A stretch of DNA of 64,000 nt, from positions 3,743,496 to 3,807,495 of the forward strand of contig CBDEGF010000004.1 in assembly GCA_965237685.1 (NCBI GenBank), in the 5' to 3' direction. This document shows, piece after piece, positions 1 through 64,000 of the stretch. The notes under the pieces are model-generated. The model was given only the letters and a program-made list of their open reading frames with translations, was not told the DNA's origin and ran no database searches. The position numbers were made by a program, and so were the translations under genes. Origin of the DNA: Candidatus Marinacidobacterales bacterium. GTDB taxonomy: Bacteria; Acidobacteriota; Vicinamibacteria; Marinacidobacterales; SMYC01. Each line of letters starts with the position of its first letter. Position 1 is the first letter of the stretch.

Positions 1-68
1 TGCCGATCAGCTGAAAGATGTCGGGAAGAGCGAAATCTTTCAGCGTTCCAGAAAGAGCCACGGTCGTC

Positions 69-605
69 CTATCCCTGAAGCGTTGGCCGTGACGTGAGAT
101 TGGCCAGAACGAGCACAACGAGCATGGCGGCCACCGTGAGCAGCGGGAACTGGGAGCCCACGCCAAGGATCGAGTCCGGCAACGGATACGGGAGAGAGGC
201 CGCAAGCCACTGGCTCACCCCCCAGATCCAGACCAGCAGGAAGAGCGAGCCGATGACCGGCATCCCCTCGGCCACCTGTCCGGCGCCGGGAGCCACGATG
301 GAGAGCCCACGGAAAACGAGGCTTCGCTTCGCCGCGCGGCGCTTGACCTCCTCTTGTTTCTCGTTACGCGCTTGTGCCGATACACCGCGCTTCATGTAGA
401 ACAGGTGATAGCACTGGGTGCACAGGCCTTTTCGTCCGGTGCCAATCTGACAGCGCCCACAAAAGGCGTTGCCGCATTTCAGACATCGCTGGGTTAGTTT
501 CCGGCCCGGGATCAGGACCTCGAGAGCTACGATGAGCCCGGCGAGAAGCAATCCGACCGCAAGGAAGCGCACTCCTTTACCGGCAACGAAGCCGAGTGGA
601 TTCAT
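69..605 (-). CDS. hypothetical membrane protein with N-terminal double CxxC zinc-ribbon (CLKC..CGRC..CTQC) and two predicted TM helices
   Basis: ORF 69..809. A plausible start (MNPLGF) at 605 gives 179 aa with TM segments and four Cys pairs. The upstream part of the ORF looks like non-coding read-through. Confidence 0.45.
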   Translation of the reverse strand: MNPLGFVAGKGVRFLAVGLLLAGLIVALEVLIPGRKLTQRCLKCGNAFCGRCQIGTGRKGLCTQCYHLFYMKRGVSAQARNEKQEEVKRRAAKRSLVFRGLSIVAPGAGQVAEGMPVIGSLFLLVWIWGVSQWLAASLPYPLPDSILGVGSQFPLLTVAAMLVVLVLANLTSRPTLQG

Positions 606-854
606 CGCCGCCGGACGCTCGTGCAACCCTTGTCGGCCTCGCGGCGAGCCCGCTCTCGCTCGGCGAACTGGAAATTCTCGGCGAAGGCCAGGCTCTTGTT
701 GTAGTGGGCCATCGCCAGGTTGGGGTTCGTGCCCAGGGCCTGGTTTCCTGCAGTCCGGCGAACTTGGCCCGAATGGCGTCGCTCTCGATACGATTGTCGG
801 CGACGACACGGAAGTCCCCGGTTCGCCTCTCGTGAGCGTTCACGCGATCGAGGC

Positions 855-1918
855 TCAGCCGGCGTCGAGGTCGTCCGGCCTCTCGAGAAGGATGTCGCGA
901 TACACGCTGGCGGAGCTCTCGTAGTCACCCAGGTTCTTGTACTGCGTGGCGAGAAGGAATTTCAGATCGCGATCGGCGGGAAAGTCCGCCATCCCCGCCC
1001 GAAGCATCGAGAGGTCGGAGGGATCGAAGGTGCCGTTCACGGACGAGGCCGAGGACTGGTAGAGGGGATTCACGATCGTGCGCGACCATCGCGAGTGGAG
1101 CTCGACGAACGCCGTCATCGAGATGACGGCGAGGAGACTCACCACGGAAACGACACGTTCTCCCAGTGACTGATAGCCGAAGGTCGCGGCGAGCCAGTAA
1201 GCGGCCAGCCATCCGAGGCCGGCCGTCACCATGAGGGGCAACAGCAGGACCGCCAGCGTGGCCGCCAGCACTCCCGTCGCGCTGACCCGAGCCCCCAATC
1301 GCTCGTAAAAGTCGTGCTGAACGAGAGAGCCGTATCGATAGAGCATCACGCCCGCCACTACGAACATGGTTCCGAACAACGTGATGAAGACACCCAGTAC
1401 AAGGTTCGCCAGCGCGAAGTCTCCATTCACGAGTGAGCGAAACGAGGCTAGGAAGCCCTCGAAGCGATAGCTGAGAGCAGAGAGAAACCCGAGCCCCCCT
1501 CCCTCGCTAGCGACCCGTGCCATCCCCCAGTTGGCAACGGGCAGCGTCGGGTCGAGCTCCAGCGCAAGACCAAAACTCGTCTCCGCCTCGGACAGGTGAC
1601 CGCCCGCGAGGTGGCGGGCGCCTTCCGTGGCGAAGAACAACGCGGCGTCGTGAAGCTGGAACGCGCCCCGCTCCACCCGCAAGCGCCGTATCTCGGCAAG
1701 GAGGCAATCGGCCGCGTCGATTCCGCCGCCGCTCTCGCATCGCGGTAGCGTGCGATGTGATAGTCGAAGGAGCTGAACAGCGAGACGGGCCCTGGGCTCT
1801 GGCCGTCGCCGTCGCCGGACTGGGCGGCGGCCGGAAGGACGACGACCAGCGAGAGCACAGCGACCAGGGCGATGCGCCGCCCACGCCCAGGATTCAGGCC
1901 AGTAACGATTGATGGCAC
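855..1918 (-). CDS. signal peptide + TPR-like + polytopic membrane protein; apparent frameshift near 1690-1720
   Basis: ORF 1448..1918 starts with a signal peptide (MPSIVTGLNPGRGRRIALVAVLSLVVVLPAAAQS). ORF 855..1682 continues with a TPR-like segment (LGLALELDPTLP) and at least four TM helices, in a different frame. Confidence 0.4.
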
Positions 1919-1928
1919 GACAGGACTT

Positions 1929-2408
1929 CTAGTATTTGATGAGATTCGCCTTCTTCATGAATCGCATGCGAAGGTCGTAGAGCACGTCGTCGAGGACTTT
2001 GGCCTCGTCTTCGGACAGGTTTCCCGCCGTCTTTGCGCCGAGAACTTCGAGAAAGCAGATCATAATCTGGGCACTCGCCAGGTCCTCCTTCGACTCGTCG
2101 CCGGAAGGGCTCGGCAGATCCCCCAAAGCCAGCAACGCCTGCGTCGCCAGCATGCTGACGAGATCAGGAAACCCGACCTCCCTGGTCTCGTTCGGCGCGG
2201 AAGCTACCGCCACCCTCGGTTCTCCCGCAGCGGGCTCGGGGATCGGCGGCGCCTGCGGCGCAGGCACCGGCTCCGTGGAGACGACGACCTCGGTATCTTC
2301 GTCGCGGAGCTCCCCGTCTGCGGTAAACGCTCTCCTGTCCGTGACTTTGAAGCCTCGTTCGTCTCGTTCGTCTTGTTCGTCTCGTTTGTCGTCGCCGTGT
2401 TTCGTCAT
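1929..2408 (-). CDS. DUF1844-like small acidic protein
   Basis: 159 aa. N-terminal KVTDRR, central LVSMLATQALLALG motif and an acidic tail match the DUF1844 pattern. ATG at rc(2406..2408). Confidence 0.5.
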   Translation of the reverse strand: MTKHGDDKRDEQDERDERGFKVTDRRAFTADGELRDEDTEVVVSTEPVPAPQAPPIPEPAAGEPRVAVASAPNETREVGFPDLVSMLATQALLALGDLPSPSGDESKEDLASAQIMICFLEVLGAKTAGNLSEDEAKVLDDVLYDLRMRFMKKANLIKY

Positions 2409-2748
2409 CGCTCACTCGGCTCGTTACCGGAGAGACTTCCGAGAGGCAACCTCAATGGGCGCCCGCTCGCGTCCTCCTGTCAGGCAGTTTCGGGTTACTT
2501 CCGTCGCTGTGAAGAAACCGGGGTTAGTTACTTACGATAGCATAGGCGTGGGCTGCTATCAATTCCCTCCGCCGTGCGTATCTCTTGTTGTCACACTGTT
2601 TACACCGACCGGACCGGCACCCTCGGCGGTATTTTGGGCCCGGCGCCAGAATCACCTCGGTGCGAGCCCGCGCTCGAGCGGTGTGCCCGGAGCGCCTCGA
2701 TCTATAATCCGACTGCGCTTGACGCCGGAAGGGAGCGGAGAACAACCG

Positions 2749-3525
2749 ATGGCACCCGGTCGGGATTTCGAGCGATTGGTCGATCTCATGGCAACACTGC
2801 GCGGTCCTGGTGGCTGCCCGTGGGATCGGGAGCAGACTATGGATACCCTCCGGCCGTACGTACTGGAGGAGGCTTACGAGCTGGTGGATGCGATCGACTC
2901 CGGCGAGGACGGGGCGATTCGCGAGGAGCTCGGAGACATGCTTCTGGAGGTGGTCTTCCTGGCGCAGATTGAGCGGGAACGGGATGCCTTCACGATGTCC
3001 GAGGTCGTGCAGGACATCAGCGACAAGCTCGTTCGCCGGCACCCACACGTGTTCGAGTCGCACCAAGCGGCAAACGCCGGCGAAGCGCTCGCCCATTGGG
3101 ACAAGATCAAGAAGAACGAGAAACCCGAAAGCGACTCCGTTCTGCAGGGTGTGCCGGCGGCACTTCCCGCTCTGGCACGTGCCCACAAACTGTCCTCCCG
3201 AGCGGCGAACGTCGGCTTCGACTGGAGCGCCGTTTCGGAGGTACAAGTCAAATTGAATGAAGAAATGCAGGAGCTCCTGGACGCGGTCGACTCCGGGCGA
3301 CAGGATTCGATCCACGAAGAAATGGGCGATGTCTTGTTCGCGCTCGCGAATTTGGCGCGACATCTGAAAATCGACGCGGAGCTCGCGCTCCACGACACGA
3401 ACCGGAAGTTCGTCGAGCGCTTCCGTTACATTGAAGAGCGGCTCACGGCTTCCGGGCGCAGCCTGGAAGAGGCGACGCTGGACGAGATGGAAGCGCTCTG
3501 GCAGGAAGCGAAAGAGAAAAGATAG
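2749..3525 (+). CDS. mazG: nucleoside triphosphate pyrophosphohydrolase MazG
   Basis: C-terminal 259 aa of ORF 1999..3525, starting MAPGRDFERLVDLMATLRGPGGCPWDREQT. Tandem MazG EExxE motifs: EEAYELVDAI, EELGDMLLEVVFLA, EEMQELLDAV, EEMGDVLFALANLA. The N-terminal extension of the ORF is GC-driven read-through. Confidence 0.85.
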   Translation: MAPGRDFERLVDLMATLRGPGGCPWDREQTMDTLRPYVLEEAYELVDAIDSGEDGAIREELGDMLLEVVFLAQIERERDAFTMSEVVQDISDKLVRRHPHVFESHQAANAGEALAHWDKIKKNEKPESDSVLQGVPAALPALARAHKLSSRAANVGFDWSAVSEVQVKLNEEMQELLDAVDSGRQDSIHEEMGDVLFALANLARHLKIDAELALHDTNRKFVERFRYIEERLTASGRSLEEATLDEMEALWQEAKEKR

Positions 3526-3565
3526 CGCAAAGCGCGCCGAGAAATCAGGTAACCGTAGCCAATCA

Positions 3566-3768
3566 AATCCGCAGAAGGGCTGACTCCGGAAATCTAACGC
3601 AGAGGCGCGGAGGCGCAGAGGCGGACCGCGCTCGGAAGTGTCCGGAAAAGTGGCGAAGACATCGCACGGAACCCCGGAAGAGTGGAACCCAGGAGCCAAG
3701 GAAAAGGATCACCGCATCCCATCGAATCCGCGAAGGGCTGACTCCGGAAATTTGACGCAAAGGCACAA
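3566..3768. repeat. two ~43-bp direct repeats (AATCCGCNGAAGGGCTGACTCCGGAAATYTNACGCA) in the mazG/comEC convergent intergenic region
   Basis: Copies at about 3573-3615 and 3725-3768, seen by eye. No coding potential. Confidence 0.5.
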
Positions 3769-3886
3769 AGATCGCGGAGTCCATGGAAGGATGCGCAAGT
3801 TCCCTGGTATGTTCGCAAGCGGAGGATCCGAGGATTTCTTTCCCTTGTTTTCTCTGCGACTCTGCGCCTCAGCGTTGAGAATTCCC

Positions 3887-6240
3887 CTAGCGGGCCGTGC
3901 GGGCGGTGCTCACATCCATCCTCCCCTCACGGTCGATGCGCACGGTGATCGCCCCGTCCCGATCGGTTCGCAGGATTTCGACGGCGCGCGTCCGCAATCG
4001 ATGGAGAACGCGGGGCGACGGCACCCGCCGCCAGCCGCCGGCTCGCGTCGAGACGAGTGCCACCCGTGGCCGAACGGCTTCCAGAAACTGGGGGAGCGTC
4101 GATGTCCGGCTCCCGTGATGTGCGACTTTGAGGACATCGGCGCGCAGGCTTTCGGAATCGGCCAGCATCGCGCGCTCGAGGGACGCTTCGGCATCCGCGG
4201 CAAGCAGCACCGTGACCCCACCGAAGCGCAGACGCAGGACGAGAGAGCGGTCGTTCGACGAAGCACCATCTCGCGCGCCAGCCGCAAGCACTCGAAGCTC
4301 CACTCCCGCCAGGCGAATCACTTCACCTTCCCGGAGACGCCGTATCGGAATCCTGCGCTCGCGCGCCAGGGCCCGAATCCTCCGGTAGGCGGGGCGGTCC
4401 CACGCGGGGCGGCCTTCCCACATCTCTCCGACCGACAGGCTTTCGAAGACGCGCGCGAGCCCTCCGACGTGGTCGTAGTCGCCATGGGTGAGGACCACCG
4501 CGTCCAGCCGCCTGATGCCGTGCTTCAAAAGGAAAGGAACGACCACCCGACGGCCGGCGTCCACGGTCGGTCCACCACCACTCCCTCCATCGACGAGCAG
4601 ACAGCCTTGTCCGAGGTAGCCTGAGCACGATCGCATCGCCGTGACCAACGTCCAGAACCGTCATCTCGAGGAGATCGGAGCGCTTTCCACCGGCAGAGAG
4701 CAGTACCGCGAAGAGCGCGAGGAGACCCGCGGTCGCACCGACGCGCTTGACCCCCGCGGTCACGCGCGCGGCGAGGAGAGTCACGAAGTAGAAGGCACAC
4801 CACCAGAGCCCGGGAGGCGACAGCCGAAGCGAGCCACCCGGAACGCGCACCGCGAGCTCGGAGAGCCAACCGAGCGCGAGAACCTCGGCATGGACCAGCC
4901 AGGCGACGAGCTCTCCCGCGACCGGAATCGTGGCGACGAGGACCAGCAGGAACCCGGTGACGATGGATCGCAGCAGCAAGCGGCATCGCAACGAGACCGG
5001 CCACGAGACCGATGGGGGTCAACCGCTGGAAGTGCCAGAGGAGCAGCGGCACGACTCCGAGCTGGGCCGACGCCGAGACAGCCAGCGGGGCAGCGAGAAA
5101 CGCGAAGGGCCCGAGCCACTCACCGAGGCGGTCTCGCATGGGCCGGAAGAACACGACAATGGATGCTGTTGCAGCGAACGTCAACTGGGCTCCAGCCTCG
5201 TAGAGCGTCGCGGGATTGTGAGCGAGAAGACAGAGGGCCGAGAGGCCGAGCGCGTTGGCGGTCGAGGCATCGATACTCAGGAGGCGGGTGATCACGAGAA
5301 CTGTTCCCATCAGAACCGCCCGCCAGACCGAGGGTCGACCACCGCAGAAGCCGGCATAGAGAGGGAGAACGACGAGCAGCACCGCGAGGGCGTACCGCTC
5401 GTCGCAACCGAGACGCCGCAAGAGGCCGTGGAACAGAAAGGCCAGAATGGCCACGTGCGCACCGCTGATGGCCATGACGTGAAACACGCCAGCGTCCTGA
5501 AAGAGCGCCTCGGTCCTCACGGGAAGTCCGGAGCGATCACCGGTGACGAGCGCCTTCACGACTCCCAGCGTCTCTTCCCGGCCGTCCACGCCGAGCTCCC
5601 GGCCGAGCCGGGATGCGACCCAGATGCGAGCGGGCGAGGTCCAGGCGCTCCAGGTCGCGGTTCTGGTGCGCTCGACGAGCAAGGCGCTCTTGATCGAGCC
5701 GGCCAGCCTGCGGTCGGACCAGGCCGAGCGGCGGTCGCCAGGATTCCGGAAGGACGATACAGGTACGACCCGCGCCCACAGCTCCAGGTGATCCCCGGTG
5801 GCCAGTCCGCGCAGACGCTCCAGGAACTCGCCCACGACACTCAATCGAAGTCGACCCGCGACGTCGATGCGCCTGTCGGGCAAGGCGATGGAATCGACAC
5901 GGAGATCCATCAGAACGCGATCGCGATAGAAGCGAGGCTCGTAGGCGAGGCGGCCCCGCACGAGACGGGGAGACACGAAGCGTCGGGGGCCGAGCTGGTC
6001 GTAGAGCCGCAGTAGCGGGTCCTTGTTGCGGCGATGCTCGATCTCACCGCCGGCGAACCCGAGAGCGCCAAAGGCAAGCAGGAGTGCCACCGAAGCGGAA
6101 CGCAGATGTCGGCGAGCGCAAAACAAAGCCAGCATCAGAGCGAGAGCCGCGACGGCGAGGCCCGCCGCGACGTCACCTCCGCCCGACAGGGAAACCCCGC
6201 ACACGAACGCCAGAGCGAGCACGGCCATCGGCGCCCTCAT
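3887..6240 (-). pseudogene. comEC: DNA internalisation competence protein ComEC/Rec2, split over three frames (frameshifts near 4995 and 4615)
   Basis: ORF 4525..6285 is the N-terminal polytopic Competence domain (GLVTGDRSGLP...VFHVMAISGAHVAILAF). ORF 4323..4991 is the middle, ending at the MBL motif LEMTVLDVGHGDAIVLRLP. ORF 3887..4648 is the metallo-beta-lactamase C-terminus (GQGCLLVDGG...HGDYDHVGGL...KVAHHGS). The 4615 shift lies between DAIVLRL and GQGCLLVDGG. Confidence 0.7.
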
Positions 6241-6349
6241 GGGCACTCCCATCCGGTGGAACGTGAGTTTCCGGCAAGCGTGCATGAAAAGGGAAGGTGT
6301 TGCGAGCTAGATTTGTCCTCCGAACCCGGAAAGGCAAAGGAGGTCAGAG

Positions 6350-6760
6350 ATGAAAGGAAAGAAGCAGGGAAACGCGCTTCCTATGCGTCTGAATCGAGGA
6401 GTTGAGCGTTTCGAGAGATGGCGAGCGACTCGGCAGAAGCGGAGAATCCCGGAAGCAATGTGGAAGGTTGCGGAGGGACTGGCGAGAGAGTTTGGAGTCC
6501 ATCGGACGTCGCGTGCCTTGAGGTTGAACTACGAAGAGCTGAAGAGGCGCTGGTCGGCATCGGCGGAAGGAGAAGGAAAACCGAGCGCCGAGGCGGAAGC
6601 TAGTTCGTTTGTTCCGCTGATGGGGCCTGGGCTGGTGGGCGGAGAAGGAGCGGCGGAGTACAAGGGTGTGGACGGCAAGTGGATGCGTGTGGAGTGGAAG
6701 GGAGCGAGTCCGGATCTGGCGGCGTTGAGCGAGAGCTTTTTCTTCGGGGGTGGGTCGTGA
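6350..6760 (+). CDS. tnpA: IS66 TnpA (orfA)
   Basis: 136 aa, HTH-like, with RBS aaggagg upstream. Typical IS66 orfA size, position, and overlap with tnpB. Confidence 0.75.
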   Translation: MKGKKQGNALPMRLNRGVERFERWRATRQKRRIPEAMWKVAEGLAREFGVHRTSRALRLNYEELKRRWSASAEGEGKPSAEAEASSFVPLMGPGLVGGEGAAEYKGVDGKWMRVEWKGASPDLAALSESFFFGGGS

Positions 6761-7113
6761 TCCAGGTAACGCCGCAGATGCGGATCTTGTTGGCGGTGGG
6801 TGCTGCGGACTTCCGCCGGGGGATCGACGGGTTGGCGCGGATGTGTCGGGAGGAGCTATCACGGGATCCGTTTAGCGGGACGGTGTTCGTGTTCTGCAAT
6901 CGACGACGGACATCGGTGAAACTGCTCGTCTACGACGGCCAAGGATTTTGGTTATGCCAAAAGCGTCTGTCGAAGGGACGTTTCCGTCACTGGCCTGAGG
7001 GAGGAAAGCATCAGAGCCTGGAAGCGCATGAGCTCGGGGTACTGTTGTCGGGGGGTGATCCCGCGGCAGCGAAAGGAGCGCCTCAGTGGCGGCGGGTGGC
7101 GGTGCCGGCGTGA
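6757..7113 (+). CDS. tnpB: IS66 TnpB (Orf2-like)
   Basis: GTG overlapping the tnpA stop (GTGA). MRILLAVGAADFRRGIDGLARMCRE...VFVFCNRRRTSVKLLVYDGQGFWLCQKRLSKGRFRHWP is the IS66 Orf2 signature. Confidence 0.8.
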   Translation: MIQVTPQMRILLAVGAADFRRGIDGLARMCREELSRDPFSGTVFVFCNRRRTSVKLLVYDGQGFWLCQKRLSKGRFRHWPEGGKHQSLEAHELGVLLSGGDPAAAKGAPQWRRVAVPA

Positions 7114-7184
7114 GGGTGAGGGAGAAACGAATCGGGGGTTAAAAGGGTTGCGTTCTAGGGAACGATCCGCTAAGCTGCCGTCTG

Positions 7185-8054
7185 ATGAGTGGGGTTCGGT
7201 ATCGCGGCCGGGAAGTGAGCGAAGCGGATATCGAGTTCATCCGCGAGCTCATCGCCGCCCATCCCAAGGAAAGCCGTCGTGCGCTGTCGTTGAAGCTGTG
7301 CGCGGCGTGGCAATGGGTGCAAGCGAACGGCGCACCGTGCGACGCGATCGCTCGAGGGCTTCTGCTCAGCCTTCACCGCTCGTCTCGAATCGAGCTTCCG
7401 GAGCCGCGGTACCGGTTCTCGAGGCCGTATCACCGCAACAAACCGAGTGTGGTGGAGCTCGACTCGACACCGCTCCGGGCACGTCTGTGCGCGCTTCAGC
7501 CTCTGGAGTTTCGTCAGGTGCGGCGCACGGAACAGGAGGCTGTGTTCAACGGGCTCATCGAGACCCACCACTACCTGGGCTACACGCAGCCGGTGGGGAC
7601 GCACCTGAAGTACCTGGTTTTGAGCCAAGGGCGTCCGGTGGCCTGCGTGTCGTTCTCGTCAGCACCACGCCACTTGGAGGCTCGGGACCGTTTCATCGGG
7701 TGGTCTGCTGAGGCCCGGCGGCGCAACATCCGCTTCATCGCCTATAACCCGCGGTTTTTGATCCTTCCGTGGATCTTCGTTCCACATTTGGCGTCGCACA
7801 TTCTGGGCCGCATGGTGCGAAAGCTTCCGATGGAGTGGGAACAGAGCTACGGCAATCCGGTGTTTTTTGTAGAGACCTTCGTGGACGTGTCTCGGTATCG
7901 AGGGACGTGCTACCGGGCGGCGAACTGGGTTGTTTTGGGCATGACGAAGGGTCTGGGCAAGGACAGCCGGTCGAAGCGTCCGAACCGCTCGCTGAAGCAA
8001 GTGCTGGGCTATCCGCTGACGAAGCGCTTTCGAGAAAAGCTCTCGAGCTATTAG
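7185..8054 (+). CDS. DUF4338-like passenger protein inside the IS66 element
   Basis: 289 aa. The C-terminal motif ETFVDVSRYRGTCYRAANWVVLGMTKGLGKD recalls the DUF4338 family. Sits between tnpB and tnpC, where canonical IS66 has no gene. Confidence 0.5.
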   Translation: MSGVRYRGREVSEADIEFIRELIAAHPKESRRALSLKLCAAWQWVQANGAPCDAIARGLLLSLHRSSRIELPEPRYRFSRPYHRNKPSVVELDSTPLRARLCALQPLEFRQVRRTEQEAVFNGLIETHHYLGYTQPVGTHLKYLVLSQGRPVACVSFSSAPRHLEARDRFIGWSAEARRRNIRFIAYNPRFLILPWIFVPHLASHILGRMVRKLPMEWEQSYGNPVFFVETFVDVSRYRGTCYRAANWVVLGMTKGLGKDSRSKRPNRSLKQVLGYPLTKRFREKLSSY

Positions 8055-8055
8055 A

Positions 8056-9720
8056 ATGCGGACTCCACCAACGATCGAGCTAACGATGGAAGATCTGGAA
8101 ACCCTGCTCAAGCGTGCGAAGGCTTCCTTAGCGGAAGAGGACTACGAGAAGCTGGAGCTTTTGCGCAACGCCTATTTGACGCTGACGGATTTCATCGAAG
8201 ACGACCGGATGACGATTCGGAAACTGCGAGAGATGTTGTTCGGTCGAAGCACGGAAAAGACGAGCAAGGTTGTTGCCGAAGTGGAGGGCGAAACTCCACA
8301 GCTTCGCGGCGGGGAGAGTGGCGGGCCGAGCGAGGGTGACGAGCCAGACAAGAGCACCAAGCGGCGCAAGGCCAAGGGTCATGGTCGCAACGGCGCGGAC
8401 GCCTACCAGGGCGCGGATCGGATCCGTATCGCTCGCGATGAGCTGAAGCACGGGCAGCGGTGCCCGGAGTGCGAGACGGGCAAGGTCTATGCGAAGAAGC
8501 CGAAGGTGCTCGTGCGCATCACCGGCGAGCCTCCTCTGAGAGCGACGCTGTATGAGCTCGAGCGATTCCGATGCAACCTCTGCGGCGAGACCTTCACAGC
8601 GAGCGCCCCTGATGGCGTGGGTGAGGAGAAGTACGATGCCACCTCCGCGGCCATGATTGGACTGCTGAGGTACGGGAGCGGGCTTCCCTTCAATCGCCTG
8701 GAAGGCCTGCAGGGGTCCATGGGCATTCCCCTGCCGGCCTCGACCCAGTGGGATATCTCCACGACGCTGCCATTGAGCTCGAGCCCGTCTTCGAGGAGCT
8801 GATCCGGCAAGCGGCCGCTGGCGATGTGTTCTACAACGATGACACGGGTGTGAAGGTTCTTTCCCTCATGAACGTGCCGCCCGAGCCAGAGGATGGCGTC
8901 GCCGCCGAGCGCACCGGGCTCTTTACCTCAGGGATCGTTTCCACGAAGCAGGGGCGGAGGATCGCGCTTTTCTTCACCGGGCGCAAGCACGCAGGCGAGA
9001 ACCTCAGCCACGTTACTCGCTCAACGGGCTTCGGAGCTCCCTCCGCCGATCCAGATGTGCGATGCGCTTTCACGCAATCTTCCCAAGGAGTTCGAAACCA
9101 TCCTCTCAAACTGCCTTACGCATGGCCGCAGGTACTTCGTGAAGGTTGTGGAGAACTTCCCGCAAGAGTGCCTCTACGTGATTGAGGTGCTTGCCGAAGT
9201 GTACCGAATCGATGCTCTCGCTCGCGAGCGAGGGCTCTCGCCCGAGAAACGATTGCGCTTGCATCAGGCCGAGAGCGAACCGATTCTCAAAGAGCTCAAG
9301 GCTTGGTTCAAGGCGCAGCTTGCCGACAAGAAGGTGGAACCGAACTCAGGTCTTGGCGAGGCCATCCGTTACATGCTCAAACACTGGGACAAGCTCACCC
9401 GATTCCTGAGGGTGCCAGGCGCACCCCTCGACAATAATCTGCGCGAACGCGCATTGAAGAAAGCCATTCTGCATCGGAAGAACTCCCTGTTCTACAAGAC
9501 GAAAAACGGCGCCCGGGTCGGAGACATCTTCCTCAGCTTCATCCACACCGCCGAGCTCAACGGCGTCGATCCCTTCCACTACCTCACCGAGCTCATTCGA
9601 CATCGCGGCGAAATCCACGCGAACCCCGCGGACTGGCTGCCCTGGAACTACCGAGACACACTCGCTCGCGGCTCCAAAAACGAGCAGACGCACGCACGTC
9701 CCAAAGAAATCAGACCCTAA
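8056..9720 (+). pseudogene. tnpC: IS66 TnpC transposase, split over three frames
   Basis: ORF 8056..8802 has the N-terminal zinc finger (CPECETGKVY...FRCNLCGETF). ORF 8748..9185 has the DDE core (FYNDDTGVKVL). ORF 8893..9720 is the C-terminus (NNLRERALKKAILHRKNSLFYKT...). Two frameshifts, near 8760 and 9010. Confidence 0.75.
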
Positions 9721-9742
9721 CGCACGCTTGCCGGAAACTCAC

Positions 9743-12191
9743 GGTCCTCGCGTCTCTCAACCACCCGAACATTGCCGGGATCCATGGGCTCGAGCAGCAC
9801 GACTCAACGCACTTCCTCGTCCTGGAACTCGTTCCCGGAGAGACGCTGGCAGAGCGAATCTCAAGAGGCCCCATACCCGTCGAAGAAACTCTCCAGATCG
9901 CCAGGCAGATCGCCGAGGCCCTGGAGGAGGCCCACGAGAAAGGCATCGTCCATCGGGACCTCAAGCCTGCCAACATCAAACTCACCCCGGACGACAAGGT
10001 CAAGGTCCTGGACTTCGGACTCGCCAAGGCATTCGTTGAGGAGATGCCCGAGGCGGATAGCTCGATGTCTCCCACGCTAACGAGAGATGCGACTCGGATG
10101 GGCGTGATTCTGGGGACGGCGGCGTACATGAGCCCCGAACAGGCGAAGGGAAAGCGGGTCGACAAGCGGACCGACATTTTCGCCTTTGGCGCCGTGCTGT
10201 ACGAGATGTTGACCGGAAAGAAAGCGTTCGCCGGGGAAGACGTCTCGGACGTATTGGCTTCGATCATGAAGCTGGAGCCCGATTGGAAGGCGGTTCCTTC
10301 TGATCTCGATCCGCGGATCCGGAACCTCTTGCGCCGGTGTCTCAGGAAGGATCGCAAGAACCGTCGCCAGTCCATCGGGGACGTCCGTGTGGAGATTCAG
10401 GAAATCGTAGCCGAGCCGAGCGAGTCGCCTGCAGTGTCTCGGCCGGCGGGTCAGCACCGGGAGATCTTCATCGGTGTAGCGGCGCTGATCCTAGGCATGC
10501 TGATCGCCGGCGTCGTTGTCTGGCGTGCGGCCGATCCCGCCGCGCTATCTCCCCTCCGCTTCACGATCACGACATCAGTTGAACTGGCCAGGGCCGGGGG
10601 ACCACTGCTGGCTTTGTCTGCTGACGGCAGGACCCTAGTCTATTCTGCTGTCCAGCGAGGCGCGCGGCAACTCTACTTGCGTCCAAGGGATCAGTTTGAG
10701 GCCTCGCCAATAGCCGGTACGGAAGGCGCGAGGATGCCGTTCCTGTCACCGGACGGACAGTGGATCGGCTTTAGCACGGCCAATGTTCTTAAGAAGGTTC
10801 TGATCGCCGGTGGTACACCCACTACGCTGTGTGCGTGCGGTTCCGGCCGATCAGCCGCTTGGGGACCGGATGACACGTCTTTTTCACTGACGCGTCGTCA
10901 AGGCTGTCAGCCATCTCTGCCGCTGGCGGCACTCCCCAACCAGTGACAACGCTAGAAGACGACGAGAGTCTCCATCGCGGCGTCAACGTTCTCCCGAACG
11001 GGCGTGCGATCCTGTTTGCCGCGCTGTCTGGCGGCGGACGCGAAACAGCCCGAATCGTAGCCCAGTCACTGGACACCGGCGAACGACGAGTGCTTCTCGA
11101 CGGGAGCCACCCACGCTATGCTCCAACAGGTCACCTCCTTTTCGCACGCAGCAACGCCCTGTGGGCCGTCCCCTTCGATGTCGATCGTCTTGCGGTGAGC
11201 GGAGAGCCGATTCCCGTAGTTGAGGGTGTCCGGCAGGAACCGGTCGGGGCGGTTCAGTACGAGATCGCTCAAGATGGCACCCTCGCGTACGCACCAAGCC
11301 TGGAGGACGCGATACCCCAGGATTCGCTCCTGTGGGTTGACCGCGAGGGTGAAGTCACACCCCTGACGGCGGATCAAGGTGTGTATCGAAGCCTGAGCGT
11401 CTCTCCCAATGGGGGAGAGATTGCTCTGCAGATTACAGGCGAGGATGGCAGCGACAACATCTGGCTGCTTGATATTGAGCGCGGTACACTCGTTCCTCAG
11501 ACGACCGGAAACACGCTCAACCGGAATCCGGTGTGGGCACCGGACGGAACCAGGATAGCGCTCAACGCCATGGCCGGACCTGGGGGCTATGACCTTTACT
11601 GGACTGCCCTGAGCGGCGGCGGGCTAGAGAACTTCCTCGAGCGAGACGGTACGCAGAGGCCTTCTTCCTGGTCCCGCGACGGGAGCTTGCTCGCCTTCGA
11701 GCATCTCGCTCCAGAGACGGGGAGCGATGTCTGGATCTTCTCCGTTTGCGGAGGGTACGGCATCGCCGTTCCTTGAGAACCGCGCGGCCGAATCGGGTGC
11801 AGTCTTCTCGCCGGGCGGTCACTGGATGGCCTATGTGTCGGATGATTCGGGTCGGGAAGAGATCTACGTCACATCCTTTCCCAACCCTGGCCGTCGAACA
11901 CGCGTATCCACGGCTGGGGGACACAGGCCACGCTGGGCAGCGAACGGCACGGAATTGTTCTATATGACCGAGAACGACGAAGTCATGGTGGTGTCTATTC
12001 TGACTGCGGAGTCGTTGAGAGTTGGGCAGCCGGAACGTCTTTTTCAACTGCCGGGCTTGGTGGATTACGATGCGCATCCCGATGGCAGGCGGTTCGTGGT
12101 GGTCCAGCGCGGCGCCTCCCCGGAGACCACCCAAATCAACGTTGTCCAGAACTGGTTCGAAGAGCTCAAGCGTCTCGTCCCCACCAACTAG
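9743..12191 (+). pseudogene. Ser/Thr protein kinase (N-terminally truncated at the IS66 right end) fused to a TolB-like beta-propeller; two internal frameshifts
   Basis: From 9735: LASLNHPNIAGIHG...HRDLKPANIKL..DFGLAK...YMSPEQ is a Hanks kinase lacking subdomains I-III. A TM segment and propeller follow in ORFs 10044..10946, 10943..11776 and 11727..12191, with the C-terminus NWFEELKRLVPTN. Confidence 0.65.
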
Positions 12192-12193
12192 CG

Positions 12194-12481
12194 TTGCTCC
12201 CCTCCATCAAGCCCATCCGCCCGGTCGAAGAGAAACACCCCTTCGACGACCCAGAGTGGATCTTCGAGCTGAAGCACGATGGCTTCCGGGCTCTCGCCTA
12301 CATCGAGAACGGAGAGTGCCGCCTCGTGTCCCGAAACGACTACACCTTCCCTCACTGGCCGGGTCTCGGGCGATGGCTCGCAGAAAACCTAGGCGCTGAA
12401 AGCGCCATCCTCGACGGCGAGCTGGTCTGTCTCGATGACGGGGGCCGCTCGCAGTTCTACGACCTCTACTCTCGAAGGTAG
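12194..12481 (+). pseudogene. ATP-dependent DNA ligase N-terminal fragment (adenylation motif I KHDG)
   Basis: FDDPEWIFELKHDGFRALAYIENGECRLVSRNDYTF is the ligase KxDG motif region. Stops after 95 aa. A probable C-terminal remnant (GEIKVRNPSYSQKEGRKELFEARW) lies at about 13430-13535. Confidence 0.55.
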
Positions 12482-12558
12482 GAGGCCGCGGCCAAGCTCA
12501 AGGCGGGGACGGAACAATCGCCAAGCAGCGATTCCTTCGGTATCCTGGATCTAGCTTT

Positions 12559-13077
12559 ATGCTCACCGAATCAGAGGAAGCCCGCCTCGAACTCATTCTC
12601 AAGGCGTACGAAGCTGAGTACAAGGAACACGTTGACAACTGGCGCCTTATCGAAACCAAGTCGCAGGGCACAGCCGCTGTCGCAGGAGTCTTTCTCGCGG
12701 CCGCATTCGCGTACGTGCGCACATTGGAGCCGGAAGACATGTCTCGTCTCGAGACCTACGCGCTCATTGGCACCGTCGCACTGCTTGTGGCAACAGTAGT
12801 AAGAGCTATCGCCGCATTACGCGTTACTCAGGTTGAGGCACCCCCTTCTGGTGACGAAATCGATAGAGTAGTCACGGCTTACAACGAACTTGATGAAAAA
12901 CAACGAGGTGAACGCCTGGACGACCTCTACGGGACGCAGCTCAAAGTTTGGAAGCATGCAAACGAGACACTCCATGAGGCGAACTCGAAGAAAGCGGAGC
13001 TGCTCGCCGACGCACAGACTTTGCTCACGATTGCAGCAATAGCTGCCGCGCTCCTCACGGTTCTCATAGTCTTGTAG
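12559..13077 (+). CDS. hypothetical 172-aa protein with three predicted TM helices and a central coiled coil; possibly SLATT-like
   Basis: Local GC drops to about 52%. TM segments AAVAGVFLAAAFAYV, YALIGTVALLVATVVRAIAAL and LLTIAAIAAALLTVLIVL. No recognisable catalytic motif. Confidence 0.45.
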   Translation: MLTESEEARLELILKAYEAEYKEHVDNWRLIETKSQGTAAVAGVFLAAAFAYVRTLEPEDMSRLETYALIGTVALLVATVVRAIAALRVTQVEAPPSGDEIDRVVTAYNELDEKQRGERLDDLYGTQLKVWKHANETLHEANSKKAELLADAQTLLTIAAIAAALLTVLIVL

Positions 13078-13305
13078 GTGAAGGATACAAGAGTGAAAGA
13101 AGACTTGAGACCGATTTGCATGCAGCCTCACTGCAAGAATCCGGCCGATCAGCGAGATCTCTTTTGTGAAGAACACACTCTATTGGCGATGCGAGAAGCA
13201 GAGGACGAAAGGGAAAACTATGAAGAAGAAGACGAAGAAGAAGATACCGAAGAAGAAGCGGCCGAAGAAACCGGGCAAGAAGAAGAGACGGACGAAAATC
13301 GTTAA
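13078..13305 (+). CDS. small (75 aa) protein with a Cx4C..Cx2H zinc-ribbon-like motif and a strongly acidic E/D tail
   Basis: GTG immediately after the upstream stop (TAGGTG). ICMQPHCKNPADQRDLFCEEH followed by EDERENYEEEDEEEDTEEEAAEETGQEEETDE. Same low-GC block. Confidence 0.35.
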   Translation: MKDTRVKEDLRPICMQPHCKNPADQRDLFCEEHTLLAMREAEDERENYEEEDEEEDTEEEAAEETGQEEETDENR

Positions 13306-13694
13306 GAAGAAGCGACGCTAGGACCGTCATGCTCTGGCCTGGATGAACGTTCAGGCTGTTCCTTGCCCCAGACGACCAGGACGCGATCGAGTCGCTCGCC
13401 CTCGTCGGCTGTCCACTCGAGTCTCGTAGGGGAGATCAAGGTCCGGAATCCGAGCTACAGCCAGAAGGAAGGCCGCAAGGAGCTGTTCGAGGCGCGGTGG
13501 AACAAGGCCCCTGAGCAGCGGAAGTTGTCTTCATAGCACGGCGACCGAAGCCGCCGTAATTCAGGCGCTAAGGCCCGCGATTGGCGGGTGAAGACACCTC
13601 CGCCACATGGGATTCTACCCCCTCCTGCTCGTCGAGGCCCCGCGGCGCTAGCCAGCCTGTCCGGCTACAATCCTTTCACGCTCGGAGGCCGTTC

Positions 13695-14115
13695 ATGTCC
13701 CTCAGCCCCGGTCAGAAACTCTCCCAGTACGAGATTGGCGAGCTCCTCGGCAAAGGTGGTATAGGCGAGGTGTATCGGGCGAAGGATACGAAGCTCGGGC
13801 GGGATGTGGCGATCAAAGTCCTGCCTGACCTCTTCGCGGACGATCCTGAACGCCTGGCCCGCTTCCAGCGTGAAGCCAAAGTCCTCGCCTCGCTGAACCA
13901 CCCCAACATCGCGGCCATCTACGGGCTCGAAGAGAGCGGCGACACGCGGGCGCTGGAGCTGGTCGAAGGGCCGACGCTGGCTGACCGGATCGCGCTGGGG
14001 GCAATCCCGCTGGACGAAGCCCTCCCGATCGCCAGGCAGATCGCCGAAGCCCTCGAAGCCGCGCATGAGCAGGGCATCATCCACCGTGACCTCAAGCCGG
14101 CTAACGTGAAGGTCA
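13695..14115 (+). pseudogene. Ser/Thr protein kinase N-terminal fragment (paralog of the 9743 kinase), truncated after subdomain VIb
   Basis: MSLSPGQKLSQYEIGELLGKGGIGEVYRAKDTKLGRDVAIKVL...HRDLKPANVKV, then the frame decays. GxGxxG and VAIK are present; DFG and APE are absent. Confidence 0.7.
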
Positions 14116-14125
14116 GAGACACGCG

Positions 14126-14449
14126 ACACCCTCCGCACCGTCCCTCTTGCTTCCCGAATAGCTGGTGCCGGTGTGTCCGGTAGCTCGGGAGCTTTCCGAG
14201 GTCCGTGCGCTTCGGCACGTCCTCTCGGTGGTTAACGTCGTAGAACATCTTGAACGCTTCGCGCAGCCGTGTCTTGACCAGTGTGGCCGCGAGCTCGGAT
14301 AGGTCGATCCCTACCCATTGCCGCCCGAGAGTTTCGGCGCTCACACAGGCGGTAGCGCAGCCGGCGAACGGGTCGAGTACAACGTCGCCAGCGTTCGAAC
14401 TAGCCTTGATGATCCGGTCCAGAAGCGCGAGGGGCTTCTGGGTCGGGTA
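14126..14449 (-). pseudogene. C-terminal fragment of an N6/N4 DNA methyltransferase (motif I region)
   Basis: YPTQKPLALLDRIIKASSNAGDVVLDPFAGCATACVSAETLGRQWVGIDL matches the conserved HPTQKP...DPF.GSGTT block of beta-class amino-MTases. It abuts the kinase truncation point on the opposite strand. Confidence 0.55.
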
Positions 14450-14514
14450 GCCAACACGCTCTCTGCCTCCGTCACCGCCGTCACGAGGTCTGGTCTCGGC
14501 TCTGGCCATCGACG

Positions 14515-15109
14515 GTGACGGGAAGGCGAAGCTACCGGAACACTCACGCTCTGTTTCGCGACCTTTCGAAGCGGATGAGTTTCGGACGTCTTCCCCTGAT
14601 CGTCACGGATGGATTCGAATTCTACCAGAAGGTCATCCGTCGCTTCTTCGGGCCAGCGTGTCTTTACGGCCAGGTCCTCAAGACGCGCAGGAACGATCGT
14701 ATCATCAAGGTCGAACGGAGAGCGCTGCACGGAGCCGCGTGGCGATTCGAAGACGCGCTTCAATAACTCCGAGGACTCCTCAACATTGAACACATCGTTC
14801 ATCGAGCGGTTAAATCTGACCATCCGGCAAAGCTCGGCATACCTTTCGAGACGAACGCTTTCCCACGCTCGCTCGACGGAGAGGCTCGATGAGCACTTGG
14901 AGTTGCTCCGTTGCTATTACAACTTCGTCCGACCGCACGGAACTCTGAAGTTCGGACGTGAGATCCGAACTCCGGCCATGCAAGCCGGTCTGACCACGCG
15001 ACGGCTCACCTTTCGAGACATCTTCTTGGCGACGACGATTCCTTTGTGGTCGCGGATCGAGGTTTTCCTGCTCACTGGGGGCGCGCAACCCGGTCTCTTC
15101 CGCACCTGA
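14515..15109 (+). pseudogene. IS1-family transposase (InsB-like) fragment in two frames
   Basis: PLIVTDGFEFYQK and IERLNLTIRQSSAYLSRRTLSHARSTERLDEHLELLRCYYNFVRPH resemble IS1 InsB. The ~70-bp terminal sequence at 15050-15120 recurs at 34297-34340 and 34600-34690. Confidence 0.55.
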
Positions 15110-15437
15110 ACCACTGCCCGCAGCCGCGTAGCAACACTTGATGGCGGAAGCACCGTAAAATGCTATTGCAACACAGGCCTTTGAGGTTCACGGGCCCGAC
15201 CCGCTGGCGCACTACTGATCGACTGGAGAGATTGGAGGGGTATACGATGATGCGGTCACTGCTTCTCGGCGCGTTGCTCGTATCACCCACGCTTTGCAAC
15301 GGCACCCGTTTTCTACGCCCTTGTGGGCGCGCGGTGCTCTTTCCCGTTCGGTCCCGGCAAAGTCGCTTTCAGTGGCCCTCTTTTGATACTCTTGGAGCCA
15401 GTGCTGAGCGTGGAAACGACATCGAAAAGGAGGTCGA

Positions 15438-16742
15438 ATGAGTGCTATATTGAACCGATGGTGTTGCCGGATTTTTATTCTCACATTTGCCGTTTGCCTG
15501 TTCCCCCGGTTATCACTGGCAACTGAAGGGCTGGACAGTGGGGACACCGCGTGGGTCATCGTCTCTTCCACGCTGGTGCTGATGATGACGTTGCCGGGGC
15601 TGCTCTTGTTTTATGCTGGTCTCGTCCGCTCGGTCAACGTAATTTCCACGTCAATCCATTGTTACGCGATTGCATGCCTCGCGTCGGTACTATGGTTCGC
15701 TGTCGGTTACAGCCTAGCGTTCGGAGACGGAGGGTAGGCCAACGCCTGGATCGGCGGGCTGGAAAAAGCGTTTCTCGCCGGTGTCGGTGCCGATGCCTTA
15801 GTCGGAACGATCCCGGAGTCGGTCTTCTTCACGTTTCAGATGACATTCATCATCATTACGCTCGGCTTGATCGCAGGTGCCTACGCGGAACGGATCAAGT
15901 TCGCCCATGTGATGCTGTTTAGCGGCTTATGGGGGATTCTAGTTTACTCGCCGGTGACCCATTGGATATGGGGCGGAGGTTTTCTGGCAACGCGCGGCGT
16001 GCTCGATTTCGCGGGTGGGCTTGTCGTTCATACCACGGCCGGCGTTTCGGCGATCGTGATCGCCTTGATGCTGGGTAAACGGCGCCGTTTTCCGGATAAG
16101 CTAACGCCGCCCCATAATCCCATCTTGACCGTGATCGGCGCTTCACTGCTTTGGGTCGGCTGGTCTGGATTCAACGCTGGAAGCGCGTTGGCAGCGAACG
16201 GCAACGCGGGCCTAGCCTTAGTGGCGACCCTTATTGCGGCCGCCGTCGCTTCTCTCGTGTGGATGGCTCTGGAATGGTGCCACTCCGGCAAGCCCAGTCT
16301 AATCGCAACGGCAACCGGCACCATAGCGGGACTCGCCACGGTGACGCCGGCAGCGGGTTACGTAGCGCCTGCCGGGGGCCTTGTTTGCGGGATACTGGGC
16401 GGTATCCTTTGCTACTATGCGACCCGGTTTGTCCTGGGCCGATTATTAGTGGACGATTCCCTGGATGTATTTGCCGTCCACGGCGTGGGCGGAATACTCG
16501 GCACGCTCCTGGTGGCGGTGCTGGGCGCCGAGACGTTTGGCGGATTGGGCCTCGAAAACGGCATCGCTTCTCAGTTTATCTCTCAAGCGACGGGAGTTGT
16601 GGCGGTGGTCGTATGGTCGGTGCTGGCAACCTGGTTGATCGTTCTCCTGACGCGTGCGATGGTCGGACTCAGGGTCAGTGAGAAGGAGGAAGCCGAAGGT
16701 CTCGATTTCGAGTCCCACGGAGAGCGCGGCTACACCTCGTAG
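15438..16742 (+). CDS. amt: ammonium transporter Amt, interrupted by an in-frame TAG at 15735-15737
   Basis: ORFs 15438..15737 and 15840..16742 are in the same frame. The N-terminus DTAWVIVSSTLVLMMTLPGLLLFYAGLVR and YSLAFGDGG-*-ANAWIGGL...FQMTFIIITLGLIAGAYAERIKF are canonical Amt. RBS aaaaggagg upstream. Confidence 0.8.
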
Positions 16743-17089
16743 TGGGACCGGTGGGGGACAGCATAAAACAAGGGTGGACTTGCACATTGGGAGGGTAAGC
16801 CGCAATGGCTATGTTGCAATCGGCCCGGTTGTCGCTCTCGAGCGGCAGACCTGTCGTCGCCTATATCGCATGGACGGGTGGAACTAGGGAAGGTGCAACT
16901 CTTTCAAGCGAGCGGGAAGTCGACTATGTCCGTCTGCGTCCGCATCCGGCCGATTTCGCTCTTCACTACGACATCTAGGACGGAGCAAGTAGCCAGTAGC
17001 CGAAAAGTCATCGGCGGGGGCACGCCTTGGCACGTTCGTTTAACACAATAGGTTCGTTTGGACTGCGAATCGAGAGGAGAAATGTGTCC

Positions 17090-17968
17090 ATGTTCGAGAA
17101 GTTAAGGCTATACCTAGTGAGTTTTTCTTTGATCCTGGGTTCTCTGAGTATCGTCCCTGCGGCTCCGGCGCAAGACTCGATATACTCGTTCGGTGGCGAT
17201 GCGGCATTTGCGAGCAAGTACATCTGGCGGGGTCAGAGGCTGACGAACGACTGGAGTCTCCAGCCGGCCGCGACGGTGGGTATCGGCAACTTCTCGTTCA
17301 ATGCGTGGGGGAGCTTGGATATCACGGCGGTGAACGAAGGGGATGCGCTTCCCATACCCGAGAATCCGTTCGCGCCTGATGGTGCAAGCGGCTTGAAGGG
17401 TAAGTTTTCAGAGATCGACTACACGTTCTCCTACTCTCATTCGCTCGAGTCCGTTTCTATCGATGGAGGAGTCATCTTCTATACTTTTCACGAGCGGTCC
17501 GCCTCGCTGCCCTCGACCACTGAAGTATACGCGGGCGTGACGTTCGACAACATTATGCTGGCGCCCTCGGGAACGTTTTACATCGACGTCAATGAAACCG
17601 GACAGGATGGGGGACGCACGGGTTTCTACTTCCTGCTCGCCGCCGGGCATTCCTTCGCCACGAATAGCGATGTGGTCTCGGCCATCGACCTCTCCGCTTC
17701 GTTATCCCTGGCCAATAGCGGTTTCGGTGAGTACTACTATGGCGCGTCCGAAACGGGCATTCACGATTTCAACCTGACGGTGAGTGTTCCGTTCACACTG
17801 AACGATGAGTGGTCGGCGAGCGCCTTTGTTTCTTACAGCGCCCTGCTCGGGGAGTTCCGCTATCTCCAGTATCTAGATCCCCGAGATGTTTACAAGGGTA
17901 CGGCAGGCGATCCCAAAAACTCAGCCGATACACTCTGGGGCGGAGTCGCCTTTAGTCTAGCCTTCTAG
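17090..17968 (+). CDS. outer-membrane beta-barrel (porin-like) protein
   Basis: Signal peptide MFEKLRLYLVSFSLILGSLSIVPAAPAQD, alternating beta-strand pattern, C-terminal aromatic (AFSLAF). Positioned downstream of amt. Confidence 0.5.
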   Translation: MFEKLRLYLVSFSLILGSLSIVPAAPAQDSIYSFGGDAAFASKYIWRGQRLTNDWSLQPAATVGIGNFSFNAWGSLDITAVNEGDALPIPENPFAPDGASGLKGKFSEIDYTFSYSHSLESVSIDGGVIFYTFHERSASLPSTTEVYAGVTFDNIMLAPSGTFYIDVNETGQDGGRTGFYFLLAAGHSFATNSDVVSAIDLSASLSLANSGFGEYYYGASETGIHDFNLTVSVPFTLNDEWSASAFVSYSALLGEFRYLQYLDPRDVYKGTAGDPKNSADTLWGGVAFSLAF

Positions 17969-17986
17969 TGCATAGTATCGTAAGTC

Positions 17987-18472
17987 ATGTTAATATTGCC
18001 ATGGTACTTTCCCAGGAGGAAACCCGTGGCCAATCGCTCCCGCGTCATCGCTTTGAGCGTCAATGACCTCAAAGAGCTCGAACGTTTAGTGCGTGCATCC
18101 TCTACGCCGGCCGGTCTGAGCCGTCGCGCTAGGGCTATTCTACTCATGTCCGAAGGCCTTTCCGGCGTTGAGGTCGCAGACAAGACCGGATATACCGACG
18201 TCCAAGTGAGTCGGATTCGGCGGCGCTTCGCGGAAGAAGGGATGGCTGGATTGCACGAGCGGGCACGCTCCGGCCGCCCCCCCTTCGATTACACTGCGCA
18301 AACGCGCTCAAGTTGTGGCCAAGACGCTGAAAAAACCCAAGCCCGGTATCACCCACTGGACAACACGCGACATGGCTCGAGAAGTCGGCATCTCTCATAG
18401 CTCGGTTCAACGCATCTGGAACGCTCACGCACTACAGCCCCATCGTGTCCAAACCTTCAAGTTCACGACCGC
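17987..18472 (+). pseudogene. IS630-family transposase N-terminal (HTH) fragment, frameshifted
   Basis: RARAILLMSEGLSGVEVADKTGYTDVQVSRIRRRFAEEGMAGLHERARSGRPP, then in the second frame VAKTLKKPKPGITHWTTRDMAREVGISHSSVQRIWNAHALQPHRVQTFKF. Stops before the DDE domain. Confidence 0.6.
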
Positions 18473-18698
18473 GCGGCGCGTCAGTCTGACGGCGGACTGG
18501 TACGCGGATGACTACTGGCTGGTGGACGCCTATGTCCGTTTCTCAGGCGAGGCGTTGAGCGAGCTGCTGCGGTCGACGGAATTCTCGATCGTGGCGAACA
18601 ATCTGCTCGACAAAGCCTACCTCTCCGCCATCACGGAGAACGCCACCTGGCTCGGCGCGCCGCGGACGATCTCGATGACCGCGACCATCTCGTTCTGA
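18473..18698 (+). pseudogene. TonB-dependent receptor C-terminal fragment fused in-frame to the IS630 fragment
   Basis: LTADWYADDYWLVDAYVRFSGEALSELLRSTEFSIVANNLLDKAYLSAITENATWLGAPRTISMTATISF is a TonB-dependent receptor C-terminal beta-barrel with a terminal aromatic residue. Confidence 0.55.
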
Positions 18699-18745
18699 CG
18701 GTTCGTCGACGGCAGACCCCAGCCTGCTGCCACGCCGGTACGTGC

Positions 18746-20188
18746 TTCGCGGTCCCCGTCCTGTGCCAAAACTCGGCCCTTTTGAAATAGGCCATAAATC
18801 AGCAACTTAGTGTCTGTGTTTGCGACCGGGCCAAGGGCCGTGGGCTTTACAATCGTCTTGGGCGGGCGGGTCGTCACCATGCAGATGACCACCTAGTCGA
18901 GAGCGAATATCGAAGCGTGTTCCTGAAGCTGTTTCCACGCTACGCCGGTCGAGCCCGCCGAGGGGCTACCGTCGCCGGCGACCATCTACGCGGCACGGCA
19001 GTAGTAGTTGAGAATGCCCCCAAGTCGCTCTCGCGACACGATGGGGCCAGTGTCATTCGCGCTTGCCGGCAGAGGTGTGAGGAGCTCGTTGCCGAGACCT
19101 TGGTGGTTCCGTTCTGTGTGATAGTGCACTACGTATTCGGTTACCGCTGTGCGCAGGTGTCGCTCACTGAGAGGTACGAAGCGGTCGAGACACTCTCGAC
19201 GTATGGAGAGAACGAATCTTTCCGCATATGCGTTCAGATTCGGACTATTAGCGGGAAGGCGAAGGGGCTTCACGCCTGAATCTCTCAACAGCCCACGTAC
19301 CGCCTCGGTGAATAGCGGGTCCCGGTCGTGGATGAGGTATCGCTTGCCAAGGAGGAAACCATCCCACATTGTCAGTGAGGTTTCTTGCCACCTGCTTCAT
19401 CCACTCCCCGTTGGGGTCCGACGTTATCCCACCGATGCACACGCAGCGAGTGGCGATATCGATGACAAACAGGACATGGTAGCGGACGAGCCCGAACGGG
19501 TTCACAACCTCGACGGTGAACAGGTCTGTCGCAGCGATGGCGCCCCAATGAGCCTTGATGAAGGTGCTCCACGACATGCTCTTGCCCCGCTCCGGGGCAG
19601 GCGCGATACCGTGCTCGGCGAGGATCCTCTTGATAGTGTTGCGTCCGAGTTCATGTCCTAGGTTCTTGAGTGCGCCTCGCAGGCGCGTATATCCCCACGT
19701 CGGGTTCTCCTGCGCCACGCGCACAATGAGCTCACGGATGTCCTTCGCCGTCGGAGGTCGGCCTGGGCTCCGGTTCTTGCTGCCATCGTACTTGGCTGCG
19801 ATGAGGCAGCGGTACCAACGCAGAAGCGTAGCGGGTGTGGCAACGGACGCAATCTGGGCCAGCGCCTCGCGGCCCAAAGCCTGGGCCTTGACCGCGAGCC
19901 TGCGCCGGTCGTCGTCCGAGAGACTGAGACGCTTGCCCCGAAGCCCGGCTCGGAGCACACGGTTCTCCTCTTGCTGGTAGTCGATCACATCCTGCTGCTG
20001 GCGGTTGACCCAGCCAGCTAGAACGAGCAGTAGGAATTGCACGTGGTACGTCATCATGGATCTGAAGATAACACCCCCGGGCCAGACGATTGTAAAGCCT
20101 ACGGCCCTTGGCACCGGCGCAAACACAGACACTAAGCTGCTGATTTATGGCCTATTTCAAAAGGGCCGAGTTTTGGCACAGGACGGGG
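18746..20188 (-). mobile_element. IS481-family element, copy 1 (1.44 kb), with ~100-bp imperfect terminal inverted repeats
   Basis: Ends CCGTCCTGTGCCAAAACTCGGCCCTTTTGAAATAGGCCATAAATCAGCARCTTAGTGTCTGTGTTTGCG... at 18746 and its reverse complement at 20188. The transposase 18986..20132 carries a frameshift near 19370. Confidence 0.75.
18986..20132 (-). pseudogene. IS481-family transposase (HTH + rve integrase core), frameshifted
   Basis: ORF 19248..20132 (MSVFAP...NLTD) and ORF 18986..19369 ([17 protein letters not shown]...[12 protein letters not shown]...ERNHQGLGN). Together they equal the full-length protein seen at 51505. Confidence 0.7.
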
Positions 20189-20409
20189 TGTCGATGGGAA
20201 GAGTGGTAAGGATAGACGGGTCGCGGCAGCAAGAGGACTAACGGTGCTTCTGCCATCAAGTGTTGCTAGGCCGCGTTTGAATGCTGGTGTCAGTTGGCCT
20301 GTTCTATGTCGACGAACGCCATAAATTAATGATGTCGGCGTGCACACGAAGATGTCTCTGAACGTCAGGCACCCGCGCGGCCCGCAGTCGTGGCCGGTTC
20401 ACTGGGCTA

Positions 20410-20705
20410 GCCACGCGCTGAAGCGCTCGTTCATCGCGTCCATGTGGTCGCTCCCACCACAACCAGTCACTCTGCAGGACGCGCACGGTATTGTCAGGGT
20501 ACGTTGGCATATGGGGGTTCATGTCGACACCGGCCTCAACGTGCGTTCCGAGCAAAGGTAAGCTCGACCGGCGCGCGGGGCTGTAAGCAATGTAGCCGCT
20601 GACGGCTGCCATCGACTCCGCAGTTGTGGCGAACCGGACGAACTCTAGTGCAGTCTTGAGGTTCCGCGTTCCTGCGACGATGCCTAGCTGGCCTGTGTCT
20701 AGCAC
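20410..20705 (-). pseudogene. solute-binding protein C-terminal fragment
   Basis: LGIVAGTRNLKTALEFVRFATTAESMAAVSGYIAYSPARRS resembles the C-terminus of family-1 extracellular solute-binding proteins. N-terminus absent. Confidence 0.35.
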
Positions 20706-20865
20706 TTGACCATCCCAACGATCACGAAAGGTTGTCTCTCGATCCCCTGCGCGAGCATCTCACCCGCATCGGCGGCCGTCGCGGAGCACACCCCCAGTCG
20801 CTCTCGCGACACGATGGGGCCACCAGCGTCATTCGCGGTCCTGCTCACCTTGATGGCCTTGGGCG

Positions 20866-23475
20866 TTAGAAGTTGAGGAGGGCCTTCACGCCCAAGGTTC
20901 GCGGTGGGTTGGTCAGGAAGAAGATCCGGGCGCGGGTTCCGCGCTCGCGGTCGAACGACAGCAGAGCCCGCTCGTCGGTCAGGTTGTTGATGTACAACGA
21001 CACGTCCCACTTCTCGCGACGAACGCCGATGCGCAGGTTGAGGAAGTTGTAGGCCGGCAGCTTGGGATCGTATGTGAAGGTATCCTGCGTAAGCGGGGCA
21101 CCGATGGTGTTGGCTCCGAAAGAGAGCAGGTCCAACGTGCCGAGGTCCTGGTCGCCGACTTGGGTAAAGCGGTCGCCGACGTGCTGGTAAGTAGCGGTCA
21201 CGTAGGGCACCGACTCCCCCGTCTGCCACTGGTAGGTGGCTGCGGCGGCAAGCTGGAACTGGGGCACGGTCGGCAGCCGCCGCCCCTCCACGATTCCCGT
21301 TGCCGAGGTCGGCTCCACGGTGGACTGCAGTTTCGAATCGTTGATGCTCGTGGAGATGGCAAAGTCGAAATTGCTGCTCGGCGCGAGCTCGAAATCCAAC
21401 TCGACACCGGTGCTGCGGGAGTCGGGGACGTTGAAGATGAGGCGGGAGGAACAGGATCCGGCGGTCACCGTCGCCTGGAGGTCGCTGATGTCCATGTAGT
21501 ACACGGCCACGTTCACGGAACCGCGGTTGTTCAGAAGCCTGGACTTGGTGCCGACCTCGTAGTTCCAGGTCGTCTCGTCCTCCCAGTTCTCCCGGCCGCC
21601 GAAAGTGGCGAGGTCCTCGGGAGTGCACAAAGGCACGTTGAGCGGGTCGTTGATGCCGCCGAGCCGGAAGCCCTTCGAGACTTGGCCGTTGAGGATGGTC
21701 TGGTCACTCAGATCGTAGCTGAGAATCACGCGCGGCGCCACGCCGTTGGCTGTGGTGGAGCCGGGCTGCGACACCAGGGAGACACCGTTGTTGTCGTTAC
21801 CGAAGATACCGTCGAAGATCTGCTCCTTGTCCTCCGAGAAACGGTAGAAGCGCAGGCCGCCGGTGAGGCGGAACCGGTCGGTTATGGACACGGTCGCTTC
21901 ACCGAAGAGCGCGAACTGGTTGAGCTTGTAGCCGAGGTCTGAGAAGAACAGGCTGTCCTTCGGCGCCCGCAGTCCTTGCGTGGGGATCCCGGTCAGATCC
22001 TCGAAGCCGGTCACCGGCAGGTTCTGGCCGTAGTCGCGGTCGGTGTAGCTGTAGAAGCCGCCGCCCACCCACTGGACGCGGTCGCTGTCGCCCGACAGGC
22101 GTAGCTCCTGCGTGAAGACGTTCGCGACGGTGGCGTCAAACAGCGGCGTGTCGAGGGTGTAGACCTCCTCCGGCAGGCCGATGCTCCCGCCCGTGATGCT
22201 GGCGCCCAGCGCGGTGGTGTCGCGGAGCACCAGAACGTCGCGATAGATATAGGAGGTGATCGAAGTGAGCACGACATTGCCGAAGTCGTAATGGAAATTC
22301 ACGTCGGCGAGCACGAAGTCATCGGTGAAGTCTTCCTGGAGCTGGACGAACTGCTCGCGCTCACCAAACGTGACGGCGGGCCGGGTGGTGGTGAACGGGT
22401 TCGCCAGGATGTTGAACTCGTCGACGCGGTTCCAGCCGTCCGTCTCCATCCTCTGATAGATGATGCGCGGGGTGATCGCGAACTGATCGTTGGGTGCTAT
22501 CGTGACTGCTACCCGCCCCCCGTAGCGTTTGCCGGTGTTGACGTTGTCATCGATGCTGAGGTCCGGCCGAACCTCGCCGATGAAGCCGGGGACCCGGGTG
22601 TAGTAACCCACGACGCGGACGGCAGCGGTGTCGCTGATGGGCGCGTTGAAGCCCAACTTGACGTTGCCTCCCGGGCTACCAGTATTCGTCACGCCACCGC
22701 CAAACTCGGCAAACCCTTCGGTCACACCCAGCTCCGGGTAGTTGCTGATGTAACGGACCGTTCCCGAGAGGGAGCCGGAGCCGAACAGCGTTCCCTGCGG
22801 GCCCCGCAGCACCTCGATGCGGTTCACGTCGAACAGGTCGAGGTCGGGCGTGAACAGTGAGAGGGAGATCACGGACTCGTCCAGGTACACACCGACCTGT
22901 TCCTTGACCCCCGGCTGATCGCGCACGATCTGGCCGGCGGAGATACCTCGCATCGCGACCTGGCTCTGGCCGGGGCCCAGGCTTTGTACGGTGAACCCGG
23001 CTACGTTGGCAGCCACGTCTTCGATGGTCTGAGCGCCCCGGTCGCGCAGGACATCCTCGGTCGGTGCCGCCACCGAAAACGGAACGTCGTGCACCAACTC
23101 CTCGCGCTTGAGGGAGGTGACTGTGACCTGTTCCGCGAACGGCGCGACCGCGAGGATGACGTCCACGGTCAGGATTGTGCCGGCTTCAAGGGTGAGGTCC
23201 CTTCGGGTGTGCTCGGCAAAGCCCTGGAGCGTTACTGTCAAGGAGTAGATGCCGGGGGCCAGGCTAATGGAGTAGCTGCCGTCGCTCGAGGTTGTGGCCG
23301 CACGTCGGGCGTTGGTTGCCTGGTTAGTGATCGTAACCGCAGCGCCCGGCACGAGAGCACCGAGTGTATCGCTCACTTTGCCTGTGATACGTCCCTCCGA
23401 AGACTGGGAGTAGCCGGGCAGGCCGTACAGCACGGCAGCCAGTACCACGAAGCTAAGAAACGAAAAGCGGCCCAT
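20866..23475 (-). CDS. TonB-dependent receptor with N-terminal carboxypeptidase-regulatory-like domain
   Basis: Signal peptide MGRFSFLSFVVLAAVLYGLPGYSQS, GRITGKVSD..GALVPGAAVTIT (CarboxypepD_reg), plug and barrel, C-terminus RTLGVKALLNF. Confidence 0.8.
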   Translation of the reverse strand: MGRFSFLSFVVLAAVLYGLPGYSQSSEGRITGKVSDTLGALVPGAAVTITNQATNARRAATTSSDGSYSISLAPGIYSLTVTLQGFAEHTRRDLTLEAGTILTVDVILAVAPFAEQVTVTSLKREELVHDVPFSVAAPTEDVLRDRGAQTIEDVAANVAGFTVQSLGPGQSQVAMRGISAGQIVRDQPGVKEQVGVYLDESVISLSLFTPDLDLFDVNRIEVLRGPQGTLFGSGSLSGTVRYISNYPELGVTEGFAEFGGGVTNTGSPGGNVKLGFNAPISDTAAVRVVGYYTRVPGFIGEVRPDLSIDDNVNTGKRYGGRVAVTIAPNDQFAITPRIIYQRMETDGWNRVDEFNILANPFTTTRPAVTFGEREQFVQLQEDFTDDFVLADVNFHYDFGNVVLTSITSYIYRDVLVLRDTTALGASITGGSIGLPEEVYTLDTPLFDATVANVFTQELRLSGDSDRVQWVGGGFYSYTDRDYGQNLPVTGFEDLTGIPTQGLRAPKDSLFFSDLGYKLNQFALFGEATVSITDRFRLTGGLRFYRFSEDKEQIFDGIFGNDNNGVSLVSQPGSTTANGVAPRVILSYDLSDQTILNGQVSKGFRLGGINDPLNVPLCTPEDLATFGGRENWEDETTWNYEVGTKSRLLNNRGSVNVAVYYMDISDLQATVTAGSCSSRLIFNVPDSRSTGVELDFELAPSSNFDFAISTSINDSKLQSTVEPTSATGIVEGRRLPTVPQFQLAAAATYQWQTGESVPYVTATYQHVGDRFTQVGDQDLGTLDLLSFGANTIGAPLTQDTFTYDPKLPAYNFLNLRIGVRREKWDVSLYINNLTDERALLSFDRERGTRARIFFLTNPPRTLGVKALLNF

Positions 23476-23487
23476 ACCTGATGTTAC

Positions 23488-24230
23488 CCCGTCCTGTGCC
23501 AAAACTCGGCCCTTTTGAAATAGATCATAAATCAGTAGCTTAGTGCCCGCGCAAAAATAACTTCACATTTTCGATGGGAACAAGGTGTAGTTCCATGCCG
23601 GCGAGGTTTTTGGTCTGGAAAGACAGAGAGCGTCCATGTCGGCCTGTAGGACTCGCTCACCGGTCTCGTATTTCTTTCTGACGAAAGCGAGCTCGGACCC
23701 GCAATCCGGAGGAGGTCTTCGTGGTTCGGATGTAGTGGAGAGCCGTCTGGAAGCTGACAAGCGGCTTCCCGGCCCAGTTCTTGCTGATTTCTGAGAAGAC
23801 TCGATGTTCGATGGGGTTCCATGTGGACGCTCCCGGCGGATAGTGGCAGACGGTGACCTCCAGGCGCCTCTAGTCCGAAACGTCCTGACGCGCCGGTCTT
23901 GAGTTCGTTTGTATTTTTGGACACGACGCGAGTGGGATCGGTGGTACAGCCAGACCGCGTGGATGATGATTTCGGGCGGAAATCGATATCCGCGGTAGCT
24001 CGGCGTGTCCCTTTTCATCCGCCCAGTCTGTCAGACGCCAGCCCAATTTGACAGCAATGGCACCGCCCGCGTGGGCGGAGGTCATCGGGGAGTGACCGAA
24101 ATCGTTCGTTCACTCGAAAGTACCCAGGTGCGTGGCGGCCGCCACGGTCGGATGACTTTCCGTAGCGTGCTGACGCGCGATACTGCCGTGCCGCTCGCTG
24201 GTCCGACAGAAATCCTTTAGAGTATTTACG
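23488..24230. other. IS debris: solo IS481-family end (23488-23560), inverted end of the second IS481-type (about 23875-23940), IS6-like N-terminal transposase fragment (rc 23940-24018), and a shared repeat (24040-24125)
   Basis: Sequence identity to ends defined elsewhere in the window. Confidence 0.5.
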
Positions 24231-24319
24231 TAACGTCTACTGGGCGAGACTTCACGGGCCGGGATCTGTTGGGGCCGCATCGCCTCCCGTAGACCACGCC
24301 ATCGATCGGAGAACGACAC

Positions 24320-25735
24320 ATGTCAGAGCCGCGCGGCCATTGGAGTTCGAGCACCGGCTTAATTCTCGCCGCGACCGGGAGCGCTATCGGCCTCGGCAAC
24401 CTGTGGAAGTTCCCGTTCGTCACGTGGGAGAACAACGGCGGGGCCTTCGTCCTCGTGTACCTCGTGTGCATCGCCGCCGTGGGCCTGCCCATCATGATGG
24501 CCGAACTGCTGATCGGGCGAGCGACGCAGAAGAGCGTGGTCGGGGCGCTCAAGCAGGCCATCGGGCCGGCGTGGGGCATCGTTGGCCTCTGGGGCGTGCT
24601 CTGCGGCTTTCTGCTGCTCAGCTACTACACGGTGATTGCGGGCTGGTCGCTCTTCTACTTCGCCAAGTCCGCGGGCTGGTCGGTCGGTGGATTCCCGGCG
24701 GGCGCCTCGATGGGCGAGCTGTTCGGTGCGCAGGCGGCCAATGGCGGCCTGCAGCTTGGCTTGTCTCTCGGGTTCAGTATCGCCACGGTCTCGGTCGTCT
24801 ACTTCGGCGTCCAAAAGGGCATCGAGCGCATCGCGCGTGTCTTTCTGCCGATTCTCTTCGGGATCCTCGTCTTGCTGCTCGTCTCCGCCTTGGAGATGGC
24901 CGGGGCCGGTGAGGCGCTCCGCTTCATCTTCCTGCCGCGCTTCGGCGAGTTGGATGGGGGGAGCGTCCTCGAGGCGCTCGGCCACGCGTTCTTCACGCTC
25001 TCGCTCGGCATGGGCGCGATGGTGACGTACGGCTCGTACATCGCAAAGCATCAGTCGATCGTGAAAGCCTCGGCGATCATCGTCGTGCTCGATACGCTGA
25101 TCGCACTCGTGGCCACGGTGATCATGTTCTCGGTGATCTTCAGCGTGCCGGGTATGGATGAGCAGGTCAGCGGCACGGGCACTGTGGGGATGCTCTTCAT
25201 CTCGCTGCCGCAGCTGTTCTTCACCGAGGTCCCGTTCGGGGCATTCCTGGGGCCACTCTTCTACGTGCTGGTGGCCCTCGCGGCGCTCACCTCGACGATG
25301 TCGCTACTGGAAGTGGTCGCTGCCTACGTGATCGACGAACACCACATGCCGCGGGCCACGGCGACGCTGCTGTGTGGCGGTGCGGTGTTTGCCTTCACGG
25401 TCCTCGCCGCGTTGTCGTTCGGTGGTGTCGGCGCGATCACCGAGCTCCAACTCGGCGGCGCGCTCGGCCAGATGCTCTTCGGCGGCAAGACGAGCTGGTT
25501 CGGCATGGTCGACCACTTCGTGTCGAACTGGATGCTCCCGACCGGGGGATTTGCGATCACGATCGCGGCGGGCTGGTTCCTGACGCGCAAGTACACCGAG
25601 CGGGAGCTCGTGGATGGCTCAGAACCCAGGTGGTTCAACTATGGAGCGTGGCGGTTCTTCATTCAGTTCGTGTCGCCGCTGGCCGTGGCGGCGATCATCA
25701 TCGCGGTGCTGTTCTTCGGGGTGGACTTCAGCTAG
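24320..25735 (+). CDS. sodium-dependent transporter, neurotransmitter:sodium symporter (SNF) family
   Basis: 471 aa. N-terminus WSSSTGLILAATGSAIGLGNLWKFPFVTWENNGGAFVLVYL is the SNF signature. About 12 TM helices. Confidence 0.85.
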   Translation: MSEPRGHWSSSTGLILAATGSAIGLGNLWKFPFVTWENNGGAFVLVYLVCIAAVGLPIMMAELLIGRATQKSVVGALKQAIGPAWGIVGLWGVLCGFLLLSYYTVIAGWSLFYFAKSAGWSVGGFPAGASMGELFGAQAANGGLQLGLSLGFSIATVSVVYFGVQKGIERIARVFLPILFGILVLLLVSALEMAGAGEALRFIFLPRFGELDGGSVLEALGHAFFTLSLGMGAMVTYGSYIAKHQSIVKASAIIVVLDTLIALVATVIMFSVIFSVPGMDEQVSGTGTVGMLFISLPQLFFTEVPFGAFLGPLFYVLVALAALTSTMSLLEVVAAYVIDEHHMPRATATLLCGGAVFAFTVLAALSFGGVGAITELQLGGALGQMLFGGKTSWFGMVDHFVSNWMLPTGGFAITIAAGWFLTRKYTERELVDGSEPRWFNYGAWRFFIQFVSPLAVAAIIIAVLFFGVDFS

Positions 25736-25937
25736 GGCTAGGCAACACCTGATTTTCCGGTATTGACCACGTTGGCCGCTGGCTGTTGTGATCCGCAAAA
25801 AAGAAAACCGGCCAGAAGCAGCCGACTATGGTAGGTCTAACCCGCGCAATCAACGCCGGATCGACTTTTTGCGGAGCACAGCCCTCACTTGCCTCGGATT
25901 TTGTATCAACCAGGATCCGGCAAGGCTTGAGAGCATC

Positions 25938-27370
25938 CCGTCCTGTGCCAAAACTCGGCCCTTTTGAAATAGGCCATAAATCAGCAACTTAGTGTCTGTG
26001 TTTGCGACCGGGCCAAGGGCCGTGGGCTTTACAATCGTCTTAGGCGGGCGGGTCGTCACCATGCAGATGACCACCTAGTCGAGAGCGAATATCGAAGCAT
26101 GTTCCTGAAGCTGTTTCCACGCTACGCCGGTCGAGCCCGCCGAGGGGCTACCGTCGCCGGCGACCATCTACGCGGCACGGCAGTAGTAGTTGAGAATGCC
26201 CCCAAGTCGCTCTCGCGACACGATGGGGCCAGTGTCATTCGCGCTTGCCGGCAGAGGGTGTGAGGAGCTCGTTGCCGAGACCTTGGTGGTTCCGTTCTGT
26301 GTGATAGTGCACTACGTATTCGGTTACCGCTGTGCGCAGGTGTCGCTCACTGAGAGGTACGAAGCGGTCGAGACACTCTCGACGTATGGAGAGAACGAAT
26401 CTTTCCGCATATGCGTTCAGATTCGGACTATTGGCGGGAAGGCGCAGGGGCTTCACGCCTGAATCTCTCAAGAGCCCACGTACCGCCTCGGTGAATAGTG
26501 GGTCCCGGTCGTGGATGAGGTATCGCTTGCCAAGGAGGAAACCATCCCACATGTCAGTGAGGTTTCTTGCCACCTGCTTCATCCACTCCCCGTTGGGGTC
26601 CGACGTTATCCCACCGATGCACACGCAGCGAGTGGCGATATCGATGACAAACAGGACATGGTAGCGGACGAGCCCGAACGGGTTCACAACCTCGACGGTG
26701 AACAGGTCTGTCGCAGCGATGGCGCCCCAATGAGCCTTGATGAAGGTGCTCCACGACATGCTCTTGCCCCGCTCCGGGGCAGGCGCGATACCGTGCTCGG
26801 CGAGGATCCTCTTGATAGTGTTGCGTCCGAGTTCATGTCCTAGGTTCTTGAGTGCGCCTCGCAGGCGCGTATATCCCCACGTCGGGTTCTCCTGCGCCAC
26901 GCGCACAATGAGCTCACGGATGTTCTTCGCCGTCGGAGGTCGGCCTGGACTCCGGTTCTTGCTGCCATCGTACTTGGCTGCGATGAGGCAGCGGTACCAA
27001 CGCAGAAGCGTAGCGGGTGTGGCAACGGACGCAATCTGGGCCAGCGCCTCGCGGCCCAAAGCCTGGGCCTTGACGGCGAGCCTGCGCCGCTCGTCGTCCG
27101 AGAGCCTGAGACGCTTGCCCCGAAGCCCGGCTCGGAGCACACGGTTCTCCTCTTGCTGGTAGTCGATCACATCCTGCTGCTGGCGGTTGACCCAGCCAGC
27201 TAGAACGAGCAGTAGGAATTGCACGTGGTACGTCATCATGGATCTGAAGATAACACCCTCGGGCCAGACGATTGTAAAGCCTACGGCCCTTGGTCCGGTC
27301 GCAAACACAGACACTAAGCTGCTGATTTATGGTCTATTTCAAAAGGGCCGAGTTTTGGCACAGGACGGGG
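25938..27370 (-). mobile_element. IS481-family element, copy 2
   Basis: Same 100-bp ends. Transposase 26235..27314 (359 aa) has a 1-bp C insertion near the 3' end relative to copies 1 and 4 (acaccctctgcc vs acacctctgcc). Confidence 0.75.
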
Positions 27371-27372
27371 TT

Positions 27373-27483
27373 TATGGCACGGGAACTGCTAAGGGGTGGA
27401 GGCGGGAGTAGGCTGCCAGCGGTCGGGTAGAAGCTCGTGGATGCGTTTTTGTGGCCATCCGTCGGCGAGCTTGCGGAGCACGT
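27373..27483 (-). other. 111-bp fragment identical to the 3' end of the IS66 tnpC at 39400-39525, inverted, wedged between the IS481-family end and an IS21 remnant
   Basis: Direct sequence comparison of 27373-27483 with the reverse complement of 39410-39525. Confidence 0.7.
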
Positions 27484-28597
27484 CAGTGAGGTACGGGAAT
27501 CAACCGGACGTACGAAGAGCTGGCGACGCATTACGGTGCGGTTGTGGTCCCGGCTCGGGTGTTCAAGCCGAAAGACAAAGCGAAGGTGGAGTCGGCAGTG
27601 CAGGTGGCGCAGCGCTGGATCCTGGCGGTGCTTCGTCATCGCACGTTCTTCAGCCTGGCGGAACTGAACGAAGCCATCTGGGAGAAGTTAGAGGTCCTGA
27701 ATGCGCGTCCGATGCAGAAGCTCGGTGTGAGTCGGCGGGAGTTGTACGAAAGGCTAGACCGGCCCGTACTGAAACCGCTACCGCAGGAGAGCTACGAGTT
27801 ATCGACGTGGAAGCGGTGCAGAGTGAACATCGACTACCACGTGGAGGTGGAGAACAACTTGTACAGCGTTCCCTATCAGCTCATTCACGAGAAAGTCGAG
27901 GCACGGGTGACGGCCTCGGTGGTGGAGGTCCTGTTCAAGGGAAAGCGCGTCGCGTCGCATCCCCGCAAGAAAGGAAAGGGGCACTACTCCACGAACCCGG
28001 AGCATATGCCACGTTCGCATCGGGAGCACCTGGAGTGGACGCCGTCGCGGCTGCTCCACTGGGCGGAGCAGTCAGGTCGCGCCACGGGAAGGCTGGTTGC
28101 GGGGATTCTAGAGAGTCGGCCTCACCCGGAACAGGGATTTCGCTCTTGCCTGGGAGTCATGCGACTAGGCAGCCGCTGGGGCAGTGAGCGTCTCGAGGCC
28201 GCTTGCGCACGAGCGGAAGCTTTGAGCTCTTACAGCTATCGCACGGTGAAAAACATTCTCTCGGCTGGTCTGGATCGTGTGGTGCTCGAATCGGACGCCG
28301 AAGCGCTGCGCCAAAGGCATCTGACAACGCCGATGCATGAGCGAGCGAGGGACCACAGCGTCGATGCGATAAAAACGGGTGAAACCGCCAAACCCGGGGT
28401 ACCAGACGATGCGGCGCCAAAACGACGCGCGAGAATGCCTCAGGAAGCGTCTTCTCGAGCCAGGCCATACCCCAGCAACCCCCGAAACCAGCCCCACATC
28501 GCCCGGGGTTCGGCCGCGGCAGGTCGCTGCCTACGGGAGCGGGAAGGTCGCTTCGCGTCTTTCCTTACGCCCGCTCCCTCCGGCACCGACCTGCCGC
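27484..28597 (+). mobile_element. internally deleted IS21 copy: istA middle joined at a GCG microhomology to the IS21 right-end region; istA 3' end and all of istB are missing
   Basis: 27484 onward is identical to 40441 onward of the complete IS21. At about 28300, ...[11 protein letters not shown] runs straight into the sequence found after istB in the complete copy (42040...). Continues after the ISKra4-like insertion at 30074..30243. Confidence 0.7.
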
Positions 28598-30073
28598 GGG
28601 CGCAACCTTTTCGTGATCTTGATCATTTTTCTACTAGAAATGTTCTCTTGACATAAAAGGAAAAATGAGGTGTCCTTCACAATCCTAAATAAAGAAAACG
28701 GTCGCAGCTAAGCGGCCGATGGAGGGACACCTCAATGAAAAGCAGTATCACGCGGGAGGAGTTTAGTAAAGAAGTAAGTCGTCTATCCGAGGAGTTCGCG
28801 GAGCAAGTGTGGCAGGCGGTCGTGGAAGCGGAAGCTGATGTCGAACGGTGTGACGAGTGGATGCGGGTCAAGGGCAGCGAATACCTGCGTGAGGTACTGG
28901 GCAAGGCGCTCAGCCAACGCTCGGAACGACTCGGTGTGTCAGGCGCATGCGAATGCGGCGCGTCGATGGAGTTTCGACAACATCGAGCGTTCCGGGTGCA
29001 CACGGTACTGGCGGGTCGGGATGTGGAGCTGAGTGTGGTTTACGCTCAGTGCTGTGAGTGTCGTCAAGGCAAGTATCCGCTGCTGGAAGAGATGCGGGTG
29101 GACCAGGAGGGATTCACGCAAGCCTTACAAGAGTTGTCGCTGTTGGCAGGAGTGATCGAACCCTACCGCTCGGCGGGCGAGCAATTGCTGCGAAAGTTCA
29201 CCGGGGTGGTCGTGAGCTCCGAGAAGATTCAAAGCTTGGTAGGCGCCGATGGGAAAAAGGCGGAGGGTTTTTCGAAAGAGCCTGCGAACGAGGTGGAAGC
29301 TGGAACGGGCAGACGCCATAAGGGACCGCTGTACATAGGGATAGACGGCGGGATGGTATTCGTGGACGGCCGCTGGCAGGAAGTCAAGCTAGGCTGCCTT
29401 TATACCGAGCAAGGGCGTGTGCAGAGCAAGCTCGGACGCGGAGAGTTGACCGAACGACAGGTCGTAGGGGTTCGAGGTAGCCCCGAAGCACTCGGCGAGG
29501 TTTTGTGGCCTCGCTCTTGCTCAATGGGGGCGGAGTCTCGCAAGGTCGTCATCCTGGGTGACGGTGCGCCGTGGATTTGGAATCTTGCGGAGGAGCTGTT
29601 CACCGATCGAGTCGAGATCCTTGATTGGTATCACGCCGACGAGAATATCAGCCCTGTGGCACGGGTGGTTTTCGGCGAAGGCACCGACGAAGCCGCACAG
29701 TGGCGCAAATCGCAACTCGACCGTCTATACGAAGACGCCGTGGATGAGGTGATCGAGGGTTTGCGGTTTCTGAAAAAGCGTCATCGTTCCAAAGACGAAG
29801 AGATCGACAAGCTCACCGGCTACCTCGAGAGAAACGGGCATCGAATGAAATACAGAACGTTTCGACAAAGCGGCTACTACATCGGCAGCGGTGCCGTGGA
29901 AAGTGCCGTGAGCCACGTTATGCAACAAAGGATGAAGCGAGTCGGGATGAGATGGCACGCCGCTGGGGCCGATGCAATGCTCGCACTGCGCTGTGTCTTC
30001 CGAAGCACGGGCGCCTGGGATTCGTTCTGGAACTATCGAAAACAGGTCGCATGAACGGAAGTCGATTGCGCCC
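28598..30073 (+). mobile_element. ISKra4-like (ISNCY-family) IS, 1476 bp, with 10-bp inverted repeats GGGCGCAAYC and 8-bp target duplication CCTGCCGC
   Basis: Target duplication at 28590-28597 and 30074-30081. Left end gggcgcaacc; right end gattgcgccc. Lower GC. Inserted into the IS21 right-end region. Confidence 0.7.
28735..30054 (+). CDS. ISKra4-family transposase
   Basis: 439 aa. ILDWYHADENI and C-terminal GYYIGSGAVESAVSHVMQQRMKRVGMRWHAAGADAMLALRCVFRSTGAWDSFW are hallmarks of ISKra4-group transposases. Confidence 0.7.
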   Translation: MKSSITREEFSKEVSRLSEEFAEQVWQAVVEAEADVERCDEWMRVKGSEYLREVLGKALSQRSERLGVSGACECGASMEFRQHRAFRVHTVLAGRDVELSVVYAQCCECRQGKYPLLEEMRVDQEGFTQALQELSLLAGVIEPYRSAGEQLLRKFTGVVVSSEKIQSLVGADGKKAEGFSKEPANEVEAGTGRRHKGPLYIGIDGGMVFVDGRWQEVKLGCLYTEQGRVQSKLGRGELTERQVVGVRGSPEALGEVLWPRSCSMGAESRKVVILGDGAPWIWNLAEELFTDRVEILDWYHADENISPVARVVFGEGTDEAAQWRKSQLDRLYEDAVDEVIEGLRFLKKRHRSKDEEIDKLTGYLERNGHRMKYRTFRQSGYYIGSGAVESAVSHVMQQRMKRVGMRWHAAGADAMLALRCVFRSTGAWDSFWNYRKQVA

Positions 30074-30319
30074 CCTGCCGCCCCTTGCTACACAACACGC
30101 AGTAAGATAGGTTCACGTTTTCAATCAGTGGAAAGGAGGTCACCCAACACTTCATCGCTTCGATGAGCGTTCGGCTTCACCGGATTCGCTGTTCAGCTTG
30201 CTCTGGATTCGGCGTTCACGATGGCTGGAATACGCAGCAACCGCGCGGAAAATCTCACTCGTCTCTGCAGTGCCACAATTGGCCAGACTGGGTGGCGGAT
30301 GGTGCAGTCTGGAGCTATC

Positions 30320-30545
30320 CGGTCTTCACTGGAAACCACCAAAACAGGGAATTAACAGGGAATTTGGGCCATTTTTGTGCTGATTGGGCTGTTCTCTCAC
30401 GTGCTAACCTTCCAGGTTTCAAATAGTTAGCAGGCAATTCCCTGTTCTGCAAGAACAGGGAATTTGAGATGTTCGATCAGGGAATCGCTCTGGGACGAAC
30501 AGGCAATTGAGATGACCGATCAGGGAAGTGCCACGAGCAGCACAG
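30320..30545. repeat. non-coding block of short direct and inverted CAGGGAAT/AACAGGGAATTT repeats ending in an IS481-family terminus remnant (gcacaggacggg)
   Basis: aacagggaattaacagggaattt ... aattccctgttctgcaagaacagggaatttgag ... gatcagggaa x2. Resembles the multi-repeat end of an IS21-like element. Confidence 0.4.
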
Positions 30546-30552
30546 GACGGGT

Positions 30553-31668
30553 TCAATTCGAGCACACAAGCGGCGCCTCATACTCTAGCGCGAGCAGCCG
30601 GAAGTAGTTCTCGCCGAGGGCGATGTTCCGGAAGGCAGCGTCGCTCAGATGGCGATTGATGCGACTCGTGACCTCCAGCTCCCTTCGGTAGACGTCGAGA
30701 GCCTTGTCCCGCGACGCCAGGAAGTCCGTTCCAGGTAGAATCCGGTCGGAGTAGGCGTTCAGGAAAGGCACATACACCGCCCGATCTTCGGGGGTCGCGA
30801 AGTAGGCGTCGTCAATCACCCGCCAGGACAGGTCCAGCATCAGGTTCGAATAGCGTTCCAGCATCGACATCATCAGCTCAACGTGCCAAGCGGCGTCCAT
30901 GGTGGTGAGCTCACGCGACAGTCCCATGTGGACCCAGACGATCGCGTTCTCGGGATACAGGCGCAGCACCTCCTCCATCAGCGGCAGGTATCGGGTCGGG
31001 GCGTCGTCGTTTCCTAGGTCTGCATGGATGGCGAGCGGCATGCCGCGCGCCCGCAACGCCTCCATGAAGGGAGCCCAGTCGCTGATGGTGGCTGGCGGGA
31101 CCGGCTCGTGCCCGCTGTCGAACAGCGCCTGCTTCACGAGGTTGACTTCACCCATCCACGTGAAGGCGCCGGGGTATTCTTGCTCCAGGAGTTGCATCCC
31201 GGAGAGGACCGACGCAGGCTGCGACAGGTCCGGGAACGTCATCGAGAGCGTCAGGTGAGTGTCAGCCGGTGCCTTCGTCATGTAGTTGGCGGCGTTGACG
31301 AAGTCGTTCTTCAGCGTCGGCGTCACCGGCGTGCCGGGGCAGTCCAGGTAGTAGGTGCAGGAGGAGGTTACTGGGAGCATCTGGCCGATGCCATAGACGT
31401 TGGCGAACAAGACACCGGTCTCCTCGAAGTACTGCAGGACTTCCTCGAACGGGATGGCGGGGCCGCCGAACGGACGGAAGTGCACGTGGGTGTCGACCAC
31501 TGAGGTCTGAGGCTGCACGGAGCGGTCGTAGCACGGAGCGTCGCCGCTTCGGAACATCTCCAGCGTCAGCCCCGGGGATGCGTCGATGGTCGTCGCGCTC
31601 TGCCAAGTGCAGCCGATGGCACCTGACAGGCTCAGTGTCATGAGCAACAGAAGAGGGCTTTGGTGCAT
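30553..31668 (-). CDS. secreted metal-dependent amidohydrolase (TIM-barrel, amidohydrolase-2-like)
   Basis: Signal or lipoprotein peptide MHQSPLLLLMTLSLSGAIGC. VVDTHVHF metal-binding start motif; ...AIHADLGNDD...VWVHMG... Confidence 0.55.
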   Translation of the reverse strand: MHQSPLLLLMTLSLSGAIGCTWQSATTIDASPGLTLEMFRSGDAPCYDRSVQPQTSVVDTHVHFRPFGGPAIPFEEVLQYFEETGVLFANVYGIGQMLPVTSSCTYYLDCPGTPVTPTLKNDFVNAANYMTKAPADTHLTLSMTFPDLSQPASVLSGMQLLEQEYPGAFTWMGEVNLVKQALFDSGHEPVPPATISDWAPFMEALRARGMPLAIHADLGNDDAPTRYLPLMEEVLRLYPENAIVWVHMGLSRELTTMDAAWHVELMMSMLERYSNLMLDLSWRVIDDAYFATPEDRAVYVPFLNAYSDRILPGTDFLASRDKALDVYRRELEVTSRINRHLSDAAFRNIALGENYFRLLALEYEAPLVCSN

Positions 31669-31952
31669 GGACTCAAGAAGTATAATGTGATGGCTTTGAA
31701 AACAGTACGTCAAGTGTGCGCGATGACATCCTTTATTGGGCGCGATGGCGTTCGTCGGCACATGCAGGTCAACTAACATAGCATTCAAAGGCCTCCAACG
31801 CCCCGCAGCACCGGTGTCGAGTTTGATTTCGAGCTCGCGCCGACCCGCAATTTCGACTTTGCCATTTCACGAGCTTCAACAACTCCCAGATGCAATCCAC
31901 CGTGCAGCCAACCTCGGCAACGAGAATCCTGGAGGGGCGGCGGCTACCGATC

Positions 31953-32940
31953 CCGTCCTGTGCCAAAACTCGGCCCTTTTGAAATAGGCCATAAATCAGC
32001 AGCTTAGTGTCTGTGTTTGCGCCGGGGCCAAGGGCCGTAGGCTTTACAATCGTCTGGCCCGAGGGTGTTATCTTCAGATCCATGATGACGTACCACGTGC
32101 AATTCCTACTGCTCGTTCTAGCTGGCTGGGTCAACCGCCAGCAGCAGGATGTGATCGACTACCAGCAAGAGGAGAACCGTGTGCTCCGAGCCGGGCTTCG
32201 GGGCAAGCGTCTCAGTCTCTCGGACGACGAGCGGCGCAGGCTCGCCGTCAAGGCCCAGGCTTTGGGCCGCGAGGCGCTGGCCCAGATTGCGTCCGTTGCC
32301 ACACCCGCTACGCTTCTGCGCTGGTACCGCCACCTCATCGCAGCCAAGTACGATGGCAGCAAGAACCGGAGTCCAGGCCGACCTCCGACGGCGAAGGACA
32401 TCCGTGAGCTCATTGTGCGCGTGGCGCGGGAGAACCCGACGTGGGGATATACGCGCCTGCGAGGCGCACTCAAGAACCTAGGACATGAACTCGGACGCAA
32501 CACTATCAAGAGGATCCTCGCCGAGCACGGTATCGCTCCTGCGCCGGAGCGGGGCAGGAGCATGTCGTGGAGCACCTTCATCAAGGCTCATTGGGGCGCC
32601 ATCGCTGCGACAGACCTGTTCACCGTCGAGGTTGTGAACCCGTTCGGGCTCGTCCGCTACCATGTCCTGTTTGTCATCGATATCGCCACTCGCTGCGTGT
32701 GCATCGGTGGGATAACGTCGGACCCCAACGGGGAGTGGATGAAGCAGGTGGCAAGAAACCTCACTGACATGTGGGATGGTTTCCTCCTTGGCAAGCGATA
32801 CCTCATCCACGACCGGGACCCGCTATTCACCGAGGCGGTACGTGGGCTGTTGAGAGATTCAGGCGTGAAGCCCCTTCGCCTTCCCGCTAATAGTCCGAAT
32901 CTGAACGCATATGCGGAAAGATTCGTTCTCTCCATACGTG
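31953..32940 (+). mobile_element. IS481-family element, copy 3, 3'-truncated at about 32940 where an IS256-family remnant begins
   Basis: Left 100-bp end plus transposase ORF 32007..33014, identical to copy 4 up to ...[18 protein letters not shown]. Confidence 0.7.
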
Positions 32941-33016
32941 GAGAGTGTCTCGACCGCTTCGTACCTCTCATTCTTCCCTTCCAACAGAGGCTGCGACGAT
33001 ACCCATCCAACTGATG

Positions 33017-34120
33017 GCGTACCGGTACTATGAGAACGCTCCGGCAACGACGAAGGAGAAGGGACGACGCAACGGGTATGAGTCGCATCGGGTCCTCACG
33101 GGCGAGGGAGCGGTAACGGTGCAAGTGCCGCAGGTACGAGAAACAGAGAAGGTGTTTCAGTCAAAGATTCTCGACGCCTACGTGAGCCGGACCGAGAAAC
33201 TCGATGAACTGATCGCGCGGATGTACGTCCACGGGATGTCGACGCGTGACATTGAGGCGACGTTCGCGGACGTGCTGAGCGGCACGGGTGTCTCGAAGTC
33301 GGTGGTGAGCCGGGTCACACGGTGTCTGTCGGAGGATTTCGAGGCGTTTCGAAAACGGGATCTCTCGAACGAGAAGCTGTTGTATCTCGAGCTCGACGGC
33401 ACGTACCTGCGCTACCACCAAGGAGCGGAGAGGAAAGAGCCCATCCTCGTTGCGACCGGCTATCGCGCTGATGGGACGCGAGTTCTTCTTCATATCGGTG
33501 TCGGCAACCGAGAATCCTACGAGAACTGGAAGGGGTTCTTGCAGGAGATGGTGGCCCGAGGAATGAGGGAGCCGTTGCTCATCGTGACGGACGGGAATCC
33601 TGGAGTGCTCAAAGCGATCGCAGAGGTCTTCCCTCGAAGCCTCAAGCAACGTTGCCAGAAGCACCGCCTCGAGAACATCCTGGGCAAGGCTCCGAAGGAA
33701 GTGCGCGACGAACTCAAGGCGGCCATCCTTGAGTCGTTCCATGCGAACAGCTACGAGCAAGGGCTGAAGAAGGGTCGGGAGGTGATCGCTCGGTACCGTC
33801 AACGATTCCCGAGCGCGATGAAGTGCATGGAAGAGACCCTCGAAGCGTGTCTTCAGGCGCTACGCCTTCCTGCGGCGCATCACAAAAGGCTTCGCACGTC
33901 GAATCTACTTGAGCGCACGTTCGGAGAGCACAAACGTCGCACAAAGGTCATTCCTCACTTCTTCACCGAGGAGGCCGCGATGAAACTCTCGTTCGCTGTG
34001 CTCTTGGCCGTCGCAAACAAATGGCGCGGCGTGAGGATGGATGTCTTCGCCGCTAGGAAAGTCGAGGAGCTTCGCAACGAGCTTCTCCCGCAAGGCACGT
34101 CGGAGGAATCAGCAGCTTAA
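33017..34120 (+). CDS. IS256-family (Mutator-like) transposase, N-terminally truncated
   Basis: RNGYESHRVLTGEGAVTVQVPQVRE, DGTYLRY, LLIVTDGNPGVLKAI and CQKHRLENIL are IS256 transposase motifs. About 70 N-terminal residues are missing. Confidence 0.7.
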   Translation, partial: AYRYYENAPATTKEKGRRNGYESHRVLTGEGAVTVQVPQVRETEKVFQSKILDAYVSRTEKLDELIARMYVHGMSTRDIEATFADVLSGTGVSKSVVSRVTRCLSEDFEAFRKRDLSNEKLLYLELDGTYLRYHQGAERKEPILVATGYRADGTRVLLHIGVGNRESYENWKGFLQEMVARGMREPLLIVTDGNPGVLKAIAEVFPRSLKQRCQKHRLENILGKAPKEVRDELKAAILESFHANSYEQGLKKGREVIARYRQRFPSAMKCMEETLEACLQALRLPAAHHKRLRTSNLLERTFGEHKRRTKVIPHFFTEEAAMKLSFAVLLAVANKWRGVRMDVFAARKVEELRNELLPQGTSEESAA

Positions 34121-34277
34121 CCGAGCGCGGGGAACCGTACGGAGATTTGACAGGAAAATTAAGACTTGACCCCCAAGACGCTCCTCACTGAGGCCGTAGA
34201 TATGTTTGCAGTCTGACCCACTCGTCACCGATTTGGACGAGCAGCTCTGAGGAAGACTTTTTTGAGAAAGGTGTTGA

Positions 34278-34700
34278 TTGAGGAGTCCAGATATGTTGCT
34301 ACGTGGCTGCGGGCAGTGGTACAGGTGCGGAAGAGACCGGGTTGCGCGCCCCAGTGAGCAGGAAAACCTCGATCCGCGACCACAGATGAAGCAGGTGGCA
34401 AGAAACCTCGCTGACATGTGGGATGGTTTCCTTCTTGGCAAACGGTTGTGCTCCGCAAAAAGTCGATCCAGCGGTACGTGATCTTCTATTTTGCGGATCA
34501 CACCGGTGTGGGCGCTGCGAAACGACTGGATGAGATAAGGGCCGAGTTTTGGCACAGGACGGGGTGGTGACCGAAGGCCCGGTGCGCGGGGCTTGAGTTC
34601 GTTTGTGGCGCGCAACCCGGTCTCTTCCTGTACCACCGCCCGCAGCCACGTAGCAACATTTGATAGCGGAAGCACGCAGCTGCATCAACCGAAACGCAAT
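34278..34700. other. junkyard: inverted pair of IS1-like ends (34297-34340, 34600-34690) flanking IS481-family transposase and end fragments
   Basis: Matches to 15050-15120, to the transposase segment [19 protein letters not shown], and to the GCCGAGTTTTGGCACAGGACGGGG end. Confidence 0.5.
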
Positions 34701-34962
34701 GGTCGAAGGGTGCTTCCGCCATTAAGTGTTGGTAAGATGACGCTAAGACTTTACGCTGCATTAAATCACAGCCAAAATAGCGCTCGCGACCTTCGCCGCG
34801 CGCAAATGGAGCGTAAGCGATTTTTTTGCAAAGGGATACGTACACATCACCAACAGCAAACAGCGCAAGCACCGTGCCATGGCGGCATTCTTGCACACGT
34901 GAGCGTGGTTTGCCTATAGTGCTGTCGCGTGCTCCATACCGCGCTAGGAGGAAAACATCTAA

Positions 34963-35679
34963 ATGAGCAAAGATAACTGGAGTGATCTTGCGTCGGCGCT
35001 CAACTCCAAGCTAAAACTGCAAGCCACACCTATTGCCATCACCTTTTCCAACGACTTCCAAGGAGTTCCGCCATTCGAGGGACCGACCCCGGCGCCGATG
35101 CCCGATGGGCGGACTGGCAAGGTCCCTGCGGGCTGCGTTTTCTGGATGAAGGCAACGGACCGTACGTTCAGCACCGTCGCCGAAGATCACGGCAATTGCA
35201 GTGTCGGAAGCTTGACGCACGGCCTCAAGACAATGGACGAAGTAGCCGGCAATAGCGACGTGGCTGCGCTCCTAGATAGCGGATGGGTCACGATGGATGT
35301 CGTCCCTCAAATCCCGGTGGTCAAGACCAAGTACCGCTACATTACCTACGGACCGCTCGTGGAGAGCTCGGATCCGGACGTGGTCGTCGTTCGCCTCAAC
35401 GCAACACAACTTATGGTCCTTCATGACGCAATCCCCGGTCTTCGCTTCGAGGGAAAACCCCAGTGTCACATCGTCGCCATCGCCAAGGAGCAAGGTGAAA
35501 TCGCGGCCAGTGTCGGGTGCATGCTAAGCCGGATCCGTACAGGGATGTCACCCAGCGAAGTGACGTGCGCGATCCCGGCCTCCAAGCTGGGCGACGTCAT
35601 CGAGGCGCTCGATTCCACTTGCGTGGCGGACGGCAAGGTGGCGACGTACGCTGCAGAAGATGGGAAGCGATTCGCCTAG
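34963..35679 (+). CDS. hypothetical protein, possibly DUF169-like
   Basis: 238 aa, no signal peptide. Cys-containing motifs (GCVFWMK, GNCSVGS, PQCHIVAIAKEQGEIAASVGC). The family assignment is tentative. Confidence 0.35.
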   Translation: MSKDNWSDLASALNSKLKLQATPIAITFSNDFQGVPPFEGPTPAPMPDGRTGKVPAGCVFWMKATDRTFSTVAEDHGNCSVGSLTHGLKTMDEVAGNSDVAALLDSGWVTMDVVPQIPVVKTKYRYITYGPLVESSDPDVVVVRLNATQLMVLHDAIPGLRFEGKPQCHIVAIAKEQGEIAASVGCMLSRIRTGMSPSEVTCAIPASKLGDVIEALDSTCVADGKVATYAAEDGKRFA

Positions 35680-35716
35680 GACCCTAAGTCGGTCAAACCC
35701 CGTGAGGTCAAAATAC

Positions 35717-36578
35717 TCATGCGCGTCGTGTCCAAAAATACAAACGAACTCAAGACCGGCTTGCCGGGACGTTTCGGAATAGACGTGTCTACGCTTGGTT
35801 CGCAGCACTTGAATGACCGGGTTGATTTCTCCGGGATTGCAGGCTAGCGTAATCTTTAAACAGACAGCGAGGAGAGGAGAGACAAATGCAGCCACTTTAC
35901 GATCCCGAGGGTGTTCGGCCCATGTGGGAGGAGCTTGCCCAATGCGGGGTCGAGCCCGTGCAAACAAGAGAGAACGTTGACGAGGCCTTGAAGAGGCCTG
36001 GGACAACGCTCGTGGTGGTGAACTCGGTTTGTGGATGTGCTGCCGGCTCGGCGCGCCCGGGTGTGACTCGCGCCCTGCAACACAGCACAATTCCCGATCA
36101 CCTCACGACGGTCTTCGCCGGCGTGGACCGTGAGGCCACGGAGCGCGCCAGAGAGCACATGGTCGGCGTTGCTCCGAGCTCACCTTCGGTGGCTCTTTTC
36201 AAAGACGGCGAGCTCGTGCACATGCTTGAGCGACGGCATATAGAGATGATGAACGACGAGATGGTGGCGCAGAACCTGACCGAGGCTTTCGACAAGTACT
36301 GCTCTCGACAGGGACCGTCCGTCCTCAGAGAAGAGTACGAGAAGGTGGTGCACGCCCGGCAGTGTGGCTCCTCGGTGCCGCTGTTCGATCCCCTCTCAAA
36401 CCACTAGCAGGCGCTCTTCTCCCCGGCAAAGTCCAGTCCCGTCTCGCCCTCGGCGGCCGTTCCCCGCCCGTGGCGCGCCCCACCACCCATCAGGCCAGCC
36501 GTGCGCACCCCCGGCAAAATCATCCCAGAACGTCCCGGCGCGTGGGTCTTGAGTGCGTTTGTGTTTTTGGACACGACG
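35717..36578 (+). mobile_element. MITE-like element bounded by inverted copies of the ~75-bp terminus of the second IS481-type IS, carrying a bacilliredoxin gene instead of a transposase
   Basis: 35717-35790 matches the 45790-45870 left end (TCGTGTCCAAAAAYACAAACGAACTCAAGACCGGC..GCCGGGACGTTTCGGAATAGACG). 36525-36578 is the same terminus inverted. Confidence 0.55.
35886..36407 (+). CDS. bacilliredoxin (YphP/YqiW, DUF1094 family; BrxA/BrxB-type)
   Basis: GTTLVVVNSVCGCAAGSARPGVTRAL...TVFAGVDREATERAREHMVGVAPSSPSVALFKDGELVHMLERRHIE...NLTEAFDKYC matches B. subtilis YphP almost motif by motif, including the CGC redox motif. Confidence 0.8.
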   Translation: MQPLYDPEGVRPMWEELAQCGVEPVQTRENVDEALKRPGTTLVVVNSVCGCAAGSARPGVTRALQHSTIPDHLTTVFAGVDREATERAREHMVGVAPSSPSVALFKDGELVHMLERRHIEMMNDEMVAQNLTEAFDKYCSRQGPSVLREEYEKVVHARQCGSSVPLFDPLSNH

Positions 36579-36690
36579 GGACTAGGACTCTACATCGTAA
36601 GCGTCCGCTCCCACCATGTTCCCGATACGTCGCTCCCGAGGCATCCTTTGTGTGCTCGCCACTGGAGGCGGGGGACGAAGGAGGCAAGAG

Positions 36691-37056
36691 ATGTCGAAGC
36701 GAAGGACAGCGGGGATATCGAAAGTGATAGGGAAGCGGCGCTGGGCAGAGGCGGATGCGCGGAATGTTGTGTCGTCATGGCAGCGTAGTGGGAAGCGTGT
36801 CTCGGAGTTCGCCAGGGAGTACGGGTTGACCTCCCAGCGGCTGGTTCGGTGGTCGGAGCGACTGCAAGGCGGGTCGAGGGGGAGTGTACGGTTTCATCCG
36901 GTTCGCCTGGTGGGAGGCGAGCGAGAAGGCGAGCGAGGAGGCGAGAGGGACGCGATCGAGGTGGTGTTGTTGGACGGCAGGCGCGTACGAGTGCGTGAGG
37001 GGTTCTCATCTGAGGAGCTGGGTCGGGTGCTCGAAGTTCTAGAAGGTCGAGCGTGA
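36691..37056 (+). CDS. tnpA: IS66 TnpA (orfA)
   Basis: [61 protein letters not shown] gaaggagg upstream. Confidence 0.75.
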
Positions 37057-37439
37057 TGTGGATGCTCCCATCGTCTGTGAGGATCTACGTTGCGGCGGAG
37101 CCGATGGACCTGCGTCGCGGCTTTGACGGGCTGGCTGCAGCGACGCGGAGTGTGATCGGTCAATCGCCCCTGAGCGGTCATCTGTTCGTGTTTCTGAATC
37201 GGCGTCAGAATCGTGTGAAGATCCTCGCTTGGGATCGGACGGGGTACGTTTTGCTGTACAAGAGGCTGGAGCGAGGGACCTTTGAACTGCCGACGTCACC
37301 GCGTCCGGGTGATAGGCACGTTGAGTTGGACTCTGGCGAGCTGGGACTGATGCTGGAGGGGTTGGACCTTCGTGGCGCTCGACGCCGGAAGCGATGGTAT
37401 CAGCGAGCTGAGGAGAAGAGAGTCGCCCTTCACGGTTGA
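37053..37439 (+). CDS. tnpB: IS66 TnpB (Orf2-like)
   Basis: [69 protein letters not shown]. Overlaps the tnpA stop. Confidence 0.8.
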
Positions 37440-37516
37440 AGGGCTGATTTTCTTCCCAAGAACGCAGCAGGGACTTGACTTTCTTGCTTTTTGCGATTAG
37501 TCTTAATCTTCTATAT

Positions 37517-37837
37517 ATGACTAAGACGCGACTACTGCAACGGCTTCAAACCCTCGGCGAGAACGCTGTACCGGGCACGCTTACGGAGGTCATGCTTCGC
37601 TGTGGTAAAACCGCCTGCGGGTGCCGAACCGACCCGAATCGTCTCCATGGTCCCCACCTGTACCTGAAGTTTCGCAACGAGGAGGGTCGGTCGACATCGC
37701 TGTACATCCCGCGAAGCCACGAACGGGAAGTTCGTCGTGGAGTCGAGGCCTGGTCGAAGATGCGAGAGGCGGTGGCTCAGTTGGGCAATCAGAATCGCAA
37801 GGGGCTAGCGAAACAGCTGCGTCAAAAGCGTAAGTAG
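37517..37837 (+). CDS. small Cys-rich ORF (106 aa; CGKTACGC...HGPHLYLKFRNEEGRSTSLYIP) between tnpB and tnpC
   Basis: ATG at 37517. Its stop overlaps the tnpC GTG by one base (TAGTG). Occupies the same slot as the DUF4338 ORF in the other IS66 copy. Confidence 0.4.
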   Translation: MTKTRLLQRLQTLGENAVPGTLTEVMLRCGKTACGCRTDPNRLHGPHLYLKFRNEEGRSTSLYIPRSHEREVRRGVEAWSKMREAVAQLGNQNRKGLAKQLRQKRK

Positions 37838-39503
37838 TGAACACGAGCTCCGAATCGACCCAGTCGCGCCGAGAGGGCGCTGGCAGTACGAGGGCGCCCA
37901 ACGCTCTGGGGCAGATTCGGGATTCGGCCCGAAGTCTAGCAAGCGAGGGCAAGACGGAGGAAGCGTTCGACCTGCTGGTCTCGGCGCTGGATGCGGTGTT
38001 GCGCAAATCGAGAGAGCTGGAGCTGATGGTGTTGAAGCTTCAGAGGGAACGAGTAGGCAAGCGCTCCGAGAAGGTGGACCCCGGACAGCTCCAGCTGATG
38101 TTCGAGCAGCTGATGAGCCAAAGCGGTGGTGAAGAGCTGGAGTCGGAGCTCGACCCACAAACCGAGGCTCGGGAAGACGCGGAGCTGGAACAGCAGATCG
38201 AAGAAGCGAAAAAGACTCGGCCACGAGGCAAGGGCAACAAACCGCGCCGCGAAACAATCCGAACGGACGGGATCGAACGCCAGGTTCACTTGCGCGAGAT
38301 ACCTGAAGAGGAGCGGGGCTGCTCTCGATGCGGCAAACTCAAGAAGCCTCTCGGTAAAGACGTCCGACGGAGGCTCGAGTACGTGCCGGGGCACTTCATC
38401 GAGCATGAGTACCATCTGGAGAAGTACGCCTGCGGGAAGTGCCGGGAAGGCGTCACGAGAGCCGAGGGCCCGGCCCCGGTGATCGAGCGGAGCAGCGCTG
38501 ACGCCTCGCTTTTAGCTCATGTGGTGGTGAGCAAGTACGTAGACCACGTTCCCCTTCACCGTTTGCATCGTATCTACGCCCGTAGCGGCGCGGGGATTGC
38601 GGTCTCCACGATGTCGGATTGGGTGGGCGAGGTGGCAAACCTTGTGGAGCCGCTTGTGGACCAGTTGGAGAAGCGGGTCCTGAAGGCCGATGTCATCCGA
38701 ACCGATGCCACCGGAGTGAAAGTGCTCGATCCGCAAAGCCCGGAGAACATCGAGCGAGGCACGATGTGGTGCTACATGGGCGACGACCGAGACGTGGTGT
38801 TTCGCTACGCGCCGACGGGCGAAGGAGCGACGGGTCCGTGGGAGTTTTTGGCGGGCCGCACGGGATACGTGCAGGCCGACGCCGCGAGCGTGTTCGATCG
38901 CGTGTTTAACGGCACGGTGGCCTCCGCGGAAGAAGTCGGTGCTGGGCGCATGCACGACGAAGGCTGGTTGCCCTCAAAGACATGGACTGCCGCGTCGCCT
39001 ACCCGCTCAAGCTGATCGCAAGGATGTATCGCATCGAACGCCTGGCCGATGCGAGGGAGCTGTCGGTCGACGAGCGGACGCTACTTCGCAAGGAGCGCTC
39101 GGCGTCGGTACTCGAGAAGCTGAAACGGTGGTTTGTGCTGACGCATCGAAGCGAACCGCCCAGCTCGGACCTTGCCATGGCCACGGGTTACCCACTCAAC
39201 CACTGGACCGCTCTCACTCGCTTCGTCGACGATGGACGCTTAAGCCTTGACAATAATATCTGTGAGCAACAAATGAGGGCCATCGCACTCGGTCGACGCA
39301 ACTATCTCTTCTGCGGTTCTCACGACGCCGCGCGACGCACCGCCGTTCTCTACAGCCTCATGCGCACCTGCGCACAGCACAACGTCCCGCCTCTCCCGTA
39401 CCTCACTGACGTGCTCCGCAAGCTCGCCGACGGATGGCCACAAAAACGCATCCACGAGCTTCTACCCGACCGCTGGCAGCCTACTCCCGCCTCCACCCCA
39501 TAG
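37837..39503 (+). pseudogene. tnpC: IS66 TnpC transposase with a single -1 frameshift near 38960
   Basis: ORF 37837..39015 carries the Zn finger CSRCGK...CGKCREG and DDE core. ORF 38982..39503 carries CWAHARR...NNICEQQMRAIALGRRNYLFCGS. At the junction ggtgctgg reads as if a T is missing from an expected ggttgctgg (EEVG/CWAHAR). Confidence 0.75.
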
Positions 39504-39762
39504 CAGTTCCCGTGCCATAAACCCCCTATTCCGGGGCGAATGCTGCGTATTCCGGGGCATCGTGAACGCAGATTCCAGCCGAAGGTGAACATCCATTCCA
39601 AAGCATCGTGAACACGGATTCCGGGGATCGTGAACATGGATTCCGGGGAAGGTGAACACGGATTCCAGGCAACGTGAACGCCGGTTCCGGCATCGCGAAC
39701 GCTCATCGATAGCACGTTTCAAGGCACTCTAGGTCGTACCCGGAAGGAGGACGATCTAGGAA

Positions 39763-41320
39763 ATGGCAGCTAAGAGGTTATCGATGAGAAAAATACGAGA
39801 GGTTCTAAGGTTAAAGTACGAGCTGGGTTTTACTCACCGCACGATCGCAAAGGCACTTCGCGTGGCGGTTGGAACGGTGAGTGAGTACCTGGCCAAGGCG
39901 AAGAAGGGTGGTCTGAGCTGGCCGCTCCCGGAGGAGCTGAGCGACGGGGAGCTGGAGGCAGGGCTGTTTCCGCCGCCGGGCTCGTCTGGCGCACGGCCGG
40001 GTCTGGACTATGCCCACATCCACGAGGAGCTGAGGCGTCACCGAGAGCTGACGTTGCTGCAGCTGTGGGTGGAGTACGCGGAGAATAAGCCGGGAGCGTA
40101 CGGCTACAGCCGTTATTGCGAGCTGTACGGTCAGTGGAAGAAGAAGCTGAACCCGACGATGCGTCAACGGCATCGAGCAGGCGAGAAGACATTCGTCGAT
40201 TTTTCGGGGGAAGAAGCCTCACATCGTCGATCCGAAAACGGGAGAGCTCGTCGAAATGGAACTGTTCGTCGGGACGTTGGGCGCGAGCAGTTACACCTAC
40301 GTCGAAGCGACACTGAACCAGTCGCTGGAATCGTGGGCGAAGGCCCATAAGGGGATGTCGGATTACTTCGGTGGCAGTACGGAGATCTGGGTTCCGGACA
40401 ACTTGAAGAGCGGCGTGGATTTGGTGGACCGTTACGAGCCAGGGATCAACCGGACGTACGAAGAGCTGGCGACGCATTACGGTGCGGTTGTGGTCCCGGC
40501 TCGGGTGTTCAAGCCGAAAGACAAAGCGAAGGTGGAGTCGGCAGTGCAGGTGGCGCAGCGCTGGATCCTGGCGGTGCTTCGTCATCGCACGTTCTTCAGC
40601 CTGGCGGAACTGAACGAAGCCATCTGGGAGAAGTTAGAGGTCCTGAATGCGCGTCCGATGCAGAAGCTCGGTGTGAGTCGGCGGGAGTTGTACGAAAGGC
40701 TAGACCGGCCCGTACTGAAACCGCTACCGCAGGAGAGCTACGAGTTATCGACGTGGAAGCGGTGCAGAGTGAACATCGACTACCACGTGGAGGTGGAGAA
40801 CAACTTGTACAGCGTTCCCTATCAGCTCATTCACGAGAAAGTCGAGGCACGGGTGACGGCCTCGGTGGTGGAGGTCCTGTTCAAGGGAAAGCGCGTCGCG
40901 TCGCATCCCCGCAAGAAAGGAAAGGGGCACTACTCCACGAACCCGGAGCATATGCCACGTTCGCATCGGGAGCACCTGGAGTGGACGCCGTCGCGGCTGC
41001 TCCACTGGGCGGAGCAGTCAGGTCGCGCCACGGGAAGGCTGGTTGCGGGGATTCTAGAGAGTCGGCCTCACCCGGAGCAGGGATTTCGCTCTTGCCTGGG
41101 AGTCATGCGACTAGGCAGCCGCTGGGGCAGTGAGCGTCTCGAGGCCGCTTGCGCACGAGCGGAAGCTTTGAGCTCTTACAGCTATCGCACGGTGAAAAAC
41201 ATTCTCTCGGCTGGTCTGGATCGTGTGGTGCTCGAATCGGACGCCGAAGCGAAACCGCGAGAGGAGCACGAGAACATCCGAGGCGCGGATCACTACGAAG
41301 GAGGAGAGTCCCGATGCTGA
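39763..41320 (+). pseudogene. istA: IS21 IstA transposase, +1 frameshift in a G-run at about 40213
   Basis: ORF 39763..40350 is the HTH N-terminus. ORF 40256..41320 is the DDE core. tcgggggaagaag has one G too many relative to the frame that restores the DDE-core frame (...FSGKKPHIVDPKTGELVEMELFVGTLG). Confidence 0.75.
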
Positions 41321-42072
41321 CACCCGGAACGATAGAAAAGATGAACGCCATGAAGTTGTTCGGCTTGGTGTCCGCGTTCGAAACCCAGTTGAGCTCGAGC
41401 GAATACAAGGAGCTGAGCTTCGAGGAACGTGTGGGACTCCTGGTCGATGCCGAGTGGACCGCCCGCGAACAGCGTAAGCTTTCTCGACGACTGCGAGCGG
41501 CAAAGCTCCGCTATCCGGCATGTTTGGAGAACGTGAACTTCCAAGCGCCTCGAGGCTTAAACCGCGAACAGATCTTGAGCCTGGGCAACTGCCGCTTTGT
41601 CGGTGAGCGCCATAACCTGCTCATCACCGGCCCGACGGGGATTGGCAAATCGTTCTTGGCTTGCGCCTTCGTGGAGCGGGCCTGTCGTCGCCGCTTCACC
41701 GGATGCTACGTGCGAGCACCGCGCTTGCTCCACGAGCTCGCGGTCGCTCGTGGTGATGGTTCCTACGCCCGGCTTTTGACGAAACTCGCCAAGCTGGACT
41801 TACTGGCTATCGATGATTGGCTGCTTCACCCGCTGAAAGAATCGGAGAGACGGGATCTAATGGAGGTCATCGAAGACCGCGCCGAGCGTGGCTCCACACT
41901 CATCGCGACCCAGATTCCGCTCAAGCAGTGGCACGAAGCGATTGGCGACCCAAACCAGGCAGACGCTATCTGCGATCGCATTCTCCACAGCGCGCACCGC
42001 ATCACTCTCAAAGGAGCTTCTCTGAGAAAGACCAAGGCTGCGCCAAAGGCATCTGACAACGCCGATGCATGA
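41314..42072 (+). CDS. istB: IS21 IstB ATP-binding helper
   Basis: ATGCTGA overlap with the istA stop. Walker A LLITGPTGIGKSFLACA, Walker B DLLAIDDW. Confidence 0.85.
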   Translation: MLTPGTIEKMNAMKLFGLVSAFETQLSSSEYKELSFEERVGLLVDAEWTAREQRKLSRRLRAAKLRYPACLENVNFQAPRGLNREQILSLGNCRFVGERHNLLITGPTGIGKSFLACAFVERACRRRFTGCYVRAPRLLHELAVARGDGSYARLLTKLAKLDLLAIDDWLLHPLKESERRDLMEVIEDRAERGSTLIATQIPLKQWHEAIGDPNQADAICDRILHSAHRITLKGASLRKTKAAPKASDNADA

Positions 42073-43149
42073 GCGAGCGAGGGACCACAGCGTCGATGCG
42101 ATAAAAACGGGTGAAACCGCCAAACCCGGGGTACCAGACGATGCGGCGCCAAAACGACGCGCGAGAATGCCTCAGGAAGCGTCTTCTCGAGCCAGGCCAT
42201 ACCCCAGCAACCCCCGAAACCAGCCCCACATCGCCCGGGGTTCGGCCGCGGCAGGTCGCTGCCTACGGGAGCGGGAAGGTCGCTTCGCGTCTTTCCTTAC
42301 GCCCGCTCCCTCCGGCACCGACCTGCCGCCCCTTGCTACACAACACGCAGGTAAGATAGGTTCACGTTTTCAATCAGTGGAAAGGAGGTCACCCAACACT
42401 TCATCGCTTCGATGAGCGTTCGGCTTCACCGGATTCGCTGTTCAGCTTGCTCTGGATTCGGCGTTCACGATGGCTGGAATACGCACGAATGCGTCATGGG
42501 GACACCAGACGCATACTCTACATCGCCCGGGAATTAGCCGAGTACCACGGTTGGAAGTTGCAGATGCACGATGAGTTCGGCAGCGTCCGCGAAGGGCGGC
42601 TAAACAAGTTTGTACTCGACTTGGGGTAGAGATGGGGCCACGAGAATAGAATCGTTGAGGCGTTCCAGTGCAACGAGATCGAAAAGATCCTTTTGATCGA
42701 CGACGCGTACGATCCTCCAGTACTCGATGAGTCCTGCGGCGCGAAATACCCTCGATTCTGCGCGGATTCCAAGGGCGTCTAACCTGCTGATTTGTGGTCT
42801 ATTTCAAAAGGGCCGAGTTTTGGCACAGGACGGGGTCTTCCAGTTCCATCGCGACTCCTTCCGCTGAACTGGAATACGTATCCGACCGCAATGGCCGATT
42901 TCAAGCGGCCTTTGGGAAGGTGCAAACTGCTGACCTGCTGGGCGTTCGAGTTTTTTGACCAGACGGCCGAGTTTTGGCACAGGACGGGGGAGGAACGGCG
43001 AGCTGCTGGCGAAGAGCGACATTCTCGAGAGCCAGCTCGCGACGAGCCTTGAAGGCAGAGACGAGAGCGCGAACAAACGACGAAATCATACCGGCATGGT
43101 CCCGGCAGACCGGAGACTAATCAAGTTCGGTGCGCGCGGATGAATAAAT

Positions 43150-43690
43150 AGAAGGCACACCCTCCGATAATAGTCCGAATCTGAACGCCTACGCGGAAAG
43201 ATTCGTTCTCTCCAATACGTCGAGAGTGTCTCGACCGTTTCGTCCCTCTCAGTGAGAGACACCTGCGGACAGCGGTAACCGAATACGTTGTGCACTATCA
43301 CACCGAACGGAACCACCAAGGCATCGGCTACGAGCTCATCACACCTCTGCCTGCAAGCGTGAAGGACGCTGGCCCCGTCGTGTCGCGAGAGCGACTTGGA
43401 GGCATTCTCAACTACTACTACCGTGCGGCATAGATTGTCGTCGGCGACGGTCGCCCCTCGGTGGGCTCGGCCGGCGTAGTGTGGAAACACAGCTTCAGGA
43501 ACGCGCTTTGGATATTCGCTCTCGACCAGGTGGTTGTCTGCATGGTGACGACCCGCCCGCCCAAGACGATTGTAGAACCTACAGCCCTTGGCACGGTCGC
43601 AAACACAAACACTAAACTGCTGATTTATCGTCTATTTCAAATGGGCCGAGTTTTGGCACAGGACGGGATTCACGGCGGCGCATACGATTG
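43150..43690 (+). mobile_element. 3' fragment of the IS481-family element (5'-truncated, degenerate)
   Basis: Begins inside the transposase ([12 protein letters not shown]...) and ends with the right 100-bp terminus at 43690. Frameshifted. Confidence 0.6.
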
Positions 43691-43722
43691 TTTACTCCAG
43701 CCCAGCTGGTGCAACTCATTTA

Positions 43723-44540
43723 TCAGCCATTGGTGCGCCAATTCGGCGGCAGGGCGGCCATTAAATATGTGCAAACCAGACATGCTGACGATCGGGCAAG
43801 CGTTGTTCCGGATTCTGGTCGAATATGACTCAGGTTCCTCTGTTCATCTTTCCAATAGGACCATACGTCGAATTCGTCTTCCGGCCCCAGATCGAACGCG
43901 ACCGAGGACTGTTCGCCAACCGGAAGGGACTTGGTGCGTAAATTCAGGCCAGGGCCACAATTCGTTGCGTCTGGTTCACGGGACGGTGTCAACCGACCCT
44001 CCAGTCTGACCGGCAGAAGCTGGTTCAACCGAAGCCTGTTACGAAATGCGCCAAACCATTTATCGACCATCGTCTTGTAGATGCGCAACGCCGCCGAGTA
44101 AACCGCGATCGTTCGCTCGAGCAGTCGTTCATCACTATAGAGATCCCACACCCAACGGCCACTGTCCGTCAGCAAGTCTGCGGACGGCCACGGGTCGGCA
44201 ATAAGGCGGTCGCCACGGTCGACCAGTGTCGACAAATGACGTTTTACGAGCGTTACTTCATAATTTGAAAACTTGGCCGTTCCAACACTGACACTCATCC
44301 GGCGCCCCATCGGGTCGTCGACGGCACGGTTGATTGCATTGACAACGCTGAGTACCTCACGGAGATTGATTGGCGTCGGATCCAGGCTTCCTGATCGCTT
44401 CACTGCAAGGGCCAGAACCCACGCGAGTTCCCGAACTGCGTCATTTGACTCCAACGCAAACCACTTGGATTTCAAGGACTCGGACAGAGAATCGGCCAGA
44501 TAACCTTTCGTGGTCGACCACGGGGTGGCGGAGAGCTCGA
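43723..44540 (-). CDS. hypothetical protein fragment (N-terminus missing), lower GC
   Basis: About 270 aa of non-repetitive sequence (…NLREVLSVVNAINRAVDDPMGRRMSVSVGTAKFSNYEVTLVKRHLSTLVDRGDRLIADPW…YSAALRIYKTMVDKWFGAFRNRLRLNQLLP…). No match I can name. Its 5' side abuts the truncation point of the receptor fragment. Confidence 0.35.
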
Positions 44541-44559
44541 TGCCGCTCGTGTCGATGCC

Positions 44560-45709
44560 TTCAGGTAGGCGAACGTGTTGTTCCGCCGCGTCTGCCAGCC
44601 CGGCCGGTAGAACTGGTTCAGGTATGGGACGCCGGGCCACTCGCCGACCAGGCGGTCCCACCGCGGGTTGGCCTGGAAGTCGGCATCGCTGTAGAGCCGC
44701 TGGTAGGTGTCCTCGTGGATGCTGTCGTACGAGATGTAGCTGGTGAGATCGAGACGCCCGTGCGACGAGACCAGCTTGGCGGCGACGTGCTCCCGCTCGT
44801 TCCGCGCCGCACCCTGCACCCAGTCGGTCGCCTCCTGGCGGACCGCGGCGATCCAGGCGCGGGTCTCACGGCCGAACAGCGGCCCGGTATCGACCCGCAT
44901 GGAGAACCGCTTGCCGTCGTTCTCGCCGATGGTGGTCGACGCGGTGTAGGTCCGCTCCGCCGCCGGATCGTCCGTGATGAAGTTGAAGGTGCCGCCCAGC
45001 GCTTCGACCGACCGGGAGACGATGTCAGCCGTCCCCTGCGACACCTCGACACCTCCAAGGTTCATCGGGTCGATGAACCGATTCGCCTTAGAGCCGCTCC
45101 AGTAGTCGGACGTGCCGTTCGGGAATCCGTCGATGGTGGTGCCGATCTGCGCTTCGTTGATGGTCACCTGGAAGCCGCGCACGGCGACGTTGCTCGACCA
45201 GTCATCGAAGCCGTACGCGTCCCCCTCCTGGATGGATACTCCGGGGAGGTTGTCCACCATCGACGTGACGCTGGTGATGTTTGACTGCTGCAGCATCATC
45301 GGTTCGGCGACGACGTTGCGCGCAAAGATCTGGGGCTCCTCGGCGATGACGCTGACCGTTTCGAGCAGGCGGGCGATCTGCAGCGTGATCGAGACCGATG
45401 CGGTGGCGCCCGCCTGGACGGAGACCGGGGCTTCCGCCGTTTCGAAGCCCTGCAGCACCGCCGTGACGACATAGTCACCTGCCGCCAGACCGGCGGCGGT
45501 GTAGGCGCCGTCCACGCCGGTGACGTGTTCCTGGCGCACGCCGGGACCCGCCACCGTCACAACGACGCTGGGCAACGGGCTGCCGTTCGCGTCGACGACC
45601 GCGCCTTCAATCGATCCGGTCGTCTGGGCGGCGGCCCGCGCAGCCGGTAACGAGAGCAGCAGGACGGCGACGGCGAGCGGTACAGCGATGGGCGTGTGTC
45701 GCTTCATGG
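44560..45709 (-). pseudogene. TonB-dependent receptor N-terminal fragment (signal peptide, CarboxypepD_reg, plug), truncated at about 44560
   Basis: MKRHTPIAVPLAVAVLLLSLPAARAAAQTTGSIEGAVVDANGSPLPSVVVTVAG...VSVIAEEPQIF...NLPGVS.... After NTFAYLKA the frame decays. Confidence 0.65.
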
Positions 45710-45789
45710 CAACTCTCATAAGACTAGCGTCCCCCTCTCCACCTACTGTCACCGAACGGCGCTTCGAGATTTTACATCTATTACGGGTG

Positions 45790-47000
45790 GATTGCTGCGC
45801 GGTCACGTCGTGTCCAAAAACACAAACGAACTCAAGACCGGCTCGCCGGGACGTTTCGGAATAGACGTATCTACGCTTGATTGGCCAATGGGAGCTAGAA
45901 TCCTCGGTCATGAGCACGCCGATCCAGCCCTTGACATTGTTGGTCATCACCATCGCTGGTTGGATCCAGCGTGACCAACAGGCCGCTATGGTCTACTTGC
46001 TCGAGGAGAACAAAGTCCTCAAAGCTCGGCTTTGCGGGAGGAAGCTTCGTCTCACAGACGACGAGCGACGTCGGCTCGCGGTAAAGGGTAAGGCGCTTGG
46101 CCGGAAACTCTTGGCAGAAGTCGCCGGTATCGTCACACCGGAAACCCTGCTGGCTTGGCACCGAAGGCTGATTGCGCGGAAGTGGGACTACAGCGAGCGG
46201 CGGAAACAGCCCGGACGGCCCCGGGTCATGGCCGAGATTAGCAAGCTTGTCGTAGGGATGGCGAAGTCGAATCCGAGGTGGGGGTATACACGCATTCGCG
46301 GCGCCCTCTCGAATCTCGGCCATACGGTAGCCAGGAGCACCATCGCCAATATTCTGCGAGAACATGGCATCGAGCCCGCGCCGGAGCGAAGTGAGCGAAC
46401 GCCATGGCGCACGTTTCTCGCCGCCCATTGGGAAACCGTTGCTGCGACCGACTTCTTCACCGTCGAGGTCGCCACAGTTCGCAGGCTCGTGACCTACTAT
46501 GTGCTGGTCGTCATCGAGCTGTCTTCGCGAAAAGTGCACATTGCCGGAATAACTCCCGGGCCAGATGGCCCGTTCATGATGCAGGTCGGTCGGAATCTCA
46601 CCGACCCATTCGACGGCTTTCTGCGCGGCAAGCGATTCCTCATCCTGGACCGCGACCAGAAGTTCACCACGGAGTTTCGCGATTTGCTCGAGCACGCCGG
46701 AACGGACGTCATTCGGCTGCCGCACCGTTCGCCGAATCTGAACGCTTATGTCGAAAGGTTTGTTTTGTCGATCAAGAGCGAGTGCTTGGAGCGGATGATC
46801 TTCTTCAGTGAGCAATCGCTGCGCCGTGCCGTCGCTGAGTTCATCCATCATTATCACGGAGAGCGCAACCATCAAGGGCTCGGGAACGCGTTGCTCGAAG
46901 CGGAAGAATGCGTCGGCAGTCCTCACGGGAAGGTGCGATGTCGTAAGCGATTGGGCGGTTTGCTCAGCTATTACCACCGCGACGCCGCATAGGAGTTCGG
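45790..47000 (+). mobile_element. second IS481-type element, about 65% identical transposase to the multicopy one; right end not identifiable
   Basis: Left terminus at 45790-45870 is shared with 35717, 23875 (inverted), 36525 (inverted) and 60405 (inverted). Transposase 45910..46992. Confidence 0.6.
45910..46992 (+). CDS. IS481-family transposase (HTH + rve)
   Basis: MSTPIQPLTLLVITIAGWIQRDQQAAMVYLLEENKVLKARL...NPRWGYTRIRGAL...LILDRDQKFT...SPNLNAYVERF...ERNHQGLGN. The ORF also offers a TTG at 45877. Confidence 0.75.
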   Translation: MSTPIQPLTLLVITIAGWIQRDQQAAMVYLLEENKVLKARLCGRKLRLTDDERRRLAVKGKALGRKLLAEVAGIVTPETLLAWHRRLIARKWDYSERRKQPGRPRVMAEISKLVVGMAKSNPRWGYTRIRGALSNLGHTVARSTIANILREHGIEPAPERSERTPWRTFLAAHWETVAATDFFTVEVATVRRLVTYYVLVVIELSSRKVHIAGITPGPDGPFMMQVGRNLTDPFDGFLRGKRFLILDRDQKFTTEFRDLLEHAGTDVIRLPHRSPNLNAYVERFVLSIKSECLERMIFFSEQSLRRAVAEFIHHYHGERNHQGLGNALLEAEECVGSPHGKVRCRKRLGGLLSYYHRDAA

Positions 47001-47462
47001 GCGCGCCAGTTGGACGGAACGGCTGGTCTGCAGGAGAGGTCTGCTCGGGGTCGCCTATCGCAGAGCCAGTACCGCGTCGGCTGGTCTCCGCGAGTTTTGA
47101 GAACGCCTCTAGGATTCGACCTTGCCGCTCCGTTCGCGTTTTCGGACAGGACGCCCAAACCTCCGGATTTGCCGGTCGCAGCCTGGATCAACCCGCCGCC
47201 AAACAACGAGACGCTCGAGATTGGCTCAGGAGCGACGTTGGAGTCATCGGACGACCTGGAGGTACCCTCGGGTTGCGTCACTTACAGGGATCCTTCCGGA
47301 CCCCATCTCGACTCCTCCGCGACCGACGCCCGGCTCGCGCGGTGCAGAACTGAGCAGCAAATCCGACTGGAGCCTGATCCGGCGCTCGATTCGGATGGCG
47401 CCCTCATGCGCCCCGAAACACGAGCGGGAGCTCACTAAATGCAGAGACTTTGTGTCTCAAAA

Positions 47463-48165
47463 TCATTGACACATTCCGCAACGCCGCCCTCGGGTCGAAG
47501 CTATGTAGCGATTGCGCTTGCCTCCGATCGTGATCCGTCGACCGCATCGCACTATCAAGAGGAGATAAAGCGTGGGGATGAGGAGCATGTAAAGAGCGTT
47601 ATCGGGACGGACGAAAAACGCTCCGTAAGCACTGAACGCGCGCAAGAGAGCCCGTTTCATCGTAGGTGCCCGCGCTACAAGCGCGAGCGCACACAGCAAC
47701 ACGCTGTTGGCGGCGAAAGAGAGCATCGGATCCATCCCCGAGCTCGCGTGGTAGAGAAACGCTTCATTGAAAACGAGTATCGGAACCACGAGCACGCCGA
47801 CCACTAGCGGGCTTCTCAGTAGCTCGCTCTTGGCGTGGAGTGCGCCCGCGACCGCCACTAGAACCAGTGTAAGTCCGCCGAAGACGGCGGACTTACACGT
47901 GAGAAGCGTCCCTCCGGCGGCTATCTGGAAAGAGGGCGCGTGCCCCAGCCACCAAGAAAGCATGGGCAATGCTGGTGCACCCGTACGTTCGTGGTCCGTC
48001 GGGGTTCCAAGCGAACCCATTTCCGGCCAGAATATTGTCGGCGTAGCGCAGAAACATATAGGCATCGTCGACCCTGGTGCTCTCGGCCGCGAGCATCCGA
48101 TACGCGTAAAACCCGACCATCCCCACCATCAGCAGCGGAATGACGAGCGTGGGCGTGCACCTCAT
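47463..48165 (-). pseudogene. N-terminal about 230 aa of a polytopic membrane glycosyltransferase-like (GT-C/ArnT-like) protein, frameshifted and C-terminally truncated
   Basis: ORF 47893..48165 (DDAYMFLRYADNILAGNGFAWNPDGPRTYGCTS) and ORF 47463..48065 (about four TM helices) are in different frames. Far shorter than GT-C enzymes. Confidence 0.4.
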
Positions 48166-48346
48166 CGTCGTCCGACCGGGATTCGCTCCGAGGTGGGCAC
48201 CGCTTCTGCAAGCAGGGACGAATCCATATGTTTCAAAAGGACTTGCTATACCACTCGCGCACCCTGGGGGTGGAGCCGCTGGATTGGCCGTTTGCAGCGT
48301 AAACGTTATAAAGTGCAGCTTCCGTCGAAGCGTAAGGAGGTTTTCC

Positions 48347-49003
48347 CTGAGCCCGAGTGTTGCGGTCGCTATTCTCTGCTACAACGAAGCAACCACCATC
48401 GCCAAAATCGTACGTGACTTCCGCCGGGTCCTTCCCCAAGGGGAGATTTGCGTTTTCGACAACGCTTCCACAGACGAAACGGCCGAACGAGCCCGAGAGG
48501 CCGGTGCTCGAGTTGTCGCGGAACCGAGACGCGGCAAAGGCTTCGTCGTGCAACGGGTCTTCGAGATCGTGGATGCTGACATCTGTGTCCTCGTCGACGG
48601 CGACGACACCTATCTCGCCGAGGATCTCGACACGCTGCTCGCGCCCATTCTTGCGGGCGAAGCCGACATGGTCGTGGGAAACCGTCTTGCAAACGCTTCA
48701 GCCGAAGCACTCACCGGGTTCCGGCGTTTCGGCAACCGGTTCTTCATCGGATTGGTGAATCTCTTGACGCGAACAACGCTCCATGACGTGCTCTGCGGCT
48801 ACCGGGCCATGAATCGCCTATTCCGCAAGGCGGTGCAGCTGCAGAGTAGCGGCTTCGAGATCGAGCTGACGTTACGCGCGGTGCGGGAAGGTATGGCGAT
48901 CCGGGAAGTTCCGATCGGCTACCGCGAGCGTCCCACAGGCAGCTACTCGAAGCTGAGCCCGGTGAAAGACGGCTTGCGTATACTGTGGGTGATCACAGCG
49001 TAG
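48347..49003 (+). CDS. family-2 glycosyltransferase (dolichyl-phosphate/polyprenyl-phosphate sugar transferase-like)
   Basis: VAVAILCYNEATTIAKIV...VFDNASTDET...VLVDGDDTY...VVGNR. A start is missing: the only in-frame candidate 7 nt after RBS aaggagg (48334-48340) is CTG at 48347, so the true start is uncertain. Confidence 0.65.
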   Translation: MSPSVAVAILCYNEATTIAKIVRDFRRVLPQGEICVFDNASTDETAERAREAGARVVAEPRRGKGFVVQRVFEIVDADICVLVDGDDTYLAEDLDTLLAPILAGEADMVVGNRLANASAEALTGFRRFGNRFFIGLVNLLTRTTLHDVLCGYRAMNRLFRKAVQLQSSGFEIELTLRAVREGMAIREVPIGYRERPTGSYSKLSPVKDGLRILWVITA

Positions 49004-49131
49004 CTCATTGGACTCCAAGAGCGTCCCCGGGAGTCGGCACGGAGCAACAACGCTCGCATCGACTAGCGCTCATCGCTTCCTTTCGTCGCCGAAGACGATC
49101 GGGATGCACCTTCGACTAGAATGAGCTAGGC

Positions 49132-51348
49132 GTGTCGACGGGACGATTTAACAACGTGAGCGCAGCTTCTATCTGGGAGCACCTCGCGTTTTTTCTGGGC
49201 TATCTCACTATTGCAGTGGTGCTCCTCGCACCCATGAGCTTGTCCCCGGCGAACCGCCTCGCCGACGACGGGGACTCGTTACAAGGCCTGTGGATTATCT
49301 GGTGGGGATCGAGCCACCTTTTTCCCGAGCTGGGACAACTCTTCGACGCCAACTCCTACTACCCTCACCCGCTCGGACTAGCCTATTCCGAACCGATGCT
49401 CACCGAGGCGATCCTCGTTTGGCCGCTGTTCGAGGCGATCTCGAATCGGGTGCTCGCCATCAACGTCCTGACTTTCCTGAGCCTCGCGTCGGCTGCGTTC
49501 GCATGTCACTTGCTCGTTCGAGAGCTGACCGAAAGCCGTATGGCCGCGTTTGTGGCCGCTCTGTTCTACGCGTTCAACTCCTACGTGCTCTCCCACCTCG
49601 CGCAGCTTCAGCTCGTCTCGGTTCAATGGATCCCGTTGGCGCTATTCTTCCTTCATCGCTCGTGCACCCGGAGCCAGGCGCGCTACGCGCTCGCGTTCGC
49701 GGCGACGATCACCCTCCTCGGTTTGTCGAGCTTCTACTACCTCGCTTTTTTCTCTATTGCGCTCGCGATCGTGTTACCAGCGTACTTGTCCTCATGCCGT
49801 GCCTGGCGGCACCTTCGCCAACTCGGCCTCCTGGCCGCGGGCGGGCTCGTGAGCGCCATCATCGTTTTCGTGGTGGCGTCGCGCTACCAAGAGCTCTTCG
49901 AGCGATACGGTTTTACCGGCGAGCCAGCCACTCTCGACCTTTGGGCGTTTTTCGAGCCGCCTCCGGGAAGTCTTCTCTTCGACGACCTCGCCCCGTACCG
50001 TCTCACGTCCTACTTTCTAGGTTATGTCGCGGTCGGGCTCGGCATCTGGGGTGTCTTTAGTCTGATACGCGACCGCAAGACGGCGACGAGTGGAGCCCCA
50101 CTCATCGTCTGGCTCGCCTTCGCACTGACCGGAATTCTCGCTTTTTTCCTCGCCGCTGGTCCTCACCTATGGATTCAGGGGCGGTATGTCGGGGTCGGCC
50201 CGTTCGAGCTTCTCCGAATGGCCGCTCCGTTCGAAAGATTGAGAGAGCCGGCACGGATGGCGGTTCTGGTCTACTTGGCGCTCGCAGTGTTCCTCGGACG
50301 AGGCGTCGCCCAACTCTTCGGCCGATTGTCGAGACAGAAGCAAGTCGTCTGCGCTTTGCTCGTCGGCGGACTCGTCGTGGCGGAGCAATGGTCTCCGCGT
50401 CGAACTCAGGGTATGGAGATCCCCACTGGAGACGCGCTACCATCGGCGTACGAGTGGCTCCGTGATTACCCCGAGGCCGGAGCGGTGGCCGAGCTTCCGG
50501 TCCGTCGGTTCCACGAGATTCGAAAAACGTCGCTCGAAGCCTATTTCTCTACGTTCCATGAACGTCCCATCCTGTTCTCGAAGCCGAGCTTCTATCCGCC
50601 GGCGATGGAGCTATTGCAGTGGGAGCTCCGGGATTTCCCCGATGAACGCTCTTTGCACTTGCTGCGGGCGCTCGATGTCCGACTCGCGCTCGTCCATCCC
50701 AAACGCTGGGAAACGAACCGAAGGTTTCGAATGCGCCGCCTCGACCGCTTTGGCGACGCCATGACACTCCTGAGCACGTTCGAAGATCGAAGCGACCCAT
50801 TGTGGGCCCACTACCAGCTCGGGGGCGAACGTCTATATCGGGTAGCATCGGAGGGGGAAGGACGAGACGACCTCGGACTCCCGCGCGAGTGCCACTGCCG
50901 GGAGATCGACCGGAGCACGTTTCGCCTCGAAGCCAATGGCGTGACCTCTCCGGAGCTAGCGATCGACGGAGACCGCCTCACCAAATGGACCACCGGTGAG
51001 GGACAGAGAGAGGGGCATTTTTTCGAGATCGCCTTCGATCGGCCGCAGCGTCCCGTGCGCGTCGAGATCGAGGTGGCGTTCCCCTACGGGGAGTTCGCGC
51101 GCAATCTGGAGATGAACGGCTACCGCGGCCAACGCGGCTACCGGGTAACACAGATCGAGGATCTCCCTTACAAAGCGGCGTTGATGCGACAGCTGGTCGA
51201 GCGACCGACCGAAGCACGGCTTCGCTACGATCTCGAGCCCATGCCGATGGAGCGCTTGCGTCTGTTCATCCACCGGACCGAGAGAGGTACGATTGGCTGG
51301 AGTATTCCCGAGATCCACGTGTACGAGCAGAGGGAAACGGCGCGTTGA
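49132..51348 (+). CDS. large polytopic membrane protein (about 13 TM, YfhO/GT-C-like) with C-terminal discoidin/galactose-binding-like domain
   Basis: 738 aa, GTG start. N-terminal about 420 aa are hydrophobic. The C-terminus (LAIDGDRLTKWTTGEGQREGHFFEIAFDRPQRPVRVEIE) looks like an F5/8 type C fold. Confidence 0.55.
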   Translation: MSTGRFNNVSAASIWEHLAFFLGYLTIAVVLLAPMSLSPANRLADDGDSLQGLWIIWWGSSHLFPELGQLFDANSYYPHPLGLAYSEPMLTEAILVWPLFEAISNRVLAINVLTFLSLASAAFACHLLVRELTESRMAAFVAALFYAFNSYVLSHLAQLQLVSVQWIPLALFFLHRSCTRSQARYALAFAATITLLGLSSFYYLAFFSIALAIVLPAYLSSCRAWRHLRQLGLLAAGGLVSAIIVFVVASRYQELFERYGFTGEPATLDLWAFFEPPPGSLLFDDLAPYRLTSYFLGYVAVGLGIWGVFSLIRDRKTATSGAPLIVWLAFALTGILAFFLAAGPHLWIQGRYVGVGPFELLRMAAPFERLREPARMAVLVYLALAVFLGRGVAQLFGRLSRQKQVVCALLVGGLVVAEQWSPRRTQGMEIPTGDALPSAYEWLRDYPEAGAVAELPVRRFHEIRKTSLEAYFSTFHERPILFSKPSFYPPAMELLQWELRDFPDERSLHLLRALDVRLALVHPKRWETNRRFRMRRLDRFGDAMTLLSTFEDRSDPLWAHYQLGGERLYRVASEGEGRDDLGLPRECHCREIDRSTFRLEANGVTSPELAIDGDRLTKWTTGEGQREGHFFEIAFDRPQRPVRVEIEVAFPYGEFARNLEMNGYRGQRGYRVTQIEDLPYKAALMRQLVERPTEARLRYDLEPMPMERLRLFIHRTERGTIGWSIPEIHVYEQRETAR

Positions 51349-51442
51349 CTACGTTTATCTAATCGTCGCGCCCACGTCTTGGAGAATCGCTTCCGTCCTT
51401 GAGACCATGTCGTCCCAACCGAAGTTAGCGGCACGCGCTCTG

Positions 51443-52626
51443 GCACTATCGCGTCCTGTGCCAAAACTCGGCCCTTTTGAAATAGGCCATAAATCAGCAG
51501 CTTAGTGTCTGTGTTTGCGCCGGGGCCAAGGGCCGTAGGCTTTACAATCGTCTGGCCCGAGGGTGTTATCTTCAGATCCATGATGACGTACCACGTGCAA
51601 TTCCTACTGCTCGTTCTAGCTGGCTGGGTCAACCGCCAGCAGCAGGATGTGATCGACTACCAGCAAGAGGAGAACCGTGTGCTCCGAGCCGGGCTTCGGG
51701 GCAAGCGTCTCAGTCTCTCGGACGACGAGCGGCGCAGGCTCGCGGTCAAGGCCCAGGCTTTGGGCCGCGAGGCGCTGGCCCAGATTGCGTCCGTTGCCAC
51801 ACCCGCTACGCTTCTGCGCTGGTACCGCCACCTCATCGCAGCCAAGTACGATGGCAGCAAGAACCGGAGTCCAGGCCGACCTCCGACGGCGAAGGACATC
51901 CGTGAGCTCATTGTGCGCGTGGCGCGGGAGAACCCGACGTGGGGATATACGCGCCTGCGAGGCGCACTCAAGAACCTAGGACATGAACTCGGACGCAACA
52001 CTATCAAGAGGATCCTCGCCGAGCACGGTATCGCTCCTGCGCCGGAGCGGGGCAGGAGCATGTCGTGGAGCACCTTCATCAAGGCTCATTGGGGCGCCAT
52101 CGCTGCGACAGACCTGTTCACCGTCGAGGTTGTGAACCCGTTCGGGCTCGTCCGCTACCATGTCCTGTTTGTCATCGATATCGCCACTCGCTGCGTGTGC
52201 ATCGGTGGGATAACGTCGGACCCCAACGGGGAGTGGATGAAGCAGGTGGCAAGAAACCTCACTGACATGTGGGATGGTTTCCTCCTTGGCAAGCGATACC
52301 TCATCCACGACCGGGACCCGCTATTCACCGAGGCGGTACGTGGGCTGTTGAGAGATTCAGGCGTGAAGCCCCTTCGCCTTCCCGCTAATAGTCCGAATCT
52401 GAACGCATATGCGGAAAGATTCGTTCTCTCCATACGTCGAGAGTGTCTCGACCGCTTCGTACCTCTCAGTGAGCGACACCTGCGCACAGCGGTAACCGAA
52501 TACGTAGTGCACTATCACACAGAACGGAACCACCAAGGTCTCGGCAACGAGCTCCTCACACCTCTGCCGGCAAGCGCGAATGACGCTGGCCCCATCGTGT
52601 CGCGAGAGCGACTTGGGGGCATTCTC
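51443..52626 (+). mobile_element. IS481-family element, copy 4, 3'-truncated at 52626 where an IS630 remnant begins
   Basis: Transposase 51505..52665. Identical to other copies up to ...GGILNYYC, then diverges (HDEQIRCP*) at the junction. Confidence 0.75.
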
Positions 52627-53480
52627 AACTACTACTGCCACGATGAGCAGATCCGTTGTCCATAATCCAGAATACTCGTCTGGCGTGTCGATAAGGGGTT
52701 CGCTTCATAATCATCTCGACGAGCCGATCGAAGGGTGCAATTCCATTGTTGGGTTCGCATCGGCCAAAGATCTTCATTCGGTGAACATCCACTGCGGCCA
52801 GGTACGCCCAGGCTCCGAGCCTTTCATACTCATGTTCTACTTTCATCGCCGACCCAGGGCGAGTCGGTATGGTCTCATGACGTCGATGGCGTGCTTGAAT
52901 GCTCGTTTTTTCGTCCGCACAGATCACGAATTCGTCTTCTCTGAGGGGCCGTCGCCTCCAACGCCGTTCGTACAAGTCAAGTATGGGCCCGGCTTTCGCG
53001 GCGAAGTTCGGATCCCTAGGGAAGACCCAAGAGCGATGTTGCCAGGGTCGGATGGCGTCCTCACTGAGCCAGCGCCAGATGGTGGTATTGCTGACGGACG
53101 CCACAAGCCCCGATTGACGCACATGGTCGGCGAGTTCGGAAGTGCTCCACCGCGACAGAGGTACTCCCAGTGTTGAGGGTAATTCGCAAGCGATGGCCTT
53201 GACCTCAACGACTACCTCTGGGGGGAAAAACCCGGGGACGCCCCAAGCGTTCCCGATCTTCCAGACCGGAAAGACGTTGGTCGAAGAACCTTTTGCGCCA
53301 CATGCTTACCACCTCACGTCGCGTGTTGAGGCGTTGCGCAATCTCGTCGTTGGCGAGACCCTGGGCGGCCAACAGAATCATTCGTGCACGGAGTACATGA
53401 AAATACGGCAACGTTATATTTCCGTGCCCTCCGCTGGAGCTCCAACTTCTCTTTTGGGCTCAATCGTATTTTATATGGGC
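52627..53480 (-). mobile_element. IS630-family remnant: HTH ORF (53205..53411) and DDE ORF (52625..53122) in different frames, 3'-truncated
   Basis: WVFPRDPNFAAKAGPILDLY...FVICADEKTSIQA...[11 protein letters not shown] is the DDE_3/IS630 pattern. ARMILLAAQGLANDEIAQRLNTRREVVSMWRKRF is the HTH. AT-rich left end, then an IS481-family end fragment at 53583-53637. Confidence 0.65.
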
Positions 53481-53774
53481 TGTGTCGAGGCATACTTGAT
53501 GCTCCGTTTCGCTGAGTATGTAGTCATCGCCTCGATATTGCAAATTAAATATACGTTAGTGTATTTAAGAAACCGCCTACTAAGTTGCTGATTTATGGCC
53601 TATTTCAAAAGGGCGAGTTTTGGCACAGGACGGGGTCAAAGCTAGCAGCTAGCGGGCTGACGCATCGTGCCAACGTGTCTTTGACCCCTCTAGGCAATCA
53701 TAGTAGTATGTTTTCTGCTCGTTCGGGCTTCTGCACCACGCAGCTTGGCGGTTAGTGACCCTCGAATCGAGGTC

Positions 53775-53869
53775 GGAGAGGTGCTGGAGTGGCTGATCAG
53801 GGCTGCCTGCTAAGCAGTTACACGGGTGATGAGCTTGTGTCGAGGGTTCGAATCCCTCCCTCTCCGCCA
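53775..53869 (+). tRNA. tRNA-Ser (anticodon GCT), type II with long variable arm
   Basis: Acceptor GGAGAGG/CCTCTCC. Anticodon arm GCTGC-CTGCTAA-GCAGT with U33 and GCT at 34-36. Long variable arm. T-arm GAGGG-TTCGAAT-CCCTC. Discriminator G plus encoded CCA (53867-53869). Folded by eye. Confidence 0.75.
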
Positions 53870-54160
53870 CCTAGTCTTGCCAATTGTGGCACTGCAGAGA
53901 CGCGTGAGAATTTCCGCGCGGTTGGCGGGGTTTTGCAAGGGTAGGTGGCACCAGAGACGCGCTAGAAGGGGTGAACTGGCCTCATTTTCGGGATTCGTCT
54001 CTAATCTCGATTTTCGAGTGCCAAGTTTGCGCCAAATAGGGGAGCGGGCGCTGACTGGGCCGAATGGTGGCGGAAAAAAGGCCACCTGAGAGGCCCGAAT
54101 CGAGGCCGGGGCTACCGTGGCGTAACTGGCATAGCAAGTTCTGGTCCAGTTGCGGCCTGG
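53860..54160 (+). repeat. about 290-bp direct repeat, copy A, starting at the 3' end of tRNA-Ser; copy B at 59500..59790 (about 90% identical); partial third copy at 30243-30310 (inverted, cut by IS21)
   Basis: CCAATTGTGGCACTGCAGAGACGNGTGAGANTTTCCGCGCNGTTGGCGGGGTTTTGCANGGGTAGGTG...CGAGGCCGGGGNTACCGTGGCGTA...GTTCTGGTCCAG is shared. The tRNA end tctccgccacc| parallels catccgccaccc| at the start of copy B. Confidence 0.65.
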
Positions 54161-54169
54161 GCCTCCTTT

Positions 54170-54491
54170 ATGTCCATCATTCCTCAGGCCTGGGTCCAGG
54201 TCCTTCGCCCGGGAGCATGGCATCCCGTTTCTGGACGTTTCCCTGAGCACTTGAAGGAGGCCAAAGTATTGATTGAAAGGTGGCGGCGAGAGTTCAATCG
54301 CTTCAGACCCCACAGCTCGTTAGGTTACCGACCGCCAGCTGACCGAGCTGCACCTTCAAAACACGCTTCTCCTCCTGCAGATACTCAAGGACCTTCTGCT
54401 GCTCCTGATTCAGCCAACCGGCCAGGAACGAAACCAGGGAGATTGGTGGCAAGACAAATGGGCTCATCGCAAGCATCTTAGCCGAAGTCAC
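54170..54491. other. convergent IS fragments: IS3/IS481-type transposase C-terminus (+, LKEAKVLIERWRREFNRFRPHSSLGYRPPA) and an IS481-type N-terminus (-, LAGWLNQEQQKVLEYLQEEKRVLK)
   Basis: Short motif-level matches only; both truncated. Confidence 0.4.
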
Positions 54492-54604
54492 TTACCGCTG
54501 CCGAAGATGACCAGCTGAGTTCTTGCACCATAAGGGTCACCTCATCCGAGCTCAAGCCTCTCAGCCGAAAAGAATCCCACACCTCGCATGCAGCCACCTT
54601 CCAT

Positions 54605-55944
54605 TCATTCATCGTCTATCTGAAATAGATCATCTTCTGGCTTACCCTCGGCCCGTCGCTTGACGGCCTTCTCAAACGCTGTCACCGCTCTCAATTGTTC
54701 AGTTGAGAGCGCTTCCCTGTCGATACTAGCGACCGCTCCCTGTATTGCCTCAATTGAAACGAATGACTCGATTTGGGATAGCTTAATGTACCAGTGAGTC
54801 TGGTACACGTGGTCGTCTATGCCATGGCTGCGGTCCTGCAATAGGAACCGCTCCAGGAGTTCCGCGACACCCTCGGATGTGCGGATCCGCTCTTCACAGA
54901 ATTGCTTCGGCTGGTCTGAGTCCCCCGCCCATTCGTGCCACTTGTAGAGAATCGATATAAAGTGGCGAGAGCGAATGAATGTCCCGTCAGCTGCGGCACG
55001 CCTGATCTTTTCGACACACAGCGCTTTCAGCTTCTCCATCGCGTCAGGATCCAAGAAGCGTTCAGCTGGCTCCTCTATTTGTCGCTCCAACTCGAACGAT
55101 ACGATATGCATCGGTAGGGCCAATCCCTCCGTCTCTGTGACGGCGTCGACGATTACGTCCGTGCGCTCTGCTTCGGTGAACGCGTCCTGCTTGAGGTACC
55201 AGTACACGATCCGTCTAGCATGCATGTGAGCCGATATCTCGAACATTCCGTCTTGGTCGTCGGGAATGTCCTCGCTGATATCAAACAGGGCCGTAACGAA
55301 TGCCCTTGCATGCCGGGATCGATTTTTTGTTTATAGGCTTCGAGGCGTTCCAACGTGACCTTCAGGAGGCCATCTGCCGCGAGCCGTTGGAGGGCTGTCC
55401 GAAACGCAGTCCGGTCGTGTGTCGCCACTAGGAGGTTCACGATCTCCGTCTCGGAAATCTCACCCTCTGGTGTGGTGAGCACGAAGTACCGATCGAAGAT
55501 GTCGTCCGAGCACACTCGGAGGTCGAGTTCCCAACTCTCGTCGAGCGTCGAATCTGTGGAGGGAAATAGCTGCTTGACTATCTCTTTTACCTGCGCCTCA
55601 CGACCTTGCGAGGCGGCACTGACGATCGTACGCACAGCCTCGCGTGCTTGGTCGTTCTCGTGCCGCTCCGTGAGCGCTGCTTTGTTCTCGCGAATGAAGC
55701 GGTGAACTGCAGGCTCGAACATCCGGAGAGTCTCAAGAGCAATAAGATCTATCGGGTTGACTTCGAAAGCCTGCTGGCTCCGAAAGACTGCAACGTGGAA
55801 AGAGAGCGTTGACAGAAACCGTTTGACGGCGCGCAGTGTCTGAAAATACGGCTTGAGCCCGCCGAAAAAGAGATTGCCCCATCGAGTCTGGTCGAAGCGC
55901 CGAGCAACTTCGACATCAGCCATGAGCTCGTTTAGGCTGCTCAA
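54605..55944 (-). CDS. hypothetical protein of about 445 aa, split over two frames near 55230
   Basis: ORF 55153..55944 (TTG start; ATG at 55923) and ORF 54605..55246 read as one continuous soluble protein (…LEAYKQKID / EISAHMHARRIVYWYLKQ…). No P-loop or other motif I can name. Upstream in-frame stop at 56044. Confidence 0.4.
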
Positions 55945-56041
55945 AAGGACGCGTCGGATCTTGATTGGCTCGATGGCGGGAATGTCGAACGGTGCCTGGA
56001 TCCCGTCTCCGTGGGTAACCCACGGGGGTGTGCTGTTGCCG

Positions 56042-56848
56042 ATGTATCAGTCCGAGGCCTTATGGATAGGACTCGACGGGACCTGGGTCGATAAGCACGG
56101 CACCGAGTACCCGTTCGCGGTGAAAGTCGCTGCGGGAAAGATCGACGCGGTCACGGGCAAGACATGGACGAACGACCTTGGCGCGAGCCCGCAAAACTAC
56201 ATGGTCGTCCCGGAACAGCCGTGGCTCGATGGCTTCTGTGTCGACAAGGGCATCATTCGGCAATTCGTGGCAATGCCACTGGGTGGTGGATACACAGCCG
56301 AGGAACAGGTGACCGGGAAGGCTGAGTATGGTGGGCTCCAAATCCTCGTACATCCCATGCGACGAGACGCGTTCGAGCGCCGATTCCCAGAGCGCCCCGC
56401 CGGAGGGTATGCGCGCGAATCAGAGGGCCACGTTTGCTTCAGCCCCCCGAGCGCTGACATGGGGCTGGCCCCGGGTGGGCGGATGAATCAGGAGATATTC
56501 GAGGACCCCTTCGGCATCGACGAGTGGGATAGAACCGCAGGCAGTCGCTGCTACGTGCACATGGCCAACTCACTGGTGTGGGAAGCGATCACCGGAGAGA
56601 AGCCTCCCACACCCCCGCCGACCGCGAAGACCTATACGGACAATGGACTGTCTTGGTTCGACTACTACGCGGAGGGAAGCAAAGCGCTCGACGGCGCCGA
56701 GGAGCTCAAGCGACTCAAGAGCGTCCTTGAGATGGGGAATCAAAAAGGCGACACGCCCCTCCCGGAGAACGAATCCGTCACGCCGGACCGGGTGATACGG
56801 TATCGCGGCGGCCGGGCCAAGAGACAGGTACGTGACGGAGCGTTTTAA
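56042..56848 (+). CDS. hypothetical protein (269 aa), divergent from the 54605..55944 gene
   Basis: ATG at 56042 after a 100-bp divergent intergenic gap. High GC3 and non-repetitive composition (…EQPWLDGFCVDKGIIRQFVAMPLGGGYTAEEQVTGKAEYGGLQILVHPMRRDAFERRF…). No recognisable family. Confidence 0.4.
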   Translation: MYQSEALWIGLDGTWVDKHGTEYPFAVKVAAGKIDAVTGKTWTNDLGASPQNYMVVPEQPWLDGFCVDKGIIRQFVAMPLGGGYTAEEQVTGKAEYGGLQILVHPMRRDAFERRFPERPAGGYARESEGHVCFSPPSADMGLAPGGRMNQEIFEDPFGIDEWDRTAGSRCYVHMANSLVWEAITGEKPPTPPPTAKTYTDNGLSWFDYYAEGSKALDGAEELKRLKSVLEMGNQKGDTPLPENESVTPDRVIRYRGGRAKRQVRDGAF

Positions 56849-57664
56849 CGGCCACTCCCCGATATCCAGTCACTGGCATCCCTGATCCCAGCTGGATAGA
56901 AAACGCAATTTGGGATACGCGCAGGACTCACAGCCAAACTTGACAACGGGCTCAGTCGTACCAACGTTGAGCCGACCTCTGAGCCGGTGCCACCTCCAGA
57001 GACTACCGCGTTTCATTCATTCGGGGTGGCCGTCAGATCGTGGAAAACTTGACAGCAATGGCACCGCCCGCGTGGGCGGAGGTCATCGGGGAGTGACCGA
57101 AATCGTTCGTTCACTCGAAAGTACCCGCACCGGCCCTGGGACGTAGTCTGGAAGCAGCCCGGCCCATGCGGAGCACGGCGATCTGCGCGAGGGTGTGAGA
57201 CTTCGATGAGCCGCGTCCGCCACGCGCCGATTTGTACCGCGCCGACCGGAGGAACGGCTTAGCCCACCTTGGGCTCGTCGCCCGGCCCAGGCCCGGGGCC
57301 GTCGGTTGCGCCGCCCTCGGCCGAATCGACTGGGTCGACGATTGCAATTTCGAATCGCTCCTTTAGCTCGCCCGAGTGCTCGATCCAACGCGCAAAGCCC
57401 TTCGCTCTCCGTTCGAGCCACCACAATGCGCCCTTAATCTCCGGGGTACGGTGCTCCATAGTAACTTCTGTTTATTTTCGTTCCGTCAAGAATCTTGCGA
57501 ACGTGCTTTGGCGTCGAGACAAAGCTCGTGCTGGGCGATTCACCGAAATCCGTCGACCGAACACTGAAACACTGTCATATTTGCCCCCGCAGATCTGGGC
57601 GCTCCAGGGTCCCGCCCGAGATGCCCCGCCGTCATACATCTCCTGCAGAAACAGCAACAACAGT

Positions 57665-58348
57665 TCAACCTATGCCGATCTGCTCGGGCGGGTTCGCGAT
57701 GATCTCCCGCAGCCTTGCCGCAGTCAGGTCGATCTCGTTCCTAAGTTTTTTCCTCACCACATTTTTTTTGGCGACTTTGAATTCTTCCTCTAGCTTCTCA
57801 AGTTTCGCCAGCAATTCTTGCTCTTGCGCGACCCAAAGATCGTAGACGACGTTCTCCTCCTTCGTCATAGGACCGACGATGCGCGCGGTGCCGACCCGCA
57901 GGTCGAGCTTGATATCATCGGGATGCGGCAGGAGCGGCTCGGCATCGGTGATGCCGAGCCGTTCACGGCGCTTGAGTTCCTCTTCCCCAGCGATTTTGTG
58001 GTCCATAGCTACTTGGACGAACTTGTCGCATATCTCCATCTTCTCTCGCTCGATCGAGGTCAGCATCTCGGTAAAGAGCCGTTGGGCGCGAGGCTTGCCC
58101 TTGGCGGCCTCGACGGCCAGTGAGCGGATGATTACCTGTGCAGTCGGCAGCGTAACGGTGCGGTCTCCGTCGCGGACGGTGATCGTGCGATAGGCTTCTT
58201 CGAGCACGATGGCCTTCAGCCGCTCTTCAGGCCGCACGGGCTTGCGGGACTTCGCGCCCTTCGGTCGGCCGCGCGGATTCCCGGACTGGCCCTTCTTGAA
58301 GCGGTGCGCCGTTGGTGGCTTGCCATAGCCGACCTCGTCCTGTGCCAA
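57665..58348 (-). CDS. DUF5681-like protein
   Basis: N-terminus MAQDEVGYGKPPTAHRFKKGQSGNPRGRPKGAKSRK is the characteristic DUF5681 opening, a family typically seen on plasmids, phages and ICEs. Coiled-coil C-terminus. Confidence 0.55.
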   Translation of the reverse strand: MAQDEVGYGKPPTAHRFKKGQSGNPRGRPKGAKSRKPVRPEERLKAIVLEEAYRTITVRDGDRTVTLPTAQVIIRSLAVEAAKGKPRAQRLFTEMLTSIEREKMEICDKFVQVAMDHKIAGEEELKRRERLGITDAEPLLPHPDDIKLDLRVGTARIVGPMTKEENVVYDLWVAQEQELLAKLEKLEEEFKVAKKNVVRKKLRNEIDLTAARLREIIANPPEQIGIG

Positions 58349-58802
58349 AACTCGGCCCTTTTGAAATAGGCCATAAATCAGCAGCTTAGCGACTGGGCCA
58401 AGGGCCCCTAGGCTTTACAGTTACCCCACCCGCGGTCGACCTTCGAGAGCCGCGCCGTTTCACCGGACGGCAGAGGACGGCGAGCTGCTGCCGAAGAGCG
58501 ACATTGTCAAGAGCCAGTTCGCGACGAGCCTTGAAGGCGGAGATGAGAGCGCGAACAAACGACGAAATCAAGCAGGTATGGTGCCGGCAGACCGGAGACT
58601 AATCAAGTTCGGGGCGCCCGGATGAATAAATAGAAGGTACAGGCCCTCACTGCGCTCGAGCAACTCCACGGTGAGTTAGAAGAGCGGAACCAATCCGCAG
58701 CTGGCAGCCTGGAGGAAGGCCTCGAGGAGACGCTGACGAGATCTGTCCTTTACTTTGTCTATTCATGAGTCTCAAGTCCTCGCCTACTCGCTCCAACGGA
58801 CC

Positions 58803-59372
58803 CTAGTTCCCGAGCTCGTCAGAAGGTGGGACAGCAACTGGTCGAGCATCATGCCCCTCCCCCGCACTCTCCACAGCGCTTGCGGATTCATCGGGCCGTG
58901 GCGATAGTGCTCGCGAGGGTGCAGACGGCGCCTCTTTCTCCGGGGAAGATTCCTTGGCTTCGTCATAAGGAAGTCTGGGAGCCTTTGGTACATACGGCAC
59001 GAGACCTTCCATCACTTGACGATAGAAGCGTTCCACACCGTCCGCAATACCAGCGAGGACATGTACACCGGTCCGCCCACGTTTGGCCGCCAAGCCCTTA
59101 GTCCAGCTGAGTATAAAGACACGAGGCTGCGCGTCTCCGGGGATCGCCACTCGATCAGAACTCACCATGAGCGGCATGTGCCCGTCTTGAAGGGCGTCAA
59201 CCAACGCTTCTGAGTACAGCCCCCGTTTGTTCCAATCCACACGCACGCGCAACCCGTGGGGGAGGTCGTCGGTGCCAAGCTGCCGCAGCAGCCAGGTAAG
59301 CCGAGTCTTCGTTCTGCCTTCCCTCGGCGCCGGAAAACTGACCGAGAACCGTACCACCTTCCCCTGCAGCAT
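58803..59372 (-). CDS. hypothetical protein (about 190 aa) with P/S/E-rich C-terminal tail
   Basis: Probable start MLQGKVVRFSVSFPAPREGRTKTRLTWLLRQL... inside ORF 58803..59531. The ORF's 5' part overlaps repeat B. Confidence 0.35.
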   Translation of the reverse strand: MLQGKVVRFSVSFPAPREGRTKTRLTWLLRQLGTDDLPHGLRVRVDWNKRGLYSEALVDALQDGHMPLMVSSDRVAIPGDAQPRVFILSWTKGLAAKRGRTGVHVLAGIADGVERFYRQVMEGLVPYVPKAPRLPYDEAKESSPEKEAPSAPSRALSPRPDESASAVESAGEGHDARPVAVPPSDELGN

Positions 59373-59499
59373 CAACTCATCAGGGCTTCTCTGAGTTTTC
59401 GCTACATTGCCCCAACCACGCGCACGGCCAAAAGTTCGATCCTGACTCCCAAAATTGCCAAAATACCTTTTGCCGAGACCGGATGGCTCGAGACTGCAC

Positions 59500-59790
59500 C
59501 ATCCGCCACCCAGTCTGGCCAATTGTGGCACTGCAGAGACGGGTGAGATTTTCCGCGCAGTTGGCGGGGTTTTGCAGGGGTAGGTGTCACCAGAGACGCG
59601 CTAGAAGAGCTGAACTGGCCTCATTTTCGGTTTTGGTCTCTAATCTCGATTTTCGAGTGCCACGTTTGCGCCCAAATAGGAGAACGGGCGCTGACCGGGC
59701 CGTGCGGCAGCGGAAAAGAGGCCACCCGAGAGGTCCAAAATCGAGGCCGGGGTTACCGTGGCGTAGCGGGCTAGCACGTTCTGGTCCAGG
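59500..59790 (+). repeat. about 290-bp direct repeat, copy B
   Basis: See copy A. Followed at 59800-59880 by a segment shared with 25880-25935. Confidence 0.65.
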
Positions 59791-60778
59791 TGTGCCTGAG
59801 CTTCATTGATGCCCTCACTTGCCTCGGATTTTGTATCAACAAGGATCCGGCAAGGCTTGAGAGCATCCCGTCCATCGTCGCTCTCCGGCCCGTTGTTGGT
59901 CGGCCTTTCTTAGGAAATCAGCCCTTCTGTCCAAATTGCAAGATTTTCCGCAACCCTCGGCTCAGGCCCGTTCGGCGCAAAGGAAACGCTTGCTAATGAC
60001 CACGCTGGAGCAGGAAGCCGCTGCCATTCCTACCACGCCAACCCGGTTCCGCATCGCCGCAGTTCCTCTCGGCGCCGCTCGTAGTCCCTCATAACCCGTC
60101 TCCGACGGCCTGCCAGTAGCCACGGCCGTAGCCGCGGCGTAGCGGACTAGCAACGTTGTGGCATCGTCGGGTCGACCGGTACGGAAGCCGATTGCGGCAG
60201 GTCTAAACCGCGCAATCAACGCCGGACCGACTTTTTGCGGAGCACAGGTGGAAATACTGCACGCTGTCGCCGCCTGGCCACCGACGCAATGACGTGCTGA
60301 ATAAAGAACGCGTTGTGCGCCGCAAGAAGCTAGGTGATCGGTGTCCTCATGACCGAGGATTCTAGCTTCCATTGACAAACCAAGCCTAAACACCTCTAAT
60401 CCGAAACGTCCCGGCGCGTCGGTCTTGAGTTCGTTTGTATTTTTGGACACGATGCCGTCAGGCAGTGGAAAACTTGACAGTACCGGCGTGACTGGCAAGC
60501 GCGTCGTGTCCTATCTTTCCCCAGGCCTGGATCCAGGTCTTCGCTCTGGGGGCGTGGCATCCCGTTGCTGCACGGTGTCATGCCGATGGCATCGGCTTGC
60601 TCCCGCAACGTCAACTAGTAAGAAACTCAGGGTGTAACGTTTGGGGGCAGTGACGTCAAAACCGAGCTTCCTCAGGCGTCGTGTTGAGCCGGTGCCACCT
60701 CCAGAGACTACCGCGTTTCATTCATTCGGGGTGGCCGTCAGGCCGTGGAAAACTTGACACTACCCCTCCATCGTCGCA

Positions 60779-62833
60779 CTAATCGACCCCCAGACTCTTG
60801 AACGCCGCATCTCCTGGATCCGAGTAGAAGCTGGTCTGAAATTTTGAAAACAATTCTCCAGGAATGGTCGGGATGTCCCCGACGCTCGCCATAGGAAGCA
60901 GGATTCTCTTCGCGCCGGCGTCAAATGCGACCTGAAGTGACCCGGCGAGATTTTCGACCGGAACGATGCTCCCACCGAGGCTCATACTCCCCAGCACGAC
61001 CATTTGTGATTGAACCGACTTACCGAGGATGCCGGAACAAAGAGCCACAAATGTTGCAAGCGTCATTGCCGCAGTCGGTCCTGTGTTTTGAAGTTCGACC
61101 ACATGCAAGTGAAAGTTGTGATCACCGGGTTTTACTGAGGCACTGACCGAAGAGGCATTAGCTTTGAAATAGTCGAAACCGACCTTAATACTTTCCTTTG
61201 CTGTGATATTGGACCCCACGCCGGATAATGTAAGCTTGCCGTTTCCGGCGGTGACCTGGGTCTCGATCCGGTAGACACCGAGGTGCCCACTACTACCAGT
61301 TGCGACGGTGTGAAGTACGCCAGGGTTGAGCGGGCTGTCAGGTATGAGGGCACCCCCTCCCTGCTCAGGAACGCTGATAAACCGTTCCTCCATCGGCTCC
61401 GGGGCGATGTAGGAAAAGTGGACATCATAAAACTCCATCCCACCAATCTTCTTTAACTGCTCTTTTACCCTTCGCCGTGTCTCGAGAGCGTATTCCAGGC
61501 AGCGCCGCACGGCTTCCTCATCGTACTCTTCGTTCGGGTACAGAAGCTTAAGCAGGCCAGAGACAGTGTGCCTGACCGCGATGGTGTCCCGCTGATTCAG
61601 ATCTCGGCCTAGCTTGAAGTATTTGTTGACCGCATCGCCGAAGTTCCGCTTGCGCATCTCGCGCAGGAACTCAGCCAGATAATCGACGATCAGCCCATAC
61701 TGGTTCGTGAAGAATTCCGGCCGCATCTTCGGGATCTCCCAGCCTGGAATATAGGCGTGGAAGCGGTCGAAGAATGCGGAGTCGATCATGGCCTCTGGAA
61801 ATGGAGCCAAGAGATGGCTTGTCTTGACCAACGTGTCTACAGGCTGGTTGATGTTGCCGACGAAGACCATCGACGCATAGGCGTTCACCTGGTCGCGACC
61901 TCGGGCGAACGATCCAGACGCCATATAGTCCTTCATGATCTGAACGCCAGCATTGTCCTTGAAGCTGATTCCGGCGACCTCGTCGAATGCCACTACATCC
62001 CAGAGCCCGACCAGCCCAACGGTTCGGCTGGCCAGGTTGTAAAACAGGTTCGCAACGGTAGTCTGCCCCCCGGAGACAAGGATGCTATTCGGACTGATTT
62101 CCTTATAGATATAGCTCTTTCCGGTTCCCCTCGGACCCAACGCGCAGACGTTGTAGTTGTTCTCCACCAGCGGTACTAGACGGCACAGCAGGTGCCACTT
62201 CGTGCGCTCATCGAACTGCGTTGGCTCATACCCGCAGGAACGCAACAACACATCAATCCACTGTGCCTCGGTAAACTGACGCCTCCCGGCGAACAGTTCG
62301 TCCATGTCCATGTTCGGCATCTGGATTGGATTGAGCTCATCGACAATGAAAGGCGACCCCTTTTGCCCCTCCTCATAAAAATATTGCGTCGTAATGATCG
62401 ACCAAATCCCGCCAACCAGTAACTTCTCGTATTTTCGGACTGTCTCCGTACCGATTCCGACGCCCTTCGTTCCCAGGTTCGACAAAAGCGCCTCGTAGAC
62501 ATCTCGTTTTTCATTCAGCGTGACCGTCACCTTATCGATAACCTTCAAACTGCCCCGCTCGCGGATGGTGGATTTCACCCTTTCTGCCTCGTCCGGCCGC
62601 ACGTAGTTCTCGGAGAGGATGCGCTTCACGGTAGCCAGACCGTCCTCGATCACGACTGGGTCATTGGAGGCACAGTAGTTACCAAGCAGGTACTCGAGGA
62701 CATAGACGGGAACGTTCGCGCCTTCCTTGACCAACTTGGTCAGGTCCTTGCGCACGACACGCCCCGTGAAATGCGCATTGAGCAGATCGTCGAGGCTGGG
62801 ATCGGTTGCGGCAGTCTCAGAAGTCGAAGTCAT
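60779..62833 (-). CDS. brxL: BREX system Lon protease-like protein BrxL
   Basis: 684 aa. The N-terminus FTGRVVRKDLTKLVKEGANVPVYVLEYLLGNYCASNDPVVIEDGLATVKRILSENYVRPDEAERVKSTIRERGSLKVIDKVTVTLNEKRDVYEA is the conserved BrxL opening. P-loop ALGPRGTGKSY. C-terminal Lon-like domain (…VVELQNTGPTAAMTLATFVALCSGILGK…VVLGSMSLGGSIVPVENLAGSLQVAFDAGAKRILLP). Confidence 0.85.
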   Translation of the reverse strand: MTSTSETAATDPSLDDLLNAHFTGRVVRKDLTKLVKEGANVPVYVLEYLLGNYCASNDPVVIEDGLATVKRILSENYVRPDEAERVKSTIRERGSLKVIDKVTVTLNEKRDVYEALLSNLGTKGVGIGTETVRKYEKLLVGGIWSIITTQYFYEEGQKGSPFIVDELNPIQMPNMDMDELFAGRRQFTEAQWIDVLLRSCGYEPTQFDERTKWHLLCRLVPLVENNYNVCALGPRGTGKSYIYKEISPNSILVSGGQTTVANLFYNLASRTVGLVGLWDVVAFDEVAGISFKDNAGVQIMKDYMASGSFARGRDQVNAYASMVFVGNINQPVDTLVKTSHLLAPFPEAMIDSAFFDRFHAYIPGWEIPKMRPEFFTNQYGLIVDYLAEFLREMRKRNFGDAVNKYFKLGRDLNQRDTIAVRHTVSGLLKLLYPNEEYDEEAVRRCLEYALETRRRVKEQLKKIGGMEFYDVHFSYIAPEPMEERFISVPEQGGGALIPDSPLNPGVLHTVATGSSGHLGVYRIETQVTAGNGKLTLSGVGSNITAKESIKVGFDYFKANASSVSASVKPGDHNFHLHVVELQNTGPTAAMTLATFVALCSGILGKSVQSQMVVLGSMSLGGSIVPVENLAGSLQVAFDAGAKRILLPMASVGDIPTIPGELFSKFQTSFYSDPGDAAFKSLGVD

Positions 62834-62874
62834 CGATAATTGCTCTGTCGATAATAACGTCTAGGCTCGCCTGC

Positions 62875-63423
62875 TCAATGCCGGTGTCGGCATCCCGGAG
62901 AACCAGCCTGTATGGCGTACGTTTGTCGTATGGTCTGTCTCGCAGGGTGGGGTAAGTTCGTGGATGCTGAGCTACCCGAGAAGTGGGCTATCGATGGCAT
63001 CCAGAACCAGTACGCATTCTTCGACCGACGGGTAGCTGGACAAGTTTGGGCAGTACGCATCTGATCCGTGGATCTTGGTGGCAAGAAGTCCAGGACGAAG
63101 GAGTCATTGGCGCTCGCATGACGGAGCAGTTGCAGCACTGCGTCGGCTACGTCACCCTCCGAGTCCTGACGAACGGTGACCGGATCAAGGTCTAATTTCC
63201 CGATCCTTCCAGCCGAGACCATGCTGAGAATGTGTCGCTGCGCCTCAATGTGCCCTGGCTGGGAAGGACGCAGCGCATTCTGCATCACACTCAGCGCAAT
63301 AAGGGTGTTTTGTGGCACCCGTATCGGGGAGAGCTCAGCTTCGATAAGTGGCAACAATTTGAAGTGCGCGGCGTTCAGAATGGCCGTGACATCCGCATTG
63401 AGCCGCCACTTTTGACTTGGCAC
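62875..63423 (-). pseudogene. disrupted ORF immediately upstream of brxL; possible C-terminal remnant of the preceding BREX gene (pglZ)
   Basis: 182-aa ORF whose last about 30 aa look out of frame. A separate 57-aa frame (...RLVLRDADTGIEQASLDVIIDRAIIDDFDF*) ends in a TGA that overlaps the brxL ATG by 20 nt, typical operon coupling. No long minus-strand ORF between 62834 and 64000. Confidence 0.3.
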
Positions 63424-63482
63424 TACTGGTAGTGAACCGGTGATCCTGCCTCCGAACCGTTGGTTGACAGGACAGGGATAGC

Positions 63483-63971
63483 ATGCGGATTGTGGGTACC
63501 GTTGACCTGCTTAGCTGGCTCAGAGACACTGGGAAAATGTCGCCCGCTGATTTCGCGCAAGCGCTCAATGATATGCGGGCAGCAGACGTACGGTTCGTTG
63601 CGTTCGATGCGGACGAACTTGTTGCCGCGTTACGCGAGGCTCCGATTGAAAACGGCACACTGGTTGAGACTAAAACTCTACGTGTGCTGCGACAGTACTA
63701 CGCACGGTGTTTGCTCGAAGCGGATATACTCCGTCCTCCGCCGGGGGACAAGGAAGCGCTCAACACAGCAACAGAGTGGCATTTCCTCTTTGGCTGTGGC
63801 CTCGCTGTTGTGAAAGCCATGGTCAAGGTCTGGGAAATTGGCCCAAGCGATCGTGCGGTCGAGCAAGCCGAGTGGCTGCTAAACAACATGTATACGGACG
63901 TCGCGGTTTTCATGGGACTGCCGCACCACGGACAGAAGCCAAAGATGCATATCTTGCGAGCGCGTCGCTGA
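63483..63971 (+). CDS. hypothetical protein (162 aa)
   Basis: ATG at 63483 and coherent composition (MRIVGTVDLLSWLRDTGKMSPADFAQALNDMRAADVRFVAFDADELVAALREAPIENGTLVETKTLRVLRQYYARCLLEADIL...). The antisense ORFs here look spurious. Confidence 0.4.
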   Translation: MRIVGTVDLLSWLRDTGKMSPADFAQALNDMRAADVRFVAFDADELVAALREAPIENGTLVETKTLRVLRQYYARCLLEADILRPPPGDKEALNTATEWHFLFGCGLAVVKAMVKVWEIGPSDRAVEQAEWLLNNMYTDVAVFMGLPHHGQKPKMHILRARR

Positions 63972-64000
63972 CAAATTTGATCGTGGGCTCAATGCGCCTG

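Follow-up and report, generated by a model that had tools for sequence, protein, structure and literature searches.

Two IS66-family insertion sequences in the window (the whole 64,000-nucleotide stretch of DNA that was analysed) each carry an extra open reading frame (ORF) at the tnpB-tnpC junction, and the question raised by this locus is whether these ORFs are passengers or genes that belong to the elements. A sequence-only reading had pointed out the two ORFs and had proposed that they provide a conserved accessory function, rather than being random cargo. IS66 is a large family that is poorly understood mechanistically, the roles of TnpA and TnpB included. As set out below, the extra ORFs, which encode a DUF4338 protein in one element (element 1) and a DUF6788 protein in the other (element 2), are probably integral, selected genes of two IS66 subgroups and portable companions of transposases, not passengers. 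The features of both elements are given in Table 1.

Table 1. Features of the two IS66-family elements and of the adjoining IS21-like element, in positions of the window.
Feature	Position	Strand	Remarks
Element 1, four-gene IS66-family element	6263..9742	+	order tnpA-tnpB-DUF4338-tnpC
Left terminal inverted repeat, element 1	6263..6283	+	GTGAGTTTCCGGCAAGCGTGC
tnpA-like ORF, element 1	6350..6760	+	136 aa
tnpB (IS66 Orf2-like), element 1	6679..7113	+	PF05717 E 2e-30; NF033819 98 bits (cutoff 50)
Promoter-like motif upstream of DUF4338	7148..7176	+	TTGCGT-N17-TAAGCT; ends 8 nt before ATG
DUF4338/'DruA'-family gene, element 1	7185..8054	+	289 aa; PF14236
tnpC pseudogene (IS66 DDE transposase), element 1	8056..9720	+	PF03050; two frameshifts
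Right terminal inverted repeat, element 1	9722..9742	+	
Element 2, four-gene IS66-family element	36597..39535 (approximate end)	+	order tnpA-tnpB-DUF6788-tnpC
tnpA, element 2	36616..37056	+	NF047593 30.4 bits (cutoff 28); NF047595 E 5.5e-13
tnpB, element 2	37053..37439	+	PF05717 E 2.4e-33; NF033819 101 bits (cutoff 50)
GC-rich hairpin spanning the tnpB stop, then T tract, element 2	37425..37454	+	
Promoter-like motif upstream of DUF6788	37475..37503	+	TTGACT-N17-TAGTCT
DUF6788 gene, element 2	37517..37837	+	106 aa; PF20586
tnpC pseudogene, element 2	37837..39503	+	one frameshift near 38940
IS21-like element that truncated element 2	39536..42072	+	22-nt repeats at 39549-39690; frameshifted istA; istB

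Element 1 is bounded by inverted repeats that are perfect over 21 nt, as the sequence-only reading had stated, and that extend to 26 nt with one mismatch; active relatives end in the same type of terminus as its left repeat. Relatives that share the gene order of element 1 have 8-bp duplications; the sequences flanking element 1 itself (ggtggaac vs. ggtcctcg) contain no target-site duplication. Translation places tnpC in frame 1 from 8056 to about 8790, in frame 3 over about 8766-9030 (the stretch encoding TnpC residues 257-352), and then in frame 1 again, the two frameshifts compensating each other. With these two frameshifts and its location at a rearrangement junction, element 1 is a dead copy. 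The tnpA-like ORF had no matches in Pfam or NCBIfam; most relatives have a positional homologue of 27-52% identity, and the ORF is a putative tnpA by positional homology only. The tnpB coordinates are those of the longest ORF, and translation probably begins near 6754-6757, in an overlap with the tnpA stop.

Element 2 had been described as spanning 36597 to 39532. The left end (GTAAGCG at 36597) and the genes were as described, but the right inverted repeat has been lost: similarity to intact relatives ends at 39532-39538, about 30 bp short of their ...GGACGCTTAC terminus. Two of these relatives (L098 and L100) have 90% nucleotide identity to element 2. Because of one tnpC frameshift and the missing right end, element 2 is a dead copy as well. 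Its tnpA coordinates again are those of the longest ORF, in which homology begins near residue 39.

The profiles PF03050 and NF033517 match both tnpC genes, in fragments because of the frameshifts that had already been noticed in each. The two copies had been called unrelated, and this description does not hold, as their TnpB proteins are 39-41% identical; judged by sequence, they belong to one family but to different subgroups of it. Intact relatives in both subgroups have inverted repeats and 8-bp duplications. Neither element has the three-gene tnpA-tnpB-tnpC layout, and the four-gene layout is conserved in their relatives. NCBIfam includes models of IS66 TnpA, TnpB, and TnpC, none of which matches the DUF4338 or the DUF6788 protein of the window.

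The genomic contexts of relatives were evaluated in the best-scoring 80 loci of each scan, which are not random draws from whole Pfam families. It was found that in about 76 of these 80 DUF4338 relatives, which span at least six phyla, tnpB immediately precedes and/or tnpC immediately follows the gene, and that all four genes are present at full length in 50 of the 80 loci; a few (L031, L049, and L062) have no IS66 genes nearby. Five protein look-ups returned the identical four-gene order, and one such element is present in a cultured strain, Edaphobacter aggregans DSM 19364 (L072). Among the best-scoring 80 DUF6788 loci, nearly all of those at 50% identity or more have the order tnpA-tnpB-DUF6788-tnpC. 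The fixed slot proposed for the extra ORFs was borne out for these relatives, but not for distant DUF4338 genes, which follow an IS66 transposase gene in elements without tnpA and tnpB. Transposon-linked proteins of the PF14236 type form a very large set, with 8101 cluster representatives at E <= 1e-3.

Recent transposition has involved whole four-gene units. Sister copies inside single genomes were 97.7-100% identical over 3.7-4.7 kb, every copy being bounded by its own 8-bp target duplication, and the intact element 2 relative L100 has the 8-bp duplication CTGCGCTG. These co-transposed units, and the homologues in the same slot, support a conserved accessory function over random cargo. In 43 of 50 elements DUF4338 was the most conserved element protein, with a median identity of 64.5%, relative to 52.9% for TnpC, 60.7% for TnpB, and 32.5% for TnpA; the conservation of DUF6788 was about that of TnpC (65.8 vs. 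67.6%). Searchable full-text literature, a body to which ISfinder and TnPedia do not belong, yielded no link of DUF4338 or DUF6788 to insertion sequences.

Both proteins were also found in the company of other transposase families. DUF4338 lies next to, or forms one protein with, IS701, IS4, ISAs1, and IS66 transposases, whose matches exceed the curated Pfam and NCBIfam cutoffs; it is a gene of its own in IS66 and IS4/Tn5-like elements, and it is fused to transposases of all four families. An IS630 N-terminus accompanied by DUF4338 matched below the cutoff and is a weak hint. A DUF6788 gene directly precedes an ISNCY-type, IS5-like transposase gene (NF033593, E 1e-137) and sits within the inverted repeats of that element, and an ISNCY-linked DUF6788 relative (L134) matched PF20586 with 68.8 bits. 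Therefore, both proteins look like portable transposase partners and not cargo, and this companionship strengthens the idea of an accessory function beyond what was visible in the window sequence.

Conserved motifs were present upstream of each extra gene. The sequence TTGCGTTC lies 35-41 nt upstream of the DUF4338 start in 75 of 80 loci, with only 24 other matches in 1.22 Mb. All 23 of the DUF6788 spacers inspected contain a TTG-type -35-like hexamer (mostly CTTGAC), N17, and a TAnnnT-type -10-like hexamer, and the same motif is found upstream of DUF6788 in ISNCY-type elements. A consensus promoter scan flagged neither of these motifs, both of which match the sigma-70 consensus weakly. The hairpin at the tnpB stop of element 2 looks like a terminator or attenuator, and relatives have hairpins of differing sequence at this position; Rfam and tRNA scans gave nothing relevant. 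At the downstream end, the DUF6788 stop overlaps the tnpC start in the sequence TAGTG, which confirms the overlap reported earlier, and 1 nt separates the DUF4338 stop from the tnpC ATG. In each subgroup, the extra gene seems to make up a module with tnpC, preceded by a putative promoter, and because the stop of the one abuts or overlaps the start of the other, both proteins would be made together.

HMM searches placed both proteins in Pfam families. The DUF4338 protein matched PF14236 (DruA, formerly DUF4338) with an E-value of 2.5e-29 and 102.8 bits over profile positions 48-222 of 297. Its predicted structure begins with a helical N-terminal domain, which a linker joins to a Mom-like GNAT domain, and among solved structures phage Mu Mom is the closest; a PDB sequence search gave no match for either the DUF4338 or the DUF6788 protein. 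Mom (PF25680) is a tRNA-dependent DNA-modifying enzyme, namely a Gly-tRNA-dependent DNA adenine aminoacyltransferase of the GNAT fold, in which residues H58, Y59, R111, S124, D149, R151, and Y159 are implicated in the active site, with R111, S124, and R151 being essential and the remaining ones important for activity (PMC13219725).

The relationship to Mom was evaluated by hhalign. A diverse DUF4338 alignment (A4) aligned with the Mom family over 157 columns with an E-value of 0.0034 and a low probability (9.6%), and in this low-probability alignment H129/Y130, S204, D234, and Y243 of DUF4338 correspond to Mom H58/Y59, S124, D149, and Y159. Residues H129, S204, and Y243 are at least 90% conserved in A4, whereas Y130 and D234 reach that level only in a closer alignment (A1) and are the consensus residues in A4; R190 and R237 are plausible equivalents of Mom R111 and R151, but are not cleanly aligned. 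With the low-diversity alignment A1, results were weak regardless of whether it was compared with one Mom sequence or with the family, and the change from A1 to A4 improved the coverage but not the E-value. A naive pairwise alignment of DUF4338 with Mom put the C-terminal motifs in the wrong place. The Pfam Mom model did not match the DUF4338 protein of the window, and matched one relative weakly (E 0.0078). GNAT folds have very diverse substrates, and the target of DUF4338 could be a protein, a tRNA, or a small molecule.

The DUF6788 ORF matched PF20586 with 62.2 bits (gathering cutoff 27.2). An AF2 model (pLDDT 92) predicts a three-stranded sheet that holds a CCCH zinc knuckle, plus a 40-residue basic helix, and residues C29, C34, C36, H44, G45, P46, and H47 are invariant. 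The model had no match among solved structures and no informative structural neighbour.

The element membership, co-mobility, conservation, gene couplings, fusions, and fold described above are observed, while promoter activity, catalysis, the substrate, and the effect on transposition are deduced. The best reading is that the extra proteins are element-encoded, DNA-directed partners of the transposase, with a biochemistry that can be proposed as follows. The DUF4338 protein most likely engages DNA jointly with the transposase. It may be an acyl- or aminoacyl-transferase directed at nucleic acid, with which the element would mark its ends or the target DNA, or, alternatively, a DNA-binding derivative of such a transferase; in both cases, the site or the timing of transposase action would be under its control. 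For the DUF6788 protein, the most likely role is that of a small nucleic-acid-binding adaptor or regulator that serves its transposase. Either protein may thus be the targeting factor or regulator that the sequence-only reading had suggested as a possibility. A bolder version, which we offer as speculation with a rather small chance of being right as a whole, is that DUF4338 is a Mom-like nucleic-acid acyl/aminoacyl-transferase repeatedly recruited as an obligate partner by at least four or five IS families (IS66, IS701, IS4, ISAs1, and perhaps IS630), its mark on end or target DNA gating transposition; DruA would then be a relative of a transposon protein, and DUF6788 a second, unrelated portable zinc adaptor or regulator for IS66 and ISNCY.

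Several other explanations were weighed. Spurious ORFs are plentiful in high-GC DNA, and extra ORFs might be chance ORFs or independent nested insertions, but intact homologues with strong Pfam matches number in the thousands, confident structure models were obtained for both proteins, and no inverted repeats surround either the DUF4338 ORF of element 1 or the DUF6788 ORF of element 2. On these grounds, chance ORFs and nested insertions are refuted, their probability being negligible; homologues in other IS66 elements and the lack of IS ends around the ORFs were the points on which the sequence-only reading had staked its proposal. PF14236 is named after DruA, and with the strong match to that family the DUF4338 ORF might be seen as a remnant or mobilised component of Druantia type I captured by an IS. 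This very improbable origin was rejected, since neither a helicase operon nor druB-E genes occurred in any of about 90 DUF4338 contexts examined, the PADLOC defence library (taken to include DruA models) gave no family at E <= 0.01, and the PF14236 match covers the profile only in part. A preprint on the YprA helicase does not mention DruA.

A beneficial or selfish cargo, which helps the element or host to persist (by Mom-like anti-restriction, or as a GNAT toxin in an addiction system) and has no part in transposition, is unlikely. It would fit the fact that the closest solved structure is an anti-restriction DNA-modifying enzyme, the existence of GNAT toxins that acetylate charged tRNA, and the finding that the DUF4338 ORF is intact and 100% identical in copies with a dead or truncated tnpC. 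However, repeated in-frame fusions to transposases of four or five families are hard to explain in this way, both genes always adjoin the transposase gene, to which they are translationally coupled, an antitoxin-like partner is missing, and conservation exceeds that of the transposase across phyla. The proteins might instead be pure expression regulators outside DNA transactions, either a transcriptional autorepressor at the conserved internal promoter or a translational activator resembling Com, the small zinc-finger protein that activates mom in phage Mu and whose gene immediately precedes mom, with an overlap. The strongly conserved motif immediately upstream of each accessory gene is in keeping with this idea, as are the N-terminal helical domain and the zinc knuckle, which are typical nucleic-acid binders, but a repressor would have no need of a 190-residue GNAT domain with conserved catalytic-type residues, and whole-module fusions to transposases are not predicted for a trans-acting repressor; we regard pure regulation as quite unlikely.

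Very abundant IS66 subgroups hold a fourth gene that, for DUF4338, is conserved more strongly than the transposase, and two protein modules that recur with unrelated transposases point to a previously unrecognised class of transposase partners. The Mom-like fold suggests that DUF4338 could be an enzyme, possibly acting on DNA. Labels of 'Druantia protein DruA' based on PF14236 often denote insertion-sequence genes and may inflate counts of defence systems. A hypothesis is also offered for the role of DruA in Druantia type I: if the Mom-like transferase reading is true, that system would involve Mom-type DNA hypermodification.

In comparison to known systems, elements 1 and 2 share with canonical IS66 elements (e.g., IS66 and IS679) the TnpC (PF03050/NF033517), the TnpB (PF05717), a small TnpA, and terminal inverted repeats (in element 2, the remaining left one is of the GTAAGCG type), and intact relatives share the 8-bp duplications; they differ from the canonical tnpA-tnpB-tnpC arrangement by a conserved fourth gene with its own promoter-like motif. 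The ISBst12 group lacks tnpA and tnpB, as do the elements of distant DUF4338 relatives, in which tnpC is followed by DUF4338. The DUF4338 protein shares the GNAT fold with Mom, its nearest structure, but is outside the Mom Pfam family. Where Mom has an HTH-like insertion (residues ~175-209, essential in Mom), the hhalign alignment shows a short T-G-RG loop in DUF4338, which has an N-terminal helical domain instead; furthermore, Mom is encoded in phage late operons, whereas DUF4338 is encoded in insertion sequences. The DruA of Druantia type I belongs to the same Pfam family, PF14236, but sits with druB-E, whereas the DUF4338 gene of IS66 sits with transposase genes. Similarity of DUF6788 to Com, the zinc-finger translational activator upstream of Mu mom, was not detectable. 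Element-encoded helper proteins of transposases include IstB of IS21, TnsC of Tn7, and TnpB of IS66, and host Dam methylation controls IS10 and IS50. By analogy, the idea shared with these systems would be that a second protein or a DNA mark steers the target or timing of a DDE transposase. IstB, TnsC, and TnpB have no sequence or fold relation to DUF4338 or DUF6788, and the Dam mark is written by the host, whereas any DUF4338 mark would be written by the element, the helper in this case being a GNAT-type domain or a zinc-knuckle protein.

The sequence-only reading had placed an extra ORF between tnpB and tnpC in each of the two IS66-family elements of the window, IS#1 and IS#2, and both elements were found as it had them. 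HMM searches matched the extra protein of IS#1 to DUF4338 and that of IS#2 to DUF6788. The perfect terminal repeats reported for IS#1 were upheld and extend to 26 nt with one mismatch, and its fourth gene is tnpC, encoding the IS66 DDE transposase, the ATG of which lies 1 nt from the DUF4338 stop codon. In IS#2, which has the genes tnpA, tnpB, the DUF6788 ORF and tnpC, the GTG of tnpC overlaps the DUF6788 stop in the TAGTG coupling that had been noticed. It was also borne out that both tnpC genes are frameshifted: that of IS#1 twice, with frame 3 used for the centre of TnpC (residues 257-352; about 8766-9030), and that of IS#2 once, near 38940.

There was no target duplication at IS#1 when positions 6255-6262 were compared with the right flank. 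In this flank (9743-10946) a Ser/Thr kinase frame (LASLNHPNIAGI...HRDLKPANI...DFG) opens exactly at the IS boundary and lacks its N-terminus, and the left flank (4525-6285) is the start of comEC. Therefore, IS#1 lies at a rearrangement or deletion junction. IS#2 begins with the classic GTAAGCG left end at 36597 and lacks its last ~30 bp, including the right inverted repeat, relative to intact 90%-identical elements at two other loci (L098, L100); these bases were removed by the IS21-like element that lies 3' of it, which contains 22-nt repeats, istA and istB. A second cluster of insertion-sequence debris occupies 26235-28656.

Features of the window and their coordinates
Feature	Position	Strand	Remarks
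IS#1	6263-9742		21-nt perfect terminal inverted repeats
tnpA-like ORF, IS#1	6350-6760		
tnpB, IS#1	6679-7113		PF05717, E 2e-30
Two-part motif upstream of DUF4338	7148-7176		
DUF4338 ORF, IS#1	7185-8054		289 aa; Pfam PF14236 'DruA' (former DUF4338), E 2.5e-29
rve_3/HTH_21 transposase	26235-27314	minus	
IS66 TnpC C-terminus remnant	27413-27499	minus	29 aa
IstA-like C-terminal fragment	27544-28656		
GC-rich hairpin, T tract after	37425-37444		DUF6788 subgroup
TTG-type hexamer (mostly CTTGAC), N17, TAnnnT-type hexamer	37475-37503		3' of hairpin
DUF6788 ORF, IS#2	37517-37837		106 aa; PF20586, 62 bits
IS21-like element	39536-42072		
22-nt repeat GTGAACAYGGATTCCGG...	39549-39690		five to seven copies; left end of IS21-like element
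istA, IS21-like element	39763-40350 and 40256-41320		frameshift-split
istB, IS21-like element	41149-42072		
tRNA-Ser (GCT) gene	53775-53869		sole Rfam/ARAGORN match in window

Both extra ORFs recur in other IS66 elements, and neither is flanked by inverted repeats of its own, so the independent, homologue-free insertions that would have spoken against the sequence-only reading were not what was found. DUF4338 has more than 8000 homologues in a 90%-clustered database, with 64-67% identity still present at rank 120, and the contigs carrying them are mostly 3-4.5 kb, about the size of an IS. With one genome scanned for each species, at least 591 relatives were confirmed, and the 80 top-scoring loci were sampled for context. 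Represented among them are Acidobacteriota, Planctomycetota, Myxococcota, Desulfobacterota, Pseudomonadota, Bacillota and Kiritimatiellia, and the nearest relative among the loci listed (91% identity) is from a Ca. Marinacidobacterales MAG. At ~76 of the 80, tnpB was directly upstream and/or tnpC directly downstream.

Sister copies of DUF4338-bearing elements within single MAGs were 97.7-100% identical over 3.7-4.7 kb, ended in GTGAGTTTTCGGCAAGCGTGC-type repeats, and were each flanked by an 8-bp duplication (AGACCAAC, GGAACTCC, CCGCCGCC, GAACGGCG, GTTTCAGC or CCAGGTCC), a duplication that is the hallmark of IS66. Therefore, the four-gene unit transposes as a whole. Some copies (L039/L040, L050/L052, L084/L087, L064/L092) measure 4.4-5.5 kb versus 3.7 kb, the added DNA probably being placed after tnpC. 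In 43 of 50 complete elements DUF4338 was better conserved than any of the other three proteins, the median identities to a reference element being 64.5% for DUF4338, 60.7% for TnpB, 52.9% for TnpC and 32.5% for TnpA. At two loci (L001, L016) DUF4338 is intact, with 100 and 91% identity to that of the window, and tnpC is truncated or missing; thus, as copies decay, the accessory ORF persists longer than the transposase gene.

The order tnpA-tnpB-DUF6788-tnpC was found in all three DUF6788 proteins looked up (53-73% identity; TnpC intact, 543-559 aa) and, in a metagenome scan, in nearly all relatives at least 50% identical. The element at L100 has an 8-bp duplication, and DUF6788 and TnpC are about equally conserved (65.8 versus 67.6%).

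Both extra genes were also found with transposases of other families. An exhaustive search with DUF4338 returned 8101 cluster representatives at E <= 1e-3, of which 757 reached E <= 1e-30. Eight of the 150 best were long proteins, seven of which were identified by Pfam and NCBIfam as fusions: DUF4338 with an IS701 transposase (P0362, P0458; NF033540, 331-360 bits), an IS4 transposase (P0460), an ISAs1 transposase (P0455, P0461, and likewise a Thiodictyon plasmid gene) or an IS630-type N-terminus (P0427, under the curated cutoff), and an IS66 transposase with DUF4338 (P0428). Standalone DUF4338 genes (35-37% identity) lie immediately 3' of the transposase in IS66 elements without tnpA and tnpB (L181, L182, L184), and another relative (L180) immediately precedes the gene of a Tn5-like IS4 transposase, which it overlaps by 4 nt. 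On Thiodictyon plasmid pTs485 (L096, 4339-10324), a standalone DUF4338 gene lies with a tyrosine integrase and IS91 and IS4 transposases within a split DUF2235 gene, a further mobile setting of the domain.

No IS66 genes were seen near ~43 DUF6788 relatives of 34-44% identity; those examined lie immediately 5' of a 470-520-aa transposase, identified as NCBIfam NF033593 'ISNCY family transposase' (E 1e-137), with DUF6788 about 190 nt inside 23-nt inverted repeats (CTAGCTACTTTCCGGCGCAAAAA). The octamer TTTCCGGC is common to this repeat (L141, L143, L163) and the DUF4338-IS66 repeat GTGAGTTTCCGGCAAGCG, a likeness that is probably due to chance.

The motif TTGCGTTC was found 35-41 nt 5' of the DUF4338 start at 75 of the 80 loci and elsewhere only 24 times in 1.22 Mb; 17 nt after it comes a (C/T)A(C/T)(A/G)CT hexamer ending about 8 nt from the ATG. 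A GC-rich hairpin that varies in sequence among relatives spans the tnpB stop in the DUF6788 subgroup, and the TTG-N17-TAnnnT motif that follows also precedes DUF6788 in the ISNCY-type elements. We infer promoter activity for both upstream motifs, the predicted promoter regions being of TTGCGTTCC and CTTGAC types, and these patterns suggest that the accessory gene and tnpC are transcribed together behind a very short leader.

In the AF2 model of DUF4338 (pLDDT 81), a disordered linker joins a small N-terminal helical HTH-like domain (1-65) to a GNAT-fold domain (about 97-289), to which phage Mu Mom is the closest solved structure. A recent study showed Mom to be an aminoacyltransferase that depends on Gly-tRNA and modifies adenine in dsDNA, with H58, Y59, R111, S124, D149, R151 and Y159 implicated in its active site and R111, S124 and R151 essential (PMC13219725). 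Profile-profile comparison of the diverse DUF4338 alignment (A4) with the Mom-family alignment (A3) gave E 0.0034 over 157 columns at low probability (9.6%). This low-probability alignment pairs H129/Y130 with H58/Y59, S204 with S124, D234 with D149 and Y243 with Y159, as well as the C-terminal strand and helix. In A4, whose proteins are just 35-45% identical overall, conservation is at least 90% for H129, S204 and Y243, and Y130 and D234 are consensus residues; for these two, 90% is reached only in A1, the closer alignment. In the DUF6788 model (pLDDT 92), a helix at the N-terminus is followed by a three-stranded sheet bearing an invariant C-x4-C-x-C-x7-HGPH motif and by a basic 40-residue C-terminal helix; no significant structural neighbour was found among solved structures.

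The best-supported interpretation is that both extra proteins are element-encoded partners of the transposase. As the sequence-only reading had proposed, an accessory function is favoured over random cargo. Three observations point to partners rather than passengers: fusion in several IS families, invariable adjacency and coupling to the gene for the transposase, and conservation above that of the transposase. That the genes are cargo or serve anti-restriction is unlikely, though it retains some weight, and a role purely in regulating expression is somewhat less likely again. The DUF4338 protein shares one Pfam family with Druantia DruA. Neither its gene neighbourhood nor the PADLOC library identifies it as DruA, and a Druantia remnant is very improbable. 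There is hardly any chance that the extra ORFs, both with Pfam matches, are artefacts. As a transposase partner, DUF4338 would act on end or target DNA, either as a transferase directed at nucleic acid or as a DNA-binding derivative of one, as its Mom-like fold and retained residues suggest; DUF6788 may be a nucleic-acid-binding adaptor or regulator, as suggested by its zinc knuckle and basic helix.

Neither accessory protein matched an NCBIfam model, and no searchable literature tying DUF4338 or DUF6788 to insertion sequences was found, although curated ISfinder examples may exist. Though like Mom in its fold and motifs, DUF4338 falls outside the Mom Pfam family and lacks the HTH-like insertion that is essential in Mom. 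IS#1 and IS#2 belong to the IS66 family by transposase, TnpB and the ends that they retain; both deviate from the canonical three-gene plan.

Follow-up and report, generated by a model that had tools for sequence, protein, structure and literature searches.

What occupies the middle of a ligase-like gene at this locus, and how did it come to be there? Within the window, by which we mean the whole 64-kb stretch of DNA that was analyzed, the gene is present as two remnants on the forward strand. The 5′ remnant (12194 to 12487) encodes residues 1 to 95 of a nucleotidyltransferase domain, including motif I (KHDG), and the 3′ remnant (13434 to 13536; (W)IKVRNPSYSQKEGRKELFEARW...) runs from the end of motif V to the stop codon. 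An N-terminal ligase fragment carrying KHDG and ending at 12481 had been proposed in the original prediction, and the profile searches agree: the 5′ remnant matches PF01068 above the gathering threshold (8.7e-9; 35.8 bits against a cutoff of 26.2), and its best NCBIfam match is a nonhomologous end joining (NHEJ) ligase domain (TIGR02779; 3.5e-18). At the DNA level it is 82 to 85% identical to three related loci, L069, L070, and L071, up to position 12487/12488 (blastn), and the TAG at 12479 to 12481 that closes the 95-aa open reading frame (ORF) carrying KHDG (12194 to 12481) is an AAG-to-TAG change within sequence that is still homologous.

The proposed C-terminal remnant is also recovered. 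Positions 13434 to 13500 have 84% DNA identity to positions 1258 to 1324 of L069, the 3′ end of its ligase-like gene, and also match L070. When a reconstructed 196-aa relative was used as a tblastn query, the window was found to retain only residues 1 to 95 and 175 to 196 (the latter at 82% identity), and residues 96 to 174 were not found in it. The KHDG motif and the PF01068 match give these remnants their likeness to LigD-type ATP-dependent DNA ligases. However, the ligase-like relatives are short (about 200 to 225 aa) and frameshifted and stop right after motif V, no OB-fold domain was found in the “intact” relatives examined, and the window lacks motifs III and IV and part of V. Among the matches listed (120 of 365), all ligase homologues are at most 167 aa long.

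Between the remnants lies an insert of about 943 bp (12490 to 13432), where the undisrupted gene would have about 234 bp, or 79 codons, comprising motifs III and IV and part of V. The gap between the blastn blocks is 946 bp in the window versus 234 bp in L069 (1023 to 1258), and the synteny blocks around it, two to L069 and L070 and one to L071, end at sharp homology breakpoints. The GC content of the insert is 54.3%, against 61.8% and 63.8% for its flanks. Among sliding windows of equal size across the 64 kb, the insert ranks near the 1st percentile, and GC reaches a local minimum of 49% at the GAA run. Because the synteny with all three loci, the sharp breakpoints, and the shift in GC content coincide, we interpret the insert as foreign DNA that has replaced the middle of the ligase-like gene, as originally proposed. 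The dip of about 52% GC noted at the outset is real and matches the insert defined by synteny, although the value over the insert is 54%. Terminal inverted repeats and target-site duplications were looked for around the insert, as were promoters, terminators, and RNA families, with nothing above chance. An insertion sequence (IS) fragment was considered as the cause of the GC dip and rejected, since the insert has no similarity to transposases and is filled by its two ORFs. Ligase-like genes do not accompany the two genes at other loci of the family described below, and the three other loci with truncated ligase-like genes show truncation or frameshift alone, with no cassette inside.

The genes on either side are also damaged. 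A Ser/Thr kinase gene downstream (13695 to 14114, forward strand) is truncated to its first 142 aa, which are 75% identical to the corresponding residues of the L069 kinase (Pkinase, 1.1e-25), and a DNA-methylase fragment on the reverse strand (13919 to 14509) interrupts the gene. In L069 the kinase gene comes after the ligase-like gene, and this synteny anchor thus identifies both ligase remnants as one locus. Upstream, a kinase/beta-propeller pseudogene with Pkinase and PD40 matches (9732 to 12188, forward strand) is missing the first 58 aa and contains two frameshifts; the L069 kinase recovers it by tblastn as three blocks in two frames, and the pseudogene terminates 2 nt ahead of the ligase remnant. 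An IS66 transposase fragment is found at 8893 to 9720. The two truncated kinases, the gutted ligase-like gene, and the IS and methylase fragments indicate that real decay is common here. A DruA-like ORF is also found in these decaying, IS-rich surroundings, which probably belong to a Vicinamibacteria-like acidobacterium.

The first gene of the insert, ORF1 (12559 to 13077, forward strand), appears intact and encodes an all-helical, PycTM-like membrane protein. Its description as a 172-aa protein with three transmembrane (TM) helices holds, with hydrophobic segments at residues ~38 to 56, 66 to 92, and 148 to 172 and long helices between them. The AlphaFold2 model (pLDDT, 96; pTM, 0.86) comprises four helices (residues 4 to 55, 63 to 87, 98 to 109, and 113 to 171), and fold searches with it returned only generic helical bundles from a comparison set containing no PycTM or SLATT structure. 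ORF1 itself has no match in PADLOC, Pfam (including SLATT/DUF4231), or NCBIfam at an E value of ≤1, and a PHROGs scan of ORF1 and ORF2 gave nothing usable. A word-indexed homology search with ORF1 returned only ORF1 and its profile version returned 13 proteins; an exhaustive phmmer search, by contrast, revealed a family of full-length homologues in 668 clusters (50% identity) at an E value of ≤1e-3, 339 of them at ≤1e-10. Members are about 170 to 180 aa long and carry no annotation, and the longer ones have disordered extensions or miscalled starts, with no informative domain fusions. The conserved motifs of the family are WRxLExKAQGT, PPxG, DQxxxW, and NxxKA...AQ, and ORF1 keeps the conserved residues with the sole exception of A35S.

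PycTM and SLATT-type membrane effectors form the output arm of nucleotide-signaling defense systems (Pycsar, CBASS, and DRT). In Pycsar, the effector adjoins a class III-type pyrimidine cyclase (PycC) and is activated by cCMP or cUMP. PycTM impairs the membrane on binding cCMP, according to passages in PMC12489823 and PMC11224242, both of which cite Tal et al. 2021. With Pfam PF18967 and PADLOC PDLC02363, PDLC02364, and PDLC02365 as the PycTM references, 70 of the 76 ORF1-family members tested match the PADLOC profiles (70 match PDLC02364 and 56 match PDLC02363); the best match (7e-8) spans the profile from end to end. For example, residues 28 to 171 of member P0125 are collinear with positions 18 to 153 of a 160-position profile (7e-8), and residues 29 to 171 of P0122 are collinear with positions 21 to 153 of one with 154 positions. 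Several members have weak or faint precomputed matches to PF18967 that are below the Pfam threshold and were not returned by a separate Pfam scan. Weak matches also link 12 of the 76 members to the PADLOC “2TM Effector” and 4 to RTasSLATT, along with single members to each of two further models (best, 0.0039).

Because ORF1 itself is unmatched, the link to PycTM rests on its homologues and on the subthreshold Pfam matches; these suggest that ORF1 is a remote homologue of PycTM and of related 2TM/SLATT-type effectors. The family resembles PycTM in its size (~155 to 175 aa), in its collinear, full-length profile matches, and in consisting of all-helical membrane proteins encoded in a two-gene operon. 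It differs in motifs of its own (KAQGT, PPxG, and NxxKA) and in reaching the Pfam family only below threshold. Like the SLATT and 2TM effectors of CBASS and DRT, ORF1 has a hairpin of two TM helices flanked by cytoplasmic helices, including the N-terminal helix, although the ORF1 family has an additional third TM helix at the C terminus and no associated nucleotide-generating enzyme or reverse transcriptase. The initial comparison with SLATT-type proteins was apt as a likeness to conflict effectors, whereas membership in Pfam SLATT/DUF4231 was not detected, and that family is also missing from the 25 Pfam families with the most matches among the 76 members (E ≤ 0.05).

The same scans bear on whether the cassette could derive from a phage module for lysis or superinfection exclusion, in which ORF1, a small protein with several TM segments, would be holin-like. 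Eight of the 76 members match Phage_holin_3_6 (best, 4.4e-6), but these matches cover the TM hairpin only, endolysin or other phage genes adjoin the pair at none of the loci, and no copies of the module were found by a motif scan of 2.9 million viral contigs or by tblastn against 50,697 phage records. We consider a phage origin of this kind highly improbable.

ORF2, as read, is a 75-aa protein (13078 to 13305, forward strand) that combines a CCCH zinc knuckle with an Asp/Glu-rich tail at its C terminus. The predicted Cx4C-x10-Cx2H arrangement is present as C14-x4-C19-x10-C30-x2-H33, and these four residues are invariant in 22 partner sequences. The gene follows ORF1 closely, as had been noted; however, the start is more likely to be the GTG at 13093, behind an AAGGA at 13081 to 13085, than the GTG at 13078 that would couple the two genes through TAGGTG. 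The public protein collection contains no version of ORF2, and no public annotation calls the ORF. The closest relatives in Pfam by motif may be WRC and zf-C3Hc3H, domains of eukaryotic or viral nuclear proteins in which a similar CCCH spacing is followed by a basic stretch, but each is matched by only 4 of the 22 partners (best WRC match, 4.8e-4), and all of the matches are well below threshold.

The pairing of the two genes is conserved. Family loci were found with a hand-made degenerate DNA motif, and the partner motif was defined as C-x(2-9)-C-x3-[AVTI]-x(3-7)-[YF]C-x2-H; in the module as defined here, a gene with this motif follows the family gene on the same strand within ~50 nt. The motif occurs directly downstream of the ORF1-family gene, on the same strand, in 29 of 40 loci from many phyla, so the co-occurrence on which the original prediction had staked its case is observed. 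All 33 of its occurrences in 490 kb of fetched loci, read in six frames, are in family loci, and it is absent from 28 control loci without the ORF1 family. In the window, the motif CMQPHCKNPADQRDLFCEEH (13117 to 13176, forward strand), the signature of the partner gene, begins 39 nt past the stop codon of ORF1 and is the only match in the 64 kb. Across loci the gap between the genes ranges from −12 to about +47 nt, and gene callers also predict the small downstream gene. Neighbor clustering of the 40 loci revealed no third conserved gene; the partner alone is shared beyond close relatives.

This constancy of the partner sets the pair apart from Pycsar, in that the place of PycC is taken by a CCCH zinc-knuckle protein of ~45 to 110 aa. 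No pyrimidine cyclase lies next to the pair in the window, where ligase remnants and kinase pseudogenes flank it, and none is found in the precomputed Pfam annotation of the neighbors at related loci. The pair also resembles membrane-toxin pairs (type II-like toxin-antitoxin and Abi systems) in combining a small membrane protein with a tiny cotranslated partner in variable, mobile neighborhoods, although neither ORF1 nor ORF2 matches any toxin-antitoxin family. The partner is assigned to none of the families in PADLOC, Pfam, or NCBIfam, and literature searches (PF18967/DUF5706; SLATT with zinc ribbon) found no paper describing this pairing, in line with the initial view that no such system had been described.

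The tail of ORF2 is where our reading departs most from the original prediction, in which a run of about 35 Glu/Asp residues was suggested to act as a DNA mimic or antitoxin neutralizing a membrane toxin. We counted 23 Asp/Glu in 42 residues (net charge, −20). The acidic frame is uninterrupted as assembled, the two genes are tightly arranged, and mildly acidic tails do exist among the homologous partners (−11 in L052 and −4 in L050). However, partner tails are usually polybasic, with a TM anchor or another small domain in others, and nearly every short tail among 30 partners is basic, which makes −20 an extreme outlier. One base past the ORF2 frame, positions 13196 to 13321 (forward strand) encode a Lys-rich sequence, ...KQRTKGKTMKKKTKKKIPKKKRPKKPGKKKRRTKIVKKKRR*, with a net charge of +27 over 48 aa, compared with +26 to +29 in partners of the Gemmatimonadota type. 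Codon usage fits this frame: GC3 is 0.78, against 0.36 in the acidic frame and a background of 0.66 to 0.89, and the AAG:AAA ratio is 17:4 (host, 58:22), whereas GAA:GAG in the acidic frame is 17:2 (host, 64:138). Given this outlier status, and given that a one-base shift yields a Lys-rich tail of the usual kind in codons like those of the host, the most likely origin of the acidic tail is a frameshift, produced by real decay or by assembly error, and the Lys-rich frame was probably the ancestral partner tail. Together with the lack of any public annotation of ORF2, these observations make an acidic antitoxin very unlikely. More generally, a GAA/AAG run read one base off can make a polybasic tail look like an acidic DNA mimic.

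The zinc knuckle and the Lys-rich tail lie in frames that differ by one base, and the shift must fall within 13177 to 13222; one A less in the A4 run at 13214 to 13217 would join the frames and give an 80-aa partner of typical length. An error of assembly or consensus, for example in this run, would leave the module intact in the organism, a variant compatible with our preferred reading. It would suit the single 4.03-Mb contig, which is typical of long-read metagenome-assembled genome (MAG) assemblies, the repair by a single homopolymer base, and the fully intact ORF1. Nevertheless, the nearby lesions (both truncated kinases, the lost ligase middle, and the IS and methylase fragments) go beyond consensus error, and we regard this variant as possible but doubtful.

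Two roles, defense and normal physiology, were weighed for the pair. The module has a patchy distribution in Gemmatimonadota, Acidobacteriota, Planctomycetota, Chloroflexota, Desulfobulbaceae, and Clostridia. The upstream neighbors that were inspected, among which we recognize from their sequences an aconitase, an acetyl-CoA carboxylase, a threonine synthase, and large helicase-like proteins, are mutually unrelated, and a DEAD-box helicase and a HigB toxin lie downstream at two further loci (precomputed Pfam tables). One MAG contains two copies (L042 and L062). On the other hand, many family loci lie among housekeeping genes, including those of core metabolism, and the pair shows synteny within Pyrinomonadaceae, where its inheritance seems to have been vertical, so that a physiological role fits as well as defense. 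Such a pair might act in envelope stress, membrane organization, or nucleoid-membrane tethering, with the partner as a small DNA- or lipid-binding adaptor, and weak matches of the polybasic tail to the histone H1-like HC2 family and of the partner profile to an HMG protein are consistent with this, as are a plasmid search that returned no copies and the lack of copies in the phage records and viral contigs searched. Patchiness across phyla, variable neighborhoods, the duplicate in one MAG, and the position of the window cassette as a low-GC insert in a pseudogene-rich, IS-rich island argue against it, as does the fact that the sole detectable homology is to defense effectors (PycTM, 2TM, and RT-associated SLATT). 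We rate a physiological pair as unlikely.

We lean, by a modest degree, toward a cassette that was acquired horizontally, has partly decayed, and carries a new PycTM/SLATT-like effector pair, one that is independent of a cyclase and probably related to conflict. The ~943-bp cassette has replaced the central 79 codons of the small ligase-like gene and is one copy of a widespread, unannotated two-gene operon. The first gene encodes an inner-membrane protein with three TM helices, in which the long N-terminal helix, along with the helices that separate TM2 from TM3, would make up a cytoplasmic stalk. The second encodes a tiny CCCH zinc-knuckle protein, translated right after or overlapping the first, with a tail that is polybasic in most lineages and replaced by a TM helix in some. 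The module would operate without a cyclase, and the zinc-knuckle protein may instead be a regulatory or sensing subunit that its basic or hydrophobic tail keeps at the inner leaflet or on nucleic acid, beside the stalk of the effector. Loss, titration, or a conformational change of the partner, for example on phage infection, would then allow the PycTM-like protein to oligomerize and impair the membrane, with an abortive-infection or toxin-like outcome. In the window copy, a 1-nt indel would have turned Lys codons (AAG) into Glu codons (GAA), and either this copy is probably crippled or the assembly contains the indel, while ORF1 is intact. If the partner is an inhibitor, one would expect toxicity from a frameshifted partner beside an intact effector, which counts against this explanation. 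A stronger version, in which the zinc-knuckle protein senses infection directly and gates a three-TM pore-forming effector without a second messenger, constituting a new and widespread branch of PycTM/SLATT immunity, is tentative and rather less probable.

Because the window copy is probably damaged, its value is as a pointer to its family: a large group of PycTM-like proteins, with at least 668 clusters in many phyla, that is coupled to a zinc-knuckle protein and to nothing else. If these pairs are indeed defense or toxin modules, they would show that PycTM-type effectors can be controlled without a cyclase, and a compact two-gene system of less than 0.8 kb would join the catalogue of bacterial defenses.

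ORF1 (12559-13077, 172 aa) belongs to a large family that has so far had no annotation. A word-indexed homology search returned ORF1 as the sole match, and it had no significant match in Pfam, NCBIfam, PADLOC, or PHROGs. An exhaustive phmmer search of 1.84 billion cluster representatives recovered 668 proteins at E ≤ 1e-3 (339 at ≤ 1e-10), nearly all of them 170 to 180 aa long and aligned end to end at 27 to 43% identity. In an alignment of 76 members (A1), K34, G43, and K145 are invariant and the motifs WRxLExKAQGTxAIAGIFLAA, PPxG, DQxxxW, and NxxKA...AQ are conserved; ORF1 retains these, with A35S as the sole exception. An AlphaFold2 model built on A1 (pLDDT 96, pTM 0.86) has helices at residues 4-55, 63-87, 98-109, and 113-171, and hydropathy places transmembrane (TM) segments at about 38-56, 66-92, and 148-172. 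On these grounds, ORF1 is predicted to comprise a TM hairpin and a C-terminal TM helix, with the N-terminal and 98-147 helices forming a soluble stalk. This bears out the architecture originally proposed, although “three-helix stalk” fits better than “coiled coil.”

The second gene of the pair, ORF2 (13078-13305, 75 aa, starting at the GTG of TAGGTG), is a conserved partner. Searching GTDB species genomes with a degenerate DNA motif from the conserved block of the family yielded 68 loci, 40 with a true family gene and 28 that served as controls. Represented among the family loci are Gemmatimonadota, Acidobacteriota (Pyrinomonadaceae and others), Phycisphaerae and Planctomycetota, Chloroflexota, Desulfobulbaceae, Clostridia, and others. 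Most have a small open reading frame beginning M..C...GC...A....(N)YC..H directly downstream, at a gap of -12 to about +47 nt. When 490 kb were scanned in six frames for C-x(2-9)-C-x3-[AVTI]-x(3-7)-[YF]C-x2-H, all 33 occurrences fell within family loci and none within the 28 controls; 29 lay directly downstream on the strand of the family gene, so that the pairing proposed from the window alone recurs elsewhere. In the 64-kb window the pattern occurs once, at 13117-13176, inside ORF2. C14, C19, C30, and H33 are invariant among 22 aligned partners, and gene callers also predict the small gene in other contigs. ORF2 had no significant match in Pfam, NCBIfam, PADLOC, or PHROGs; partners have no PADLOC family and no PDB relatives in our searches, and their weak Pfam similarity is confined to C3H fingers (e.g., WRC, zf-C3Hc3H, and CxC6). 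In two Pyrinomonadaceae loci, L018 (4416-4472 and 4714-4770) and L057 (3556-3624 and 3867-3926), the PycTM-like gene is followed by two tandem partner genes, each with a TM-anchored tail.

Clustering of neighboring genes found no third gene common to the family loci beyond close relatives, and no ligase-like sequence lies near the pair at the other family loci. Judged from their translations, the genes upstream include those for aconitase, threonine synthase, OMP decarboxylase, biotin carboxylase with BCCP, and large helicase-like proteins; on the downstream side, precomputed Pfam annotation of two further loci lists a HigB toxin and a DEAD-box helicase.

When each of the 76 ORF1-family members was searched separately against PADLOC, 70 matched the PycTM profile PDLC02364 (best E, 7.1e-8), 56 matched PDLC02363 (1.6e-7), and 26 matched PDLC02365 (6.7e-4). 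Fewer matched a CBASS “2TM” effector (PDLC00691; 12 members; 4.1e-5) or a reverse transcriptase (RT)-associated SLATT (PDLC03795; 4 members; 0.0039), and ORF1 itself matched none of these PycTM, 2TM, or SLATT profiles. The PycTM profiles span 154 to 165 positions, and several matches are collinear across almost the entire profile (P0125 residues 28-171 with positions 18-153 of 160; P0122 residues 29-171 with positions 21-153 of 154); therefore, the similarity extends beyond the TM hairpin. PF18967 (PycTM) is weak or faint on several members in precomputed Pfam annotation and was not reached in direct Pfam scans of family members. Fold and PDB searches gave generic helical bundles only, from a comparison in which PycTM and SLATT structures were absent. 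We conclude that the family, judged by its profile matches, is likely a distant homologue of PycTM and not a PycTM member. PycTM is reported to be the Pycsar effector that impairs the membrane upon binding cCMP (PMC12489823; PMC11224242; both refer to Tal et al. 2021). The ORF1-family pair is a mobile two-gene operon without an enzyme.

In the window, the pair sits inside a ligase-like gene that is split by foreign DNA. All four open reading frames were found where originally placed, including the N-terminal fragment (12194-12481, 95 aa, with KHDG) and the frame carrying the C-terminal remnant (13363-13536, 57 aa, ending in GEIKVRNPSYSQKEGRKELFEARW...). The fragment exceeds the Pfam threshold for the ligase adenylation domain (PF01068, 35.8 versus 26.2 bits) and is nearest to NHEJ-type ligase domains (TIGR02779, 3.5e-18); the remnant has no significant match in Pfam, NCBIfam, PADLOC, or PHROGs. 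Among the matches listed, the fragment's closest relatives belong to a Vicinamibacteria MAG (P0003, 78% identity) and to two metagenome contigs, where a Ser/Thr kinase with Tricorn/PD40 propeller domains directly follows the ligase-like gene. DNA of the related locus L069 aligns with window positions 12195-12487 (L069 737-1023, 82% identity), 13434-13500 (L069 1258-1324, 84%), and 13716-14115 (start of the L069 kinase, 71%), and that of a second locus, L071, aligns with 12141-12488 (85%), ending at the same left breakpoint. By these blocks, 946 bp in the window stand opposite 234 bp of the relative's gene. Of a 196-aa protein reconstructed from the relative, the window retains residues 1-95 and 175-196 alone; ligase motifs III to IV and most of V are missing. 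The TAG closing the N-terminal frame is an AAG-to-TAG change within still-homologous sequence, a few bases before the breakpoint. The insert (12490-13432) has a GC content of 54.3%, about the 1st percentile of same-sized windows across the 64 kb, between flanks of 61.8% and 63.8%; at its ends, searches for terminal repeats, a target duplication, a promoter, a terminator, and an Rfam match were negative.

Ligase-like genes occur at 12194-12487 plus 13434-13536 in the window, 655-1330 in L069, 2786-3418 in L071, and 4001-4500 in L078, L079, and L080; a Ser/Thr kinase gene with a Tricorn/PD40 propeller often lies 2 to 40 nt away. In its intact form, as reconstructed, the protein is a nucleotidyltransferase domain of only about 200 to 225 aa without an OB fold; the 120 listed of 365 homologues are all ≤167 aa, and the three closest relatives among the matches listed are themselves frameshifted. 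The family may be in widespread decay, or it may represent an unusual kinase-coupled mini-ligase.

The insert's surroundings are a gene graveyard. Two paralogous Ser/Thr-kinase/beta-propeller pseudogenes flank the ligase locus: the upstream one (9732-12188) lacks 58 codons, has two frameshifts near 10875 and 11751, and adjoins an IS66 fragment (8893-9720), and the downstream one (13695-14114) is cut after 142 codons by a minus-strand DNA-methylase fragment (13919-14509). Transposase genes, whole or fragmentary, of IS66, IS1-like, IS21, and Mutator types lie nearby, and a frame with a clear Druantia DruA domain (7185-8054; PF14236, 2.5e-29) lies 4 kb upstream. Genome plasticity is high across the window, which is densely populated with transposases. 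Their spans lie at 14609-15109, 19248-20132, 27396-28656, 32007-34120, and 40256-42072; they comprise two IS21-like units, both with a Mu-transposase C domain and one with IstB, two near-identical-looking HTH_32 transposase frames on opposite strands, a Mutator-family transposase, and an IS1/rve_3 fragment. The pair's place inside the wrecked ligase-like gene is an accident of local genome decay.

Partner tails vary. The commonest is polybasic (e.g., RASSKRAVKKKAAKRKRAKKK...), with a net charge of +10 to +48; at three loci the tail contains a TM helix. In five Pyrinomonadaceae loci (L024, L038, L044, L060, and L062), which share synteny, including an upstream gene that reads as aat-like, its place is taken by a conserved 70-aa-sized domain (about 70 aa; PPIVISGGSVxIEFD...GNPNKKIRRVxI...) with no PDB sequence relative. 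The window tail, at -20 over 42 residues, is the extreme outlier among 31 partners. One base further on, the same DNA encodes KQRTKGKTMKKKTKKKIPKKKRPKKPGKKKRRTKIVKKKRR*, whose net charge, +27 over 48 residues, matches that of Gemmatimonadota-type partners (+26 to +29). The family thus gives no support to the acidic tail as a DNA mimic or antitoxin. Codon statistics agree with the Lys frame as the probable ancestral one: GC3 is 0.78 in that frame and 0.36 in the Glu frame (host genes, 0.66 to 0.89), AAG:AAA in the Lys frame is 17:4 (host, 58:22), and GAA:GAG in the Glu frame is 17:2 (host, 64:138). The frame change is confined between the His codon (13174-13176) and 13222, and, on a reading of the sequence, one A less in the A4 run at 13214-13217 gives an 80-aa protein of typical design. 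Most likely the window copy has decayed, or it carries a one-base assembly error. The frame change may be a real mutation or a consensus error: neighboring genes bear certainly real lesions (truncations and a deletion), but the source is a single 4.03-Mb contig of a kind typical of long-read assembly. The public protein collection holds ORF1 and the ligase fragment and lacks ORF2 in either frame. Within 13208-13321, an AAGGG Shine-Dalgarno-like sequence lies 6 nt ahead of an ATG (13220) where the Lys-rich frame begins, and because of it the frameshifted gene could in principle still yield a free-standing 33-aa polybasic peptide (MKKKTKKKIPKKKRPKKPGKKKRRTKIVKKKRR).

The pair joins an intact PycTM-like membrane protein, ORF1, to a CCCH mini-protein that is co-translated with it and has either a polybasic or a TM tail. 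Because these forms replace one another, their shared task is probably to hold the knuckle at the membrane; alternatively, they may bind nucleic acid. Two invariant lysines of the effector, Lys34 and Lys145, lie about four residues ahead of TM1 and TM3, which would place them at the cytoplasmic interface of the membrane, a possible site of action for a ligand or the partner. The knuckle protein is proposed to act as the sensing or regulatory subunit of an effector that is PycTM-like but cyclase-independent and whose output would be membrane impairment. A role in conflict or defense is suggested tentatively, at slightly less than even chances. A physiological membrane role seems rather unlikely, at a clearly lower probability, and is favored by the housekeeping neighborhoods of many family loci, the synteny of the pair within Pyrinomonadaceae, and its absence from the phages, plasmids, and viral contigs searched. 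In our searches the partner had no profile, the effector family had none above threshold, and no publication on the pairing turned up, in keeping with the original view that no such system is known. The value of the finding lies in the family pointed to and not in the window locus itself.

Follow-up and report, generated by a model that had tools for sequence, protein, structure and literature searches.

A unit with IS481-like ends around a bacilliredoxin gene in 'Candidatus Marinacidobacterales' resembles a mobile insertion cassette

Anatomy of the bacilliredoxin locus

In the 64-kb window (the whole stretch of DNA that was analyzed), a transposase-less unit of 855 bp with inverted insertion sequence (IS) ends lies at 35724-36578 and contains a single intact gene, which encodes a bacilliredoxin (brx). 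Both ends of this unit, referred to here as the cassette, are copies of the left terminus of a neighboring IS481-like element at 45806-47155, which we label ISB; ISA is our label for a second, related IS. The features of the locus and the ISB-derived sequences of the window are as follows.

34963-35679 (+): DUF169 gene (PF02596), the usual upstream neighbor, outside the cassette
35701-35723 (+): left flank, the first 23 bp of a repeat termed E, which is then cut off by the left repeat of the cassette
35724-35803 (+): left inverted repeat, which copies 80 nt of the left terminus (IRL) of ISB
35804-35820 (+): short linker between IS-derived and brx-derived DNA, delimited by aligning the cassette with ISB and the native orthologous loci
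35821-35885 (+): native brx upstream region, with putative promoter and ribosome-binding site (homology with IS-free loci)
35886-36407 (+): brx, BrxA/BrxB-family bacilliredoxin of 173 aa (PF06491, TIGR04191, 3FHK alignment)
36408-36521 (+): 3' spacer, which holds the palindrome GGCGCGCC at 36472-36479
36522-36578 (-): right inverted repeat, with 57 nt of the same ISB left terminus in inverted orientation
45806-47155 (+): ISB, the cognate autonomous element, with an intact 360-aa DDE transposase ORF at 45910-46992
23867-23931 (-): solo ISB terminus, found by terminus search
60336-60455 (-): truncated ISB left end, 117 nt long and extending into the transposase gene

The left repeat, the outer tip of which reads CGTCGTGTCC, is 94% identical over 80 nt to ISB at 45806-45885, in direct orientation. 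Within the cassette, 35724-35780 and 36522-36578 form an inverted pair of 57 nt with 84% complementarity, and the right repeat is 84-87% complementary to 35724-35780 and to 45802-45862. This right repeat tracks the IRL sequence for 52-57 nt; the true right end of ISB matches IRL for only ~25 nt. Therefore, the cassette has two left-type ends, which face outward. The original prediction of a transposase-less unit with the left terminus of the neighboring IS481-like element repeated in inverted orientation at its two ends holds, with the repeats far above chance. Two of the predicted boundaries need a small shift, as the left repeat starts at 35724 instead of 35717 and the IS at 45806 instead of 45790.

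The ORF list contains no transposase-like ORF inside 35724-36578, and among the ORFs scanned inside the unit, which also has other, overlapping ones, the 173-aa bacilliredoxin is the only one with a family match. A sigma-70 consensus scan of 35600-36700 found no promoter, and the promoter function of 35821-35885 is only putative. An Rfam scan of 35500-36800 gave no match. The likeness of 36456-36495 to the segment of ISB that follows its transposase gene was attributed to chance, as 41 of 200 shuffles attained its local alignment score of 22.

Identity and origin of the bacilliredoxin gene

The brx ORF matches Pfam family PF06491 (E=6e-57, 192 bits) and the NCBIfam model TIGR04191 BrxA/BrxB (186.9 bits, above the cutoff of 100), and its product aligns with the structure of B. 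subtilis YphP (3FHK, E=3.5e-36), VCGCAAG being among the aligned residues. All three comparisons agree that the sole cargo is a complete bacilliredoxin, as originally proposed. The CGC active site is C49-G50-C51 (codons 49-51, 36030-36038). The protein thus falls into the same DUF1094/TIGR04191 family as BrxA/BrxB (YphP/YqiW) of Bacillus and Staphylococcus and has the same CGC motif context, VVNSVCGCAAG, as aligned to PDB 3FHK and 7RZB. It differs from them by an additional C-terminal extension of 34 aa, which most close homologs, judged by their length, would also have. From its family membership, the brx product is predicted to reduce S-bacillithiolated proteins via the CGC site. Complete bshA-C pathways have been reported in Acidobacteria (Hiras et al., 2018; PMC6282198).

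It had been suggested that bacilliredoxins are uncommon outside Firmicutes and that brx was plausibly acquired horizontally through its IS vehicle; the distribution of its homologs bears out neither view. The best 120 of 7,999 scored homologs are 65-99% identical and mostly 169-175 aa long, and the few organism-named entries among them are all acidobacterial. In a scan of species-representative genomes, three 'Candidatus Marinacidobacterales' representatives match brx at 98-100%, followed by Terriglobia at ~70% and many Flavobacteriia (Bacteroidota) at ~60%. The closest homologs are acidobacterial, share 65-87% identity and are mostly of the same length. In relatives whose proteins are 87, 81, and 78% identical, brx lies in ordinary IS-free neighborhoods (DUF2007-brx-PatA_N, FG-GAP-brx-SBF, and DUF4097-brx). 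DNA homology to the 87% relatives (IS-free loci L010-L013) extends over 35821-36392 at 81% identity; the 65 bp that precede the ATG are thus part of it and contain a conserved block, GTTGnTTyCTCC..GATTnCAGGCTAGCGTA. IS-derived DNA ends at ~35803, and brx-derived homology begins at 35821.

The acidobacterial homologs, the IS-free orthologs with the same upstream DNA, and the bshA-C genes reported in Acidobacteria (PMC6282198) thus indicate a lineage-native gene. By sequence comparison, brx is a resident acidobacterial gene that was later bracketed by IS ends, rather than foreign cargo, and it carried its own upstream region into the cassette. That brx is foreign cargo of the Firmicutes type, imported by an IS vehicle, is highly improbable: the likeness to YphP is the sole point in its favor, and the same three lines of evidence argue against it, together with the ~170-aa length of most of the nearest homologs and the presence of the gene in Bacteroidota.

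ISB and its ends

The ISB transposase contains the Pfam domains rve_3, HTH_21, and HTH_32. Its best NCBIfam match is NF033577 transpos_IS481 with 102.6 bits (cutoff 224), followed by IS3 with 84 bits; "IS481-like" is a fair description of the element, given that its score for the IS481 model lies below the curated cutoff. An exact sequence look-up of the transposase returned no record. ISB, an intact copy of which lies 10 kb from the cassette, is a candidate source of transposase in trans.

The 33-nt terminus of ISB, GTCGTGTCCAAAAACACAAACGAACTCAAGACC, occurs five times in the 64-kb window, with an expectation of 0 in shuffled sequences. It is found at 45807 (+) with 0 mismatches, at 35725 (+) and 36545-36577 (-) with 1 mismatch each, and in further copies at 23895-23927 (-) and 60421-60453 (-), which belong to the solo terminus and the truncated left end listed above and had escaped the original prediction. 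The solo terminus abuts what, judged by eye, is an apparent transposase gene fragment of the ISAzo13 type. The right end of ISB (47121-47155) is degenerate, hence the short match to its left end noted above.

A non-coding ISB MITE of ~190 bp, which like the cassette retains the tip, is present at L006/L007 (4442-4630) and also at L027 and L028. It is built from the 33-nt left tip joined to ~150 bp of the final ISB DNA, including the right repeat, and its right end likewise matches the ISB left end for only ~25 nt. The sequence directly left of its tip differs between L006 and L007. Because this MITE keeps just the 33-nt tip of the left end, these 33 nt are probably the functional end of ISB. 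In the cassette, the 33-nt tips are near-perfect at both ends and have the outward orientation needed for transposition.

A solo inverted 33-nt ISB tip was also observed in L108 (6588-6627), 25 bp downstream of a 4HBT thioesterase gene, so that solo ISB ends can adjoin genes without forming a cassette. In a JGI metagenome scan, the IRL/brx junction had 0 matches, and the ISB tip was found on four contigs, each with an ISB-like left end and the start of the transposase gene and none with a cassette.

Cassette copies and junctions in related genomes

Loci on ~20 contigs, retrieved via Brx, DUF169, methyltransferase, and RRM look-ups, were examined (designated by L numbers). The cassette is present on at least 19 long-read contigs, at least 16 of which encode an identical Brx protein, and its right repeat is absent in 11 of the 19 tabulated contigs. 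Across three GTDB species representatives, cassette identity is 98-99.6%. All DNA common to the window and the other loci is either IS/MGE DNA or the DUF169-brx module. The question of copy number raised by the original prediction has a clear answer: there are several copies, at different loci, and their boundaries coincide with the repeat tips in several genomes.

Three left contexts were found, with homology starting at 35720-35724. The DUF169 gene is the left neighbor in most contigs; in L029 and L107, it is a SAM-methyltransferase gene, the stop codon of which abuts the left repeat; and in L009, it is a gene for an RRM RNA-binding protein. For L009, L029, and L107, homology starts exactly at the tip of the left repeat (35724). 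On the other side, copies that have the right repeat lose homology at 36578-36580 and fall into three contexts: the flank seen in the window, followed by IS66; ACGTCAAGACG... in L022, L024, L025, and L110; and a 96-bp ISA end in L001/L004.

Two cassette copies are found on a single contig of 5,693,529 bp, L004 at ~5.54 Mb and L029 at ~5.15 Mb. These copies are ~0.38 Mb apart and 98.6% identical. The former has a truncated DUF169 gene upstream and both repeats, and the latter has the methyltransferase gene upstream. In addition, a cassette-free RRM locus is present on two contigs (L108/L109). It is 95% identical to the L009 locus, and this identity stops exactly at the repeat tip: TAAGCCC is followed by CACTCC... 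and the terminator of the gene in the cassette-free version, and by GTCGTGTCC... (which begins GTCGTG) in L009. There is no ISB end at the junction of the cassette-free locus. The native 3' flank of the RRM gene was not found within L009, and the empty site covers the left junction only. No empty methyltransferase site was found, as the only close homolog (P0121, L107) also has the cassette. A neighbor-joining tree built on 683 bp, with 0-22 differences, places the methyltransferase-site copies inside the diversity of the DUF169-linked ones, which fits a secondary relocation, and shows the RRM-site copy as the most divergent.

The usual DUF169 neighbor is itself repeated. An identical DUF169 protein is encoded on 12 contigs, one of which (ctg836658) has it twice, and in one genome the gene is duplicated (L006 and L020, on the same 4.68-Mb contig); one copy is followed by IRL and brx, and the other by IRL (85 bp), a MITE, and an LGT gene. 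The DUF169-site arrangement, which is the commonest, also differs from a clean insertion in its left flank. Repeat E is ~137 bp long, begins GTGAGGTCAAAATACTCATGCGGCTTCCCGATGG, is always preceded by CC(C) and normally continues GCTTCCCGATGG...; it was found in L021 (8090), L110 (10304), L009 (6927 and 7381), and L022 (3256 and 9767). Its remainder was found at none of the right flanks. Hence, a clean insertion does not account for this arrangement, in which E is truncated on the left and its rest is missing. Right flank R1 and the right flank of the window were tried as interior parts of E, with no match. In L022, a group II intron with an RVT_1 ORF (5739-8624, -) separates DUF169 from the cassette; it is inserted at the point equivalent to window position 35700 and has two RF02005 D1-D4 matches (~178 bits); in this locus, the terminus of repeat E is the homing site of the intron.

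Comparison with known mobile elements

Mobile insertion cassettes (MICs) consist of IS-derived inverted repeats around one or more passenger genes, lack a transposase and are mobilized in trans (PMC3913671). They include MIC231 of Bacillus cereus, in which IS231 ends surround adp or fosfomycin-resistance genes and the IS231A transposase acts in trans, as well as mic-qnrD and mic-qnrS2 (PMC3913671). A MIC is the closest known kind of element to the cassette. As in MICs, two IS-derived inverted repeats bracket a passenger gene that is unrelated to transposition, no transposase is encoded inside, an intact cognate IS is present in the same genome, and the cargo has its own expression signals, which are putative here; the cassette also occurs at multiple sites and in multiple copies. 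A target-site duplication, a further feature of MICs, was not found, in a test of low power given that full ISA copies also lack one. The cassette also differs from MIC231 and the mic-qnr elements in that its ends derive from an IS481-like element and are both of the left-end type, its host is acidobacterial, and it carries a redox gene of the housekeeping type that is native to the lineage, as opposed to a resistance or accessory gene.

The cassette had originally been labeled MITE-like. MITEs are short (typically under about 600 bp), non-coding, non-autonomous elements that keep only the IS termini. The cassette shares with them its non-autonomous nature and the retention of IS termini, but it is not a MITE because it is 855 bp long and coding, with an intact gene of 522 bp, and its anatomy is that of a MIC. 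In composite transposons such as Tn5, Tn9, and Tn10, complete IS copies flank the cargo. The cassette resembles these in that its cargo lies between inverted copies from the same IS with identical outward-facing ends. However, what it retains of the IS is limited to 80 nt on one side and 57 nt on the other, with no transposase encoded in either flank, and without complete IS copies it does not qualify as a composite transposon.

Possible origin and mobility of the cassette

We lean toward the view that the cassette is a non-autonomous unit of the MIC type, which has been relocated or copied via its IRL-type tips by the ISB transposase acting in trans. Most probably, ISB copies would have inserted on either side of a resident brx and then lost their interiors. 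The ISB transposase would recognize the two ~33-nt tips in trans, and the cassette may have been moved or copied in this way between the DUF169, methyltransferase, and RRM sites in 'Candidatus Marinacidobacterales' genomes. The junctions, the contig with two copies, the empty RRM site, and the tree are what would be expected of a cassette that had moved through its ends. Against mobility, the window has five ISB ends in 64 kb, solo ends occur elsewhere, and by a rough estimate the probability of a chance outward-facing pair of ISB ends within 1 kb is ~0.08, so that such a coincidence is not particularly improbable.

The cassette might instead be what is left of a collapsed composite transposon, in which two inverted complete ISB copies moved brx and their transposase genes were later deleted internally. 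Its two IRL-type ends are as the outward IRLs of two inverted IS copies would leave them, and ISB derivatives with internal deletions do exist (the 190-bp MITE in L006/L007). We regard this as unlikely, given that a full ISB lies beside brx in none of the ~20 contigs and that even the most divergent copies (L009, L028) have the same truncated ends of 80 nt and 57 nt as all the others; any collapse therefore predates the observed relocations. Such an origin is compatible with the MIC explanation and differs from it only in the mobility that would have preceded the collapse.

The junctions also bear on whether the unit has ever moved as such. No target-site duplication was found at any junction when the 30-nt flanks of every ISB-type end were compared in the window and in ~30 related loci. 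The duplication that had been envisaged around 35717 and 36578 did not materialize either, as no combination of left and right flanks contains a direct repeat. The two full-length ISA copies in the window are also without duplications, so that this test is weak either way. IS-mediated deletions and inversions in the region, of which there have clearly been many, explain the missing duplications at the full ISA copies. Among the ~20 contigs, there is no copy with both repeats intact and both flanks new: the copies at the methyltransferase and RRM sites are cut by other elements at 36406, 36480, or 36509. Foreign-element junctions in or beside the cassette are located at 35808 (where, in L020, a 167-bp MITE abuts the cassette linker), 36406, 36439-36442, 36471-36481, and 36509-36511, and the continuation expected past them is absent within 6-8 kb, a pattern typical of deletions or inversions and not of clean insertions. 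Therefore, with no target-site duplication, no copy with both ends in a new site and many deletions and inversions, transposition of the cassette as a unit is likely rather than proven.

These same features could be read differently, with brx as a chromosomal resident that happens to have a decayed solo ISB end, remaining from an independent insertion, on either side and with a unit that never transposed; its diversity would then stem from homologous recombination between ISB, ISA, or MITE copies and from IS-mediated rearrangement, i.e., adjacent deletions, inversions, and segmental duplications. We consider this a credible but less probable account. It would accommodate the missing target-site duplications, the left flank formed by a truncated repeat E without its remainder, and the foreign-element junctions that lack a continuation (36406, 36439-36511, and 35808). 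It would also fit the partial duplicate in L020, where DUF169 and IRL occur without brx and a MITE, instead of an ISB tip, marks the end of the duplicated segment. Solo ends of ISB are common, and homologous recombination between abundant ISB ends of 80-117 nt could generate tip-exact junctions. However, reciprocal recombination relocates a segment and does not by itself duplicate it, and one contig has two copies. Recombination would also need ISB ends already in place at the methyltransferase and RRM sites, and the cassette-free RRM locus has none. Moreover, both cassette ends retain near-perfect outward-facing 33-nt tips.

If the cassette has truly been mobilized, as the MIC explanation holds, it would broaden MIC-type gene capture to include an IS481-like element and the Acidobacteriota. 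The gene turned into IS cargo during a massive IS expansion would then be a housekeeping redox gene native to the lineage instead of one for resistance, and the locus would usefully illustrate the reshuffling and duplication of ordinary genes by IS blooms. It is a more doubtful proposition that the MIC actively copies what is possibly the only bacilliredoxin of the lineage around, and possibly between, the IS-saturated Marinacidobacterales genomes. In that event, a core thiol-redox gene would be IS cargo, with its copy number and location set by transposition. What is known of transposition and of bacillithiol biology is unchanged by the cassette, and cross-phylum transfer is not part of the picture.

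IS-rich surroundings of the cassette

The cassette is contained in an IS graveyard that extends from ~18 kb to ~61 kb of the window. ISA, the second IS481-like element, is 1,436 bp long with terminal inverted repeats of ~113 nt at 93% identity, and its transposase region shares ~64% DNA identity with ISB. It is represented in the window as follows.

18755-20189 and 25937-27371: ISA full copies
31952-32970, 51452-52639, and 43164-43667: ISA partial copies
23486-23545, 42779-42836, 53579-53636, and 58331-58419: ISA solo ends

IS256, IS66, and IS21 elements adjoin the cassette region. IS66 starts at 36597, and its right end, which was sought as a means of extending the right flank of the window, is absent because an IS21-type element truncates IS66. 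Direct-repeat arrays with a unit of ~22 bp (CGTGAACAnGGATTCCGG) were observed at 39549-39690 and 42431-42483, with inverted counterparts 2.8 kb away. We take these arrays to be the multiple terminal repeats of a putative IS21-type element, with an ORF for a Mu-transposase C-terminal domain at 40256-41320.

Downstream of brx, the palindromic site at 36472-36481 (GGCGCGCCCC) is a point at which three different IS481-like ends abut the equivalent position (36480/36481) in other contigs, namely ISC in L005/L008/L026, ISA in L006, and an ISB-type end in L029, which suggests a hot spot of insertion or breakage. On the other side of the cassette, a MITE-like repeat of 167 bp lies directly upstream of the DUF169 promoter region (34708-34874). 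Nearly all related loci have several copies of this repeat, in both orientations, and in L020 it constitutes the breakpoint at 35808.

Genes for TonB-dependent receptors (CarboxypepD_reg, Plug, and barrel) are present at 20866-23502 and 44472-45953 (-), and the second of these, next to ISB, encodes a receptor without the beta-barrel domain. A similar receptor of 964 aa is encoded near the cassette in other contigs, upstream in L005/L008 and on the opposite side, downstream, in L022/L024; its position on opposite sides of the cassette suggests inversions. Finally, the gene at 60779-62833 (-) encodes BrxL, the Lon-like protease of the BREX phage-defense system (PF13337, E=7e-145), which is unrelated to bacilliredoxin despite its name and lies ~300 bp from an ISB end.

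Follow-up and report, generated by a model that had tools for sequence, protein, structure and literature searches.

Direct repeats at a tRNA-Ser gene of Candidatus Marinacidobacterales as probable copies of a dispersed recombination site split by an insertion of about 11 kb

A segment of about 5.6 kb in a Candidatus Marinacidobacterales genome lies between two direct repeats, the first of which adjoins the 3' end of a tRNA-Ser gene, and a sequence-only reading had interpreted it as an island integrated at the tRNA with att-like repeats at both ends. Are these repeats the ends of one element, and is the segment the whole insertion? We analyzed the window, that is, the entire stretch of 64,000 nucleotides, together with 86 stretches from nine Ca. 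Marinacidobacterales genomes that hold an invariant 24-mer of the repeat; the labels L001, L003, L015, L018, L025, L027, L044, L053, L057 and L079 denote individual compared loci. The repeats are probably copies of a conserved non-coding site for site-specific recombination, split here by an insertion of about 11 kb at tRNA-Ser.

The repeats and the DNA between them

The direct repeat is real, though somewhat longer and more diverged than initially reported (290 bp, about 90% identity): 53863-54185 and 59502-59825 align over 327 columns with 86.9% identity (BLAST E=3e-100), and the similarity covers about 320 nt of non-tRNA DNA. As had been noticed, copy A starts at the tRNA 3' end, inside its last 7 nt (TCCGCCA), and a partial third copy is present on the minus strand (30238-30325). 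The features of the locus are listed below; P arm, core and P' are the parts of the repeat module described in the next section.

51452..53637, no strand: IS481-like insertion sequence with 58-bp terminal inverted repeats (R58) at its ends
51505-52665: rve_3/HTH_32 transposase of the IS481-like element
53775-53869, plus: tRNA-Ser(GCT), intact, with a promoter-like site at 53681-53709
53863..53869, plus: core TCCGCCA, last 7 nt of tRNA-Ser and identity block common to the module; attL-like junction
53870..54185, plus: module copy A, P' half only, with tRNA-Ser in place of the P arm
54176..54237, plus: right-flank segment D5 (class 0), with a second copy at 60513-60574
54240..54470: putative fragments of two transposase genes, one the C-terminus of an rve-type enzyme (plus), the other an N-terminal fragment (minus), read directly from the sequence
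54605..55944, minus: pseudogene of a PifA-like KAP NTPase (profile match)
55998..56848, plus: 5'-truncated copy of a widespread uncharacterised family of ~340 aa, ~75 codons missing
56980..57054, plus: 75-bp repeat D2; 97% identity to 60685-60759, which lies immediately downstream of brxL
57510..57565, plus: 56-bp relic of a large serine recombinase (~aa 439-469), in the orientation of copy B
57665..58348, minus: DUF5681 gene, native 5' end lost
58331..58643, minus: IS end, R58 terminal repeat and ~250 bp with a transposase N-terminal fragment
58803..59372, minus: 5'-truncated remnant of a lineage-restricted gene
59378..59825, plus: intact module copy B with left flank of type S1 (59378-59464), followed by P arm, core CCGCCA (59503-59508) and P' (to 59825)
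59826..60510, no strand: right flank of copy B (class 1), common to the S1 units L018, L079 and L025 up to ~60137
60779..62833, minus: brxL, intact, orphan (BrxL_N, BrxL_ATPase, Lon_C)
62875..64000: 182-aa ORF (minus) and start of a frameshifted gene (63483-63971, plus, running past the window)
64900-64931 (window-equivalent; L001 7903-7934, minus strand of L001): solo P arm and core
30238..30550, minus: module copy C; TTCCCTGTT iterons in a left extension of type S2 (30326-30550), then P arm and core, with P' reduced to 62 nt

The right end of the IS481-like element lies 137 bp upstream of tRNA-Ser(GCT), and the synteny with sister genomes breaks exactly at 51452, which is the IS end, without a target duplication. 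The window contains at least 13 copies of R58 and five or more IS families. IS ends of the type found at 58331..58643 occur more than 30 times in related loci, and D5 is located downstream of the module in about 30 copies.

The coordinates of the four ORFs between the repeats had been given correctly, but the statement that none matches a family of known function does not quite hold: 55153-55944 matches PADLOC PifA, a KAP NTPase (E=3e-8). This gene is 5'-truncated and frameshifted, since the match is limited to positions 300-469 of the 720-position profile and is spread over two reading frames. The truncated fragment at 55998..56848 recurs in sister genomes in other genomic contexts. The DUF5681 assignment was confirmed (E=3e-23), and the native 5' end of this gene is lost, since its first six codons are formed by the outermost bases of an inverted repeat belonging to an IS. 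The ORF at 58803..59372 has 17 homologues, the closer of which (50-61% identical) are 234-314 aa long; its similarity to relatives begins just before the first codon, near the start of the module flank. Each of the four cargo ORFs is a remnant, 5'-truncated or frameshifted, and together they are unrelated gene fragments rather than a coherent module. The earlier suggestion of a defence-related module is thus retained only as far as defence-gene remnants are present.

No recombinase ORF was found in the interval by Pfam searches of the main ORFs and by TBLASTN with a serine recombinase and a P4-like integrase, as the sequence-only reading had maintained, but the 56-bp serine recombinase relic at 57510-57565 had escaped it; the relic precedes copy B and is correctly oriented. 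Its description of a decayed element agrees with the missing recombinase and the truncated genes. The interior is a mixture of IS ends and the four truncated genes, and brxL in the right half is the only intact gene. The latter is indeed an orphan, with no other BREX gene nearby. A BREX system was considered and rejected: brxA/B/C, pglX and pglZ are missing, and the neighbors of brxL are unassigned ORFs and hemY/hemE. The 182-aa ORF had no family match. The right flank of copy B holds short dispersed repeats as well as a putative DUF45-like C-terminal remnant (minus strand); this flank is missing from L057, the orthologous brxL locus.

The module and its split copy

The repeat belongs to a family of non-coding modules of about 330 bp with at least 86 copies in the nine genomes; this number, obtained with the invariant 24-mer, is a lower bound, as a mismatched copy is present in L027. 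The earlier suspicion that the repeat is mobile or has been copied is borne out. An intact module consists of a 35-nt P arm (...GAGACCGGATAGCTCCAAACTGCACCA), the core TCCGCCA, which is the same as the 3'-terminal bases of tRNA-Ser, and a P' part of about 290 nt which opens with CCCAGTCTGGCCAATTGTGGCAC. The module is a discrete unit, covered by 80-90 copies, and its variability increases from 1% next to the core to 16% distally. In the comparison of L003 with L044 it is 87% conserved, versus 76.6% for the adjoining coding DNA. S2-type modules have six to eight TTCCCTGTT or GGTTATAACC iterons to the left of the P arm, and P' carries repeated GTGGCAC..AGAGACG motifs. More than 90% of the copies are intact (P and P'), which is unexpected if integration consumes the site.

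The left and right flank classes are independent: 18 combinations were observed in 48 copies, versus 18.1 +/- 1.1 for independent and 7 for linked flanks. Flanks reassort freely at modules, and on the right they often contain defence genes (type I R-M, BREX, Druantia, DISARM, CRISPR). Another direct module pair, with 5.1 kb between its members, is present in L027.

Several other identities of the module were considered. A candidate right-end repeat of a MITE or an IS is actually internal, as conservation extends past it; no target duplications were seen at the two units with R58 on both ends, and neither terminal inverted repeats nor target duplications of the module itself were established. 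Rfam matches nothing but the tRNA, which disfavors a structured RNA; the consensus fold is weak (RNAalifold, -25 kcal/mol for 323 nt), with z-scores of -0.7 (plus strand) and -2.2 (minus strand). A protein-coding repeat was dismissed: of 233 indels, just 15 have a length divisible by three, substitutions show no 3-nt periodicity (variability of 0.086, 0.103 and 0.093 in the three codon phases), and the reading frames vary between copies.

Copies A and B are not att duplicates from one integration, as they are not mutual closest relatives and their similarity extends beyond the crossover core: A, 87.9% identical to B, ranks only 54th of 83 copies for B, and B is about 95% identical to copies in other genomes (94.7% to L015). 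Moreover, on the left side of the A/B junction B and C agree over 26-37 nt which A lacks, so that B is more than a plain second att copy. Copy B is colinear with the intact S1 units L018 and L079 (left flank to -139 nt, right flank to +620 nt), hence its P-P' junction need not have formed at this locus. Within the insertion, copy B occupies a middle position and is intact.

The far end of the island, which had been placed at copy B, is instead a solo P arm with the core, 11,062 bp downstream and 0.9 kb beyond the window end, an attR-like counterpart of the attL-like fusion of tRNA-Ser(GCT) to P' of copy A. Its CCGCCA (window-equivalent 64926-64931) is followed by AACCGTCTTTTTTTGACAAG..., the tRNA-Gln promoter, tRNA-Gln, hemY and hemE. 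The alignment of attL, attR and intact modules reveals the exchange point: the two half-modules are exactly reciprocal at CCGCCA. The tRNA 3' segment repeated at the far boundary comprises 7 nt only and adjoins native flank DNA. Because the partner of the tRNA::P' junction is this solo P arm, the foreign DNA at tRNA-Ser extends from 53870 to window-equivalent 64931, about 11 kb with brxL included. The 5.6 kb first flagged is the left half of the insertion, not the whole island. Foreign DNA at the tRNA-Ser 3' end, joined by a short att-like core, is what remains of the original interpretation, but copies A and B are not attL and attR.

One attR-like junction was found among loci retrieved with a P' probe, which misses attR sites. 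The P arm is replaced at exactly CCGCCA elsewhere too: three genomes have tRNA-Ser(TGA) in its place, and further cases involve tRNA-Asp(GTC) and the stop codon of a Dam-like gene. The junction nucleotide is thus identical in four independent contexts, three of which are tRNA 3' ends. The sequence-only reading had itself named a widespread repeat unrelated to the tRNA as the competing possibility; the repeat is widespread, but it is not unrelated to the tRNA. A more distantly related sister genome has the order hemY, tRNA-Gln, spacer and the 14-nt 3' end of tRNA-Ser(GCT), with the site occupied by another island, and from this position beside tRNA-Gln/hemY we conclude that tRNA-Ser natively precedes tRNA-Gln. 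An empty tRNA-Ser/tRNA-Gln site was not recovered from a close relative: hemE and hemY had no relatives at >=90% identity, and the left flank of the tRNA-Ser locus is rearranged at the IS.

The candidate recombinase and alternative explanations

A 553-aa large serine recombinase (Resolvase and Recombinase domains) and a DUF2924 protein are encoded upstream of the module at approximately 35-40 of the 86 loci (~40%). The recombinase stop codon is at a fixed distance of 0.7-0.9 kb from the module; excepted are the S2-type copies, one third of the total, which have no recombinase gene nearby. The left end of the recombinase-bearing units is an IS481-like terminal repeat, and their flanks are unique; movement of these units by transposition, and not by the recombinase, is suggested. 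The consensus contains an imperfect dyad with short half-sites around the core, CCAAACTG-CACCATCCGCCACC-CAGTCTGG, whose center is the non-palindromic CC within TCCGCCA. Serine integrases need a dyad centered on a non-palindromic dinucleotide. Judged from gene neighborhood, the 553-aa protein may be the enzyme acting on the module.

According to the favored explanation, a module and the CCA end of tRNA-Ser recombined, so that about 11 kb of foreign DNA entered, yielding tRNA-Ser::P' (attL-like) and the P arm joined to the tRNA-Gln promoter region (attR-like). The serine recombinase and the DUF2924 protein would act in trans, presumably cutting at CC in the center of CCAAACTG-N14-CAGTCTGG. The flagged 5.6 kb would be either the newer of two tandem units or a part of one element with a nested, decayed recombinase unit.

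The former possibility, tandem accretion, is plausible, although we would not give it even chances. It holds that 53870-59508 (5,639 bp) is one integrative unit, starting with P' (copy A) and ending with the P arm of copy B, and that this unit entered at the restored tRNA end, ahead of an older unit with brxL (59509-64931, 5,423 bp); copy B would then be the junction of both. Indeed, both halves start with P' and finish with a P arm and the core, in the left half the recombinase relic precedes the P arm as in S1 units, module flanks reassort, and the paired modules of L027 have a similar arrangement. On the other hand, the flanks of copy B match intact S1 units (L018, L079), and to our knowledge attL is not a substrate of canonical large serine integrases. 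Mobilisable islands such as SGI1 do form tandem arrays at att sites (PMC2297512) and offer a precedent. The same geometry could also be due to an unlinked tyrosine recombinase, with TCCGCCA as a 7-bp overlap, the iterons as arm-type sites and the serine recombinase as a passenger. The 7-nt identity block suits the overlap region of a tyrosine recombinase at least as well as a serine recombinase, the S2 iterons and the P' repeats resemble an attP with arms, tyrosine integrases typically target tRNA 3' ends, and a P4-like integrase island in L053 uses the same tRNA-Ser site. However, this integrase, the only tyrosine integrase seen beside a module, matched no other module locus and nothing in the window (TBLASTN), and the core dyad is centered on a non-palindromic CC as for serine integrases; we consider this reading rather doubtful.

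Two explanations dispense with integration at a specific site. If the modules were dispersed MITE or IS debris, both junctions would stem from homologous or IS-mediated rearrangement in an IS-saturated region, in line with the many R58 copies and IS families of the window, the synteny break at an IS end without target duplication, and the fragmentary interior genes. But the junction nucleotide is the same in four independent contexts and the half-modules are exactly reciprocal; this disfavors the explanation, since chance or IS-driven breaks would not recur to the base, and we regard it as improbable. Still less credible is a host cis-element (a terminator, an insulator or a small RNA gene) located after genes and homogenised by gene conversion. 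Its position downstream of tRNAs and convergent genes, terminator-like hairpins on both strands, and conservation above that of flanking coding DNA in L003 and L044 would fit; the absence of an Rfam match and the weak fold with its z-scores argue against it, and split half-modules and reassorted flanks are left unexplained.

Comparison with known systems

As in islands integrated at tRNA genes by P4-like tyrosine integrases, with crossover at the tRNA 3' end, the insertion adjoins the tRNA, an element-borne copy of the last bases keeps the tRNA intact, the displaced core at the reciprocal junction adjoins native flank DNA, and the cargo comprises defence genes and ISs. Unlike in these islands, the core has only 7 nt, the integrase is missing, the att-like site is embedded in a conserved 330-bp module with at least 86 mostly unsplit copies, and the long direct repeats belong to the family independently of each other and did not arise as att duplicates. 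With large serine recombinase elements (phiC31, Bxb1; TnpX/TndX) the system shares a Resolvase and Recombinase protein near an imperfect dyad and hybrid attL-/attR-like sites, whereas here the island carries only the 56-bp relic of the gene of the candidate enzyme, and an IS481-type terminal repeat marks the left end of the recombinase units. Integration at tRNA ends is uncommon among serine integrases.

Two P'...P units placed serially behind one tRNA, with an intact module between them, resemble the SGI1 tandem arrays (PMC2297512); in contrast to these, the boundary module is colinear with intact units elsewhere. Since such units pre-exist, a nested origin is equally possible.

MITEs, REP/BIME and Correia-type repeats are likewise multi-copy, non-coding, intergenic and lineage-restricted, but the module has a fixed exchange point and reassorted flanks. 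The likeness to integron attI/attC is one of operation only: the module has no IntI-type integrase, attC hairpins or promoter-cassette array, and we do not claim membership, yet in both cases flanking DNA, often with defence genes, is exchanged at a conserved site. As a speculation that we hold to be unlikely on present grounds, the module might be the docking site of an undescribed system of a DUF2924 protein and a large serine recombinase, which would exchange DNA at the 330-bp site and at tRNA CCA ends, spread on IS481-type transposons, and assemble and reshuffle defence islands in an integron-like manner.

Repeats at tRNA-Ser(GCT) and the module family

The tRNA gene and the repeats reported by the sequence-only reading are real. 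The tRNA was called by both ARAGORN and Rfam, while a repeat finder and self-BLAST recovered the direct repeat of 53863-54185 (copy A) and 59502-59825 (copy B), 86.9% identical over 327 columns (E=3e-100). The partial third copy is present as well.

53775-53869, plus strand: tRNA-Ser(GCT)
30238-30325, minus strand: short third copy of the repeat (copy C)

Copy A starts at the tRNA end, as that reading had seen, and more exactly inside TCCGCCA, the last seven bases of tRNA-Ser(GCT). What had been overlooked, and is seen in an alignment of the three copies, is that about 30 additional bases to the left of this start are common to B and C, the tRNA standing in their place in A.

That the repeat might be widespread, an objection raised by the sequence-only reading itself, was examined using a 24-mer invariant in A, B and C. 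The repeat is widespread: 86 stretches were found in nine Ca. Marinacidobacterales genomes (Acidobacteriota, Vicinamibacteria), several per contig, 86 being a minimum for an exact probe. The copy number is underestimated, because one module with probe mismatches (in L027) escaped the search. A literature search found DUF2924 named in one paper and DUF5681 in another, and no mention of Marinacidobacterales.

Coverage profiles delimit the repeat as a discrete unit, about 330 bp long (the module). In about 79 of the 86 fetched loci a 35-nt P arm (GAGACCGGATAGCTCCAAACTGCACCA) is followed by the core TCCGCCA and by CC(C/T)AGTCTGGCCAATTGTGGCAC... (the P' part). An imperfect inverted repeat, CCAAACTG / CAGTCTGG, flanks a 14-nt stretch centred on the CC of TCCGCCA. 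The alignment of 85 distinct copies yields a consensus more than 90% conserved across the first 220 nt. Variability rises from 1% beside the core to 16% at the distal end of P', which puts the constraint at the exchange point. The other copies have the P arm substituted, at CCGCCA in all except one (L073), and its replacements are:

tRNA-Ser(GCT), in this window
tRNA-Ser(TGA), in three genomes
a displaced 46-nt tRNA-Ser(TGA)-like 3' fragment, in a fourth genome (L053)
tRNA-Asp(GTC)
the stop codon of a Dam-like methylase gene

These junctions show that other tRNAs share this exchange point.

At two tRNA-Ser(TGA) loci (L003 and L044) the tRNA::module junction is kept, with the module 87% and the flanking genes only 76.6% identical; conservation is thus higher in the module than in the adjoining coding DNA.

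Other readings of the repeat were rejected. As a decayed tRNA 3' half, the P arm gives alignment scores no better than those of shuffles and has no likeness beyond the core. A structured RNA was discarded given no Rfam family, a weak consensus fold and single-copy folds with z = -0.7 and -2.2 versus shuffles, and a protein-coding repeat given 15 of 233 indels that are multiples of three, absent codon periodicity and ORF frames that differ among copies. The frame of a minus-strand ORF ending in ...GANVALENRD is not maintained across copies, and conservation runs on past a candidate right terminal inverted repeat, TGCGCGTACGGGGAACCC.

The reciprocal junction and the extent of the insertion

A search with the P arm over all fetched loci gave a second match in L001, the source contig around brxL. 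The corresponding attR-like junction lies outside the window and was taken from this contig, which matches the window at 100% across 13.2 kb. The order there is an S2-type (iteron-bearing) left flank, the P arm, CCGCCA and then AACCGTCTTTTTTTGACAAGACG... in place of P'; tRNA-Gln(CTG) starts 59 nt beyond this core, and hemY and hemE are next. The core of the solo P arm corresponds to window-equivalent positions 64926-64931, 0.9 kb beyond the window end and 11,062 bp downstream of the tRNA-Ser core.

In a five-way alignment the putative attL reads tRNA...CTCTCCGCCA joined to CCTAGTCTTGCC, the putative attR ...CACCATCCGCCA joined to AACCGTCTTTTT, and the intact module ...CACCATCCGCCA joined to CCCAGTCTGGCC, which shows the pattern expected from site-specific integration. 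TCCGCCA is the point at which the module is divided, one part lying at tRNA-Ser and the other at the tRNA-Gln promoter. From these comparisons we conclude that about 11 kb (53870-64931), brxL included, are probably inserted DNA. The island at tRNA-Ser proposed by the sequence-only reading survives in outline, while its boundary, the meaning of its repeats and the nature of its cargo were all wrong. The far end had been placed at copy B, whereas the actual end is the solo P arm with its core. Copies A and B had been taken for att duplicates of one integration; across the 280-nt P' part they are 87.9% identical, 53 other copies are nearer to B than A is (the best one, L015 from another genome, at 94.7%), and A is at roughly equal distance to every copy. 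A and B are therefore not products of duplication at this locus.

A sister genome (L053) has the order hemE-hemH-hemY-tRNA-Gln and, about 170 nt past tRNA-Gln, a 14-nt exact tRNA-Ser(GCT) 3' end (4886-4899, plus strand) adjoining a P4-like tyrosine integrase. It follows that tRNA-Ser(GCT) natively precedes tRNA-Gln, and, as its site in L053 holds a different island, that the site is a hotspot for different elements. The L053 island also has the 46-nt tRNA-Ser(TGA)-like fragment joined to a module.

No empty site was recovered through the left flank, where synteny with relatives stops at an IS repeat (51452), or through hemY and hemE (L001 5255-7755), which lie beside the island and are both singleton clusters, no relative reaching 90% identity; the only other contig stops 103 bp after hemY. 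A metagenome scan with the 30-mer of the tRNA 3' end returned 120 unrelated tRNA-Ser loci, the module being in none of them.

Copy B is intact, and its core (59503-59508) marks off a left half of 5,639 bp from a right half of 5,423 bp in the insertion, both halves having P' at the start and the P arm with the core at the end. As this is the expectation for tandem units, the insertion may have grown by tandem accretion, with two units in series and copy B at their boundary. An origin of B in situ is opposed by its left (139 nt) and right (620 nt) flanks, which are colinear with intact units elsewhere; alternatively, copy B may be part of a unit nested in the insertion.

Two intact modules in direct orientation, 5.1 kb apart, occur in L027 (2736-2767 and 7845-7876), with the geometry of A and B. 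In L057 (CBDCYI010000005.1) the module is 685 bp nearer to brxL than copy B is in the window, and this brxL ortholog (98% identical DNA) is broken by an insertion of about 1 kb (module +1889 to +2931).

Cargo of the insertion and its IS-rich setting

The 5.6 kb between A and B had been proposed to carry an uncharacterised, possibly defence-related module, but all four ORFs are truncated or frameshifted remnants. NCBIfam gave nothing for any cargo ORF. The statement that none belongs to a family with known function is not fully correct: 54605-55944 (minus strand) matches PADLOC PifA (KAP NTPase) in two frames, at profile positions 300-469 of 720 only, and is a 5'-truncated, frameshifted PifA-like pseudogene. 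PHROGs gave matches for DUF5681 relatives of unknown function only.

The ORF at 55998-56848 belongs to a family of 6,098 matches, about 340 aa long and about 60% identical across phyla, with no Pfam or PDB match and with weak, Ig-like fold matches. About 75 N-terminal codons are absent from the window copy; the truncated fragment is also found in sister genomes, where its surroundings are unrelated, and in another genome a family copy with an intact N-terminus is disrupted by IS256. In the DUF5681 ORF, the first six codons are terminal bases of an IS repeat. The ORF at 58803-59372 has 17 homologues only, the closer relatives being 50-61% identical and 234-314 aa long; similarity to them begins shortly before the first codon, beside the module flank, and there is a paralogue with a different 5' end. 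The interval also holds:

57510-57565: relic of the large serine recombinase gene, 56 bp

As all cargo ORFs are fragments, the interval is a mosaic of fragments and not a functional module.

The right half also has a pair of ORFs that overlap in different frames (63483-63971 and beyond; L001 8372-9127, minus strand) and look like a single gene of about 330 aa broken by a frameshift; it matches no family. No other BREX gene accompanies brxL nearby, and its description as an orphan was correct. Among 107 non-redundant ORFs lying up to 3 kb right of modules there are, as a raw count, five or six HsdR, Cas1, DrmD, DruE, TmtA, PbeA, a type IIG R-M enzyme and BrxL. Defence genes at 0.25-3 kb to the right (L002-L087) are frequent as a raw count, and mostly on the opposite strand.

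The window region is heavily IS-eroded. A 58-bp terminal repeat (R58) bounds at least five IS481-like copies, one of them (51452-53637) just upstream of the tRNA; the target duplication of this copy is absent and synteny breaks there. As a terminal inverted repeat (CTAAGTTGCTGATTTATGGCCTATTTCAAAAGGGCGAGTTTTGGCACAGGACGGGGTC), R58 occurs 13 times in the window (18754-58389; for example, 25937-27371 and 51452-53637) and, over the fetched loci, more than 100 times. At 15840-16742, 20866-23502, 27544-42072 and 44472-45953 the window also contains IS256, two IS21, IS66 and ISLre2-like transposases and truncated housekeeping genes, namely an ammonium transporter from profile position 92 and TonB-receptor fragments. 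A DUF6311/glycosyltransferase segment (47825-51451 versus L089-L092) shares 99% identity among genomes of several species; given this segment and the singleton hemE and hemY, the window mixes recently shared with species-specific DNA.

Module flanks and the candidate recombinase

Upstream of the module in about 35-40 of the 86 loci are an ORF for DUF2924 and a large serine recombinase of 553 aa (Resolvase and Recombinase domains), with 0.7-0.9 kb between the recombinase stop codon and the module. Units of this left-flank type (S1) start sharply at R58, with a different flank in each, and have heterogeneous right ends. Copies of the S2 type, copy C and the attR arm among them, have instead a left extension of 230-300 bp whose iterons are either TTCCCTGTT or GGTTATAACC. 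Left of the P arm (30326-30550; L001 7940-8250; S2 loci) TTCCCTGTT is present in 6-8 copies, one of them inverted, and the palindromic GGTTATAACC forms the other class; the arrays look like binding sites of a DNA-binding protein. Left and right flank classes form 18 combinations in 48 copies (L002-L087), with 18.1 +/- 1.1 expected if independent and 7 if linked. This complete linkage equilibrium, that is, statistical independence of the flank classes, points to exchange occurring often at the module or inside it.

We suggest that the large serine recombinase is supplied in trans from one of the many intact units and would exchange strands at the central CC of TCCGCCA; tRNA-Ser joined directly to AACCGTCTTTTTTTGACAAG would be the restored attB. 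A tyrosine recombinase with a 7-bp overlap is a serious rival as the enzyme, and both the iterons beside the P arm and the tRNA target speak for it; however, TBLASTN with the L053 integrase gave no match near any other module.

The 5.6-kb segment is ordinary, mostly a scrapyard of truncated genes, and the notable part is the repeat itself: strongly conserved, multi-copy, with a 7-nt core mimicking the tRNA CCA end, split at tRNA genes, with freely reassorting flanks and often near defence systems. If the linked serine recombinase acts on the module, its core and the tRNA-Ser end would make a simple attP/attB pair from Acidobacteriota, and there would also be a route to assemble defence islands in these IS-rich genomes of 8-10 Mb. 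As a kind of site-specific integrative DNA, the module family is a variant not described so far.
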